A DNA stretch of 57,079 nucleotides from an uncultured Holosporaceae bacterium (lineage in GTDB: Bacteria; Pseudomonadota; Alphaproteobacteria; UBA7879; UBA5542). The position numbers and the translations under genes are program-made. Shown here piece after piece: positions 1 to 57,079 of the stretch (position 1 is the stretch's first letter; every line of letters begins with the position of its first letter). Below the pieces are notes generated by a model that saw only the letters and a list, made by a program, of their open reading frames with translations, did not search any database and was not told where the DNA came from. The DNA lies in the NCBI GenBank assembly GCA_964515175.1, contig CAZEUR010000003.1, positions 1 through 57,079 of the forward strand, written 5' to 3'.

Positions 1-36
1 AACGAGATATAAAAAAGCCGATAAATCAGAACTCAT
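1..36 (-). CDS. pntB: NAD(P) transhydrogenase subunit beta, first 12 codons only (runs off window edge)
   Basis: ATG at 36..34 lies 6 nt after an AGGAG that overlaps the pntAB TAG stop. Translation MSSDLSAFLYLV is hydrophobic like PntB N-termini. Position after pntAA-pntAB fits the three-gene pnt layout. Confidence 0.45.
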   Translation of the reverse strand, partial: MSSDLSAFLYLV

Positions 37-45
37 TGAAAACTC

Positions 46-426
46 CTACTTCTTTTTAAACATTTGCAACATGCGGTTCGTCACAATAAATCCACCAAAA
101 ATATTGATGGAAGCAAGAACCACCGCAATGAATCCCATTATTTTCGAAAAATCAAAGGCTTGTCCGCCAGCGACTACTAATGCCCCTACAATGATCACAC
201 TAGAGATTGCATTTGTGACAGCCATTAAGGGAGAATGCAAGGCAGGGGTCACACGCCACACAACATAGTACCCCACAAACAAAGCAAGGGCAAAAACGGT
301 GAGGCCAGCAATGAGGACGCCAGAATCCGCGTTGTTCGCGAGCACTTCTACAGAATGTGTCTCGGGTGGCAGAATGTTCTGGACGAGAGAGCTTGTTTTT
401 TCAACAACACGGGTGCCAATACTCAT
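46..426 (-). CDS. pntAB: NAD(P) transhydrogenase subunit alpha part 2 (membrane dII segment)
   Basis: 126-aa hydrophobic ORF containing [27 protein letters not shown], typical of the PntA C-terminal membrane piece. ATGA start/stop overlap with pntAA. Confidence 0.9.
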
Positions 427-1643
427 TTTTTCTTTCCTTTCGTTGGAGCGTTCTTGGAAGAAGCTTTTTTAGGCGTCTCCTTTTTTGCTGAGACTTTTTT
501 TTCTTCAGTCTTTGTTAGAAGATCAGACCGTAAAACTTTGCCCTCATGAGTCAACAAAATAGCGCTGACAATCTCATCCTCTGGACTGAAGACAATCTTC
601 TTTTCTTTTTCGTCAAACAATAGTTTAAATAAGTTGAAGATATTGCGGGCAAAGAGATCAGAGGCGTCTCTGGCAATTTGAGACACTAGATTTGCGGGGC
701 CCACAATCTTGACACCATATTTCTCAACAGTTTTCCCAAATTCACTGAGGGAACAGTTTCCCCCGGACTCTACGGCCAAATCCACGATAACGGATCCTGG
801 CTTCATACTCTTCACCATATCTTCTGTGAGGAGAAGGGGAGCCGGGCGCCCTGGAATCAAGGCCGTGGTGATAATAACATCCACTTTTTGAACCGTTTCT
901 GCTAATTTTTGTGCTTGACGTTTCTTATAAGCCTCATCCATCTCTTTGGCATATCCTCCGGATGTCTCTGCATTCATGGTTTCATCCACTTGAATGAATG
1001 TGGCCCCTAAGCTTTCCACCTGTTCTTTGGCAGCAGCTCTTACATCATAGGCCATCACAACCGCGCCCAGTCGACGGGCAGTAGCAATGGCTTGAAGGCC
1101 TGCAACACCGGCACCGATAACCAAAACTTTTGCGGGCAGGATAGTTCCTGCGGCCGTCATCATCATGGGAAAGGCCCTGTCAAAAACAGAGGCGGCTTCA
1201 AGTACAGCTCGGTATCCTGCTAAGTTGCTTTGGGACGAAAGGACGTCCATGGTTTGCGCCCGGGTAATGCGGGGAACAAGCTCTAGCGCTACTGCATTAA
1301 TTCCAGCATCTTTATAGGCATTTAAATCTTCCGGATGATTCAAAATTCCAAGGGTGGCGATAACTGTGGCTCCTTTTGGATAATGAGAGATCTCTTTACC
1401 TTTTTCCAGAAGGGGTTTCTGAACCTTTAGAATGACTTTTGCATCTTTGTAAAGAGGGGCTCCCCCTTTGGAGAGTTTTGCTCCCGCTTCTTTATAGAGA
1501 GAGTCTGGAATAGATGCGCTAAGGCCGGCATCTTCTTCCACCACAACATTACATCCTAGAGCCACCAACTTTTTGACTGTTTCAGGACTTGCTGCAACAC
1601 GTCCTTCATGGGGGCGAACTTCCTTCGGAATAACGATCTTCAT
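423..1643 (-). CDS. pntAA: NAD(P) transhydrogenase subunit alpha part 1 (dI, NAD(H)-binding), with a Lys-rich C-terminal tail
   Basis: 406-aa ORF with alanine-dehydrogenase/PNT fold and Rossmann motif [22 protein letters not shown]. Translationally coupled to pntAB. Confidence 0.93.
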
Positions 1644-1669
1644 GACGTACCTTTCAAAATAATTGAGAG

Positions 1670-2593
1670 TTAAGCTTTTTCTTCAGCCGGGACTTCTTTT
1701 CTAATCTTAAATCCAAGCGTCAGCAATAAGGGGGCTGCCAAACAAATGGACGAATAGGTCCCAACAGCGATACCGATGAGAATGGGTAAACTGTAAGCGG
1801 CCAGCACATCCCCTCCAAAGAAATAAAGGGCTAAGAGGGATAGAATGGTGGCTGACGAGGTGAGGACAGTTCTTGAAAGAGTGTCATTGATGGATTTATT
1901 CAACAGGGTTTCAAGGTCTGTTGTTTTATACTTCCGTAAGTTTTCGCGAATGCGATCATAAATCACAACCGTATCATTGATGGAATATCCCACCGTGATC
2001 AGGATTGAAACTAAGGCCGTTGCATTAAATTCAAGGCCAAAAATCGTATAGAGAGCGGCCACCGCAAAGGCATCATGAATGAGCGAGATCACCGCACAGA
2101 TCCCAAAATGCCATTCAAAACGGATCCAGATGTAGCAGAGCATGGCAAGCATGGCCCACAAAACCGCCTGCAAACAGTTGCTAATAAGTTCTTGACCCAT
2201 GCGGGGCCCCACATTTTCAATGCGACGATATTCCACATCAGGGCCCAAGAGATGCTTAATCTGGTCAATTACACCAAGCTGGGCGGTCTCATCTCGATCT
2301 TGACGATCAATGCGGATTAAAATGTCCTCATTGGTCCCAAACTCCTGGAGAGACACCTCTCCAATGCCCAAATTATTGGCTTTATGTCGAAGATCTGCCA
2401 TATCAGGGGGTGTTGTGCATCGAGCCTCAATGAGAGTGCCTCCCGTGAAATCGATGCCGTAGTTGATGTCATTTATGAAATAACCCGCAATGGCGGCCAG
2501 CACCATGAAGGCGGAAACACCATAGTTCACAAAACGCCACTTAATGAAGTTTATGTGAATTTTGGAAGAAATAAGCGCGATTCCTGAAAACAT
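1670..2593 (-). CDS. secF: protein translocase subunit SecF
   Basis: SecF-like membrane protein (IDFTGGTLIE, GYSINDTVVIYDRIREN). The track ORF starts at 2632 but overlaps secD. I prefer the ATG at 2593, 8 nt after the secD stop with a GAGG upstream. Confidence 0.92.
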   Translation of the reverse strand: MFSGIALISSKIHINFIKWRFVNYGVSAFMVLAAIAGYFINDINYGIDFTGGTLIEARCTTPPDMADLRHKANNLGIGEVSLQEFGTNEDILIRIDRQDRDETAQLGVIDQIKHLLGPDVEYRRIENVGPRMGQELISNCLQAVLWAMLAMLCYIWIRFEWHFGICAVISLIHDAFAVAALYTIFGLEFNATALVSILITVGYSINDTVVIYDRIRENLRKYKTTDLETLLNKSINDTLSRTVLTSSATILSLLALYFFGGDVLAAYSLPILIGIAVGTYSSICLAAPLLLTLGFKIRKEVPAEEKA

Positions 2594-2601
2594 GGGAGAC
2601 C

Positions 2602-4185
2602 TCAAATGGGAAGGGGTTTGTTGCGACCCCATCCTCTCATCCAGAGTAATACCAATACCTTACTGAGCACAATGGCCGTAAAGAAAGAAATAACGATTCC
2701 AAGACCCAAGTTCACGGCAAATCCCCGCACAGCCCCTGTTCCAAAAATGTAGAGCAAGACAGCTCCAATAATACTTGTAATGTTGGAATCAAGAATGGTG
2801 GACATGGCCCGGGAATACCCTTCCCCGATGGCATTCATAGGAGCTTGTTTGTTTCGGATTTCTTCGCGAATGCGCTCATAAATGAGGATATTGGCATCAA
2901 TGGCCATGCCCAGAGACAAAGCAATTCCCGCAATGCCAGGAAGCGTTAGGGTGGCCCCAAAAAAGGTGAGGGCAGAAATCAAGAAGACACCATTCATGAT
3001 GAGGCAGATGTTTGCGATGCCACCAAACAGGAGTCCATAAAAAACAAACATGAATAGGAGGACAAACCCAATGGAAATAAGGGTTGCCAGTTTACCCGCT
3101 TGAATAGAATCAGATCCAAGTTCTGGACCCACTGTGCGCTCTTCAAGGGGAGTAAGAGGCGCCGGTAAAGCACCTGCTCGTAACAAAATGGCGAGGTTAC
3201 GGGCACTCTTGAGATCAAAATTTCCCTGAATAATTCCAGATCCTCCAGGGATTGGCGTATTAATAACCGGGGCACAAATGATTTTATCATCAAGGATAAT
3301 TGCGAATTGACGGCCAATATTGTTTTTGGTGATGTCCGCAAATTTACGAGCCCCTACGGCATCCAGCTTGAAGCTCACCACATCTTGACCCTCTGAGGCG
3401 GTGGCTTTTGCATCTTCCAACATCTCGCCACTAATATCAGTTTTCTTCTGAACAAAGTAGGCATGACCATGGGCTCGTTCATCGCCCTCGTCGTACTGCA
3501 AAACTTCATATCCCAGAGGCGCTGACTTTGTCTTTGGGTCATGGGGGATAAGAGTCGGATGAACAAGCCTAAAGGATAGCTTAGCAGTCTTCCCTAAGAG
3601 ATCTTTCACTTGGGCGGGATCACTTACACCCGGCAATTGCAAAAGAATTCGATTGTTTCCTTGTTGCTGAATAGAAGGCTCTTTTGTTCCCATTTCGTCA
3701 ATGCGGCGACGCACAATTTCAATGGATTGTTTTACCGCCCCATCTTCCCTCTCTTTAATAGCGTGGTCACTAATCTTCAGAGAAACTTCGCCATTATTGG
3801 AGGAAGACACTTGGGCTCCTTCCGTTAGGTTCCGGAGAATCTTAGAAATTTTTTCTGATTGTTCTGAGTTTCGAGGAGTTACCTTTAAAATGGTTCCCCC
3901 CTCAAGACGTAGATTCATATAAAGGATCTTTTCTTGCCGAAAAACACGACGAACCTCATCCAAAAGAGACGCCATATGCTCTTTGAAAACATTCCGTGTA
4001 TCTACCTCTAAAAGAACGGAGGACCCTCCCTGAAGATCAAGACCTAAAGTGACTTGTTCTTTGGGGAAAAAGGATGGAAGAGAATTCAAAGTTTCTGAGG
4101 ACAGAAAATTTGCCAAACCAAGCCAGAGTCCGACAAAACAGACTCCGAAAACGAGGGTTAATCTCCAGCGAGACAGGTAGGGCAT
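2602..4185 (-). CDS. secD: protein translocase subunit SecD
   Basis: 527-aa ORF with LGLDLQGGSSVLLEVD, a periplasmic domain and a C-terminal 6-TM block (AIDANILIYERIREE). Order is yajC-secD-secF. Confidence 0.95.
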   Translation of the reverse strand: MPYLSRWRLTLVFGVCFVGLWLGLANFLSSETLNSLPSFFPKEQVTLGLDLQGGSSVLLEVDTRNVFKEHMASLLDEVRRVFRQEKILYMNLRLEGGTILKVTPRNSEQSEKISKILRNLTEGAQVSSSNNGEVSLKISDHAIKEREDGAVKQSIEIVRRRIDEMGTKEPSIQQQGNNRILLQLPGVSDPAQVKDLLGKTAKLSFRLVHPTLIPHDPKTKSAPLGYEVLQYDEGDERAHGHAYFVQKKTDISGEMLEDAKATASEGQDVVSFKLDAVGARKFADITKNNIGRQFAIILDDKIICAPVINTPIPGGSGIIQGNFDLKSARNLAILLRAGALPAPLTPLEERTVGPELGSDSIQAGKLATLISIGFVLLFMFVFYGLLFGGIANICLIMNGVFLISALTFFGATLTLPGIAGIALSLGMAIDANILIYERIREEIRNKQAPMNAIGEGYSRAMSTILDSNITSIIGAVLLYIFGTGAVRGFAVNLGLGIVISFFTAIVLSKVLVLLWMRGWGRNKPLPI

Positions 4186-4191
4186 AGGTCC

Positions 4192-4515
4192 TTACTTCTT
4201 TTTCTTAACGGTCTTTTTAGCAACTGGCTTTACTTCAGAAACAATCCCACCAGAAGAGAGCAGAGACGTAATTGTAGACCGTGCAACTGTTACATTCACG
4301 GATGGCGCAATGCGAACTTCTAGTTCCGACTCCATTACTTTTACAACAGTGCCAATAAGACCACCGGCGGTTAAGACACGATCCCCAGACTTGATGCCGG
4401 CAATCATCTGCTGATGCTCTTTCGCTTTTTTGCTTTGAGGGCGAATGACCAAAAAATACATAACAACGAAGATAAGGGCGATGGGCAACAAACCCATTAA
4501 ATCAAAAGCTTTCAT
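4192..4515 (-). CDS. yajC: preprotein translocase subunit YajC
   Basis: 107 aa with one N-terminal TM, then IRPQSKKAKEHQQMIAGIKSGDRVLTAGGLIGTV, the YajC signature. It lies 6 nt upstream of secD. Confidence 0.92.
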   Translation of the reverse strand: MKAFDLMGLLPIALIFVVMYFLVIRPQSKKAKEHQQMIAGIKSGDRVLTAGGLIGTVVKVMESELEVRIAPSVNVTVARSTITSLLSSGGIVSEVKPVAKKTVKKKK

Positions 4516-4576
4516 TCAGGTCTCCTTAAAAAAATTTTATTATGATTACCATGTTTGAGGAAGAGACTCAAGGATA

Positions 4577-5440
4577 TTATTGCATGGACTTGAGCAGCAG
4601 ATTCACATTATATCTTATCATCTCCAGATATGTGGGAGCAGGGCCATCTTTAGAAGAGAGGGAATCAGAATAAAGGGTGCCTCCTAATGTGGCCCCCCCC
4701 TCTTGAGCGATTTGTTTTAAGAGTTTTGGGTCTGCAATGTTTTCAATAAAAACAGTCTTGATATTATATTTTTTAATCTTCTTAATCAGGTCCACTACAT
4801 TTTGCACCTTAGCTTCTGTTTCAGTGCTGATACCTTTTGGGGCCAAGAACTCAATGCCATAAGTATTTCCAAAATACCCAAAGGCATCATGGGCTGTGAT
4901 AATTTTACGTTTTTGGGGAGGAATTTGATCAATTTCTTCTCGGACATAGCGATCCAATTTTGTTAGCTCACTGAGGTAGGCATTAGCTCTCTTCTCATAA
5001 TAGTTCTCTGATGCAGGGTCTACTTTCTTGAGGGCCTCTAGAATATTGGTCACATAAATCTTGGCGTTGGGAATGCTGTGCCAGGCATGAGGGTCTCGAA
5101 TGAGTGTTCCCTCAAATACCAGGCGAGGATGAACCGCATCGCTTACCACAATGAGTTCCCTTTTGTAATTAGAGGATTCAATGAGTCTTTGAAGCCACCC
5201 CTCAAATCCTAAGCCATTAATAAAAACAAGATCTGCGTCTGTTATCTTTTTAATATCAGAAGGCTTTGGTTCGTACATGTGGGGGTCTTGATTCTCTCCC
5301 ACAAGAGAGACTACCTCAATACGATCGCCCCCAACTTGTTGCACCAGATCGGCTAGAATACTAAAGGTGGCCACAGCTTTTATTTTAGGATCAGCCCAAA
5401 CAGGTGTTAAAAGTAGGAAAAATAAAATAAATTTTTTCAC
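4577..5440 (-). CDS. znuA: metal (Zn/Mn) ABC transporter substrate-binding protein, ZnuA/TroA cluster A-I family
   Basis: Signal peptide present. Metal-ligand motifs DPHMYEP, DPHAWHS, AHDAFGYF and YSDSL are present, with no His-rich loop. Last gene of the C-B-A operon. Confidence 0.8.
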   Translation of the reverse strand: MKKFILFFLLLTPVWADPKIKAVATFSILADLVQQVGGDRIEVVSLVGENQDPHMYEPKPSDIKKITDADLVFINGLGFEGWLQRLIESSNYKRELIVVSDAVHPRLVFEGTLIRDPHAWHSIPNAKIYVTNILEALKKVDPASENYYEKRANAYLSELTKLDRYVREEIDQIPPQKRKIITAHDAFGYFGNTYGIEFLAPKGISTETEAKVQNVVDLIKKIKKYNIKTVFIENIADPKLLKQIAQEGGATLGGTLYSDSLSSKDGPAPTYLEMIRYNVNLLLKSMQ

Positions 5441-6297
5441 GATTTTTTATACTTTCTGTGATGAAGAATACTGCCATAGGGACCAAAAATAAGGGATAGG
5501 ATATAAACAACACCTGCCAAGAGAACAATGGTGGGACCAGAAGGCCAATCGGTGTGGTAGGACAAGATAAGTCCAAAGAATCCTGTGGTGGCGGCAATGC
5601 AGATGGCAAGGAGAAAGAGTTCGGTCATTTGTTTCGCCCAAAAGCGAGCACTAATGGCAGGGACCATCATAATGCCGAGAGAGAGAAGAGTGCCGAGGGT
5701 TGCAAATCCTGAAACCAAATTTAGAACCACAAGACCTAAGAAGATCACCTGATAATATCCTCCTCTACCATGGGTTGATTTTAGGAAGGCAGGATCAAAG
5801 CATTCAATGAGGAGAGGCCTATAAATGCAGGCTAAAACAAGTAGCGTGAGGGATGAAATCATCCCCATGGAGAGGAGGGCATCATCATCAACAGAAAGCG
5901 CAGACCCGAAAAGAATATGAGTTAAATCTACGGCGCTGTGTTTGAGAGAAATAAGAAGAACTCCCAAGGAGAGAGCAATCAGAAAAAAGCCTGCAAAACT
6001 TGCATCTTCTTTGAGTTGGGTGAATCGGGAGGTGAGGCCCGCGAGTAACGCCATAATAAGTCCTGCAGTGAGGCCACCAACCCCCATGGCAATGAGCGAG
6101 AATCCGCCCAAGATATACCCCACAGCGACTCCTGGGAGAAGGGCATGGGAAAGGGCATCCCCCATCAAACTCATGCGCCTTAGAACGAGAAGAACACCAA
6201 TCGGTCCTGCACCAAAGGCCAGGCAAAGACAGCTTACCAACGCTTTTCGCATGAAGGCGTATTGAAGAGGTTCGAGAAAAAAATCCACCATTGTCAT
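5437..6297 (-). CDS. znuB: metal ABC transporter permease (ZnuB/TroD family)
   Basis: 286-aa polytopic membrane ORF. It has 4-nt overlaps with both the ATPase gene and the binding-protein gene. Confidence 0.85.
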   Translation of the reverse strand: MTMVDFFLEPLQYAFMRKALVSCLCLAFGAGPIGVLLVLRRMSLMGDALSHALLPGVAVGYILGGFSLIAMGVGGLTAGLIMALLAGLTSRFTQLKEDASFAGFFLIALSLGVLLISLKHSAVDLTHILFGSALSVDDDALLSMGMISSLTLLVLACIYRPLLIECFDPAFLKSTHGRGGYYQVIFLGLVVLNLVSGFATLGTLLSLGIMMVPAISARFWAKQMTELFLLAICIAATTGFFGLILSYHTDWPSGPTIVLLAGVVYILSLIFGPYGSILHHRKYKKS

Positions 6298-7043
6298 ACC
6301 ATTAAATTCTTGAAGGCTTTTTTAATATTGGCCTCTGTCAAAATTTTTGAAGTTTTTCCCCATCCCACACATTGACGACCCAGGAGGACTGTCTCGGGGA
6401 AATATTTTTCTACAAGATCCAAATTATGAAGAGCCACTAAAACCGTCTTGCCCTGACGATTCCAATCCAAAATAAATTTAATCAAATGAGTGCATGTTTG
6501 AGTGTCGATGGCCGTAAAAGGTTCATCCAAAATAATCAATGAGGCATCCTGCATAAAAATTCGGGCGAAAAGCATGCGTTGGAACTGTCCTCCAGAAAGA
6601 GATCCGATAAGTCTATTCTCAAATCCATTTAATCCTACTTTCTCAAGAGTTTTTTTGATCAATATAATCTGTTCTGGCGTATAAGCTTTAAAAGCACCTA
6701 CTTGAGCTAGAAGCCCCATTCCTACCACGTCAAATACCGTTAAGGGAAAACTGGTATCAAATTCATTCTTTTGGGGAAGATAAGCTGTATCACAGAGATT
6801 TTTGCAGTAATGAGTAACGGATCCTTTCGAAGGTCGAATAAGTTTTTGAAGTGCTTTAATAAATGTGCTTTTCCCACCCCCATTGGGCCCAATAATGGCC
6901 GTTAGGCTTCCTGGTTCAAAGGTGCCAGAAATATTTTCCAAGGCCAAAGTTTCATGATAAGAAACAGTTAGCTCTTTAACCTGAATTTTATTTGTATGGG
7001 AATGCGCGTGCATCAGAGAATAGCCCAAAAAATAGCACCCCAT
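6294..7043 (-). CDS. znuC: metal ABC transporter ATP-binding protein (ZnuC family)
   Basis: Walker A GPNGGGKST, ABC signature LSGGQFQR, Walker B LIILDEP. The start is uncertain: an alternative ATG at 7013 gives MHAHSHTNK. Confidence 0.88.
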   Translation of the reverse strand: MGCYFLGYSLMHAHSHTNKIQVKELTVSYHETLALENISGTFEPGSLTAIIGPNGGGKSTFIKALQKLIRPSKGSVTHYCKNLCDTAYLPQKNEFDTSFPLTVFDVVGMGLLAQVGAFKAYTPEQIILIKKTLEKVGLNGFENRLIGSLSGGQFQRMLFARIFMQDASLIILDEPFTAIDTQTCTHLIKFILDWNRQGKTVLVALHNLDLVEKYFPETVLLGRQCVGWGKTSKILTEANIKKAFKNLMV

Positions 7044-7110
7044 AAAAGGAGGATAAGGGGAAGAATTCGAAGAAGTCTCTGGAAAAAACTATAAAAAAGA
7101 GGGGACATCA

Positions 7111-8652
7111 TCACTCTTTAGAAGACTTGAACTCTTTAACAAACTTTTCAAGAATTTCTGACAATTTTCCGGCTACTTTTTCTGTGAGTCCATCCTTGTG
7201 TTCTAGATCCCTCAGAAGAGTCTTATGACTACGATGCATAAAAGACAGAAGTTTGGATTGGAATTCTCCAATTTGAGACTTCTCCAGGGGGGATAAAAAC
7301 CCATGGACGCCTGCAAACAAAACGACCACCTCTTCAGAAACAGAAAGAGGTGCGTATTGAGGTTGTTTTAAAAGCTCAGACAGACGTTCTCCTCGATGTA
7401 AGAGTTTTAAGGTATTCTCATCAAGATCTGACGCAAACTGAGAAAACGTTGCCATTTCTCGATATTGAGCCAGTTCAAGCTTCAAAGTTCCTGCCACTTG
7501 TTTCATGGCTTTGGTTTGGGCCGCAGATCCAATACGACTCACAGATAACCCCACGTTAATGGCGGGGCGAAACCCTTGGTAGAAGAGCTCTGTTTCCAAA
7601 AATATTTGACCATCTGTTATAGAAATTACATTTGTGGGGATATAAGCAGAAACATCTCCCGATTGCGTCTCAATAATGGGAAGAGCCGTTAGGGAACCCC
7701 CTCCTTTTTCATTGCTTAATTTAGCTGCCCGCTCTAACAATCGGGAATGCAAAAAGAAAATGTCTCCAGGATACGCTTCCCGTCCAGGAGGTCTTCTGAG
7801 CAGCAAAGAAATCTGGCGATAGGCAACCGCCTGTTTTGAAAGGTCATCATAAATGATGAGAGCATGCATCCCGTTGTCTCGAAAATATTCGCCCATGGCG
7901 CATCCTGTATAGGGAGCTAGGAACTGGAGAGAGGCAGGATCAGAGGCAGTGGCCGCCACAATAATGGAATACTCCATGGCGCCTCGTTCTTCTAAAATTT
8001 TTACGAGCTGTGCAACGGACGATCTTTTTTGACCAATGGCCACATAAATACAAAAAACCTGGCTATCTTTTGACCCTGTGTCATTAGAAGCTTTTTGGTT
8101 TAGGATTGTATCGACGGCAAGGGCTGTCTTTCCTGTTTGTCGATCGCCAATGATCAGTTCTCTTTGGCCCCGACCAATAGGGACCAAACTGTCGATGGAT
8201 TTAATGCCCGTTTGCAGAGGCTCATTCACAGATTGACGGTCGATAATGCCGGGAGCTGCGGATTCGATGGGCATTAAAGTTGTATCTTTCAAGGGACCTT
8301 TCCCATCGATAGGGTTTCCAAGAGCGTCGACTACACGTCCGAGCAATCCCATGCCGGAAGGAACCTTAATGACAGATCCCGTGGAATATACCATCATGCC
8401 TTCATTTACAGAGCGATTTCCTCCAAAAACAACAGCACCAACAGTATCTTCATCCAAATTTAAGGCCATTCCCATGACGTCATTTTCAAAACGGAGCATT
8501 TCTCCAGCAGCCACACTATCCAATCCATAAATGGTGGCAATGCCGTCACCTACTGAAATGACTTTGCCCGCTTTTTCTAGATGAGTTTTTTTATCGAAAT
8601 CTTTAATTCGTTCTTTAATAATTTCGAGCATTTCTGAGGAATTTAAGGCCAT
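7111..8652 (-). CDS. atpA: F0F1 ATP synthase subunit alpha
   Basis: 513 aa with P-loop GDRQTGKTA. Sequence is conserved alpha-subunit type throughout. Confidence 0.98.
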
Positions 8653-9198
8653 TTAAGCTCCTATTCTGTGGCGTTGCAATTGATCAAGTTGACTTTTTAT
8701 GGAGGCATCCATGTAAAAAGACTCGGCCATTAGGGTGAATCCACCATAAATACTGGAATCAATTTTATAAATAATTTCAACCTTTTTATCAAAAATCTTC
8801 TCCAGTTTTCCTTTTAAGGATTTTATGGAAGGGGACGAAATCAGATCCTTTTTTGCCAGAGTCACAGTAGCTTTTACATGATTTGTTTCTGCTAAAAATA
8901 AAGCCTCATAGGCTGCCATAATCTCCACAATGTGATGAATATGCTTGAGGTCAATTAAAATTTTTAAAAAGCGCATTGCTTCTGGAGAAAGTTTTAAGCG
9001 CGGGAGTGCGGCCAGCTTATCTTCATCGGAGAAAAGAGGATTGCAAAAAATCTCCCGCAAAGAGTCATCCATAAGAAGTTTTTTTAATTTCTCTAGGGAA
9101 TTGAATATAGATTTAAGTTTTGATTTATCTCTCTTGTATGTTTCAAGCAAACCAAGAGCGCAACTTTCAACTATTTTCTTGTCTTTACTTTGAAGCAT
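8653..9198 (-). CDS. atpH: F0F1 ATP synthase subunit delta (OSCP)
   Basis: 181-aa ORF directly abutting the atpA start, with an OSCP-like C-terminus (IDSSIYGGFTLMAESFYMDASIKSQL). Confidence 0.88.
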   Translation of the reverse strand: MLQSKDKKIVESCALGLLETYKRDKSKLKSIFNSLEKLKKLLMDDSLREIFCNPLFSDEDKLAALPRLKLSPEAMRFLKILIDLKHIHHIVEIMAAYEALFLAETNHVKATVTLAKKDLISSPSIKSLKGKLEKIFDKKVEIIYKIDSSIYGGFTLMAESFYMDASIKSQLDQLQRHRIGA

Positions 9199-9781
9199 GA
9201 ATCTTTGTATTTCCTTCAGGGTCTACCCATCCAATATTACCATCTTGCCGCAAATATACCAAATTCAATCCGCCATGTCCTTTATTTCGGAACAAAAGGG
9301 CTGGTTTTTCTCCAAGGTCCATCCGCATAACCGCTTCTCCCACCGTGAGTGTTGGGATGCAATAAGCGACTTCCGCCACAATGGCCGGCTGTTTTTGCTC
9401 TGTTATCTCTTCTGCTTCTGCTGTTTCGTCATAAGAGGTATCTAAAATGTACTGAATTGCTTTCTCTTCCTTGGAAAGATCATGATGCATGTGATGATCT
9501 TTTAGACGCTCTTTATATCTGCGCAGATTATGCTCTATTTTATGGAGAGCTCTATCGCTGGCGATATAGCCATCTTCTCCCATTTCTGTTCCGCGTATGG
9601 TAATGCGGCCCTGATGCACCTCAATATAGGCTTTAATTAAAGGACCTTGTTTCTCTAAAGTAACGTGAGAATCAACGGCGTAATCAAAATATTTGTTTAT
9701 TATTTTATTCAGACGGTCCTTGATATGGCTTTGAAGGCTTTCTCCCAAGTCCACATGTTTTCCAGTAATGGCTATCTGCAT
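9185..9781 (-). CDS. hpf: ribosome hibernation-promoting factor, long form
   Basis: MQIAITGKHVDLGESLQSHIKDRL N-terminal S30AE domain plus a C-terminal dimerisation domain (ALLFRNKGHGGLNLVYLRQDGNIGWV). Starts 1 nt after the lptB stop. Confidence 0.9.
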   Translation of the reverse strand: MQIAITGKHVDLGESLQSHIKDRLNKIINKYFDYAVDSHVTLEKQGPLIKAYIEVHQGRITIRGTEMGEDGYIASDRALHKIEHNLRRYKERLKDHHMHHDLSKEEKAIQYILDTSYDETAEAEEITEQKQPAIVAEVAYCIPTLTVGEAVMRMDLGEKPALLFRNKGHGGLNLVYLRQDGNIGWVDPEGNTKIHASK

Positions 9782-9782
9782 G

Positions 9783-10556
9783 TTATTTCCCTTTCTTTTT
9801 TTTGGTTAATATAAAATCTTCTCCCAAGTAGACGCGGCGCACTTCCTTGTGGGCTACAATATCTTCTGGGCGTCCCTCTGCTAAAATTTTTCCTTCGTTT
9901 AAAATATAGGCTCGATCCACAAGGGCCAAGGTTTCTCTCACGTTATGGTCTGTTATAAGAATTCCAATGCCGCGGTCCTTTAGATGCAGGACAAGTTCTC
10001 GGATATCATTGACGGCAATGGGATCTATACCTGCAAGAGGCTCATCAAACAGAATGAATTGTGGGTTGTTAGCAAGGCTGCGCGCAATTTCCACACGACG
10101 TCGTTCCCCTCCTGAGAGAGAAAGGGCAGAACTTCTGCGAATATGGGTAATGGAAAACTCCCCCAACAGGGATTCCAGTTTTCTTTCTCGTTTATCCCGG
10201 TCTGGTTCCGCCGCCTCTAAAGCCACCCGGATATTATCTTCAACAGTCATTCCTCTGAAAATGGATGCTTCTTGAGGGAGGTACCCAATTCCTAAACGGG
10301 CGCGACGATACATGGGAAGAGATCCTATATCCTGGCCATCCAAAGTGACTTTTCCATGATCTGGCTTTATAAGGCCGCATAAAATATAAAAACAGGTGGT
10401 TTTCCCCGCACCATTGGGGCCTAATAAAGCAACAACTTCTCCCTGCTTCACGTGGACAGAGACGTTCTTTAAAATAGATTTTTCATGGTAGGACTTGCTA
10501 ATGGCCTCAGCGGCGAGAGTGCTTCCTGATAATTTTTTTCCGTCAGTCTTGGGCAT
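9783..10556 (-). CDS. lptB: LPS export ABC transporter ATP-binding protein LptB
   Basis: Walker [23 protein letters not shown], Walker B FILFDEP, LptB-type [11 protein letters not shown] and a C-terminal extension. Confidence 0.92.
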
Positions 10557-10633
10557 CTTTCACTACAATGAACTTATAAACACTTCTTAGGAGATATCAC
10601 AAAATCTCTGCGCTGGCTAAAGATTTCTGCGGT

Positions 10634-11899
10634 TTAAATAGAAACCTTTTTAAAATTTTCCGGAAATTTTACGTTTCCCCACATGTTCTTAATATCCATG
10701 ATAACACAATAGGGAACTCCCAGGGTCCTAAAATCTTTTTCTGTAAAATCCAGAAATTCTTTATGAGGGACGGCGCCAACAATACAGTCATAAGTTCCTA
10801 GCTCAGCCTGAAGTTTAAGGGTGATATCATAAAAATCCAGGGCGTCATGCGGGTTGGCATGTGGATCTAAAACATCTACGACATATCCCTGAGATTGAAA
10901 ATCTTTGACCATATCTACAACTTTTGTATTGCGCAGATCTGGGATATTTTCTTTGAAAGTAAGCCCACAGATTAAAATTTTCTTTTGTAATCTTGAAGAA
11001 GAAACTTGCTCTAAAGCCGTATGGGCAAGATTTACAAAAAATCCAGCCATAGCATCATTAATTTTGCGCCCAGCAAGAATCACTTCTGGATGATGTCCCA
11101 TTTTTTCGGAATAATCGGCAAGATAGTAGGGATCTACGCCGATGCAATGTCCGCCCACAAGGCCGGGAGAAAAGGGGAGAAAATTCCATTTTGTTCGAGC
11201 GGCATCCAGGACATCGTAGATGGAAATATCTTCCTTGTTGAAAATGGCTGTAATTTCATTCACAAAGGCGATGTTGATGTCTCTTTGAGCGTTTTCAATC
11301 ACCTTGGCCGCTTCTGCTGTTTTGATGCTTTTAGCTTCAAAAACTTCGGTGATTTTTCCATAAATGTGGGAAAGTTTTTTTGTAATTTCAGGATTTTGTC
11401 CCGCTACAATTTTAGTGATTCTATGAATCGTATGGTTTCTATCTCCAGGATTTATTCTTTCTGGAGAGTAGCCTAGAAAGAAATCTTTACCACTTGCAAG
11501 CCCAGATGCTTTTTCAAGGACAGCGCCGCAGACAGTTTCTGTGACGCCGGGATAGACAGTGCTTTCGAAGACAACAATGGCTTTTTTTGAGAGAACGCTT
11601 CCAATCATTTGGGATGCCTTTTCCAAAAGACTTAAATCTGGCTTGTTCTGGGAGTCAACGGGAGTTGGGACGGTTATGATATAGACATCCTGATTCTTCA
11701 GGCGTTCCAAACAATCAGTTGTCTGTAAGCCAGAAACTTTCAACTCTTTTTGTGTAAGCTCTCCTGTGCGATCGAATCCTCTTTGCAGTTCTTCTATGCG
11801 TAGAGAATCTACATCAAACCCTATGGTTGTAAAATGCTTGGACAGAGCTGTGGCAAGAGGGAGTCCAACATAACCAAGTCCCACAACTGCTATTTTCAT
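10634..11899 (-). CDS. nucleotide-sugar 6-dehydrogenase (UDP-GlcNAc/GalNAc dehydrogenase-like, TviB/WbpO/CapL group)
   Basis: 421 aa with N-terminal Rossmann MKIAVVGLGYVGLP and catalytic-Cys motif GLVGGHCIGVDPYY. Substrate assignment rests on family resemblance only. Confidence 0.85.
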   Translation of the reverse strand: MKIAVVGLGYVGLPLATALSKHFTTIGFDVDSLRIEELQRGFDRTGELTQKELKVSGLQTTDCLERLKNQDVYIITVPTPVDSQNKPDLSLLEKASQMIGSVLSKKAIVVFESTVYPGVTETVCGAVLEKASGLASGKDFFLGYSPERINPGDRNHTIHRITKIVAGQNPEITKKLSHIYGKITEVFEAKSIKTAEAAKVIENAQRDINIAFVNEITAIFNKEDISIYDVLDAARTKWNFLPFSPGLVGGHCIGVDPYYLADYSEKMGHHPEVILAGRKINDAMAGFFVNLAHTALEQVSSSRLQKKILICGLTFKENIPDLRNTKVVDMVKDFQSQGYVVDVLDPHANPHDALDFYDITLKLQAELGTYDCIVGAVPHKEFLDFTEKDFRTLGVPYCVIMDIKNMWGNVKFPENFKKVSI

Positions 11900-11906
11900 G
11901 ACTCTC

Positions 11907-12383
11907 CTAAATGCTCAGATTTTGCATTTGCTTTTTCAGCAGGTGTTCTTGCTGAGCTTTTGTTAATCTCTTTGAGACAGAGGTCTGGACCAAAGAGCAG
12001 GCCTTTTGTAATAAAGATTCCTGAATTTCCAGATACATTTTTTGTTGAAGTGCATGGAAACGGTTTTCCAGCTCCTGCGTTTGGTTTTTCTTGAGAAGAA
12101 TGATTTTTTTTTGTGTATCCTCAAGAATCTTTTTGGACTCTTCTTGCGTTTGTTTTTCAAGATTCATCAGAGATTCTCGGGTTTTATGAAGTTTTGTTTT
12201 TTCATTTGATAAGATTTTTTGAGCTTCTTCGTGCAGTTCTGCCACTTCCTTAATTTGGCGCGAAATCGTAGAAGATCTTTCATCAAGCTGGAGAGCAACG
12301 ATTCTGTAAAATCGTTTGCCACAAACAGCTACGAAAAGAACAAAAGAAACAAGAATCCAAAGTTGAGGGTCGTGGAGTATCAT
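11907..12383 (-). CDS. atpF: F0F1 ATP synthase subunit b
   Basis: 158 aa with one N-terminal TM and a long charged helix. It is the second of two b-type genes after atpE, as in alphaproteobacteria. Confidence 0.85.
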   Translation of the reverse strand: MILHDPQLWILVSFVLFVAVCGKRFYRIVALQLDERSSTISRQIKEVAELHEEAQKILSNEKTKLHKTRESLMNLEKQTQEESKKILEDTQKKIILLKKNQTQELENRFHALQQKMYLEIQESLLQKACSLVQTSVSKRLTKAQQEHLLKKQMQNLSI

Positions 12384-12865
12384 TTCGCCCTCGCTTTTTT
12401 TGTAGTCTTTTCAGACTGAAGAGAAGAGGAGACTGAGGCCATCAACTTATCCATAATAAGCTCTGCAAGAGCAGATTCTTCCTTTTTTAAGGTAGCTGTC
12501 AATTCTTTTGCTTCTTTTTGAAGAGAGACTTCAAAATCACCCATTTTTTTTAGGGATTCGTGGTGAAAATCTTCCTCAAACTTCCTGAGTCTCTTGGTAG
12601 ATTCCTGAGCGGCTTTTGTCAAAGCTTCTTCCATTTCTTTTTGTTTCTTGGCAACAAAGAGAGAGCTTTGAAGTCTCAGTTCGTCTGTCTCTATCTTAAA
12701 TTGCTCTATTTCTTTCAATTTCTCTTGGAGTTTTCGCCGGCGCTTTTTAAAGAGGGTTTCCATCCGAGGTTCGATGAGAAAGCGCATGCCTGTGTACAAA
12801 AGGCAAAAAGCTACGCCCAACCAGAAAAGCTGAGGAATATAGAGGCTTGCATCTAATTGTGGCAT
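12380..12865 (-). CDS. atpF2: F0F1 ATP synthase subunit b-prime
   Basis: 161 aa, MPQLD..YIPQLFWL N-terminus typical of b-prime, with one TM plus a coiled coil. 4-nt overlap with atpF. Confidence 0.85.
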   Translation of the reverse strand: MPQLDASLYIPQLFWLGVAFCLLYTGMRFLIEPRMETLFKKRRRKLQEKLKEIEQFKIETDELRLQSSLFVAKKQKEMEEALTKAAQESTKRLRKFEEDFHHESLKKMGDFEVSLQKEAKELTATLKKEESALAELIMDKLMASVSSSLQSEKTTKKARAK

Positions 12866-12871
12866 CTAAAC

Positions 12872-13096
12872 CTATTTAAACAGTATAAGAAAGGCAATGA
12901 GAAGGGCGAATAGAGCGACCGCTTCTGTTAACGCAAACCCCAAAATGCCAATGGCAAAAACGTCCTTGCGCACTTCCGGGTTGCGCGCGATAGAACTAAT
13001 AAGGGTTGAAAAAATGCTCCCAATTCCAAGGCCTACCCCAAGCAAGGGAAATACGGCAAGTCCGGCTCCGATATATTTTGCTGCTTCTGCGTCCAT
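12872..13096 (-). CDS. atpE: F0F1 ATP synthase subunit c
   Basis: 74-aa hairpin proteolipid with ARNPE loop and the carboxylate in [11 protein letters not shown]. Confidence 0.95.
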
Positions 13097-13122
13097 TCTA
13101 AATCTCCTTTTCTACTATCTTA

Positions 13123-13845
13123 TCAATGCAAATGGATTGCGTCATTCAAATACAGGCACGTGAGTACAGTAAACACGTATGCTTGCAAAAATGCCACAAG
13201 AAATTCGAATCCTATTAATACACTATTTAGGATGATGGTGGAAAGCCCAAAAATGCCGAGGCTAATGGTAAAGAGCGCAAAAACCTTGAGCATGGTGTGT
13301 CCTGCCATGAGATTGGCGAACAAACGCACGGATAAACTGACGGGTCTTGAAAGATAAGAGATAATTTCAATGGGAATGAGAATGGGGGCCATAAGGAGCG
13401 GGGCGCCCTCTGGCATGAACAGCTTCAAAAATTTAAACCCATGTTTGAAAATGCCAATCCCTAAAACTATTAGAAAAACGATGGAAGCGATTCCAAATGT
13501 GAGGATAAGCTGGCTGGTAAACGTGAAGGTATAGGGGAGCATCCCCAAAAGATTTCCAAACAAAATGAAGAAAAATAACGAAGAAATAAAAGGCAAATAG
13601 GGGCGTCCCTTATCTCCCACATTTTCTTCCAAGAGATTTGCTACAAACTCGTAAGAAAGTTCCACAAAAGATTGAAGCCTTCCGGGAACTAAGCTTGATC
13701 GGAAGGTTCCTGCCCAAAAGAGAAGCAGGCTGAAGGCGCCTGCGAGCACCATAAAGAGGGCAGAGTTTGTAAAAGAAAGATCCACGTTGCCCCAGTAGAG
13801 AGGGATCAATCGTTTCACTTCAAATTGGTGGAGAGGACTTTCCAT
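13123..13845 (-). CDS. atpB: F0F1 ATP synthase subunit a
   Basis: Subunit a with conserved SLSVRLFANLMAGH. The track ORF extends to 13917 over atpI. I prefer the ATG at 13845 (MESPLHQFEVKRL), 10 nt after the atpI stop. Confidence 0.93.
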   Translation of the reverse strand: MESPLHQFEVKRLIPLYWGNVDLSFTNSALFMVLAGAFSLLLFWAGTFRSSLVPGRLQSFVELSYEFVANLLEENVGDKGRPYLPFISSLFFFILFGNLLGMLPYTFTFTSQLILTFGIASIVFLIVLGIGIFKHGFKFLKLFMPEGAPLLMAPILIPIEIISYLSRPVSLSVRLFANLMAGHTMLKVFALFTISLGIFGLSTIILNSVLIGFEFLVAFLQAYVFTVLTCLYLNDAIHLH

Positions 13846-13855
13846 CGTAATAATC

Positions 13856-14146
13856 CTATTTCTTGAGTGTCTCAAGCCCGAAGCCAAACCCAGCTTTACA
13901 GAGAGACCTGTACACATTTAACATGCCGGCACTAGAGCCAAGCAAGAATCCAATAATGAGCCCCCAATGGGCTGTGCCCATATAATAATCAAAAGCTAGC
14001 CCAAGTCCAGCCCCAACAATAATACCCGCTAACATATCCGCGCTGGCACGCCAGGCCATATGAGAAAACTCAGCGGGGCCTTTCTTAGGAGGATCAAGTT
14101 CTCGTTTGACCTTTTCATATCGGTCTTGAAAAGATTTCTTTCTCAT
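13856..14146 (-). CDS. atpI: ATP synthase protein I (AtpI-like small membrane protein)
   Basis: 96 aa with two hydrophobic helices (LAGIIVGAGLGLAFDYY, LIIGFLLGSSAGMLNVY), immediately upstream of atpB. Confidence 0.75.
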   Translation of the reverse strand: MRKKSFQDRYEKVKRELDPPKKGPAEFSHMAWRASADMLAGIIVGAGLGLAFDYYMGTAHWGLIIGFLLGSSAGMLNVYRSLCKAGFGFGLETLKK

Positions 14147-14773
14147 TTATTGCTTTCCAAAGGTCGCAAAAGGCTTCCCCGATTCAACGTGAGCCAGAGC
14201 TTGATTCAAAACAATCCGGAGTTTCTTCAGGGGCATCAACCCTGAAATCACTTTAGATCCAATGATGAAAATGGGCAAGCCATCTATATTGTATTTTTCT
14301 TCAGCCTCTTGCCGCATTTTTGTAATTAGCTTTTGAACCGCAGTGCTGCCTAAGGCTTGGTTTATTTGCTTTTGAGTCATTCCAAACTCATTGGCGATTT
14401 TCATAATCTCCTTTAACGGTTCTTTTTTGTCCATCCACTGGGCCTGTTTTGAAACAATGGCGGTGTGAAGAGCAACAGGATTGGGGTTTGCCTGCACAAT
14501 TAAATTGGCTTTGAAATCAATGCCATTCATGGGGAAATCTTTGGAAACAAAAAAGACTTTACCCGTATCGATAAACTCTTTTTTAAGAAAAGGAAAGATG
14601 TCGCTCATAAAGATATTACAAATGTGGCAGGAGAAAGACGAGTACTCAATTAGGGTAACGGGCGCTTTTGGATTGCCATAGGCGATCTCTTTTAAACGGG
14701 TCTGCGCCGTGGTTTCTTGCAAAAAGAAAAACACTCCCGCGATCATAAAAGAAAGATATTTCATGTGTCCCAT
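14147..14773 (-). CDS. DsbA-family thiol:disulfide oxidoreductase (secreted thioredoxin-fold protein)
   Basis: Signal peptide present. CxxC active site SFSCHICNIF sits in a thioredoxin-like context. Its stop directly abuts the atpI start. Confidence 0.8.
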   Translation of the reverse strand: MGHMKYLSFMIAGVFFFLQETTAQTRLKEIAYGNPKAPVTLIEYSSFSCHICNIFMSDIFPFLKKEFIDTGKVFFVSKDFPMNGIDFKANLIVQANPNPVALHTAIVSKQAQWMDKKEPLKEIMKIANEFGMTQKQINQALGSTAVQKLITKMRQEAEEKYNIDGLPIFIIGSKVISGLMPLKKLRIVLNQALAHVESGKPFATFGKQ

Positions 14774-14855
14774 ATATTATTTTTAGCTTAAATAGGAGAG
14801 GAAATCTAGAGGAACTTGGTTAAGAGCTGTTCTACCAATTGTGCAAAATAAATCA

Positions 14856-14884
14856 TTTTAAAGAGGGTATAGCTATGGTAGAAT
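14856..14884 (+). promoter_or_regulatory. candidate extended -10 promoter for the subtilase-like gene
   Basis: TGgTAGAAT at 14876-14884, with a weak TTTTAA 17 nt upstream. GAGGAG SD at 14896-14901 and ATG at 14907. Confidence 0.35.
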
Positions 14885-14906
14885 CAGAGAAACTAGAGGA
14901 GAAACC

Positions 14907-16583
14907 ATGATTAAGCACCCGGCATTTCTTATTTTTTTTGCACTTACACTTTCTGGAAATGCTTCTTTGCATCCCGAAATGGGGCCTCCTCATATTTTGG
15001 ATCCAAAGGGAATTTTAATGGATGAGGAAGGGCTTCCAAAGCATGTTGTGCAGGGTCGATATGAGGTCTTTTCTCCTTCTGAAGACTATAAAGAACTTCA
15101 GATTCTCCTTAATAGAATCACAACAGAATTAGGAAAAAACCCAAATGCAAAACAGCGGAAATTTTTGGAAAAAATGCTTTTCACAACTCAGGAGGGGCTC
15201 TTGCATCTTTATTTAAGAGATCGAAACATGCATGCGCGAGAAAATAAGAAAGTAAGAGAATATGCTTCTCCGGGAAGCAAGAAAAAAAGCACCCAACCTT
15301 TTAATCTAGCGGGTGATAAGAGTGGGGCTATTTTATGGGCTCATCGCCAAGGCATTTTGGGACAAGGGGTGGATGTTTGGGTGCTGGAGAATTATGGGAC
15401 TTTGCAAAAAGAAGGTTTGGCACTCTCTAAGCTTGTATCTGTTATTAAAAGCAGCCAACCTTCCCTTCTGCAGGGACCAAGAGATGGTTATGATATTAGA
15501 GAAGAAAGCCTTGCTCACGCGGCAGAGGTGGCGGGGGTTGTTTATCAAATAGCACCTCGAGCGGATATCCATTTAATTGGGGACAGTAATTTTTCGGCTA
15601 TCTTTCAGGCAAATCGTCCCCATCGGGGCCAGGTCAATAACCCTTTTTCAGAGAAAGATGTTGTCTTAAATTGGTCGGGATCCAAAGGACTTTCGACTGT
15701 CTCTGTCGACTATCAAATCGGACATGTTCGAGGTTTCCTTGAAGAGCGAGGCAAAAAGTATAGAGATCTTCTCGTAAAGGCAATTCCTAATGCGGGAGAT
15801 GGATACAATCCACCTCTAGAGAGGCGTATAGATAGAAAGTGGATGAAAGAAAGGAGTAACATAATAAGCCAAACTGACCCCACTTTTTCTGAGCATATTT
15901 TAAAGCCTTATGCATCACAAATCATTTTGGCTGGAAACATCAGACAATTTGGGCCTGCTTTAGTTCCTTTTTTACAAGATGATGAGTTGCAAAATTTAGC
16001 CCAGGAAAGATTGTTATTTGCCTGGGGTGAAGAAGTTTTAGTGCCCTTTATTGGATATACAGGTATTGAGATAAAAGGGGGGACATCTATTTCAGCCCCC
16101 ACTATTGCGGGGGCAGCGGCTCTTATTAAAAGCAAATATCCTTATCTAACTTGTGAGGAGGCAGGCGAGATTTTACTCGAATCAGCGGAGAAGACTTTTT
16201 GGCAAGTATCTAGCAACATCTCGTTTATTTATGACCCCGAAGATTTTGAAGAAGAATCTCAAGAGGATTTAGGGGAAGCTTTTGCAAAGCTTTTTGGGGA
16301 AGCTTTTGTTCAACAATCGGTAAAACACCGGCTTCCTTCTATAGTTAAAACGGAACCATTTACTTCCAGCATATATGGGCGTGGTATCCTCAATCTTAGG
16401 CGTGCTTTTATTTATGCAGAAATTAAAGATAAGCATCGTGGCTTTACGGCTGAGCAATTGAAGCCTCTCTTTAAAGCAGCAGTGCGAGAACAAGAAGATA
16501 AAGCAGCCCGCACGATCCAAAGAGCTTTTCGGGCGAATATAGGTAAGTTTAAGTCAAGAGCTGGAGAAGGAGGCAAAGCATAA
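14907..16583 (+). CDS. secreted subtilase-like (peptidase S8 fold) protein with Glu at the catalytic Asp position
   Basis: Signal peptide present. S8 motifs: GQGVDVWVLENYG (Asp box, but E161), SLAHAAEVAG (H204), ILAGN (N344), GGTSISAPTIAGAAALI (S394), YGRGILNLRRAF. Confidence 0.8.
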   Translation: MIKHPAFLIFFALTLSGNASLHPEMGPPHILDPKGILMDEEGLPKHVVQGRYEVFSPSEDYKELQILLNRITTELGKNPNAKQRKFLEKMLFTTQEGLLHLYLRDRNMHARENKKVREYASPGSKKKSTQPFNLAGDKSGAILWAHRQGILGQGVDVWVLENYGTLQKEGLALSKLVSVIKSSQPSLLQGPRDGYDIREESLAHAAEVAGVVYQIAPRADIHLIGDSNFSAIFQANRPHRGQVNNPFSEKDVVLNWSGSKGLSTVSVDYQIGHVRGFLEERGKKYRDLLVKAIPNAGDGYNPPLERRIDRKWMKERSNIISQTDPTFSEHILKPYASQIILAGNIRQFGPALVPFLQDDELQNLAQERLLFAWGEEVLVPFIGYTGIEIKGGTSISAPTIAGAAALIKSKYPYLTCEEAGEILLESAEKTFWQVSSNISFIYDPEDFEEESQEDLGEAFAKLFGEAFVQQSVKHRLPSIVKTEPFTSSIYGRGILNLRRAFIYAEIKDKHRGFTAEQLKPLFKAAVREQEDKAARTIQRAFRANIGKFKSRAGEGGKA

Positions 16584-17040
16584 TCACATACCCCGCCGCC
16601 ACCACATCATCCAACATGACCCCAAGGGCTGATTTCCCAGAGCTCCCATGTATCCTATCTGCCCAAGAAACAGGCCAAGGTTTGAAAATATCAAAGACCC
16701 GGAACCCTATAAAAGCCAGGAGGACTATCCAGTGGGCCAAAGAGGGTATCCACAGAAGAGGAGAAAGCGCTAATAACTGTCCTGCCACCTCATCAATCAC
16801 CACTTCAGAAGGGTCTTGTTTTTCAGGGTTTTGTTCGAGATAAAGTTTTGTGAAAAACCATCCGCCCAAGGTAAGGGTAAAAAAAACTGCAAAAAAAACA
16901 AGGGGGCCAAAAGAGGCCAAATAAACTCCTAAGGGAATCGCCACCAAAGATCCCCAAGTGCCAGGCATCCAAGGCAAACAGCCGATTCCAAAGACGGTGA
17001 CAATGAGCTTAACTAGAGCTTTTTTCAAAAAACTTTCCAC
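16549..17040 (-). CDS. pgpA: phosphatidylglycerophosphatase A
   Basis: 163 aa with FGIGCLPWMPGTWGSL and VVIDEVAGQ PgpA motifs. Its 3' end overlaps the convergent subtilase gene by 35 nt. Confidence 0.9.
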   Translation of the reverse strand: MESFLKKALVKLIVTVFGIGCLPWMPGTWGSLVAIPLGVYLASFGPLVFFAVFFTLTLGGWFFTKLYLEQNPEKQDPSEVVIDEVAGQLLALSPLLWIPSLAHWIVLLAFIGFRVFDIFKPWPVSWADRIHGSSGKSALGVMLDDVVAAGYVIMLCLLLQLLT

Positions 17041-17167
17041 AATAGGAGCAAACAGCGGTTCCTGTAACTTTCATAAACACCTGAGGATGAGACGCTTCTC
17101 CCTCTTGCCCTTCACAAGAAACAACGATTTTTTTGGTTTTGATCACAATAGGTTTTACAACTGCCAT
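17009..17167 (-). CDS. small zinc-finger (zf-CHCC) protein, homologue of the mitochondrial complex I NDUFS6 C-terminal domain
   Basis: The C-terminal part of the 136-aa track ORF reads VSCEGQEGEASHPQVFMKVTGTAVCSYCGKFF, matching the C..H..CxxC pattern of NDUFS6-type fingers. Start chosen at ATG 17167 (52 aa); alternative ATG at 17236. Confidence 0.7.
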   Translation of the reverse strand: MAVVKPIVIKTKKIVVSCEGQEGEASHPQVFMKVTGTAVCSYCGKFFEKSSS

Positions 17168-17185
17168 AAATTCATCTATTACAAA

Positions 17186-17214
17186 TTGAAATAATAATTG
17201 AGACTCATTATATA
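17186..17214 (+). promoter_or_regulatory. candidate sigma70-type promoter for tRNA-Arg
   Basis: TTGAAA (17186-17191), 17-nt spacer, TATATA (17209-17214), about 45 nt upstream of the tRNA. Confidence 0.4.
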
Positions 17215-17262
17215 TGAATTCACTCGTGAGTGACATCTGTTTCGTTATATAAATACTGATAA

Positions 17263-17339
17263 GCACCCGTAGCTCAGCTGGATAGAGCGTTGCCCTCCGA
17301 AGGCAAAGGTCGTACGTTCGAATCGTATCGGGTGCACCA
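17263..17339 (+). tRNA. tRNA-Arg (anticodon CCG)
   Basis: 77-nt cloverleaf folded by hand: acceptor GCACCCG/CGGGTGC, anticodon stem TTGCC/GGCAA with loop CTCCGAA, T-arm GTACG-TTCGAAT-CGTAT, encoded CCA. Confidence 0.93.
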
Positions 17340-17366
17340 GTAGTATGTGGAAAGGATGTTTTTAAG

Positions 17367-18485
17367 GTGAAAGACTCGAAAATTGCTTTTATTGATCTTG
17401 CGGCGCAACAGGCGCGCATTCGGCCTCAGTTAGATTCAGCACTTCAAAGAGTTCTTGACCACGGCAATTATGTTCAGGGACCGGAAGTGGCAGCTTTTGA
17501 ATTGGCTTTATGCCAATATACAGGCGTTCCGCATGTTTTGGGATGTGCCGATGGCACTGATGCCCTTACCATGGTGCTTATGGCTCTAAATGTGGGGCCT
17601 GGGGATGCGGTCTTTGTGCCTTCCTTTACTTTTATCTCCACAGCAGAGGTTGTTGCTCTGCGAGGTGCGACGCCTGTTTTTGTGGATGTGAGAGAAGATA
17701 CGTACAATATGTGTCCTAAGAGTCTGGAATCTGCTGTCCAGAAGATCAAAAAGACAGGGTTAAAACCAAAAGGCATCATTTCCGTTGATTTATTTGGTCA
17801 GCCGGCTGACCATAGAGCTATTCAAGCAGTTGCGGATGATCATAAGATTTGGGTTATGGTGGATGCGGCCCAGAGTTTGGGGGCCACTTATGAGGGTAAA
17901 CACACGGTTAATTACGGTATTGCAGCCACCACCAGTTTCTTTCCAGCTAAACCTTTAGGCGGCTATGGGGATGGAGGAGCGATCTTTACCCATGATGGAG
18001 AGCTTGCGGCAAAACTCAAGATGATTCGGTTGCATGGTCAGGGAGCTGTTCCTTATGAAACCTCTGTTCTAGGCATTACGGGGCGTTTGGATACATTACA
18101 AGCGGCTATTTTGATAGAAAAATTAAAGATATTTCCGGAGGAAGTTGAGGCACGTAATAGGGTTGCAGAAAATTATACAAAAGCTTTGAAAGGGGTCCAA
18201 ACACCTTTTGTTGCGCCCCGTAATTTATCCGTATGGGCGCAGTATACCATTCAGGTAGAAGATCGAGATACGCTACGGGAGCACCTTAAAGAAAAAGGGA
18301 TTCCCACAGGTATTTATTATCCAAAGCCTTTGCATACACAACCGCCTTATCGAAACTATCCAAGGACAGAGCTTCCCGTGACGGAAAGAATCTGTAATCG
18401 CGTCGTAAGCCTGCCTATGCACCCGTATCTGGTAGAGTCTGTTCAAGAGTACATTTTGGACACTATTCAACAATATTTGAAGTAA
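17367..18485 (+). CDS. DegT/DnrJ/EryC1/StrS-family PLP-dependent sugar aminotransferase (WbpE/PglE-like)
   Basis: 372 aa with a GTG start and AAAGGA SD. CADGTDAL and SFFPAKPLGGYGDGGAIFT (PLP-lysine motif) are present. Confidence 0.9.
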   Translation: MKDSKIAFIDLAAQQARIRPQLDSALQRVLDHGNYVQGPEVAAFELALCQYTGVPHVLGCADGTDALTMVLMALNVGPGDAVFVPSFTFISTAEVVALRGATPVFVDVREDTYNMCPKSLESAVQKIKKTGLKPKGIISVDLFGQPADHRAIQAVADDHKIWVMVDAAQSLGATYEGKHTVNYGIAATTSFFPAKPLGGYGDGGAIFTHDGELAAKLKMIRLHGQGAVPYETSVLGITGRLDTLQAAILIEKLKIFPEEVEARNRVAENYTKALKGVQTPFVAPRNLSVWAQYTIQVEDRDTLREHLKEKGIPTGIYYPKPLHTQPPYRNYPRTELPVTERICNRVVSLPMHPYLVESVQEYILDTIQQYLK

Positions 18486-18491
18486 TTCTTC

Positions 18492-21400
18492 TTAAAGCTT
18501 CTTTGTAAATTTCACTGTAGCTTCTTGAAGGGTGTATTTGGATCCAAACTCTCCGGTCCAGGATGCACTCAAAGAATAACCATCATTAAATTGCCATGTG
18601 GATTGAACACCCGGGGCAATATCTGTTGTTGTGACCGTAGTGGACTCAAAGCTTCCGGCGCTTGGGGAGATAATCTTCCCTTTCTTGATTGGTTTCTTAT
18701 TCACGATACCTAACGTAAGTCCAGGCTTCCAAGTAAAATCCTTGCACTCATAGAGTCGGGTTAAATTGAGGCCAACCTCTGATCTGAGCATGCTTGCTTC
18801 ATTTTTGTTCCAGTAAGTTGCGCCAGATCCTGTTTCTTGATATCCATACTGAGTCGAGTAAGCATAGTCAAAAGTTGTATAGGCTCTCACTTTATACCCT
18901 TTAACATCAAAGGTATAACCCCCTCCTATTTTTGGCGTTAGCTGATACCCATCATGGTGATTGATGGCAAATTGATTGTTTATGCCTGTATTTCGTGATC
19001 CTTGATATTTTTCTAGCCCCATCAAAATTGAGCCTTCCAGATACCATGGACCTCGGAACCACGTCCCGAAGAAAGTCAGGAATTTATCTTTGATGCTCAT
19101 TTTTCCCTGATTTGAATCAAAATTCAATTTTGTCTGAGCATATCCAAGACCGGCTCCCAAGATCACATCATATCTGACCCTATGGTCAAACCCAGCCAAC
19201 AATCCCCCCGTTCGGGTGTTATATCCAGGAGCTCCTTTATCTGCTGTTTGTCTCAAAGTCATGCCGAAAGGCTGCACCCAGACACCTGTCTTTTCAGTGC
19301 GTGCTGGTGACCATCGCTGGGCATTTTCCGTCGACTCCTTCATCATAGCCCCTTGTGTGAGGCTTAAGAAGTCTTTTGAAAGATCTGGGGCTTTGAGAGG
19401 GTTCCTTGTGAAGCTAGGGGAGGGCTGTCCAAAGTCTCCGCCAGATCCGCCAGGCCCATCTTGAGCATTGGCCCGCGCCACAACCATGGTGCCTCCGATG
19501 GCGAAAGAACTAATGTTTGTTGCAACAGCCTGTACGCTGTTATGGGCACTTGCAGAATTTCTTGCCCCTCCTGTGGCAGGGGGCGTAATGGGGGTTTTAC
19601 TCAGTTTGAACTTTACTTCCGTGTCACCGTTGTTAAAGTGTTTTAGGGCCGCAGTAAAACCGGGCACGTTGTTTAAATTTATAGCATGCAGAGAGTTCGA
19701 GAAGGTAGTATTTCCTGCGTTCTCAAACAATGTATATTCCATATCCTCTGTGTAGGTGCCTGTGGCCCCATTAATGTTTAAAGTGAGATGGCTGAGATCC
19801 AAAGCGGATGTGGCGTCTAGGTAAAATCGTGTGCTATGCTGAGCATCATTAATAGCAACAGTCAAAGTACTTCCTTCCCCAGCAGTGAAATTCGTTAGGC
19901 AATAGTGTTGATTTGCAATGGATATATCTGCGAAGTTTGATATATCAAATGTTCCGCCATTGATCGTGAAAGATCCTCCCGTAGAGGTATTGTCAATAGA
20001 AGACAGAGCTAAAGTGGCGCCGCTTTGAATTGTAGTGGGTTGATTATAATTGCTTTTATTAGGGCCCTCCAAAACAAGCGTTCCGCTGTCAACCTGAATT
20101 CCTATTTGTCCATTAATTTCGCCTCCCAGCGTCAATCTTCCCGAACCCGCCATGACAATCATGCCATAGCTGCTGTTTGTGTCGATACGATAATCAAATC
20201 TATCTGTCTCGGAATTATAGAAAACTAAATTATTGCCGGAACCATTGTCGAAATGAACACCGTTTGTATACCCTAGAGAAGCGCTGGAATCCAGCTCAAG
20301 GGTAGATCCGTTCCGTACATAGGCTCCCGAACTAAAACCATCTCCCTCTGTAAAGGAATATGACAGACGTAAGGTTCCCCCTCCATCAACAGTAACCTTT
20401 GGATTGTTTCCACTAGTAATGGATCCTGTAAGTTGCAGTTTTCCAGAACCATGATGTACTAAAGAAGGGCTTCCGTTACCAAAACTAATGGGTCCATCAT
20501 AGATTTCATACTCTTGGGCGCCAGCATCTGTAAATTGCAGGATGCCGTTCCATCTAGGTGAAAGGCTTCCTGAGAATGGAAAGAGAGTGGATGGCCCCTC
20601 TAGAATGGCTGCTGCTGATGATTGTGAATCTCCGCCTATAATTGCTTCACCCGTGTAGGTGCTTCGTGTCGTGCCGCCCAATATAAGAGCTCCTGAGGAT
20701 AGAGTGAACCCATTCCCCGACCCTGAATCAGTGATTGGACGTTGAAGGGTGACAGATGTACCGGCGTGTGGAATAGAAATCGTGTTGTTCGCCGCAGGTG
20801 ACGTAAGAACAATATTTCCATAATAGCTCGCACTACTCGTGCTATCGGAAAAAGTAAGGGTCCCATTTCCCATCCGAATGGTTGAGGTAGAGGTGCTATC
20901 CCCAGCGGGGATTGTAAGGCCACCACCACTATTAATATCAATCTCTAAGGAATAACTGTTTCCTGGATTTGAAAGAGTTAATGGGGTGCTTTCGACAGCT
21001 ACTTTACCACTTCCTGTTATGGGCCCATGAATATTTATGGAGCCTCCACCACTAATAGTTGTAACATCTGCCCCAGAAGTTCCAAAATCCATATGCGCAT
21101 AGTAATTGACGCTATTATTATCTGTGAGGATAGAGCTGGTCCCCGTATAATTTAGATGTAAATGATCAGGGTGATTTTCGCTTCCAAGATTTCCGTGCGT
21201 GACTGCACTCCTGAAATTAATGGTGTGGTGTGCTCCGGGAAGATCGATGTCATCACTATCAGTCTCATTGTTAGCCACACCAATGCTGCCAACAGAAACG
21301 GTCTGGTTTCCGGAACTTCCAAAAGTTTGCCCGGAAGTGGTGGTGAGAGTGACCGCTCTTATCCTATCGCCAAACACAATCTGGTCCACACTGCCTACTG

Positions 21401-21626
21401 ACGTCGTGTCTAGACCTGCAGAGGTTTGATCAAAGATAATTTTATCACTAGCCCCGGGGGTCCCCCCTGGATCCCAGTTAGTAGTAGTAGTGAAAGCACC
21501 CCCATTATCTTGGGCAAGGCGAGTATAGTCGGTTGTTCCCCACCCATCTGCTGACCCCAAAAGACCTGCCGTCAAGGCTAAAATTGAAACCGATCTTGAA
21601 AGAGAAACTTTCCCCATTCTATACAT
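18492..21626 (-). CDS. autotransporter outer-membrane protein (beta-helical passenger plus C-terminal beta-barrel)
   Basis: 1044 aa with a signal peptide. The passenger has many G-x-G-T-L-x-L repeats (GGGTLRLS, GSGRLTLGG, DSGTLVLEG, SGATLALSS). The last ~280 aa (from TGVWVQPFG..; GLLAGFDHR, LGAGLGYAQ) look like an autotransporter barrel. Confidence 0.88.
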   Translation of the reverse strand: MYRMGKVSLSRSVSILALTAGLLGSADGWGTTDYTRLAQDNGGAFTTTTNWDPGGTPGASDKIIFDQTSAGLDTTSVGSVDQIVFGDRIRAVTLTTTSGQTFGSSGNQTVSVGSIGVANNETDSDDIDLPGAHHTINFRSAVTHGNLGSENHPDHLHLNYTGTSSILTDNNSVNYYAHMDFGTSGADVTTISGGGSINIHGPITGSGKVAVESTPLTLSNPGNSYSLEIDINSGGGLTIPAGDSTSTSTIRMGNGTLTFSDSTSSASYYGNIVLTSPAANNTISIPHAGTSVTLQRPITDSGSGNGFTLSSGALILGGTTRSTYTGEAIIGGDSQSSAAAILEGPSTLFPFSGSLSPRWNGILQFTDAGAQEYEIYDGPISFGNGSPSLVHHGSGKLQLTGSITSGNNPKVTVDGGGTLRLSYSFTEGDGFSSGAYVRNGSTLELDSSASLGYTNGVHFDNGSGNNLVFYNSETDRFDYRIDTNSSYGMIVMAGSGRLTLGGEINGQIGIQVDSGTLVLEGPNKSNYNQPTTIQSGATLALSSIDNTSTGGSFTINGGTFDISNFADISIANQHYCLTNFTAGEGSTLTVAINDAQHSTRFYLDATSALDLSHLTLNINGATGTYTEDMEYTLFENAGNTTFSNSLHAINLNNVPGFTAALKHFNNGDTEVKFKLSKTPITPPATGGARNSASAHNSVQAVATNISSFAIGGTMVVARANAQDGPGGSGGDFGQPSPSFTRNPLKAPDLSKDFLSLTQGAMMKESTENAQRWSPARTEKTGVWVQPFGMTLRQTADKGAPGYNTRTGGLLAGFDHRVRYDVILGAGLGYAQTKLNFDSNQGKMSIKDKFLTFFGTWFRGPWYLEGSILMGLEKYQGSRNTGINNQFAINHHDGYQLTPKIGGGYTFDVKGYKVRAYTTFDYAYSTQYGYQETGSGATYWNKNEASMLRSEVGLNLTRLYECKDFTWKPGLTLGIVNKKPIKKGKIISPSAGSFESTTVTTTDIAPGVQSTWQFNDGYSLSASWTGEFGSKYTLQEATVKFTKKL

Positions 21627-21671
21627 CCCTGTTAGTATTCTTTATTTTTTTAAATCATAACACTTTTTGTA

Positions 21672-21701
21672 TTGATTCAGCAATAAGTTTGGGTACATAA
21701 T
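21672..21701 (+). promoter_or_regulatory. candidate promoter for the double glycosyltransferase gene
   Basis: TTGATT (21672-21677), 18 nt, CATAAT (21696-21701). The ATG at 21707 follows with no SD, so the mRNA could be leaderless or have a very short leader. Confidence 0.3.
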
Positions 21702-21706
21702 CACAA

Positions 21707-24253
21707 ATGCTCACCACAAATGCAGTCAAAAGATTTTTTAAAAACCTTGAAGAAATAACAAAATCTTCCTATGACCCAGTGCCAAAAAAGGTGCTTTTTA
21801 CCACCACCTGTCTTGATTTAACGGGGGCTCAGAGGCAATTGACTAATACGGCCATTGAGATAAAAAAAGCACTAAATTCTCCTATGGCGATTTTTTTTAT
21901 GGATAGGCCCCATCCGAAAGCGGAACTTTTGGTGAAAGATCTTGTTCGCCATGAAATAGGACTCTCTATTTTTGCGAAGTTTTCAAACAAATTACCCCTA
22001 AAATTTTCTCCTTTAGGAGAGTCCTTGAGGCAGTTTTGCCTGGATGATCAGGTAAAGATTGCAACATTCTACGAACTCTTTATGAAAGAAAGGCCGGAGG
22101 TGGTTCATTCATGGGGAATGGCGACGGGGGCTTTTGTTGCGGTGGCAGGCTTAATGGCAGGGGTGCCAAAAATTATCATAAGTTGGAGGGGGATGAGCCC
22201 TCGACAAAATCCGTCTTTGCCAACAGAGTCTTTTTGTCATCATAGAGAAGTCTATAGACAGCTCCTGCAATATCCACAGATTAAGTTTATGGCTAATAGC
22301 CAAGTGGCGCTAAACGATTACGCCAAGTGGATGAAGTGTGACCCAAAAAGATTTAAGCTTATTCGAAATGCTTTAAATACGGACTTTTTAGAGGCATTCC
22401 CCTCCCACGATTTAAAGGCCGAGCTAAAAATCCCCTCAGATAAAATGGTTGTGGGAGGCATGTTCCGATTTCATTCTGATAAACATCCAGAACTTTGGAT
22501 TGAAACGGCGAAAATTTTGGCACAAAAGAACCCAGATCTTATCTTTCTTTTGGCAGGAGAAGGGGGGCTGGTGCCCAAAATTCAAGAAATGATAAAAGAA
22601 TATGGACTTGAATCTAGATTTTTTCTCATAGGAAGATACGTCAATGTAAAGGCCTTCTATGAAAGCATAGATTGTTTTCTTCTCACATCGCGTAGAGAAG
22701 GAGAAGGCCTTCCCAACGTCCTAGTTGAGGCTCAATATTTTGGGGTTCCTGCGGTGACAACAGGAGGAGGAGCTGAGGAGACCCTTACAGAAGGCACCGG
22801 TGTTTTGTGCAGAGCAGATGATCCTCATGAAATTGCTCAAGTGGTAGAGGAGGCTTTGAGTCAGAACGTAGAAAGGAAGACTCTTCGAAAAATCTATAAA
22901 ACCTTCGCGGATGAAAATTTCTCGCTTTCCTCTTTGGGTAAAAAATTTTTGGATGTTTACGGCTTTCAAGAAGAAAAGATCTTAAAAAAAGAGATTACAA
23001 CAGATTCGGTCAAAATGTTGTTTCAAAATCTGAATCAAATAGAAAAGGTCCCCTTTGATCCTATCCCTAAGAAAGTTATCCTAACATCGACTGTTTTAGA
23101 TTTAACAGGGGCGCAGAGGCAACTTACAAATACGGCCATTGAAATAAAGAAAAAGTTGCAGGCTCCCATGAGTGTTTTTTTTCTGGGACTCCCAAATCCA
23201 AAAGCAACTTTCTTGGTGGAGGCGCTGACTCAAAACGGCATAAATCTAGGAGCTTTCAACAAATTTTCTACCGAATTGCCAGTTCGATTTGTCCCTTTAA
23301 AAGAGCCCTTGGAGCGGCTCTCTCCCAAAGAGCAGGTGATGATTGTGACCATGTACCATGTCTTTATGCGGGATCGTCCTGAAGTTGTGCATTCCTGGGG
23401 GGCGGCGACTGGGGCCACTTTAGCCTTTGCGGCATTAATGGCAGGGGTGCCAAAAATTGTTATAAGCTGGAGAAATATGAGTCCAGGTTCCAAAAATTCC
23501 ATTGTTTATGAAAATTCTTTTTGTCATCAAAGGGAAGTTTTTAGGCAATTGGCAACCTACCCCCAAGTTAAATTCTTGGCCATCAGTGAAGCGGTACGAC
23601 AAGATTATGCAAACTGGATAGGATGTTCGCCGAACAGGATAGATTTTATTAGTTGTGGGCTCAATACAGACTTTTTGGAGAGCTTTCCGAGTCATAATTT
23701 GAGGGCAGAGCTTAAAATTTCCCCGGATAAAAAGGTTGTGGGGGGTATGTTTCGCTTTCATCCGGATAAGAATCCGGAACTTTGGATTGAAGCAGCTCGG
23801 GTCTTGGTGCAAAAAAGGAAAGATCTTGTCTTTATTTTGGCGGGGGAAGGCGAGTTAGTGCCAAAAGTTCAAAAAATGATAGAAGATTATAATTTAAAGT
23901 CCTATTTTTTTTATTTGGGAAAGTACGTCAACGTCAAAGCCTTTTATGAAAGTTTGGATTGCTTTCTCCTTACGTCTCGAACTGAGGGATTGGGGAATGT
24001 GTTGCTGGAAGCTCAATATTTCGGCATTCCAACGGTCACAACAGCAGCAGATGGGCCTGCTGTAGAGACATTGGCAGCAGAAACAGGGGTTTTGTGTCCA
24101 GATGATCCCTACGCCCTGGCACAGGTAGTAGAGGAAGTTTTAAATAAAAAAACAGATCGAGAAAAATTGAGAGAGACCTATAAGGCCTTTGTGGATGAAA
24201 ATTTTTCTCTTAAGGATCTGGGAAAAAAGTTTGTTGATGCCTATGGTGTCTAA
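21707..24253 (+). CDS. fused tandem glycosyltransferase: two GT4 (group 1) modules in one 848-aa ORF
   Basis: Each half carries GT4 C-terminal motifs (LLTSRREGEGLPNVLVEAQYFGVPAVTT / LLTSRTEGLGNVLLEAQYFGIPTVTT). The halves are colinear paralogues. Confidence 0.88.
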   Translation: MLTTNAVKRFFKNLEEITKSSYDPVPKKVLFTTTCLDLTGAQRQLTNTAIEIKKALNSPMAIFFMDRPHPKAELLVKDLVRHEIGLSIFAKFSNKLPLKFSPLGESLRQFCLDDQVKIATFYELFMKERPEVVHSWGMATGAFVAVAGLMAGVPKIIISWRGMSPRQNPSLPTESFCHHREVYRQLLQYPQIKFMANSQVALNDYAKWMKCDPKRFKLIRNALNTDFLEAFPSHDLKAELKIPSDKMVVGGMFRFHSDKHPELWIETAKILAQKNPDLIFLLAGEGGLVPKIQEMIKEYGLESRFFLIGRYVNVKAFYESIDCFLLTSRREGEGLPNVLVEAQYFGVPAVTTGGGAEETLTEGTGVLCRADDPHEIAQVVEEALSQNVERKTLRKIYKTFADENFSLSSLGKKFLDVYGFQEEKILKKEITTDSVKMLFQNLNQIEKVPFDPIPKKVILTSTVLDLTGAQRQLTNTAIEIKKKLQAPMSVFFLGLPNPKATFLVEALTQNGINLGAFNKFSTELPVRFVPLKEPLERLSPKEQVMIVTMYHVFMRDRPEVVHSWGAATGATLAFAALMAGVPKIVISWRNMSPGSKNSIVYENSFCHQREVFRQLATYPQVKFLAISEAVRQDYANWIGCSPNRIDFISCGLNTDFLESFPSHNLRAELKISPDKKVVGGMFRFHPDKNPELWIEAARVLVQKRKDLVFILAGEGELVPKVQKMIEDYNLKSYFFYLGKYVNVKAFYESLDCFLLTSRTEGLGNVLLEAQYFGIPTVTTAADGPAVETLAAETGVLCPDDPYALAQVVEEVLNKKTDREKLRETYKAFVDENFSLKDLGKKFVDAYGV
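21725..22966 (+). repeat. intragenic duplication, module 1 (aa 7-420)
   Basis: Aligns residue-for-residue without net indel to aa 435-848, e.g. DPVPKKVLFTTTCLDLTGAQRQLTNTAIEIKK vs DPIPKKVILTSTVLDLTGAQRQLTNTAIEIKK. Confidence 0.9.
23009..24250 (+). repeat. intragenic duplication, module 2 (aa 435-848)
   Basis: Second 414-aa copy, after the 14-aa linker QEEKILKKEITTDS. It is diverged at the nucleotide level, so it is not an assembly artefact. Confidence 0.9.
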
Positions 24254-24281
24254 TTTTCGCTAGATTTTTTAAACTTTTTTA

Positions 24282-24310
24282 TTGACATTTGGTCAGAAAT
24301 GACCTATTTC
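24282..24310 (+). promoter_or_regulatory. candidate promoter for tRNA-Tyr/tRNA-Gly (possibly also tuf)
   Basis: TTGACA (24282-24287), 17 nt, TATTTC (24305-24310). The spacer contains the inverted repeat GGTCA-gaaa-TGACC. Confidence 0.3.
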
Positions 24311-24374
24311 CCTAGGGGTAAGTCCCATATGGTATTGGAGAGCTTCGGGGGAGATAGGTTGATCCCTTTCGGAC

Positions 24375-24460
24375 GGAGGGATGGCCGAGCGGTCAAAGGC
24401 AGCAGACTGTAAATCTGTCCGCGAATGCGTACGCAGGTTCGAATCCTGCTCCCTCCACCA
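24375..24460 (+). tRNA. tRNA-Tyr (anticodon GTA)
   Basis: 86 nt: acceptor GGAGGGA/TCCCTCC, anticodon loop CTGTAAA, long variable arm, T-loop GGTTCGAATCC, encoded CCA. Confidence 0.93.
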
Positions 24461-24471
24461 TTTATTTGACT

Positions 24472-24545
24472 GCGGGTGTAGCTTAGTGGTAAAGCTCCAG
24501 CCTTCCAAGCTGGCTATGAGGGTTCGATTCCCTCCACCCGCTCCA
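24472..24545 (+). tRNA. tRNA-Gly (anticodon TCC)
   Basis: 74 nt: acceptor GCGGGTG/CACCCGC, anticodon stem-loop CCAGC-CTTCCAA-GCTGG, T-loop GGTTCGATTCC, encoded CCA. Confidence 0.93.
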
Positions 24546-24571
24546 AATAAAGGGGCGTTTTTATTTTTTTG
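24539..24571 (+). terminator. weak terminator-like hairpin plus T-tract overlapping the tRNA-Gly 3' end
   Basis: CGCTCC (24539-24544) pairs with GGGGCG (24552-24557; one G-U pair), followed by TTTTTATTTTTTT. The short stem makes this low confidence. Confidence 0.3.
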
Positions 24572-24595
24572 AGTTATTTAGTTTTTTAGGGTTCC

Positions 24596-25803
24596 AAGAG
24601 GAGTTAAGAAGAATGGCAAAAGCGAAATTTGAGAGAAAGAAGCCACATTGTAACGTGGGAACGATAGGGCACGTGGACCACGGGAAGACGTCCTTGACAG
24701 CGGCGATTACAAAGATTTTGGCGAAGAAGGGATATGCAGAGTTCCGGGCTTATGATCAGATTGACGCAGCGCCAGAAGAGAAAGCAAGAGGGATCACGAT
24801 TTCAACGGCACACGTTGAATATGAAACAGACCCACGGCATTATGCGCATGTGGATTGTCCAGGACACGCAGACTATGTAAAGAACATGATCACCGGAGCG
24901 GCGCAGATGGACGGAGCGATTTTGGTGGTATCAGCAGCAGATGGGCCTATGCCCCAGACACGTGAGCACATAGTGTTGGCGCGTCAGGTGGGAGTGCCTG
25001 CGTTGTGTGTGTTTTTGAACAAGTGCGACATGGTGGACGATCCAGAGTTGTTGGATTTGGTTGAGATGGAAGTGAGGGAGTTGCTGAGTCAGTACAATTT
25101 TCCTGGGGACGAAGTTCCGATCATCAGAGGATCTGCGTTGTGTGCATTGGAAGATAAGAACCCCGAGTTGGGAGAGAATGCAATTTTGAAGTTGATGGAG
25201 AGCGTAGACAGCTATATTCCACAACCTAAGAGAGACATCGACAAGCCGTTTTTGATGCCTGTAGAGGATGTGTTTTCAATATCTGGTCGAGGAACAGTAG
25301 TGACCGGAAGAATCGAGCAAGGTGTTGTGAAGGTTGGAGAAGAGATCGAGATTATCGGGATCAAGCCAACAGTGAAGACGGTGGTGACTGGTGTGGAGAT
25401 GTTCCGTAAGTTGCTGGATCGAGGAGAAGCGGGAGACAACGTTGGGCTTCTTTTGAGGGGGACGAAGAGAGAAGATGTGGAGCGTGGGCAAGTAATGGCA
25501 GCGCCCGGGAGCATCAAGCCACACACGAAGTTTATGTGTGAGGCGTATATCTTGACGAAGGAAGAAGGAGGGCGTCATACACCATTCTTCACGAACTATC
25601 GTCCACAGTTTTATTTCAGAACGACAGATGTGACCGGACAAGTAGTTTTGCCAGCCGGGACAGAGATGGTAATGCCTGGAGATAACATAACAATGGAAGT
25701 GCAATTGATAGCGCCCATTGCGATGAATGAAGGGCTTCGCTTTGCGATCAGAGAAGGTGGTCGTACGGTTGGTGCCGGCGTTGTCTCTAAAATTATTGAG
25801 TAG
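24596..25803 (+). repeat. 1.2-kb direct repeat, copy 1 (tuf plus 17 nt of leader)
   Basis: Same sequence as 41543-42750. The shared block starts at AAGAGGAGTTAAGAAGA and ends at the TAG stop, and the flanks differ. Confidence 0.9.
24613..25803 (+). CDS. tuf: elongation factor Tu (copy 1)
   Basis: 396 aa with [13 protein letters not shown] and NKCD GTPase motifs. Follows tRNA-Tyr/Gly as in the tufB-type locus. Confidence 0.99.
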
Positions 25804-25861
25804 ACGAAAAATTGCGGGAGTGTATTGGAAAGCTTGACCAGAGCTCCTATATTGTATATGA

Positions 25862-25937
25862 AGGAGCGTAGCTCAATTGGTAGAGCGTCGGTCTCCAAAA
25901 CCGAAGGTCGTGGGTTCGAGACCCGCCGCTCCTGCCA
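25862..25937 (+). tRNA. tRNA-Trp (anticodon CCA)
   Basis: 76 nt: acceptor AGGAGCG/CGCTCCT, anticodon loop CTCCAAA, T-loop GGTTCGAGACC, encoded CCA. Confidence 0.93.
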
Positions 25938-25967
25938 TTCATATAGTTTTAGAGTGTGGAAAGAGTA

Positions 25968-26159
25968 ATGATTAACCCGATCGATTTTGTTCAACAAGTT
26001 AAGCGCGAAATATCTAAGGTTATTTGGCCAACGCGCAAAGAAGTGACAATTACCACTGTTATGGTGTTTGTTTTGGTCATGTTCGCGGCAGGGTTTTTCT
26101 TGTTGGCGGATCAGGTTTTGATTCGTATGGTTAAGCTTATTTTAGGGTTAGGTGCATAA
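25968..26159 (+). CDS. secE: preprotein translocase subunit SecE
   Basis: A single TM follows REISKVIWPTRKEV (SecE motif). ATG at 25968 has a GGAAAGAG upstream; the track ORF starts at GTG 25956. Confidence 0.9.
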   Translation: MINPIDFVQQVKREISKVIWPTRKEVTITTVMVFVLVMFAAGFFLLADQVLIRMVKLILGLGA

Positions 26160-26163
26160 AGTT

Positions 26164-26694
26164 ATGTCACACCGTTGGTACGTAGTAAATGTTTATTCAG
26201 GCTTTGAGAATAAGGTTGCGACCTCTATTCGCGAGCAAGCTGAGAAGCAAGGGTTTATGGAAAAGTTCCAAGAAATTTTGGTTCCGACCCATGAAGTCAT
26301 TGAAGTTAAGAGAGGAAAGAAAGTCTCTAGAGACAAGAAATTCTTCCCTGGATATGTGCTTGTTAAGATGGAAATGACAGAAGATACTTGGCATTTAGTT
26401 AAAAATATTGCTAAAGTATCTGGGTTTTTGGGAGCAAAAGGAAAGCCTTCTCCTATCACAGAAGCAGAAGCGGCTCGTTTGTTGAATCAAGTGGAGCAAG
26501 GCGTCAAGGGTGGTGGTGACGGATTTTCCTTTGAAGTGGGCGAGCAAGTTCGGGTTAGTGATGGGCCCTTTGCTTCTTTTACAGGATTGGTTGAAGAGGT
26601 GGATTCAGAAAAGGCCCGTCTCAAAGTTACGGTTTCAATTTTTGGCCGAGCAACGCCGGTTGATTTAGAATTCAATCAGGTTGAGAAGTTATAG
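26164..26694 (+). CDS. nusG: transcription termination/antitermination factor NusG
   Basis: RWYVVNVYSGFENKV NGN domain and a KOW domain (GEQVRVSDGPFASFTGLVEEV). ATG at 26164 follows the secE stop. Confidence 0.96.
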   Translation: MSHRWYVVNVYSGFENKVATSIREQAEKQGFMEKFQEILVPTHEVIEVKRGKKVSRDKKFFPGYVLVKMEMTEDTWHLVKNIAKVSGFLGAKGKPSPITEAEAARLLNQVEQGVKGGGDGFSFEVGEQVRVSDGPFASFTGLVEEVDSEKARLKVTVSIFGRATPVDLEFNQVEKL

Positions 26695-26758
26695 TTTTTT
26701 TTTGTATGTGGGAGGCCAGCCATGGCCGTACCACAAACCTTTAAGAGGAGTAAAGTAA

Positions 26759-27196
26759 ATGGCAGCACCGCAGAAGAAAATAGCAGGTTATATTAACCTG
26801 ATTATTCCAGCAGGAAAGGCGAATCCTTCGCCGCCGGTAGGTCCAGCTTTGGGTCAACGAGGCCTAAATATCATGGAATTTTGTAAGGCATTTAATGATC
26901 ATACGAAAGGTATGGAGCCAGGAGTTCCAACGCCGGTGACCATTGTTGCTTATGCAGATCGGACATTTTCCTTTGAAACACGTACTCCCCCAGCCACTTA
27001 CTTTTTGAAGAAGGCGGCAAAGTTGGAGAGTGGCTCTAAGACGCCAGGTCGTGACGTGGCAGGAAAAGTAACAATGGCTCAAATTGAAGAGATTGCCAAA
27101 ATAAAGATGGTGGATCTTAACGCGCATAACTTAGAAGGAGCTTGTCAGATGATTAAGGGATCTGCACGTTCCATGGGACTCGAGGTCGTAGAATAA
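26759..27196 (+). CDS. rplK: 50S ribosomal protein L11
   Basis: [30 protein letters not shown] is the L11 signature. Confidence 0.98.
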
Positions 27197-27198
27197 TC

Positions 27199-27894
27199 AT
27201 GGCATACGGAAAACGTTTAAGAAAAGTTTATGAAGGAATTGATCGTTCAAAGATTTACGCTTTGGATGAGGCAGTTAAGCTTTTGAAGGCAAATGCAACG
27301 GTAAAATTTGATGAAACCGTTGATGTTTCTATGAACCTAAATGTGGATAGTCGCAAGGCAGACCAGCAAGTTCGAGGGGTCATTCAGTTGCCTCATGGAC
27401 TTGGGAAAACGGTCAAAGTTATTGTGTTCACAAAGGCCGAGCGCGTAGCAGAGGCTCTTAAGGCTGGGGCTGATATCGCGGGATCAGAAGATCTTGTGGA
27501 AGAAGTTATGAAGGGACGCAATGATTTCGATCGTTGTATCGCGACGCCCGATATGATGGTTTTGGTTGGAAAGCTTGGAAAAGTTTTGGGTCCTCGGGGG
27601 CTAATGCCAAATCCAAAGCTTGGAACGGTGACTGCTGACATTGAAAAGGCTGTGAAAGCCCTGAAGTCAGGACAGGTGGAGTATCGTGCAGAGAAAGCGG
27701 GTGTTGTGCAAGCAGGTGTTGGAAAGATTAGTTTTTCTGAGCAAGCTATTTGTGAAAACATTCAGTCTTTAGTGGATGCAGTAAACAAAGCTCGCCCTAC
27801 TGGAGTGAAGGGATCCTTTGTAAAAGGTATTTCCATTAGCTCTACCATGGGGCCTGGTTTGAAGGTGGATTTTGCAACGGCCCAAAAAAATTAA
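27199..27894 (+). CDS. rplA: 50S ribosomal protein L1
   Basis: 231 aa with [24 protein letters not shown] and [16 protein letters not shown]. Confidence 0.98.
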
Positions 27895-27903
27895 CATAAT
27901 TGC

Positions 27904-27932
27904 TTGATTTTTAAGAGGTTGTTGTATATAAG
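27904..27932 (+). promoter_or_regulatory. candidate promoter of the rplJL-rpoBC unit
   Basis: TTGATT (27904-27909), 17 nt, TATAAG (27927-27932), just after the rplA stop and ahead of a ~260-nt leader. Confidence 0.45.
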
Positions 27933-28137
27933 TTTCTGAGTCTTGAATTTTTCCAATTTTTTTGGGGAATTTCTTGACTAAGAAATGGATCCAAAGAGGT
28001 ATCTTTGGATTTATGTCTAAGATTGCGGGTGTGCCCTCGACTTCAGTTGAGAACATTTAAAGTTAGCCCGCATGAGACAGGAGTTTAAAACTTGGCTCTG
28101 TGTCTTTATTCTTCGAAAGGGGTTTAAAGAAAGGGGG

Positions 28138-28192
28138 TCGTCTCCTGTAGTTTTAATCGGTGACCATTTGGTCGTATTGTTATCGGAGACGA
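28138..28192 (+). promoter_or_regulatory. rplJ leader stem that can sequester the rplJ Shine-Dalgarno
   Basis: TCGTCTCC (28138-28145) is the exact complement of GGAGACGA (28185-28192), which is the SD 3 nt before the rplJ ATG. Confidence 0.45.
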
Positions 28193-28194
28193 GG

Positions 28195-28701
28195 ATGAAT
28201 CGTATAGAAAAAAGAGAGTTTGTAACCTCTTTAAGGGAAGAACTAGGATCGGCGGCGTTGGTCGTTGTTACTCATCAGTCAGGGTTGACCGTGGAAGAGT
28301 CCACAGATTTGCGTTGCAAGATGAGGGATGCTGGAGCTTCTTTTAGAGTTGTGAAGAACAGTCTTGCACGCATTGTTGTAAGAGATTCTGATTTTTCTGT
28401 TATTGAGTCTCATCTAAAAGGGCCTTCCGCCTTAGCGTTTTCCAAAGACCCAGTTGTGGCTGCCAGGGTGGCAGTTTCCTTCATTGATGAAAATCCAAAA
28501 CTATCAGTTGTTGCGGGTGTTCTTCAGGGTAAGCTATTGGATGCGCAAGCAGTCCATGCTTTGGCAAAGTTGCCATCTTTGGATCAGTTGCGGGCTAAGC
28601 TGTTGGGTCTCTTGATGGCGCCTGCGACAAAGTTGGCGACGGTTATTTCAGAGCCTGGGGCAAGTGTTGCTCGGGTTGTTTCGTCTTATAGTAAAAAGTA
28701 A
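28195..28701 (+). CDS. rplJ: 50S ribosomal protein L10
   Basis: MNRIEKREFVTSLREELGSAALVVVTHQSGLTVEE is an L10 N-terminus. The ATG at 28195 has a GGAGACGAGG SD. The 41-aa upstream extension in the track ORF is leader. Confidence 0.95.
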   Translation: MNRIEKREFVTSLREELGSAALVVVTHQSGLTVEESTDLRCKMRDAGASFRVVKNSLARIVVRDSDFSVIESHLKGPSALAFSKDPVVAARVAVSFIDENPKLSVVAGVLQGKLLDAQAVHALAKLPSLDQLRAKLLGLLMAPATKLATVISEPGASVARVVSSYSKK

Positions 28702-28719
28702 ACTCAGGAGTTAAGAAAA

Positions 28720-29100
28720 ATGTCAAATCTAAATACTATTGTTGAATCATTGTCAAGTCTTACGGTTTTGGAAGCTGCAGAGCTCGTTAAGTTGCTGGAA
28801 GAGAAGTGGGGCGTTTCTGCTGCCGCGCCGGTAGCTGTTGCTGCGGCTCCTGCTGGTGGAGCTGCCGCTGGTGCTGCTGCTGCCGAGAAGACTGAATTTA
28901 CGCTTATGTTGAAGGACGTTGGTCCAAATAAAATCAACGTTATTAAGGAAGTCCGTACAATTACAAACCTTGGCTTAAAAGAAGCAAAGGATTTGGTTGA
29001 GGCTGCTCCTAAGGCGGTTAAGGAAAGTCTTTCTAAGGATGATGCCCAGAAGTTCAAGAAACTTTTGGAAGATGCCGGTGCGACTGTCGAGCTTGCGTAA
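28720..29100 (+). CDS. rplL: 50S ribosomal protein L7/L12
   Basis: 126 aa with an Ala-rich hinge and the C-terminal domain [24 protein letters not shown]. Confidence 0.98.
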
Positions 29101-29155
29101 TAAGTTTATCTTGTTTCGTATCGAAGCATGGGCTTGAAAAGCTTAGAATGTTTTT

Positions 29156-29202
29156 GCAAGTAAGCGTGTTAAAGAAGGCATGCTTACTTGCCCGTTTTTT
29201 TT
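29156..29202 (+). terminator. intrinsic terminator/attenuator between rplL and rpoB
   Basis: Perfect 10-bp stem GCAAGTAAGC/GCTTACTTGC with a 16-nt loop, followed by CCG and T8 (29195-29202). Confidence 0.7.
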
Positions 29203-29254
29203 ATGGTTGAGTGGTCGTTGTGGCTGCAAATTGGTTCTTGGGTGAGGGATTATA

Positions 29255-32200
29255 ATGGGTAAATCCGCTGTTCGTAGTATTCGCAGAAGTTTTGGTAAAA
29301 TCACAGAAGTCGCGCCTATACCAAACTTAATTGAAGTTCAAAAGAAATCTTACGATAATTTTTTACAGTTTTATGTGCCTCATGCGCAGCGTACAGATAC
29401 AGGTCTTCAGGGAGCCTTGAAGGCTGTTTTTCCCATTAAAGATTTTGTTGGTCATTGTGAATTGCAATATGTTCGCTATGATTTTGATGAGCCTAAGTAC
29501 GATATCGACGAGTGCCGCCAACGCGGACTAACTTATGCAGCGCCTCTCAAAATTACCTTGCAACTTATTGTTTGGGATACGGATTCTGAAACGGGCGCGC
29601 GTTCTGTGCGGGATATTAAGGAACAGGATGTTTACATAGGGGATATGCCCTTGATGACGGAGGAAGGAACTTTCATCATTAATGGGACGGAGCGTGTTAT
29701 AGTTTCTCAGATGCATCGTTCTCCTGGGGTGTTTTTTGACCACGACGAAGGAAAGACGCATACCTCTGGAAAGCTTTTGTTTGGGGCGCGTGTGATTCCT
29801 TATCGTGGGTCTTGGCTTGATATCGAATTTGATGCAAAGGACTTAATTTACGTTCGTATTGATCGTCGCCGTAAAGTTTTGGTTACGACCCTCTTGATGG
29901 CTTTAGATGGCGCAGTTACAGAAAAAGCACGAGAAGAAGCTGCCGCCAAGGGGCAGACAGTTTCTGTTTTGGAAGCTCAAGGTATGAGTCGGGAAGAAAT
30001 TCTCAAAAGTTTCTATAATCTTATTGTCTATGAAAAAGTGGCAAAGGGATGGAAGGCGCCTTTTGTTCCTCGTAGCTATCGGGGTATCAAAATTGCCACC
30101 GATCTGATCGATGCAAAAACAGGAGAGGTTATTCTTGAAGCGGGAACTAAAATGACTCCGCGTCAATTGACTCTTCTGCAAAACGGTCCTGCTCGAGAGA
30201 TTTTGGTGGCAGAAGATCATCTGTTGGGGCGTTACATTTCTTTTGATTTGGTAAACCCAGAGACAGGTGAGGTTATTTTAGAGGCGGGAGAGGAAATCGC
30301 GCGTAGTCACCTTACGGAAATTGATCGTTTGGGTATTACAAACATTTCTACATTAGAAATAGATCACGTAAATGTGGGGCCTTATATCCGAAATACTTTG
30401 GCTGCGGACAAAAATAAAAATCGCCCTGAAGCGTTAGTGGATCTCTACCGCATTCTTCGCCCAGGTGAGCCGCCTACCTTAGAGGGGGCAGATGCCTTGT
30501 TCCACAGCTTGTTTTTTGACTCAGAGAGATATGATTTGTCTCCTGTCGGTCGTGTCAAGATGAATGCCCGTTTAGGGTTTGAAATTGAAGATGTGCCATC
30601 GACACTTCGCAAGAAAGATATCGTCCAAATACTTCGTGTTTTGGTTGATCTGAAAGATGGTCGGGGTGAAATCGATGATATCGACCACCTTGGAAACCGT
30701 CGAGTGCGCTCTGTGGGGGAATTGCTCGAAAATCAATACCGTTTAGGGTTGTTGCGGATGGAGAGAGCCGTTCGTGAACGGATGACATCTGTGGAAGTTG
30801 ATACGGTTATGCCGCATGATTTAATCAATGCGAAACCAGCAACCTCCACCATTCGAGAATTTTTTGCATCTTCTCAGTTGTCTCAATTCATGGACCAAAC
30901 CAATCCTTTGTCTGAAATCACGCACAAGCGTCGGCTTTCAGCTCTTGGGCCTGGAGGGTTGACAAGAGACCGGGCTTCTTTCGAAGTTCGTGACGTGCAT
31001 GTGACTCATTATGGAAGAATTTGTCCAATTGAAACGCCTGAAGGTCAAAATATTGGATTGATTAACTCTCTTGCAACGTATGCGCGTATCAATAAATATG
31101 GGTTCATTGAGACTCCTTATCGCCAAGTTGTAAAGGGCAAGGTGACGGATGAGATCATTTATCTCTCGGCTATCGATGAAGGGCGCTATACAATTGCTCA
31201 GGCAGATACGCCTTTGACAAAGACACACACGTTTGCCCAAGAATTCGTGAGCTGCCGCTCTAAGGGGGAATTTATCACAGCTCCTTCTTCTCAGGTTGAG
31301 CTCATTGACGTTTCTCCAAAGCAGTTGGTGTCTGTGGCTGCATCTCTTATTCCTTTCTTGGAAAATGATGACGCAAACCGTGCTCTGATGGGATCAAACA
31401 TGCAACGACAAGCGGTGCCTTTGCTTCGCGCAGAAGCACCTCTCGTGGGAACAGGTATGGAGAAAAACGTAGCCCGTGATTCTGGAGTTGTCGTGATTGC
31501 ACGTCGAACTGGTGTGGTGGATCAGGTTGATGCGCAACGCATTGTTGTAAAAGTAACAGATCCTGCTGCCATGAAAGAGCAGGGTGTTGATATTTATACG
31601 CTTCAGAAATTTCAGCGTTCCAACCAAAACACTTGTATTACGCAGCGACCTCTTGTGAAAGTAGGTGACGTTGTTCAAGCTGGTGAGGTGATTGGAGATG
31701 GTCCTTCCACAGATAAAGGAGAGCTTGCCTTGGGACGAAATGTTCTCGTGGCATTCATGTCTTGGAATGGATACAATTTCGAGGACTCCATCATGATTTC
31801 TGAAAGAATCGTGAAAGACGATGTCTTTACTTCTATCCATATTGAAGAATTTGAGGTGATGGCTCGCGATACGAAGTTGGGGGCTGAAGAAATTACCCGT
31901 GATATTTCTAACGTAGGAGAAGAGGCTCTTCGTCATTTGGATGAGACAGGTATTGTTTACATCGGTGCCGAGGTGAATCCAGGGGACATTTTGGTTGGAA
32001 AGGTGACGCCAAAAGGTGAGACGCCTTCAACTCCGGAAGAGAAGCTTTTGCGGGCTATCTTTGGAGAAAAAGCCTCTGATGTTCGGGATAGCTCTTTAAG
32101 GTTGCCTCCGGGAACGACAGGTACCGTTGTGGATGTGAGGGTTTTCTCGCGCCGTGGTATTGAGAAGGACGAGCGTTCTTTGGCCATTGAAAAAGCCGAG

Positions 32201-33430
32201 ATTAATCGTTTGGCAAAGGATAGAGATTCTGAAAAATCTATTCTTGAGCGAAATTTCTATAATCGCTTGGCAGAAGCTCTCAAGGGGCAAAAGCTTGTTA
32301 AAGGACCAAAAGGGGCCAAGGCAAATTCCATTGTGACGGAAGATCTGTTGGCTGAGTATACTCGTGGGCAATGGCGTCAAATAGTTGTTGATAGTGCAGA
32401 CGTTATGGACACTATCGAGAATGTAAGCCGTCAGTTTGACGATAGCATTAAGGCTGTGGAAGATCGTTTTGAAAATAAGGCAGAGAAAGTTCGTCGTGGA
32501 GATGAAATGATGCCAGGTGTTTTAAAGATGGTAAAAGTGTTTGTTGCGGTTAAGCGCAAACTTCAGCCAGGAGACAAGATGGCAGGTCGTCACGGAAACA
32601 AAGGTGTAATTTCTTGCATTACACCAATTGAAGACATGCCGTACCTAGAAGACGGGACGCCTATCGATATCATCTTGAACCCCCTTGGTATTCCGTCGCG
32701 AATGAACGTAGGGCAAATCCTAGAGACTCATTTGGGATGGGCATCTGCAGGTTTGGGTAAGCAAGTTAATGCAATGGTAGAGCAGATTCGTAATGGAGAG
32801 AAGTCTCTATCCGACCTGAAGAAGACATTCTCTACTATTTATGTGGATGAAGAATCCAGTAAGGTTGTCAAAGGTTTGTCTGATGAAGAGATCATGACTG
32901 TAGCGTCTAGTATGGGAGTGGGAGTGCCTATGGCAACGCCCGTTTTTGACGGTGCTAGCGTTCAGGATGTGGCGCAGCAACTAACAGAGGCCGGCTTAAA
33001 CTCTTCTGGTCAGGTGACGTTGATTGATGGTCAAACAGGAGAGCCTTTCAGCCGCCCTGTGACGGTTGGATACATGTATATGCTGAAGCTAGACCATTTG
33101 GTAGACGATAAAATCCATGCGCGATCTATCGGTCCGTACAGCTTAGTAACGCAGCAACCGCTGGGTGGTAAAGCTCAGTTCGGAGGCCAGAGGTTTGGAG
33201 AAATGGAAGTGTGGGCCTTGCAAGCTTATGGAGCAGCCTATACTCTCCAAGAGATCCTAACGGTGAAATCAGACGATGTGGCAGGCCGTACGAAGGCTTA
33301 CGAAGCCATCATCCGCGGTGACAATAGCTTTGAGTCAGGTGTTCCTGAATCCTTTAATGTTTTGGTAAAAGAAATCAAATCATTGGGGCTCAATATGGAG
33401 TTGAAAGAAGAAGTCATATCAGGAAATTAA
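29255..33430 (+). CDS. rpoB: DNA-directed RNA polymerase subunit beta
   Basis: 1391 aa with conserved blocks, e.g. [56 protein letters not shown]. Confidence 0.99.
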
Positions 33431-33454
33431 CGGGAATTTTAAGAGGGAAAAATA

Positions 33455-36400
33455 ATGAGTAGAGAGCTGCAAAAAGTTTTGGGGCAAGTTGTTACCCCGA
33501 ATAATTTCGGGGAGATTAAAATCTCCATTGCGAGCCCGGAGCGTATTAAATCGTGGTCTTTTGGAGAAGTAAAAAAACCGGAAACCATTAACTATCGTAC
33601 CTTTAAGCCCGAAAAAGATGGTCTTTTCTGTGCCCGTATTTTTGGTCCCGTAAAGGACTATGAATGTTCTTGTGGTAAGTATCGCCGCTTGAAATTCCGC
33701 GGTGTTGTGTGTGAGAAGTGCGGTGTAGAGGTTACTCTCTCTAAGGTTCGTCGAGAACGCATGGGGCACATTGATTTGGCTGCTCCTGTTGCTCATATTT
33801 GGTTTTTGAAGTCTCTTCCCAGCCGTACGGGCATGCTGCTTGATATGACTTTGAAAGATTTGGAACGCATTCTTTATTTTGAAAACTACGTGGTTCTAGA
33901 TCCCGGTTTGACTTCTTTGAAGAAGAATCAGCTGTTGTCCGAAGAGGAATTTGCGGATGCACAGGATAAGTTTGGAGAGGATGCCTTTACGGCTCAGATC
34001 GGAGCAGAAGCTCTGAATACTCTTCTGTCTTCTTTGGACTTAAAAAAAGAACAAGAAGAACTACGCCAGGAGTTAAAAGAGGGCACGTCAGAAGCGCGCC
34101 GGAAGAAGGTTGTGAAGCGTTTAAAGATTGTGGAAGCTTTCTTGGAATCTGGATCAAAACCCGAATGGATGATTTTAAAGGTTCTGCCTGTTATATCGCC
34201 GGATCTACGGCCTTTGGTGCCGCTAGATGGGGGGCGTTTTGCCACCTCAGACTTGAACGATCTCTATCGTCGGGTGATAAACAGAAACAATCGTTTAAAG
34301 AGACTGCTTGAACTTAAAGCCCCTGATATCATTGTGCGCAATGAAAAGCGTATGTTGCAGGAATCTGTAGACGCTTTGTTTGATAACGGTCGTCGGGGAC
34401 GCGTGATTACGGGAACCAATAAGCGTCCTTTGAAGTCACTTTCCGATATGTTGAAAGGAAAGCAAGGGCGTTTCCGTCAAAACCTTCTCGGAAAACGTGT
34501 GGACTATTCCGGTCGTTCCGTGATCGTGGTAGGTCCTGAGCTGAAGCTACATCAGTGTGGATTGCCTAAGAAGATGGCTCTAGAGCTTTTCAAGCCTTTC
34601 ATTTATTCCAAACTAGAGAAATACGGTATCGTGCCAACGGTTAAGGCAGCGAAGAAGCTAGTGGAAAAAGAACGTCCCGAAGTTTGGGATATCTTGGAAG
34701 AAGTAATCCGGGAACACCCTGTTCTTTTGAACCGTGCCCCCACGCTTCACCGTTTAGGGATTCAGGCTTTTGAGCCGATTCTTGTGGAAGGAAAAGCCAT
34801 TCAATTACATCCTCTCGTATGTGCTGCCTTTAACGCAGACTTTGATGGAGACCAAATGGCTGTTCACGTGCCACTCTCTTTGGAGGCGCAATTGGAAGCT
34901 CGCGTGTTGATGATGTCTACCAATAACATCCTCAGCCCTGCAAACGGTCGTCCTGTGATTGTTCCTACAAAAGACATTGTTTTAGGACTTTACTATTTGA
35001 CGAACGAGAGACCCAACCAAAAGGGCGAAGGTATGAGCTTTGCGTCTATTGGAGAAATCGAACGGGCTTTGGAAGATAATGTTGTTTCTTTGCATGCAAA
35101 GATCAAGGCGCGCTACGAAGGAGTAGACGAGCATGGCAATTCAAAAATTGTACGGATAGACACAACTCCCGGCAGGATGATTTTGTCTGAAATTTTCCCC
35201 CGTCATAAAGATCTGGACTTCAGCCTCATCAATCGTTTGATCACGTCAAAAGAGATTACCTCTTTGCTAGATGCGGTCTATCGCCATTGTGGGCAAAAAG
35301 AAACCGTTGTGTTCGCGGATCGGGTGATGAAGCTTGGGTTCCGTTGGTTGACACTCTCTGGTATTTCTTTTGGTATGGATGATCTTGTGATTCCAAAGGC
35401 AAAAGAAAAGCTTATTAAGGAAACTCAAGCAAAAGTGACGGAATACGAGCAGCAATATCTTGATGGTCTTATCACGCAGGGAGAAAAATACAACAAGGTT
35501 GTGGATATCTGGTCTCAGTGTGGTGATCTTGTTGCCAATGAAATGATGAAAGAAATCGCAACTGTTGCTGATGATAGGCCTTTGAATTCCGTTTACATGA
35601 TGGCCCATTCTGGGGCTCGTGGATCGCCAGCTCAGATGAAGCAGTTGGCAGGTATGCGTGGATTGATGGCCAAACCATCAGGTGAAATCATTGAAACACC
35701 AATCATCTCTAACTTTAAAGAAGGTTTGACCGTTCTTGAGTACTTTAACTCAACCCACGGAGCGCGTAAGGGGCTTTCCGATACAGCCTTGAAGACAGCA
35801 AATTCAGGATATCTGACTCGCCGTCTTGTGGATGTGGCCCAGGATTGTGTGGTCGTTGAAGATGATTGTGGAACCACAAAGGGTATTACCATCAGATCTG
35901 TGACAGAGGGTGGAAATATTATCGTTCCTTTGAGCGACCGTATTTTGGGCCGTGTTCCTGTGGAAGATATCGTGGATCCTTTGTCTGGCGAGATGATTGT
36001 ACAAGGTGGACAGCTCATTGATGAGGCGATCGTCGAACGCTTGAGTCTCACCAATATTGATAGCATTTTGATGCGTTCTGGGCTCACATGTGAGACAGAG
36101 AGAGGTATTTGTGCCGCTTGCTATGGTCGTGACCTCGCACGAGGAACGAAGGTGAATAAAGGAGAGGCCGTTGGTGTTATTGCGGCCCAGTCCATTGGTG
36201 AGCCTGGAACACAGTTGACCATGAGAACGTTCCATATCGGAGGAACGGCGCAAGGGGCCATGGAAGAATCCAGTATGGACTCTCCTTGTGAAGGAACGAT
36301 TGTTATTAAGAATAAAAACCTTATCTCTCTTGAGGATGGCACGAAAGTAGTTATGGGCCGTTATACAGAAATTGTTGTTCTGGATAGTCAAAACAGAGAA

Positions 36401-37624
36401 AAGGTTTCTCGTCGTTTGGTTTATGGATCGAAAGTTTTGGTGGAAGATGGCCAGAAGGTAAAGATGGGTCAGAAGTTAGCCATGTGGGATCCTTATACGA
36501 TTCCAATTCTCACAGAATGTGATGGTGTGGCGGGCTTTGTTGATCTTATTGATGGCGCCTCTGTTCGAGATGTGGTGGACGAAGAAACAGGAATTGCCAA
36601 CCGTGTTGTCGTGGACTGGCGTTCTGGATCCAAGGCTGCAACCTTGAAACCACGAGTGGTTATTAAGGGTAAGGATGGAGACACTTTGATGCTAGCCAAT
36701 GGTCTGGAAGCTCGATACTTCTTGCCTGTGGATGCAATTCTAACCGTTGAAAATGGTCAGAAAGTAAAAGCAGGAGATGTGCTCGCTCGTATTCCTCGGG
36801 AATCTTCAAAGACTCGAGATATTACGGGAGGATTGCCGCGGGTAATTGAGTTGTTTGAAGCTCGTATTCCGAAAGAATTTGGTATCATCTCTGAGTGTTC
36901 AGGGCGTGTTGAGTTTGGAAAAGACTATAAGGCAAAGCGTCGCATTGTAGTGACACCAGAGGATACGAACCTACAACCTGTGGAATATTTGATTCCGAAA
37001 GGACGCCATGTGTCCGTTCGGGAGGGTGACTATGTCCAGAAGGGAGACCTTTTGATGGATGGAAAGCCTGTTCCGCACGATATTTTGCGTATTTTGGGTG
37101 TAGAAGCTTTGGCGGAATACCTAGTGGCAGAAATTCAGTCTATTTATCGCCTCCAAGGTGTGAAGATTGATGATAAGCACATTGAAGTGGTTATCCGTCG
37201 AATGCTTCAGAAGGTGGAAATTACGGATGCAGGGGATACAACATTCATGGTAGGTGAGGAGGTCAATGAAATGGAACTCATTGAAATCAATAAAACTATG
37301 GAGAAAGAGGGTCTTCGCGCGGCAGTAAGCCGACCCGTCTTGCAAGGGATCATGAAAGCATCTCTTCAGACGAGCTCCTTCTTCTCAGCAGCTTCCTTCC
37401 AGGAAACAACCCGAGTCCTTACAGAGGCGGCTGTGTCTGGTAAGGCAGATAAGCTGATTGGGCTCAAAGAAAACGTGATTGTGGGACGCCTCATTCCAGC
37501 AGGAACAGGTGCTATTCTCCGAGATTATAAGAAGTTAGCTGCAGACAGAGACACTTCTGGTCGTGAATTGCGGGATAGCAAAGAAACCGTTATTATCGAT
37601 GAATTGCCCTCTCTGAGTGCGTAA
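33455..37624 (+). CDS. rpoC: DNA-directed RNA polymerase subunit beta-prime
   Basis: 1389 aa with zinc motif [14 protein letters not shown] and catalytic [12 protein letters not shown]. Confidence 0.99.
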
Positions 37625-37642
37625 AACTATTCAACGTTGAAG

Positions 37643-37679
37643 CGCCACCCCTCCATTGATGGGGTGGCGTTTTTGTTTT
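37643..37679 (+). terminator. rho-independent terminator after rpoC
   Basis: 9-bp GC-rich stem CGCCACCCC/GGGGTGGCG with a 9-nt loop, then TTTTTGTTTT. Confidence 0.8.
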
Positions 37680-38067
37680 GGAAAAGCTTGACGTTTGCAG
37701 ATTGTCTGTGAGATGCTTTGGGGGAGTAAAAGACTGCTCTTAATTTTCTGAAAATTTTTCAGGCAAAAGAACGTTCTGCTGGGGTTTCTGTAAACTAGTT
37801 AATTTTAGACACGTAAATCGAACTTCATAGTTTAAATGGGAGCATTTTCTTATGAGGGGGTGTGATCCAGCCTCTTGACAGCTCAATGAATTAGAATTAC
37901 TTAAGAAGAATGATTTTAAGTTCCTACACTAAGAATTTGTGTTTTCTCTATAAGCGATAAGGCTTTTACCTTTTATAGCTAGTCTTGTGGCACAGAAAGA
38001 TTAGAAGTTATATATCCTCATCATTAGTTATGAAGGTTTTTCTAAGGTTGAATTACGTTCTGGAGTT

Positions 38068-38343
38068 GTGGTCAAAGCAGAGGAGTTTCAAAAGCCTGCT
38101 TATAAAATATGGGTGGATTTTGGCGATGAAATTGGCATTAAACAAGCATCCACCCAAGTTACAAAGCACTATACATCTGAAACTCTCATGGGTCGATTGG
38201 TGATTGGCTGTATTAATCTTGCGCCCCGAAACATTGCAGGGTTCATGTCGGAGTTTTTGTTGGTTGGATTTCCTGATAGCTCTGGTGCTGTCTGTCTTGT
38301 AACAGCGGATCCTGTTGTGCCTAGAGGACAAAAGCTTTTCTAG
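38068..38343 (+). CDS. csaA: tRNA-binding (EMAP/OB-fold) protein, CsaA-like; N-terminus uncertain
   Basis: VVKAEEFQKPAYKIWVDFGDEIGIKQASTQVTKHY...NLAPRNIAGFMSEFLLVG closely resembles CsaA as I recall it. Homology continues upstream in frame to ~38020, where there is no ATG/GTG/TTG. Confidence 0.75.
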   Translation: MVKAEEFQKPAYKIWVDFGDEIGIKQASTQVTKHYTSETLMGRLVIGCINLAPRNIAGFMSEFLLVGFPDSSGAVCLVTADPVVPRGQKLF

Positions 38344-38361
38344 AAGATAGCCTGTTATCCC

Positions 38362-38407
38362 GTCGTCATTTCTAGGGGCGCATCCGGAGATCCCTGGGAA
38401 TGACGAC
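38362..38407. repeat. 46-nt palindromic hairpin element downstream of csaA (REP-like or terminator-like)
   Basis: 16-bp stem: GTCGTCATT+TCTAGGG pairs with CCCTGGG+AATGACGAC (two G-U pairs), with a 14-nt loop. No T-tract follows. Confidence 0.5.
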
Positions 38408-38491
38408 ACGGTTAATAACTTTTTGGAAGGGGTATTAAATTCCTAAAACCTCAAATTATCATAAAAATTTCAACTTTTTTGCAAAATACTC

Positions 38492-38520
38492 TTGACGAAA
38501 CCTTACGCTCTGCCTATTAT
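38492..38520 (+). promoter_or_regulatory. candidate str-operon promoter
   Basis: TTGACG (38492-38497), exactly 17 nt, TATTAT (38515-38520), about 85 nt upstream of the rpsL ATG. Confidence 0.55.
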
Positions 38521-38606
38521 GCGGGACGTTAACTAGTGTTTGAGTCTCTTTATTGACCTCGAAAATGTCAGAAGAGATTGTTTTTTTATTTAGATTTAGG
38601 TGAGTA

Positions 38607-38978
38607 ATGCCGACCATTAACCAGTTGATTCGCAAGCCACGTCGTAAACCCGTTTATCGGGATAAGGTTCCGGCTTTGAAGGAATGCCCTCAGAAGAGAG
38701 GCGTTTGTACCCGTGTGACCACAACAAAACCAAAGAAGCCAAACTCGGCTTTCCGGAAGATTGCGCGTATTCGTTTGACGAATGGCCATGAGGTGACTGG
38801 ATACATTCCTGGAGAAGGGCATAACTTGCAAGAACACTCTGTTGTTTTGATCAGAGGTGGTCGTGTAAAGGACTTGCCAGGTGTTCGTTATCATATCATT
38901 CGTGGAACCTTGGATACCCAAGGTGTTAAAGAGCGTAAGCAAGGCCGTTCCGTATACGGCTGTAAGCGTCCAAAGTAA
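38607..38978 (+). CDS. rpsL: 30S ribosomal protein S12
   Basis: [13 protein letters not shown]...[18 protein letters not shown] is the S12 signature. Confidence 0.99.
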
Positions 38979-38988
38979 TAGGTGTTAA

Positions 38989-39459
38989 ATGTCTCGTCGT
39001 CGTGCCGCAGAAAAACGTGAAATTCTTCCCGATCCAAAGTTCGGGGATAAGGTTGTTGCAAAGTTTGCCAATAGTCTCATGACTCGTGGAAAGAAATCTT
39101 TGGCAGAAAACATCCTTTATGGAGCGTTCGATATCATTCAAAAGAAGTTGGATCGCAATTGTCTTGAGGTTTTCAAGGATGCTTTGGCAAACGTTCGTCC
39201 AGATGTTGAGGTTCGTTCTCGTCGTGTGGGAGGGGCCACGTATCAGGTGCCGACTCCTGTTCCAGGAAACCGGTCTCAAGCTTTGGCTATTCGTTGGATC
39301 ATTGCTATGGCATCCAAGCGGGGCGAAAAGACTATGACAGAAAAAGTTGCTGGTGAATTGATGGATGCTGCCAATAATCGTGGCTCTGCTGTCAAGAAGC
39401 GGGAAGATACCCACAAAATGGCGGATGCAAACCGCGCTTTTGCTCATTATCGGTGGTAG
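38989..39459 (+). CDS. rpsG: 30S ribosomal protein S7
   Basis: [20 protein letters not shown]...[11 protein letters not shown]. Ends with TAG TAG. Confidence 0.99.
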
Positions 39460-39465
39460 TAGAAA

Positions 39466-41541
39466 ATGGCTCGTCAAACCCCTCTCAATAAATACCGTAA
39501 CATAGGAATTATGGCCCACATTGATGCGGGCAAGACAACGACAACAGAGCGTATTCTTTACTACACAGGAAAGTCCCATAAAATTGGTGAGGTGCACGAT
39601 GGTGCGGCCACCATGGATTGGATGGAGCAAGAGCAAGAGCGGGGAATCACTATTACCTCTGCGGCAACAACTTGTTTTTGGAATGATTACCGTATCAACA
39701 TTATCGATACTCCCGGCCACGTAGATTTTACGATCGAAGTTGAGCGGTCTTTACGGGTGCTCGATGGCGCTGTGGCTGTGTTTGACAGTGTGGCAGGAGT
39801 TGAGCCTCAATCTGAGACTGTGTGGCGTCAGGCCAATAAATATCACGTACCACGCATGTGTTTTGTGAACAAAATGGACCGTATCGGAGCAAATTTCTAC
39901 CGCTGTGTGGAAATGATCACTAGCCGTCTTGGGTCCGTTCCGTTGGTTCTTCATTTGCCTATTGGATCTGAATCTGAATTTTCCGGTCTTGTTGACCTTG
40001 TGAAAATGAAAGCCATTCGTTGGTTGGATTAGTCTTTGGGAGCAAAGTTTGTCTACGAAGAGATTCCGGCTGATTTGAAAGAAAAAGCAGCAGAATATCG
40101 CGCGAAGCTTATTGAGCTTGCAGTTGAGATGGACGATGAAGCGCTTGAAAAGTATTTAGAAGGGGAAGAGCCTTCTGAGGAAGTTCTGAAGAAATGTATC
40201 CGTAAGGGAACCATTGCTTTGAAGTTTGTGCCGGTTTTGTGTGGAAGTTCTTTCAAGAATAAGGGTGTTCAGCCTCTTCTGGATGCGGTTGTAGACTTCT
40301 TGCCGTCTCCGTTAGATATTGGATCTGTAAAGGCGACAACCCTTAAGGGAGATGAAGAAGTGGAGCGGAAAGCTTCTGATGATGAGCCTTTTTCTGCTTT
40401 GGCTTTCAAAATTATGAACGATCCTTTTGTGGGAACCTTGACATTTATTCGAGTTTATTCCGGAAAGATTGCTTGTGGAGATCAGGTTTTGAACTCAATT
40501 CGCGACCAAAAAGACAGAATTGGTCGCATGCTTCAGATGCACGCCAATAGTCGGGAAGATGTAAAAGAGGCTTATGCAGGTGACATCATCGCTTTGTGTG
40601 GGATGAAGTCTATTACAACAGGAGAGACTCTATGTGATCCTCTGAAGCCTGTGGTTTTGGAGCGTATGGAATTTCCAGATCCAGTGATTGAAGTGGCTGT
40701 TGAGCCAAAATCTAAGGCTGACCAAGAAAGAATGTCTATGGCCTTAAGTCGGTTGGCGGCAGAAGATCCTTCGTTCCGGGTGAGTGTGGATCATGAATCA
40801 GGTCAGACAGTGATTAAGGGGATGGGAGAGCTCCATCTTGAAATCATCGTGGATCGTATGAAGAGGGAATTTAAGGTGGAAGCAAACGTGGGGGCGCCTC
40901 AGGTTGCTTACCGTGAGACGTTAACGAAGCTTACTGAAATTGACTACACCCATAAAAAGCAAAGTGGTGGTGCGGGTCAATTTGGGCGCGTTAAGATTAT
41001 TTTTGAACCTTTAGAGCCCGGCAGCGGCTTTGTTTTTGAGAACAAGATTGTGGGAGGGGCTATCCCTCGGGAATATATTCCTGCTGTTGGAAAGGGAATT
41101 GAATCTGCTATGACATCTGGTCCTGTGGCCGGGTTCCCTCTTATTGATTTCAAAGCGAGCTTGATAGATGGGGCTTACCACGATGTGGATTCTAGCGCCC
41201 TGGCTTTCGAAATTGCGGGTCGTGCAGCTTTCCGTGAAGGGGCTACAAAGGCGAGCCCTCGATTGCTAGAGCCTATCATGAAGGTTGAAGTCGTGACGCC
41301 GGAAGACTATATGGGAGATATCATTGGAGATCTGAATAGTCGTCGTGGTCAGATCACAGGAATGGAAAGTCAAGCGAATGCGCGGGTTATTTCTGCTATG
41401 GTGCCCCTGGCTAGCATGTTTGGATACGTGAATAATTTGCGGTCCATGAGCCAAGGGCGCGCGCAGTATACAATGCAGTTTGATCACTATGAGCAAGTGC
41501 CGCAAGCTGTGGCGGAACAAGTAAAAGCAAAAGTAGCTTAG
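39466..41541 (+). pseudogene. fusA: elongation factor G, interrupted by one in-frame TAG (40030-40032) and otherwise full length; formally disrupted, functional status unknown
   Basis: Track ORFs 39466-40032 and 40036-41541 are in the same frame. The joined sequence has [18 protein letters not shown] and all EF-G domains. Junction: ...[22 protein letters not shown]. Confidence 0.9.
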
Positions 41542-41542
41542 G

Positions 41543-42750
41543 AAGAGGAGTTAAGAAGAATGGCAAAAGCGAAATTTGAGAGAAAGAAGCCACATTGTAA
41601 CGTGGGAACGATAGGGCACGTGGACCACGGGAAGACGTCCTTGACAGCGGCGATTACAAAGATTTTGGCGAAGAAGGGATATGCAGAGTTCCGGGCTTAT
41701 GATCAGATTGACGCAGCGCCAGAAGAGAAAGCAAGAGGGATCACGATTTCAACGGCACACGTTGAATATGAAACAGACCCACGGCATTATGCGCATGTGG
41801 ATTGTCCAGGACACGCAGACTATGTAAAGAACATGATCACCGGAGCGGCGCAGATGGACGGAGCGATTTTGGTGGTATCAGCAGCAGATGGGCCTATGCC
41901 CCAGACACGTGAGCACATAGTGTTGGCGCGTCAGGTGGGAGTGCCTGCGTTGTGTGTGTTTTTGAACAAGTGCGACATGGTGGACGATCCAGAGTTGTTG
42001 GATTTGGTTGAGATGGAAGTGAGGGAGTTGCTGAGTCAGTACAATTTTCCTGGGGACGAAGTTCCGATCATCAGAGGATCTGCGTTGTGTGCATTGGAAG
42101 ATAAGAACCCCGAGTTGGGAGAGAATGCAATTTTGAAGTTGATGGAGAGCGTAGACAGCTATATTCCACAACCTAAGAGAGACATCGACAAGCCGTTTTT
42201 GATGCCTGTAGAGGATGTGTTTTCAATATCTGGTCGAGGAACAGTAGTGACCGGAAGAATCGAGCAAGGTGTTGTGAAGGTTGGAGAAGAGATCGAGATT
42301 ATCGGGATCAAGCCAACAGTGAAGACGGTGGTGACTGGTGTGGAGATGTTCCGTAAGTTGCTGGATCGAGGAGAAGCGGGAGACAACGTTGGGCTTCTTT
42401 TGAGGGGGACGAAGAGAGAAGATGTGGAGCGTGGGCAAGTAATGGCAGCGCCCGGGAGCATCAAGCCACACACGAAGTTTATGTGTGAGGCGTATATCTT
42501 GACGAAGGAAGAAGGAGGGCGTCATACACCATTCTTCACGAACTATCGTCCACAGTTTTATTTCAGAACGACAGATGTGACCGGACAAGTAGTTTTGCCA
42601 GCCGGGACAGAGATGGTAATGCCTGGAGATAACATAACAATGGAAGTGCAATTGATAGCGCCCATTGCGATGAATGAAGGGCTTCGCTTTGCGATCAGAG
42701 AAGGTGGTCGTACGGTTGGTGCCGGCGTTGTCTCTAAAATTATTGAGTAG
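41543..42750 (+). repeat. 1.2-kb direct repeat, copy 2 (tuf plus 17 nt of leader)
   Basis: Matches 24596-25803. The sense protein is identical, and so are the antisense track ORFs in other frames. Confidence 0.9.
41560..42750 (+). CDS. tuf: elongation factor Tu (copy 2, str operon)
   Basis: 396 aa, identical to copy 1. Follows fusA as in tufA-type loci. Confidence 0.99.
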
Positions 42751-42782
42751 CATTAGAAAATACGGGATGAGGGTAAAGTAAA

Positions 42783-43091
42783 ATGGAAGGACAGAAGATA
42801 CGGATTCGATTGAGGGCTTACGACTATCGCATGTTGGATCAGTCTGCTCATGAGATTGTAGATACGGCGCGCCGTACAGGAGCGTTGGTGTGTGGACCGA
42901 TTCCTTTACCCACGGCGATTCAAAAATTTACGGTGAATCGTGGGCCTCACATTGATAAGAAGGCGCGGGAACAGTTTGAAATTCGTACCCACAAGCGCGT
43001 TTTGGACATTGTTGATTGGACACCTCAGACGGTGGACGCTCTAATGAAATTAGAGTTGGCCTCTGGTGTTGATGTTGAAATTAAGCTGTAG
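42783..43091 (+). CDS. rpsJ: 30S ribosomal protein S10
   Basis: [31 protein letters not shown]. First gene of the S10 operon. Confidence 0.98.
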
Positions 43092-43103
43092 GAGCATTTC
43101 TAA

Positions 43104-43745
43104 ATGAGAACCGGATTAGTGGCAGAAAAGCTAGGAATGATGAGGCTCTTTGACGAAAAGGGCGAACATGTTCCTGTGACTGTTTTGAATGTGGACCGCT
43201 GCCAGGTGGTAGGTCAAAAGACTCAGGATGTTCACGGGTATGAGGCAGTGCAGTTAGGGTATGGCCAAGGACGCGTGAAATCTTTAAATAAAGCTCAGAA
43301 GGAGTTTTATGCAAAACTAAAAGTGGAACCTAAAAAAGGATTACAAGAATTCCGCGTATCTAAAGATAATCTTTTAGAAGTGGGGCTTGAGCTCAAAGCG
43401 GATCATTTTCAAGTGGGTCAATTCATAGATGTGAGCGCAACATCCATCGGTAAAGGATTTGCGGGTGGTATGAAGCGCCACAACTTTGCAGGAAACCGGG
43501 CGTCCCATGGAGCATCTGTGTGTCACCGGTCTCTGGGAGCCACGGGGCAACGTCAAGATCCCGGAAAAGTGTTTAAAGGCAAAAAAATGCCTGGACATTT
43601 GGGCGCAGAAAAGGTAACTATTCAAAACCTTAAAGTTGTACAGATTGATGCCGAGCGAGGGCTTATGTTTGTCCATGGGGCCATCCCTGGACACAAGGGT
43701 TCCAAAGTGCTTGTGCGTGATGCAGTTAAGAAACAAGGCAAATAG
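43104..43745 (+). CDS. rplC: 50S ribosomal protein L3
   Basis: [28 protein letters not shown] and [13 protein letters not shown]. Confidence 0.98.
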
Positions 43746-43760
43746 AGTAAGGATTGTTCC

Positions 43761-44381
43761 ATGAAATGGGATGTTAAAAATTTAGAGAATGAAGTGGTTG
43801 GAAAGATTGACCTGAGCCAAGATATTTTTGGCGTGGCTGTTCGTCCTGACATTTTGCACCGTATGATTCGCTGGCAGCAAGCGAAAGCGCGTTCAGGTAA
43901 TCACCAAACAAAAGAAATTTGGGCGGTGAGTGGAACCACAAAAAAGCCTTTTAAGCAAAAAGGCACAGGACGTGCCCGTCAGGGAAGTCTTCGTGGACCT
44001 CACATGAGAGGCGGGGCTGTTGTTTTTGGTCCTCATAAAAGAGATCACAGCTTTGATCTTCCTAAGAAGGTTCGTAAGCTGGCACTCAAGACGGCGTTGG
44101 CATCCAAGTGCGCCGAGGGTAAACTGATTGTTCTGGATTCTTTTATTTTAGCAGAAGCAAAAGCAAAATTCTTGTCTGGAAAAATTGAGAAGAATGGCTG
44201 GCAGAAGCCTCTCTTTATTGACGGGACTGAGTTGAATGAAAATTTTTCAAGAGCAGCAGGAAACTTAGAGAATGTACATCTGTTGCCTCAACAAGGAGCA
44301 AATGTGCAGAGTATTTTGAAATGTAGCACTCTTATTCTTTCCAAAGATGCTGTTCAACATTTAGAGGCGCGACTCGCATGA
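43761..44381 (+). CDS. rplD: 50S ribosomal protein L4
   Basis: [31 protein letters not shown]. Confidence 0.98.
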
Positions 44382-44692
44382 AATCTGTAAATAAAAAACA
44401 GCCAACTCTAAGAGCTTATGATGTTATTCGGGCTCCTCTGATCACAGAGAAGGCGACAAATTTGACGCAATTCAATCAATATAGTTTTGAAGTATTGCGT
44501 GATGCAACGAAACCAGAGATTAAACAAGCTGTTGAGCAGCTTTTTAAGGTGGATGTGCTTGCTGTTAACACCGCTGTTGTTAAAGGTAAGAAGAAAGTGT
44601 TTAAAGGTCGTCGGGGACAACGCTCTGATTATAAGAAGGCGATTGTTCGGCTTAAAGTGGGCCAGACCCTTGATGTAAGTGTGGGAATCTAA
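44378..44692 (+). CDS. rplW: 50S ribosomal protein L23
   Basis: [16 protein letters not shown]...[24 protein letters not shown]. Confidence 0.97.
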
Positions 44693-44694
44693 TT

Positions 44695-45510
44695 ATGGCG
44701 TTGAAAACTTTTAATCCTATAACCCCATCAACGCGCCAATTGGTGCAGGTGGATCGTTCTGATTTGTGGAAGGGTAAACCTCTTAAGGCCTTGACTGTCG
44801 GTAAGTCTAAGACAGGTGGTCGTAATAATAATGGTCGTATTACATCGCGTCGCATGGGGGGAGGGCATAAACAGTCTTACCGCATCATAGATTTTAAGCG
44901 TCAAAAAGTTGATGTTCCGGCGGTGGTTGAGCGAATTGAGTATGATCCGAACAGAACCTGTCATATTGCTCTTATTCGCTATGAAGATGGTGTTTTGTCC
45001 TACATTCTGGCTCCTCAAAGGTTGGCAGTAGGAGACACAGTTGTTTCTGGAACATCTGCCGATATTAAGCCAGGAAACGCGCTTCCTCTATCAAGCATTC
45101 CCATGGGAACCATCGTTCACAATGTGGAAATGAAGGTAGGTAAGGGAGGGCAGATTGCTCGTTCTGCGGGAACTTACGTTCAGTATGTTGGTCGTGATAC
45201 GGGGTATGCCCTTCTGCGACTGAGTTCTGGGGAGGTTCGTATGGTGCGTCTTGAATGTATGGCGACGGTTGGTGCGGTTTCTAACCCGGATGAAAAAAAC
45301 ACAAACCTCGGGAAAGCTGGGCGCAGTCGCTGGCTTGGAATTAGGCCAAGTGTTCGTGGTATTGCGATGAATCCGGTCGATCACCCTCATGGAGGTCGTA
45401 CAAATGGTGGTCGTCACCCAGTGACGCCATGGGGTCAGCATACTAAAGGTAAAAAGACACGTAAAAACAAGACCTCTGAGAAGTGGGTCATTAGTCGTCG
45501 AAAGAAGTAA
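44695..45510 (+). CDS. rplB: 50S ribosomal protein L2
   Basis: [17 protein letters not shown]...[26 protein letters not shown]. Confidence 0.99.
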
Positions 45511-45521
45511 GGAGTAGTTAA

Positions 45522-45806
45522 GTGGCACGTTCAGTTTGGAAAGGTCCTTTTGTTGACGGATATCTCTTGAAAAAAGCAGAGACTGTCATGAATTCTGGCC
45601 GCAAAGATGTTGTGAAGACGTGGTCTCGGAGATCAACAATTCTTCCGCAGTTTGTTGGCGTAACCTTTGGGGTTCACAATGGTCATAAGTTTGTCCCTGT
45701 GTTTGTAACAGAGAACATGATCGGGCATAAGTTGGGTGAGTTTTCTCCAACCCGTACCTTCCATGGACACTCTGGCGACAAAAAAGCGCAAAAAGGATCT
45801 AAATAA
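45522..45806 (+). CDS. rpsS: 30S ribosomal protein S19
   Basis: GTG start after [17 protein letters not shown]...[16 protein letters not shown]. Confidence 0.98.
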
Positions 45807-46186
45807 TGAGTAAGAAAGCACTTCCAAGACAGCTCTCTGATCGTGAAGCGATGGCTTCCGCTAAGGCAATCCGAGTGTCTCCTCAAAAACTTAATCTGGT
45901 GGCAGGACTTATTCGCAATAAGTCTGTGGGTGATGCCATGGCACAGCTGACATTTTCTAAAAAGCGTATTGCAGGAGATGTGAAAAAGATTCTCATGTCA
46001 GCAATCGCGAATGCAGAAAATAACTATCAGCTGGACGTGGACCGTCTTTATGTTTCTGAAGTTAATGTGGGGAAAGCACTTATTATGAAAAGATTTATGC
46101 CCCGTGCAAAAGGCAGAGGTGTTCGTATCGTGAAGCCTTTTAGCAATTTAAAGATTACTGTGCAACAACGTGAGGAGTTAGCCTAA
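45806..46186 (+). CDS. rplV: 50S ribosomal protein L22
   Basis: [33 protein letters not shown]. 1-nt overlap with rpsS. Confidence 0.97.
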
Positions 46187-46866
46187 TGGGTCAAAAAGTT
46201 AATCCAATATCTTTGCGCTTAAAAGTAAATAGAACTTGGGATTCTCGTTGGTATGCATCTGACCGTGATTACGGGACTTATTTGCATCAAGATATTAAAA
46301 TAAGAGAGTTTATTTTTGAGAAATTAAAGCAGTCTGCGGTTTCTAAGGTTGTAATTGAGCGACCAAACAAGAAAGCTCGCATCACTATCTATTCTGCTCG
46401 TCCCGGCATGATTATCGGGAAAAAGGGAACAGACATTGATAAGCTTAAGTCTGACTTGGGCAAGATCTCTGGATCTGAGGTGACTCTTAATATTCTTGAG
46501 GTGAGAAAGCCAGAGTTAGATGCAAAGTTAGTGGCTGATTCTATTGCGCAGCAGCTAGAGCGTCGCGTTTCTTTCCGGCGAGCCATGAAGAAAGCTGTAA
46601 GTTCAGCTTTGAAGCTTGGGGCGCTGGGGATTCGAATTAACTGCTCAGGGCGTCTGGGTGGAAGCGAAATCGCTCGTATGGAATGGTACCGCGAAGGACG
46701 TGTTCCTTTGCATACATTGCGGGCAGATATCGACTATGGTGTGTCAACAGCCTTTACGACGTATGGAACTTGTGGTATTAAGGTATGGATTTTTAAAGGC
46801 GAAATTATGGAACATGATCCTATGGCTCAGGATCGTCGTGTTCGTGAAAACGCTGTAAATAGGTAG
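46186..46866 (+). CDS. rpsC: 30S ribosomal protein S3
   Basis: [24 protein letters not shown] and the KH domain [14 protein letters not shown]. Confidence 0.99.
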
Positions 46867-46881
46867 ATTTAGGGTAAAATT

Positions 46882-47292
46882 ATGTTAGCGCCGAAGCGTA
46901 CAAAATATAGAAAAGCATTTAAAGGCCGGATTCACGGAATGGCGAAGAGTGCGACAACTGTGGATTTTGGAAGTTATGGGTTAAAAGCCTTGACTGCGGA
47001 CCGTGTGACAGCCCGTCAGATTGAAGCGGCTCGTCGTGCCATTACCCGTGAATTAAAACGTGTGGGTCGTGTTTTTATCCGGATTTTTCCTGATGTTCCT
47101 GTTTCTCAAAAGCCGGCAGAAGTGCGTATGGGTAAGGGAAAAGGATCTCCAGAGTTTTGGGCGTGCCGTGTCAAGCCAGGTCGTGTGATGTTTGAGATTG
47201 ATGGGGTTGATGAGGCTTTGGCCCGTTCTGCGTGTCGGTTGGCTGCGGCGAAACTTCCTGTGCAGACCAAGTTTGTGACCCGTATAAAGTAA
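46882..47292 (+). CDS. rplP: 50S ribosomal protein L16
   Basis: [19 protein letters not shown]...[12 protein letters not shown]. Confidence 0.99.
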
Positions 47293-47301
47293 GAGTTGAA
47301 A

Positions 47302-47508
47302 ATGAAAATAAAAGAGCTTCGTGCAAAAAAGACAGAAGATTTGAAGACTTTGGTGGCTGACCTCAAGAAAGAAGCCCTTAATCTTCGTTTTCAGCAGACC
47401 ACAGGTCAGCTGATGAATACATCACGCGTGAGGGAAGTGCGTCGCACCGTTGCTCGCGCACAAACACTATTGGTAGAAAAAGTTAACGCGAAAGTCGCGA
47501 AAAGGTAA
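47302..47508 (+). CDS. rpmC: 50S ribosomal protein L29
   Basis: [14 protein letters not shown]...[15 protein letters not shown] prefer the ATG at 47302 (AAGAG 6 nt upstream) over the track's TTG at 47296. Confidence 0.95.
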
Positions 47509-47516
47509 GGATTCAG

Positions 47517-47762
47517 ATGCCCCGTCGTATATTGCAAGGTGTTGTTGTAAGTGATAAGTGTGATAAAACACTTATTGTGAAGGTAGATCGTCGTGTTATG
47601 CACCCTGTGTATAAGAAGTATGTGACGAAATCAAAAAAATATGCAGCTCATGATGAGGTCAATGCTTTTAAAGAAGGGCAGCTGGTCCGCATTCAGGAGT
47701 GTCGCCCTATTTCCAAGCGGAAACGTTGGGAAGTTTTGAGCGGCGCCGAGAAACAATCTTAA
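47517..47762 (+). CDS. rpsQ: 30S ribosomal protein S17
   Basis: [34 protein letters not shown]. Confidence 0.98.
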
Positions 47763-47778
47763 AGATTAGGAAAAAATC

Positions 47779-48147
47779 ATGATTCAGATGCAAACAAATC
47801 TACAAGTGGCCGATAACTCTGGTGCTCGGCGCGTGCAGTGTATTAAGGTTTTGGGCGGCTCTAAGCGCAGAACAGCCTCCATTGGTGATATCATCGTTGT
47901 GAGCGTGAAAGAGGCTATTCCTCGTGGGAAAGTAACAAAGGGAAGCGTTCATAAGGCGGTTATCGTGCGTACGGCAAAGGGAATCTGTCGAAATGATGGA
48001 TCTAAAATTTGCTTTGATGACAATGCAGCTGTTTTGCTGAATAACCAGGGAGAGCCCATTGGCACCCGTATTTTTGGTCCTGTAACCCGTGAGTTGCGTG
48101 GCAAGAACTTTATGAAAATTATTTCTTTAGCGCCGGAGGTCTTGTAA
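47779..48147 (+). CDS. rplN: 50S ribosomal protein L14
   Basis: [28 protein letters not shown]. Confidence 0.99.
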
Positions 48148-48149
48148 AA

Positions 48150-48473
48150 ATGGTTAAGAATTTCCATATAAAGAAGGGTGACAAGGTCGTTGTGACGACG
48201 GGTCAGCACAAGGGAAAGCAAGGGGATGTCCTGAAGATTCTTCGGGAAGAAAATCGTGCTCTTGTTCAGGGTGTTAATATGGTAACACGGCATTTAAGGC
48301 CAAGTGCGCAACATCCTGAAGGTATTGTGAAAAAAGAAGCATCTATTCATGTTTCCAACTTGGCACATGTGGATGTAGAGTCAGGAAAGCCCAGTCGTAT
48401 GGGGGTAAAGATCCTGAAAGATGGACAAAAAGTAAGAGTTTTGAAGCGATCTGGAAAGCAGATCGGTAACTAA
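48150..48473 (+). CDS. rplX: 50S ribosomal protein L24
   Basis: IKKGDKVVVTTGQHKGKQGDVLKI (KOW motif). spc-operon position. Confidence 0.97.
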   Translation: MVKNFHIKKGDKVVVTTGQHKGKQGDVLKILREENRALVQGVNMVTRHLRPSAQHPEGIVKKEASIHVSNLAHVDVESGKPSRMGVKILKDGQKVRVLKRSGKQIGN

Positions 48474-48491
48474 TAAGGAAGAGAGTTTTAA

Positions 48492-49031
48492 ATGGCGCGG
48501 CTTCGTGAACTTTATAATGGGACTTTAAAAAGCGAGTTGATCAAGAAGTTCAACTACAAAAGCCCCATGGAGGCTCCTCGCCTTCAGAAAATTGTTTTGA
48601 ATATGGGGCTTGGGGATGCGGCTCGTGACAGTAAGAAAGTGACAGCTGCTGCAACTGAGATGGGAATTATTGCGGGTCAAAAACCCATTGTCACGAAGGC
48701 ACGGAAATCCATCGCCGGATTTAAGCTCCGCGAGGGTATGGACCTTGGGGTCAAGGTTACCTTGCGAGGGGAGCAAATGTATGAGTTTTTGGATCGCCTG
48801 GTGACGATCGCTCTTCCTCGAGTGCGCGATTTCAGAGGTGTCTCTGCGCGCAGTTTTGATGGACGCGGAAACTACTCTTTGGGCATTAAAGAGCAGATAG
48901 TTTTTCCAGAAATTGACTACGATAAGATTGATCAAATTCGTGGATTAGATGTGGTGATTGTGACGACAGCTAAATCGAATTCGGAAGCACAAGAACTTTT
49001 AAAGGGCCTTGGTATGCCCTTTACAAATTAG
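48492..49031 (+). CDS. rplE: 50S ribosomal protein L5
   Basis: [41 protein letters not shown]. Confidence 0.99.
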
Positions 49032-49042
49032 GAGATTAAAAG

Positions 49043-49348
49043 ATGGCAAAGAAAAGTGCTATTGAGAATAACAACAAAAAGCGTGATCTGACAAAGAAGT
49101 TTGCGAAGAAGCGAGCGGCTTTGAAGGCCATTGTTTTGGATAGGTCTTTGTCTGTTGATGAGCATTTTGTGGCAACTTTAAAGCTTGCGGGCTTGCCACG
49201 GAATGGATCTTCTACTCGTATACGCAATCGTTGTGCTTTGTCGGGGCGCCCTCGGGGGTATTATCGCAAGCTTGGATTGTCTCGTATCGCACTGAGAGAT
49301 TTAGCGGCTTCTGGAATGATTCCAGGTATGACGAAATCAAGTTGGTAA
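49043..49348 (+). CDS. rpsN: 30S ribosomal protein S14 (long, non-zinc form)
   Basis: 101 aa with [41 protein letters not shown]. Confidence 0.98.
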
Positions 49349-49360
49349 AGGATTAATAAA

Positions 49361-49759
49361 ATGACAATGACAGACCCAATTGCAGATTTGATCACAAGGA
49401 TTCGAAATGCGCAGCGTGTTGGAAAAGCGACAACTACTTGTCTTTTTTCAAAGTTAGGTATGAATGTTCTTGAGGTTTTAAAAGAAGAAGGATATATCCG
49501 TTCTTATAAAGCCCAATCAGTTCGGGAGGGCATCTCTGAGATCGTTGTTGATCTTAAGTACTTTGAAGGTGCTCCTGCCATTAACACGATTAAGAAAGTC
49601 TCAAAGCCGGGACGCAGAACCTATTCTTCTATTGGAAAAGTTCCGCGCATTTGTAATGGGTTGGGAATTTCTATTTTGTCTACATCTAAGGGTGTTTTAT
49701 CAGATGCACAAGCCAAAGACCAAAATGTTGGTGGCGAAATCTTGTGCCAGGTGTTTTAA
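49361..49759 (+). CDS. rpsH: 30S ribosomal protein S8
   Basis: MTMTDPIADLITRIRNAQRV. Confidence 0.98.
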   Translation: MTMTDPIADLITRIRNAQRVGKATTTCLFSKLGMNVLEVLKEEGYIRSYKAQSVREGISEIVVDLKYFEGAPAINTIKKVSKPGRRTYSSIGKVPRICNGLGISILSTSKGVLSDAQAKDQNVGGEILCQVF

Positions 49760-49775
49760 AAGGTAAGGAATCGAA

Positions 49776-50309
49776 ATGTCACGTATTGGAAAACATCCTG
49801 TAGCAATCCCCGCCGGCGTTACGGTAGAATTAGCTGGCAATATCATTAAGGCGAAGGGAAAGTTGGGCGAATTAAATTTTAATGCGTCTGATTTCGTTGT
49901 CTTGTCCGTTGAAGATAATCAAGTGGTTGTGAAGCCAAAAGATGAAACTCAGCAGTCTCGTATGCATTGGGGCACGGCCCGGAATATCGTTCGTAACTTG
50001 ATTGAGGGTGTAAATCAAGGGTTCACCATTAACTTGGAAATTTTTGGTGTGGGCTACAAAGCCGCCATGCAAGGGAATGACCTTGTTATGCAGCTTGGAT
50101 TCAGCCACGAAGTTCGGTATAAGATTCCACAAGGGATCGCTGTAAAGTGTGAAAAGCCAACATCTATTTCTGTTCATGGGGCTGATCGTCAATTAGTAGG
50201 ACAGGTGGCTGCAGAAATTAGAGGTTACAAAAAACCAGAGCCTTATAAAGGTAAGGGAATTATGTACGCAAATGAGAAGATCATTCGTAAAGAAGGAAAG
50301 AAGAAGTAA
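49776..50309 (+). CDS. rplF: 50S ribosomal protein L6
   Basis: [19 protein letters not shown]...[22 protein letters not shown]. Confidence 0.98.
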
Positions 50310-50311
50310 AA

Positions 50312-50677
50312 ATGGCTGATAGAAAGGAATTGCTGCAACGTCGTCGGTATCGTGCCCGGCTGAATCTTAAGAAGCTTGCAAAGACGGAGAAGCCTCGCTT
50401 GTCTGTCTTTAGGTCTAATTTCCATATCTATGCGCAGCTCATAGATGATCAGAAAGGGATTACTTTAGCTTCTGCTTCTTCTTTAGATAAAGATCTTAAG
50501 GGGAAAGTGAAAAAAGGATGGGATGTGGCGGCCGCGGAACTTATTGGGAAAGTGGTTGCGGAAAAAGCCCAGAAGATCGGTGTTAAAGCTGTTCTTTTTG
50601 ATCGTGGGCCTTATGTGTATCATGGACGAATAAAAGCTTTGGCCATGGGTGCCCGAGCTGGTGGATTAGAATTTTAA
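50312..50677 (+). CDS. rplR: 50S ribosomal protein L18
   Basis: [19 protein letters not shown]...[26 protein letters not shown]. Confidence 0.98.
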
Positions 50678-50690
50678 GGATAGAAAAATT

Positions 50691-51257
50691 ATGGCACGTC
50701 AAAAAGTAGAACGGACACAAGAATCAGGATTGATCGATAAGCTCGTCAGTATTAATCGTGTTGCAAAAGTGGTTAAGGGAGGAAAGAATTTCTCCTTTTC
50801 AGCACTCGTTGTAGCGGGAGATGGAAAAGGGCGTGTGGGGTGTGGTCTTGGAAAAGCGAGGGAAGTGCCCGACGCTATTCGAAAAGCAACAGAACAAGCT
50901 CAACGTAAGATGATTCGCGTTCCTCTTAGAGAGGGGCGTACAGTTCATCATGATATTTTAGGGCATTTTGGAGCAGGACGTGTTGTGATTCGCTCAGCGC
51001 CGGCTGGTACTGGAATCAAAGCTGGTGGACCTATGCGCGCTGTATTTGAAGTTTTGGGTGTTCATGACGTTGTTGCAAAGTCTGTGGGGTCTACAAACCC
51101 TCACAACATGGTCAAAGCAACTTTTGATGCCTTGAGGCAGGCGACATCTCCCCGTCAAGTGGCTGCTCGACGCAATAAAAAACTCACAGATGTTGTTGGT
51201 CGTCGTGAAGCAAAGATTGTAGTGACAGTTTCTGAAGGAGAAGGTGCCCATGAGTAA
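50691..51257 (+). CDS. rpsE: 30S ribosomal protein S5
   Basis: [43 protein letters not shown]. Confidence 0.98.
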
Positions 51258-51435
51258 GAAGACAGTTACAGTTCAACAGATTGGTAGCCCCATTCGCCGT
51301 AAGGACTATCAAGCTTTGTGTTTGAAGGGGTTGGGTTTGGGAAAAATGAACCGTGTTCGGGTTTTGGAAGATACACCCTCTGTACGGGGCATGATCGATA
51401 AAGTTAAACATTTAGTAGAGATTAAGAGTATATAA
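51250..51435 (+). CDS. rpmD: 50S ribosomal protein L30
   Basis: [29 protein letters not shown]. The ATG at 51250 has a GAAGGAGAAGG upstream and overlaps the rpsE end by 8 nt. Confidence 0.95.
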
Positions 51436-51918
51436 ATGAAATTAAATCAATTAAGAGATAATCCTGGAGCAGCTCAGGCGCGTAAGCGTGTTGGGCGTGG
51501 TATTGGGTCTGGTTTAGGAAAAACTTCCGGACATGGGCAAAAAGGACAAAAGTCTAGAACTGGTGTTGCCATAAAAGCATTTGAAGGAGGGCAGATGCCT
51601 TTGCAAATGCGGTTTCCAAAGCGTGGGTTTAAGCGTGGCTTTGCCAAAAATTTTGACGTAATTCTTAACCTAGGGCGCGTTCAAAAGCTTATTGATTTAA
51701 AGAAGATTGAAGACTCCTCTCTGATTTCCTCTGCCATTTTGGCAGAAACAGGCCTTATTCCCAATGCAAACTCAATCGTTCGTTTGTTGGGGAAAGGTGA
51801 ACTTAAGGCCAAGATTAAAATAGAAGCTTCTTACGCCTCTGAAGGGGCCATCCAGGCCGTTCAAAAAGTGGGTGGGGAAGTGATCATAAAAGAAAAGAAA
51901 CAGCCTAAGACGGTATAA
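51436..51918 (+). CDS. rplO: 50S ribosomal protein L15
   Basis: MKLNQLRDNPGAAQARKRVGRGIGSGLGKTSGHGQKGQKSR. Confidence 0.98.
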   Translation: MKLNQLRDNPGAAQARKRVGRGIGSGLGKTSGHGQKGQKSRTGVAIKAFEGGQMPLQMRFPKRGFKRGFAKNFDVILNLGRVQKLIDLKKIEDSSLISSAILAETGLIPNANSIVRLLGKGELKAKIKIEASYASEGAIQAVQKVGGEVIIKEKKQPKTV

Positions 51919-51938
51919 TTAAATTTTAAAGGTTTAGA

Positions 51939-53264
51939 ATGGCATCAGCCGCGGAACAGTTAGCTTCTAACTTGGACTTTCGTCTCTTTTCGAAAGCCGA
52001 AGATCTCAAAAAACGTATTTGGTTTACCCTTTTTGCGCTTATCATTTATCGCTTAGGAACATATATTCCTTTGCCCGGTATCGATATGAGCGTTATGGCA
52101 GATATTGCTAAACGCAATGCCTCTGGCATCTTGGGAATGGTGGATATGTTCTCGGGTGGAGCTTTGTGGCGTATGACCATATTCGCCCTTAACATTATGC
52201 CTTACATTACTTCCAGCATTATTGTTCAGCTTTTGGCGGCAGTTTATCCCCCTTGGGAAGCCTATCGCAAAGAAGGCGAAACAGGACGTAAAAAACTCAA
52301 TCAATTCACGCGTTACGGAACGGTCCTTTTGGCAACGGTTCAGTCTTTTGCTTTGGCAAAAACCCTAGAAACGCAAGGGGCCGTGACGGATCCTGGTCTT
52401 TTCTTTGAGATTTCAACGGTTATTCTCGTTGTGGGAGGAACCATGTTTTTGATGTGGCTTGGGGAGCAAATAACTTCTCGCGGGATTGGGAATGGCATTT
52501 CTCTTATCATCTTCTCTGGGATCGTGGCAAACCTGCCTCAAGCGGCTCTTCGTATGATTGACCTCGGGCGTGAGGGGGAATACCCTATTGGCTTTATTTT
52601 GGCCATTATGGTTTTAATTGTGGTGGTGATTGCCTTTATTATCTACATGGAGCGGGCGCAATATAAAGTTTTGATTCAGTACCCAAAACGTCAAATGGGC
52701 GCCCGTGTTTCTGGGGCAGAAAGCTCTCATCTTCCGTTGAAGCTGAATAGTGCAGGGGTTATTCCTCCTATCTTTGCAAGCTCTCTATTGCTTTTGCCGG
52801 TGACTTTATTAGGAAGTTTTGATGTGGAATCTGAATGGGCCCAAAGCATCATGTTTCATATGAATCGAGGACAGCCATTGTATATTATCTGCTACAGCGT
52901 TTTGATAATTTTCTTTGCCTTCTTCTATACAGCTCTTGTATTTAACCCGGCAGAAACAGCGGAAAACCTTAAAAAATCCGGCGCTTTTGTTCCAGGTATC
53001 CGCCCAGGGGCTAGTACAGCAGATCATTTTGACTATATTCTTACGCGTTTGACTGTTGTGGGGGCGGCTTATTTGGTGGCTATCTGCATCTTGCCGGAGT
53101 TTTTGCAGGCGAAGTATGCGTTGCCTTTTTATCTTGGGGGTACAAGCCTTTTAATCGTTGTGAGTGTGACCATGGAAACGGTGGGGCAAATTCACTCCCA
53201 CTTGCTGGCCCATCAATATGAAGGACTATTAAAGAAATCTCGCTTTAATACAAAAGGTCGTTGA
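51939..53264 (+). CDS. secY: preprotein translocase subunit SecY
   Basis: 441 aa, 10-TM protein with LGTYIPLPGID and GGTMFLMWLGEQITSRGIGNGISLIIF. Confidence 0.99.
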   Translation: MASAAEQLASNLDFRLFSKAEDLKKRIWFTLFALIIYRLGTYIPLPGIDMSVMADIAKRNASGILGMVDMFSGGALWRMTIFALNIMPYITSSIIVQLLAAVYPPWEAYRKEGETGRKKLNQFTRYGTVLLATVQSFALAKTLETQGAVTDPGLFFEISTVILVVGGTMFLMWLGEQITSRGIGNGISLIIFSGIVANLPQAALRMIDLGREGEYPIGFILAIMVLIVVVIAFIIYMERAQYKVLIQYPKRQMGARVSGAESSHLPLKLNSAGVIPPIFASSLLLLPVTLLGSFDVESEWAQSIMFHMNRGQPLYIICYSVLIIFFAFFYTALVFNPAETAENLKKSGAFVPGIRPGASTADHFDYILTRLTVVGAAYLVAICILPEFLQAKYALPFYLGGTSLLIVVSVTMETVGQIHSHLLAHQYEGLLKKSRFNTKGR

Positions 53265-53917
53265 TGAATATTATTTTGTTGGGACCTCCTGGAGGCGGAA
53301 AAGGCACTCAGGCAGATCTCTTAAAAGACCGGTATGGCTTGATGCACCTCTCTTCAGGGGATATGATTCGTCGAGAAATCCAGGAAGGAACAGAGCTCGG
53401 TCTTCAGGCGAAAGAGTATGTTGATTCTGGAAGATTGATGCCAGATAAATTATTGATTGAGATGATTTCCGATATTCTGGATCGCCCTGAATATAAAGTG
53501 GGTGTTATTTTAGATGGCTTTCCAAGAACCTGGGCTCAAGCGGGAGCATTAGAAGAAATGTTGGCTAAAAAAAAACAAAGAATTGACCACGTGATTGAGC
53601 TTTCTGTTGATGAGGCTCTCTTGGTGAGTCGCATTACGGGTCGTTTTTCTTGTGCAGATTGTGGAGCAGGTTATAATGACTTCTTCAAAAAACCCCAAGA
53701 AGAGGGAATCTGTGATGTTTGTGGATCTGAACACTTTCAGCGCCGTAAAGACGATACGGTGGATACGGTAAAAGAGCGATTTAAGATTTACCGAGAACAG
53801 ACGATGCCTATTGTTCCTTATTATGAGGAAAAGGGCGTTCTTGAAGTTTTAGATGGCGCCGCAAAGGTGGAAGAAGTTGCGCGCGCTATAAATAATATCA
53901 TTGAAAAACGTAAATAA
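53264..53917 (+). CDS. adk: adenylate kinase (Cys4 zinc-lid type)
   Basis: MNIILLGPPGGGKGTQ P-loop. The lid has CADC...CDVC. The ATG overlaps the secY TGA by 1 nt. Confidence 0.97.
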   Translation: MNIILLGPPGGGKGTQADLLKDRYGLMHLSSGDMIRREIQEGTELGLQAKEYVDSGRLMPDKLLIEMISDILDRPEYKVGVILDGFPRTWAQAGALEEMLAKKKQRIDHVIELSVDEALLVSRITGRFSCADCGAGYNDFFKKPQEEGICDVCGSEHFQRRKDDTVDTVKERFKIYREQTMPIVPYYEEKGVLEVLDGAAKVEEVARAINNIIEKRK

Positions 53918-53919
53918 GC

Positions 53920-53948
53920 TTGACTCTTTGTGAATTTATCTATAAAAA
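53920..53948 (+). promoter_or_regulatory. candidate alpha-operon promoter
   Basis: TTGACT (53920-53925), followed by TATAAA at 15-nt spacing or TAAAAA at 17-nt spacing (53941-53948), in the 76-nt adk-rpsM gap. Confidence 0.3.
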
Positions 53949-53993
53949 CAGAAAGCCGAATTTATTTTGTATTGAATTGAATAGGAGTACTAA

Positions 53994-54368
53994 GTGGCAC
54001 GTATTGCGGGTGTAAATGTTCCCTCTCAAAAGCGGGTAGAGATTGCTTTAGCCTATATTTATGGTATAGGGCCTACTAAGGCTGTGGAAATTTGTAAGAA
54101 GGCGGGCATTGATTCTGCGCGTCGCGTTTTTCAGCTTTCTGAAGACGAACTGTCACAAATTCGTAATATCATTGATCAAGACTACCAGGTGGAGGGAGAC
54201 CTTCGTCGTGTGGTGGCTATGAATATTAAGCGCTTAGTAGATCTGGGATGCTATACCGGTTTGCGTCATCGCAAAGGACTTCCTGTAAGAGGACAAAGAA
54301 CACACACCAATGCTCGGACGCGTAAAGGAAAAGCGCGACCTATCGCTGGTAAGAAGAAAGCAGTATAA
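53994..54368 (+). CDS. rpsM: 30S ribosomal protein S13
   Basis: GTG start. [29 protein letters not shown]. Confidence 0.98.
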
Positions 54369-54377
54369 GGATTTAAA

Positions 54378-54773
54378 ATGGCAGTACAACAAGCAGGACA
54401 AAGATTACGTCGTCGCGAAAGAAAGAATATTACAGCGGCGGTGGCTCATATCAGCGCTTCTTTCAACAATACAATTATCAATATAACTGACTTGCAGGGA
54501 AACACCATTGCTTGGTCTTCCTCGGGTGCGAGTAAGTTTAGTGGTTCCAAAAAGTCTACACCTTTTGCGGCTCAGATTGCGGCTGAAAATGCAGGCAAGA
54601 AAGCGCGGGAGCACGGGGTGAAGACTTTAGATGTGAAAGTTAAGGGTCCGGGATCTGGTCGGGAGTCTGCCTTGCGAGCGTTGTTAGCGGTCGGTTTTTC
54701 CGTTGCAACAATCCGGGATGTAACATCCTTGCCACATAATGGTGTGAAGCCTTCAAAACGGCGTCGAGTTTAA
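54378..54773 (+). CDS. rpsK: 30S ribosomal protein S11
   Basis: [46 protein letters not shown]. Confidence 0.98.
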
Positions 54774-54797
54774 TTTAGAATAGCGGGAGCTTTTAAA

Positions 54798-55814
54798 GTG
54801 ATACAAGAGAATTGGCAGACATTAATAAAACCTACAGATATTAAGATCAAAAATCTTGATAAAGGGATGACACATTCTGAATTAACTATGGAGCCTTTGG
54901 AAAGAGGTTTTGGGTTGACTTTAGGAAACGCTCTTCGTCGGATTCTCCTTTCTTCTATTCGGGGAGCTGCGGTGACCTCCATTCAGATTGAAGGAGTTGT
55001 TCATGAATTCTCCTCGATTCCTGGAGTTCGAGAAGATGTGACGGATATTATTCTCAATATCAAGTCTTTAGCATTGAAGCTCCATAGTGAGACCTCAAAA
55101 AAAATCCATCTTACCCACAAAGGGGCTGGTGTTGTGACAGCCGGTATGCTTAAGACGGGAGCAGATGTTGAAGTTTTGAATCCTGATTTGGTTATCTGTC
55201 ATATGGATGCGGATGCACATTTGTCTATGGAATTGACTGTTGAGCATGGACGTGGATATGTTCCCGCATCTCAAAATCGAAAAGAAGGCATGCCAGTGGG
55301 GGTGATTCCTGTTGATGCTTTGTTTAGTCCCATTAAGAAAGTTTTTTATCGCGTTGATAACACTCGCGTGGGCCAAGTGACGGACTATGACCGATTGGTT
55401 TTGGAAGTGACGACAAACGGCACTGTGTCCCCAGAAGATTCCATTGCTTTGGCGGCACGTGTTTTGCAAGATCAGTTGAAACCTTTCGTGAACTTTGATG
55501 AGCCATTGGACTCAAGAGATAAGAGATATGATGATGCTCAATCTATTCCGAAGGATTTGCTGAAGAAGATTTCAGATTTGGAACTTTCTGTGCGTGCGGC
55601 AAATTGTCTGAAGAGCGACAATATCATTTACATCGGGGATCTGGTTCAGCGTACTGAAGCGGAGATGTTGAAGACGCCAAACTTTGGTCGGAAGTCTTTG
55701 AATGAAATTAAGCATATTTTGGTTGGAATGGGTCTTCATTTTGGAATGGATATTCCAGGGTGGCCTCCTGTTGATATCGAAAACTTAGCTAAAAAATTGG
55801 ATGAAACCCTCTAA
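54798..55814 (+). CDS. rpoA: DNA-directed RNA polymerase subunit alpha
   Basis: 338 aa with a GTG start. [39 protein letters not shown] and a C-terminal domain with [12 protein letters not shown]. Confidence 0.98.
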
Positions 55815-55831
55815 GAGATTGAGATAAGAAA

Positions 55832-56296
55832 ATGCGTCATAAAATTGCCGGTCGTAAATTAAACAGAACATCAACCCACCGTCGGGTTTTGTTCCAGAAT
55901 CTTGTTAATTCTTTGATCACTCATGAGCAGATCAAGACAACTTTGCCAAAAGCAAAGGCATTGCGTCCGGTTGTGGAAAAAATCATTACGCTAGCTCGTG
56001 GAGCAGACTTGCATACGCGTCGTGTTCTCATCAGCCGCCTCCAGAGCCAAGAGGTTGTTTCCAAGCTTATGGGAGAAATCACGGACCGTTATAAAGAGCG
56101 CGCCGGTGGTTATACACGTATCCTAAAGGCAGGATTCCGATATGGAGATGCAGCGCCCATGGCTATCATTGCTTTGGTGGATCGCCCTTTGACGAGTACA
56201 GCTCTTGTTGTAGAGGAAGCAGACTCCGTTGAGATCATCGACCAACAGACATCTGAACCAAAAAAAGCTGCTAAGTCAAAAACCAAAAAATCTTAG
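55832..56296 (+). CDS. rplQ: 50S ribosomal protein L17 (with Lys-rich C-terminal extension)
   Basis: [46 protein letters not shown]. Confidence 0.98.
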
Positions 56297-56527
56297 AACT
56301 TTTTCTGATAGTTATCTTTCTGAGATCATCCGGCGACTCTCTTTTGTCTTGGCTTTTATTCAAAGATATAAGGAAATTATTTGCTCGTCCTCAGGAATCT
56401 TTGTCAATCGAGCTTTTAATTTTGCCACAGAAAACTTATGAGAAACGGGCCTCCCATAAGCTTCCTCTCAATGAGGCGAATTTCATCCTTATATCAGCTT
56501 CAGATTACTCATAATCCCTGAAGGAGT

Positions 56528-56995
56528 TTAGGTGTTTAGTCCCAACATGTGATGGGTAGGATTTACAATAAACCTATTCGGCTCATTTTGCCAAGTTTTT
56601 AGAATGAACTCATAAGGAGTTAATCCCTTAAGAGTTTTGAGTCGTTTGGCAAAGTTATAGGCATTCACAAAGTTGTAGAGGTGCTGTCTGAGCTGATGAT
56701 GATTATCATAGTAGTAGCGTTTAACTGTGGCGTCTTTAAGAGTTCTGTTCATGCGTTCAACCTGACCATTTGTCCAAGGATGCTTAACTTTTGTAAGGCG
56801 ATGCTCAATTTCATTTTCGCAACAGACTCGATCAAAGATATGCATCCAAGCGAATGTATCGACCTTTCGATTGGTAAATTGGATTCCATTATCAGTAAGG
56901 ATCGTATGGATTTTATAAGGGACAGCCTTGATGAGATTGCGTAAAAATTGAGCAGCCTCCATCTTGCCGTGTTTCTCTAGAAGTTCTACATAACG
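56528..56995 (-). mobile_element. IS481-family (rve/DDE integrase) transposase, 3' fragment only
   Basis: ILTDNGIQF (second D) and KHPWTNGQVERMNRTLK (E) are present, with C-terminal GLTPYEFI...GLNT. The reading frame opens just after a TGA at 56996-56998. The N-terminal HTH and first catalytic D are absent, and upstream frames show no transposase-like sequence. Confidence 0.8.
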
Positions 56996-57079
56996 TCAAT
57001 TCGGGATTAGAGATGGGAGGAATGGGCATAAGGGCTTGATTTTTTGAGCAGGCACGGTAAGATTCCTTCAAATTAGTTG

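Follow-up and report, generated by a model that had tools for sequence, protein, structure and literature searches.

A premature TAG in the fusA gene of an uncultured alphaproteobacterium is very likely a private base of one metagenomic assembly

When near-identical genomes disagree over an internal-stop pseudogene, the stop is often an assembly artefact, and such artefactual stops depend on the coverage, the sequencing platform and the assembler, the problem being worse at low coverage (Cooley & Wright 2024, PMC11017572). The in-frame TAG described here was found in the fusA gene (EF-G) of a contig of 57,079 nt, which was analysed at its full length and is called the window below. This TAG very likely falls into the well-documented category of spurious internal-stop pseudogenes in deposited assemblies, and into no recoding, reassignment or split-gene class. 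The likeness consists of a single miscall-type change that is absent from a near-identical assembly and falls in a conserved gene, in data that look like data of low coverage. However, the spurious stops of PMC11017572 came from isolate genomes, whereas the window is a metagenome-derived contig, the overall error rate of which was not elevated.

Three other described systems were compared with the locus. Nonsense suppression and programmed recoding (suppressor tRNAs, Sec at UGA, Pyl at UAG) resemble it in that an in-frame stop lies in a gene which must be expressed. The window differed from them, as its stop was not conserved, neither a recoding element nor a tRNA with a CUA anticodon was present in the window, TAG was an ordinary terminator here, and a sense allele occurred in the same population. 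The genuine pseudogenes of symbionts and reduced genomes share with the locus a Holosporales-like lineage and a translation gene bearing a stop. Such pseudogenes, however, accumulate several lesions, whereas zero other differences were recorded in 2,578 bp of the window and the neighbouring genes were intact. Compared with the canonical bacterial EF-G of the str operon, the window fusA agreed in domain architecture, in the length of 691 aa, in gene order and in sequence, and departed from it only by the T at position 40030.

The codons at 40021-40041 were read from the window sequence as TGG TTG GAT TAG TCT TTG GGA. The one-frame translation of 39466-41541 gave 692 codons, in which the sole internal stop was at codon 189 and was accompanied only by the normal terminal stop. 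The features of the region are given below, where P0001 stands for an intact EF-G from a protein collection and L001 for the independently assembled contig that encodes it.

38989-39459, plus strand: rpsG, directly upstream of fusA, ending with TAG TAG
39466-41541, plus strand: fusA (EF-G) frame, 691 codons and the terminal TAG, interrupted once and, codon 189 aside, equal to P0001
39466-40032, plus strand: N-terminal ORF fragment of 188 aa with an ATG start, G1-G4 present and G5 absent, product P0254
40030-40032, plus strand: TAG in frame as codon 189, with T at 40030 here and G (GAG, Glu) in L001
40030-40034: GANTC (CcrM-type) motif, GAGTC in the intact allele, the first G being the variant base; destroyed in the window
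40036-41541, plus strand: C-terminal ORF fragment of 501 aa with a TTG start, in the same frame as the N-terminal ORF, product P0125
41560-42750, plus strand: tuf copy 2, directly downstream of fusA

The domains of the joined protein were assigned through the 100%-identical intact P0001, and PF00009, PF03144, PF22042, PF14492, PF03764 and PF00679 were found. Hence, the five-domain architecture of EF-G (GTP_EFTU, D2, EFG_III, EFG_IV, EFG_C) was complete and contained the G1-G5 motifs. Solved EF-G structures matched the joined protein from end to end, the best match being 6not_A with 1131 bits over residues 4-689. The G4 motif NKMD was seen at residues 135-138 of the fusA translation, and G5 was located at about residue 260. 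Taking the sequence together with general knowledge of EF-G, codon 189 was presumed to lie between G4 and G5, some 20 residues into the G' insertion, instead of at the entry to this insert, where the initial annotation of the window had placed the stop. Its other statements on the frame held. A single TAG in an otherwise intact EF-G with no other lesion was borne out by one internal stop in 691 codons and by the identity to P0001, and the two ORFs were confirmed to share a frame and to give a full EF-G when joined by the translation, by the Pfam matches obtained through P0001 and by the match to 6not_A. The TTG start of the 501-aa ORF is a by-product of ORF calling and no true start.

The share of stop-creating changes was computed for the window fusA and amounted to 3.9% of all single substitutions and to 14% of coding-strand G-to-T changes. 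Therefore, one in-frame stop in one gene was statistically unremarkable, and the TAG is noteworthy solely through the essentiality of fusA.

Further, independent Logan assemblies, which can substitute for the inspection of reads when made from the same runs, were compared with the window. A protein search returned P0001, an intact 691-aa EF-G with Glu at position 189 that matched the joined window protein at 100% identity. It was encoded on L001, a 2,578-bp Logan contig of run SRR14271373. L001 was identical to positions 38995-41572 of the window in 2,577 of 2,578 bases, and the sole mismatch was at 40030, where T in the window stood against G in L001; the site was spanned by this one independent contig, from one run. 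The fusA frame, interrupted in the window by the TAG at 40030-40032, was thus uninterrupted in L001. It had been proposed in the initial annotation that reads with a sense codon at 40030-40032 would make the stop a sequencing artefact, and such a codon was in effect provided by the Logan assembly of SRR14271373, which reads GAG.

The same organism was present in the sibling runs SRR14271365, -66, -72 and -73. Eight Logan contigs gave 24,153 aligned nucleotides, covered 18,596 unique window bases (~18.6 kb) and contained 2 mismatches in total. The second mismatch was a synonymous one at position 25155, in codon 181 of tuf copy 1, where the window had GAT and a contig of SRR14271365 (L004) had GAC; this difference may be real population variation. 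Since only 2 mismatches were recorded in 18.6 kb, the window and the runs were taken to sample one essentially clonal population with an intact fusA. The Logan contigs of the organism were short, mostly of 1-3 kb and 10.3 kb at most, which suggests a low coverage per run.

The products of the interrupted allele were rare. The 501-aa P0125 and the 188-aa P0254 were each recorded once among approximately 15 billion proteins, and only on the window contig. A segment of 199 aa around the site, used as a protein query, gave a best match of 76% identity and no further sequence of the same strain. The contig following L008 in SRR14271366 was predicted to start at 39781 by the k-1 = 30 overlap rule, and its predicted partial products, with either allele, were absent from the protein collection. 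An exact 60-nt pattern from the window had no match in GTDB-representative genome contigs.

To assess the conservation of codon 189, 124 homologues of full or almost full length were aligned. Glu occupied this column in 119 of the 124 and Asp in the remaining 5, with no stops, while the neighbouring W, G and A columns were invariant. An acidic or polar residue one substitution away from TAG had been anticipated in the initial annotation, and an acidic one was thereby confirmed, with GAG in L001 as the sense codon. Two relatives of 95% identity, L002 and L003, had GAA at the site. The joined EF-G shared 100% identity with P0001 and 95% with P0002, and the nearest named sequences belonged to Alphaproteobacteria bacterium RIFCSPHIGHO2_01_FULL_41_14 (85%) and Candidatus Bealeia paramacronuclearis (78%). 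Judged by this one protein, the organism would be an uncultured alphaproteobacterium with Holosporales-like nearest named relatives. A protein-guided scan of genome contigs gave relatives of at most 77% identity among the matches listed, and these were used as a residue panel.

A degenerate DNA pattern for W-L-D-(NAR)-S-L-G-A-K-F was also scanned over public metagenome contigs and gave at least 120 matches; among the matches listed there were 78 with GAG, 41 with GAA and one with TAA. Again among the matches listed, 119 were true fusA genes, all with GAG or GAA and with an aligned segment devoid of internal stops. The TAA match (Ga0065711_1058302, 1186-1214) was considered as a recurrence of the stop and rejected, as it showed no similarity to EF-G and no long ORF. 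It lies in an AT-rich stretch, and the false positives of the degenerate pattern amounted to about 1 in 120 among the matches listed. A conserved stop, as expected for programmed recoding, was found in 0 of the 124 homologues and in 0 of the 119 metagenomic fusA genes listed. In the lineages sampled, the stop at codon 189 is apparently not recurrent.

The context of the gene was ordinary. The ORF map showed the standard order rpsL-rpsG-fusA-tuf-rpsJ with rpoB and rpoC upstream, and the same gene order was observed in the 95%-identical relative L002, in agreement with the str operon position upstream of tuf that had been assigned before. The gene lengths in the window and in L002 were equal except for rpsC (226 and 225 aa, respectively) and rpoB (1391 and 1392 aa, respectively). 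The only broken gene on the contig was fusA; 20 genes of the left arm had Pfam matches and no sign of truncation. An overlapping ORF pair at 13123-14146 was examined as a second broken gene and rejected, being atpB and atpI, which are separate and intact. The segment 41543-42750, comprising tuf copy 2 and the 17 bp upstream of it, was identical over 1,208 bp to 24596-25803, comprising tuf copy 1 and its 17 bp upstream, which is consistent with gene conversion. The Logan contigs were observed to end exactly at this tuf repeat, with a 30-nt overlap.

The usage of stop codons in the window was also determined. TAG terminated 10 other genes (a B-type subunit of the ATP synthase, both tuf copies, nusG, rpsG, rpsJ, rplC, rpsC, rplE and rplQ) and fusA itself, and the lengths of the TAG-ended genes were consistent with those of their homologues. 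The counts were 37 for TAA, 12 for TAG with the internal one included, and 9 for TGA. No other in-frame TAG was found in the conserved genes of the window. TAG was therefore used as a terminator here, and the pattern of a reassigned codon, namely TAG that does not terminate and occurs in frame over many genes, was absent, as had been argued in the initial annotation. Four tRNA genes were found in the window (Arg-CCG, Tyr-GTA, Gly-TCC and Trp-CCA), none of them with a CUA anticodon, and an Rfam search of the window returned only these four tRNAs. Nothing relevant on a premature stop in fusA combined with readthrough was found in the literature searched.

The possibility of translation starting behind the stop was evaluated from the Shine-Dalgarno (SD) duplex upstream of TTG 40036, calculated for 20 nt against the anti-SD sequence. 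The energy was -3.4 kcal/mol; internal fusA positions averaged -3.8 kcal/mol, and the median over 31 real window genes was -6.2. No better in-frame restart was found near TTG 40036. The earlier remark that no SD was visible at this codon agrees with these values, and neither a downstream start bearing a ribosome-binding site nor a conserved split, as expected of a split gene, was observed.

Several explanations in which the TAG is real were weighed against the data. The T at 40030 could be a nonsense allele present at an appreciable frequency in the population and tolerated through coexisting intact copies of fusA, which would be carried by the chromosomes of a polyploid cell, by a mixed clonal population or by a second EF-G paralogue. 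The population has at least one real-looking SNP (tuf 25155 GAT/GAC, SRR14271365), the assembler chose T, hence T was locally dominant in its input, and some of the Holosporales-like relatives (78% for Ca. Bealeia, 85% for the uncultured alphaproteobacterium) are intracellular. Polyploidy occurs in such intracellular bacteria. This explanation was nevertheless considered unlikely, because an independent run showed the intact allele, TAG products were seen nowhere else, and no accompanying changes were present in 2,578 bp, so that neither relaxed selection nor age was indicated. Loss of function in a highly expressed essential gene should also be purged fast, and a second fusA was not seen on the 57,079-nt contig. 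A decaying copy was argued against because there was no other change in the fusA region. It is a very unlikely extension that the TAG is a high-frequency nonsense allele of the only fusA, kept by complementation among multiple chromosomes in a heteroplasmy-like manner or by a new amber suppressor tRNA. If the stop were real and fixed, the bacterium would be living with an amber codon in its sole translocase gene, and either natural suppression or genome copies complementing one another would be suggested.

A real and fixed TAG could also be compatible with full-length EF-G through readthrough or through a suppressor tRNA with a CUA anticodon. Although no positive sign of this was found, a suppressor could be encoded elsewhere, the window having just four tRNA genes. 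None of these four has the CUA anticodon, however, and efficient suppression would extend the 10 other TAG-ended proteins as well as that of fusA. In addition, none of the relatives compared carries a stop at this codon, and the flanks of the TAG were identical to those of the intact allele, so nothing has evolved there to promote readthrough. Basal UAG readthrough in bacteria is about 1% or less, far too low for EF-G, and the explanation was judged highly improbable. A naturally split EF-G of 21 and 55 kDa, re-initiating at TTG 40036, has in its favor an in-frame TTG one codon past the stop. Against it, the SD energy at this TTG (-3.4) equalled the internal background and was weaker than that of real genes, no relative was split there, and the gene was one base away from the intact allele with no compensating change. 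The cut would moreover separate G4 from G5, the N-terminal piece being predicted to be an incomplete GTPase; a split EF-G was thus held to be extremely unlikely. The reassignment of TAG to a sense codon or to pyrrolysine has a practically negligible probability: nothing spoke for it, TAG ended 10 other genes and fusA at lengths matching those of homologues, no other in-frame TAG was present in the conserved genes of the window, and the codon in L001 was GAG. Hence, among the four explanations that the initial annotation had left undecided, a base-call or assembly error was the sole one favored by the evidence. Readthrough or suppression found no support, given the lack of a CUA tRNA in the window and of a stop in relatives, and the same applied to re-initiation at TTG 40036, with its SD at background and no split relatives; a nonsense allele backed up by a second paralogue was unnecessary as an explanation.

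It is therefore very likely that the T at 40030 is a private, non-representative base of one assembly, and that the organism carries an ordinary fusA, intact and in one piece, with GAG (Glu189). The base was absent from the independent assembly of the same organism, L001 having G at 40030, and it was the sole lesion, one substitution unaccompanied by any sign of relaxed selection. Being private, free of accompanying differences and located at an invariably acidic site of an essential gene, the T was therefore unfiltered by selection, as is typical of an error or of a deleterious mutation that has only just arisen in one template. We infer that its source was technical or a rare template, and that most copies in the cells did not carry it. 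The most likely origin would be an error of the consensus or of the assembly, in a metagenome-assembled contig of low coverage; a single template molecule that was damaged or mutated could, for instance, have been counted repeatedly via overlapping mates or PCR duplicates. No special mechanism, whether recoding, re-initiation or suppression, would then be required. Oxidised guanine (8-oxoguanine) classically leads to G-to-T changes, in vivo as well as during library preparation.

Some points bear on how such a private base entered the consensus. Because assemblers normally take the majority path, the T was locally dominant in the reads behind the contig. As a counterpoint to an error, the contig was otherwise very clean, the natural-looking synonymous SNP being the one further discrepancy in 18.6 kb, and the assembly is not generally error-prone. 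The variant base is the first G of the GANTC motif, which was kept as GAATC in L002 and L003. A base-call error linked to methylation is a candidate cause if long reads contributed; GANTC covers approximately 2% of bases, and its coincidence with the variant site was noticed post hoc. A raw long-read assembly was argued against because no indel-type errors were seen. For curation, it is advisable to regard the window fusA as intact (Glu189, GAG) and the 188-aa and 501-aa ORF fragments in protein databases as artefacts.

Broken essential genes were also observed in another genome. In the cultured Sphingomonas yabuuchiae (GCA_039535985.1, BAAAYF010000001.1, 1980610-1987572), fusA was present as three ORFs of 147, 320 and 253 aa and tuf as two ORFs of 383 and 45 aa. 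Evidently, the breaks in these essential genes are assembly errors of the frameshift type.

Several additional observations were made on the window. The spacer between rpoC and rpsL (37625-38606) was longer by about 690 bp than in the relative L002 and contained an ORF with a CsaA-like tRNA-binding domain at ~38005-38343 on the plus strand (PF01588, E = 2.3e-8). Its frame was open from ~38005 with the expected N-terminal residues ISYEGFSKVELRSG, and no ATG, GTG or TTG was found before GTG 38068. This ORF could have a non-canonical start or could be a decaying gene. An ORF of 144 aa at 56528-56962 on the minus strand, at the right end of the contig, had an integrase-core domain (rve_3, E = 5e-12). 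This ORF is probably a remnant or a copy of an IS and may explain why the contig stops there.

The ATP synthase genes (6294-14146, minus strand) had an unusual order. The pair atpH-atpA (9198-7111) was followed by a ZnuC/B/A-type ABC transporter instead of atpG-atpD-atpC, and the F0 genes (atpI, atpB and two B-type subunits; 14146-11907) were apart from atpH, genes for a UDP-glucose dehydrogenase, an ABC ATPase and a hibernation factor lying between them. The arrangement was confirmed by the Logan contig L211 over 1811-12109, the F0 genes beyond 12109 being outside this contig. Finally, a 1,044-aa autotransporter was encoded at 18492-21626 on the minus strand (beta-domain match, E = 1e-34), and the 558-aa product of 14907-16583 on the plus strand had just a weak subtilase match; both are possible surface or secreted factors.
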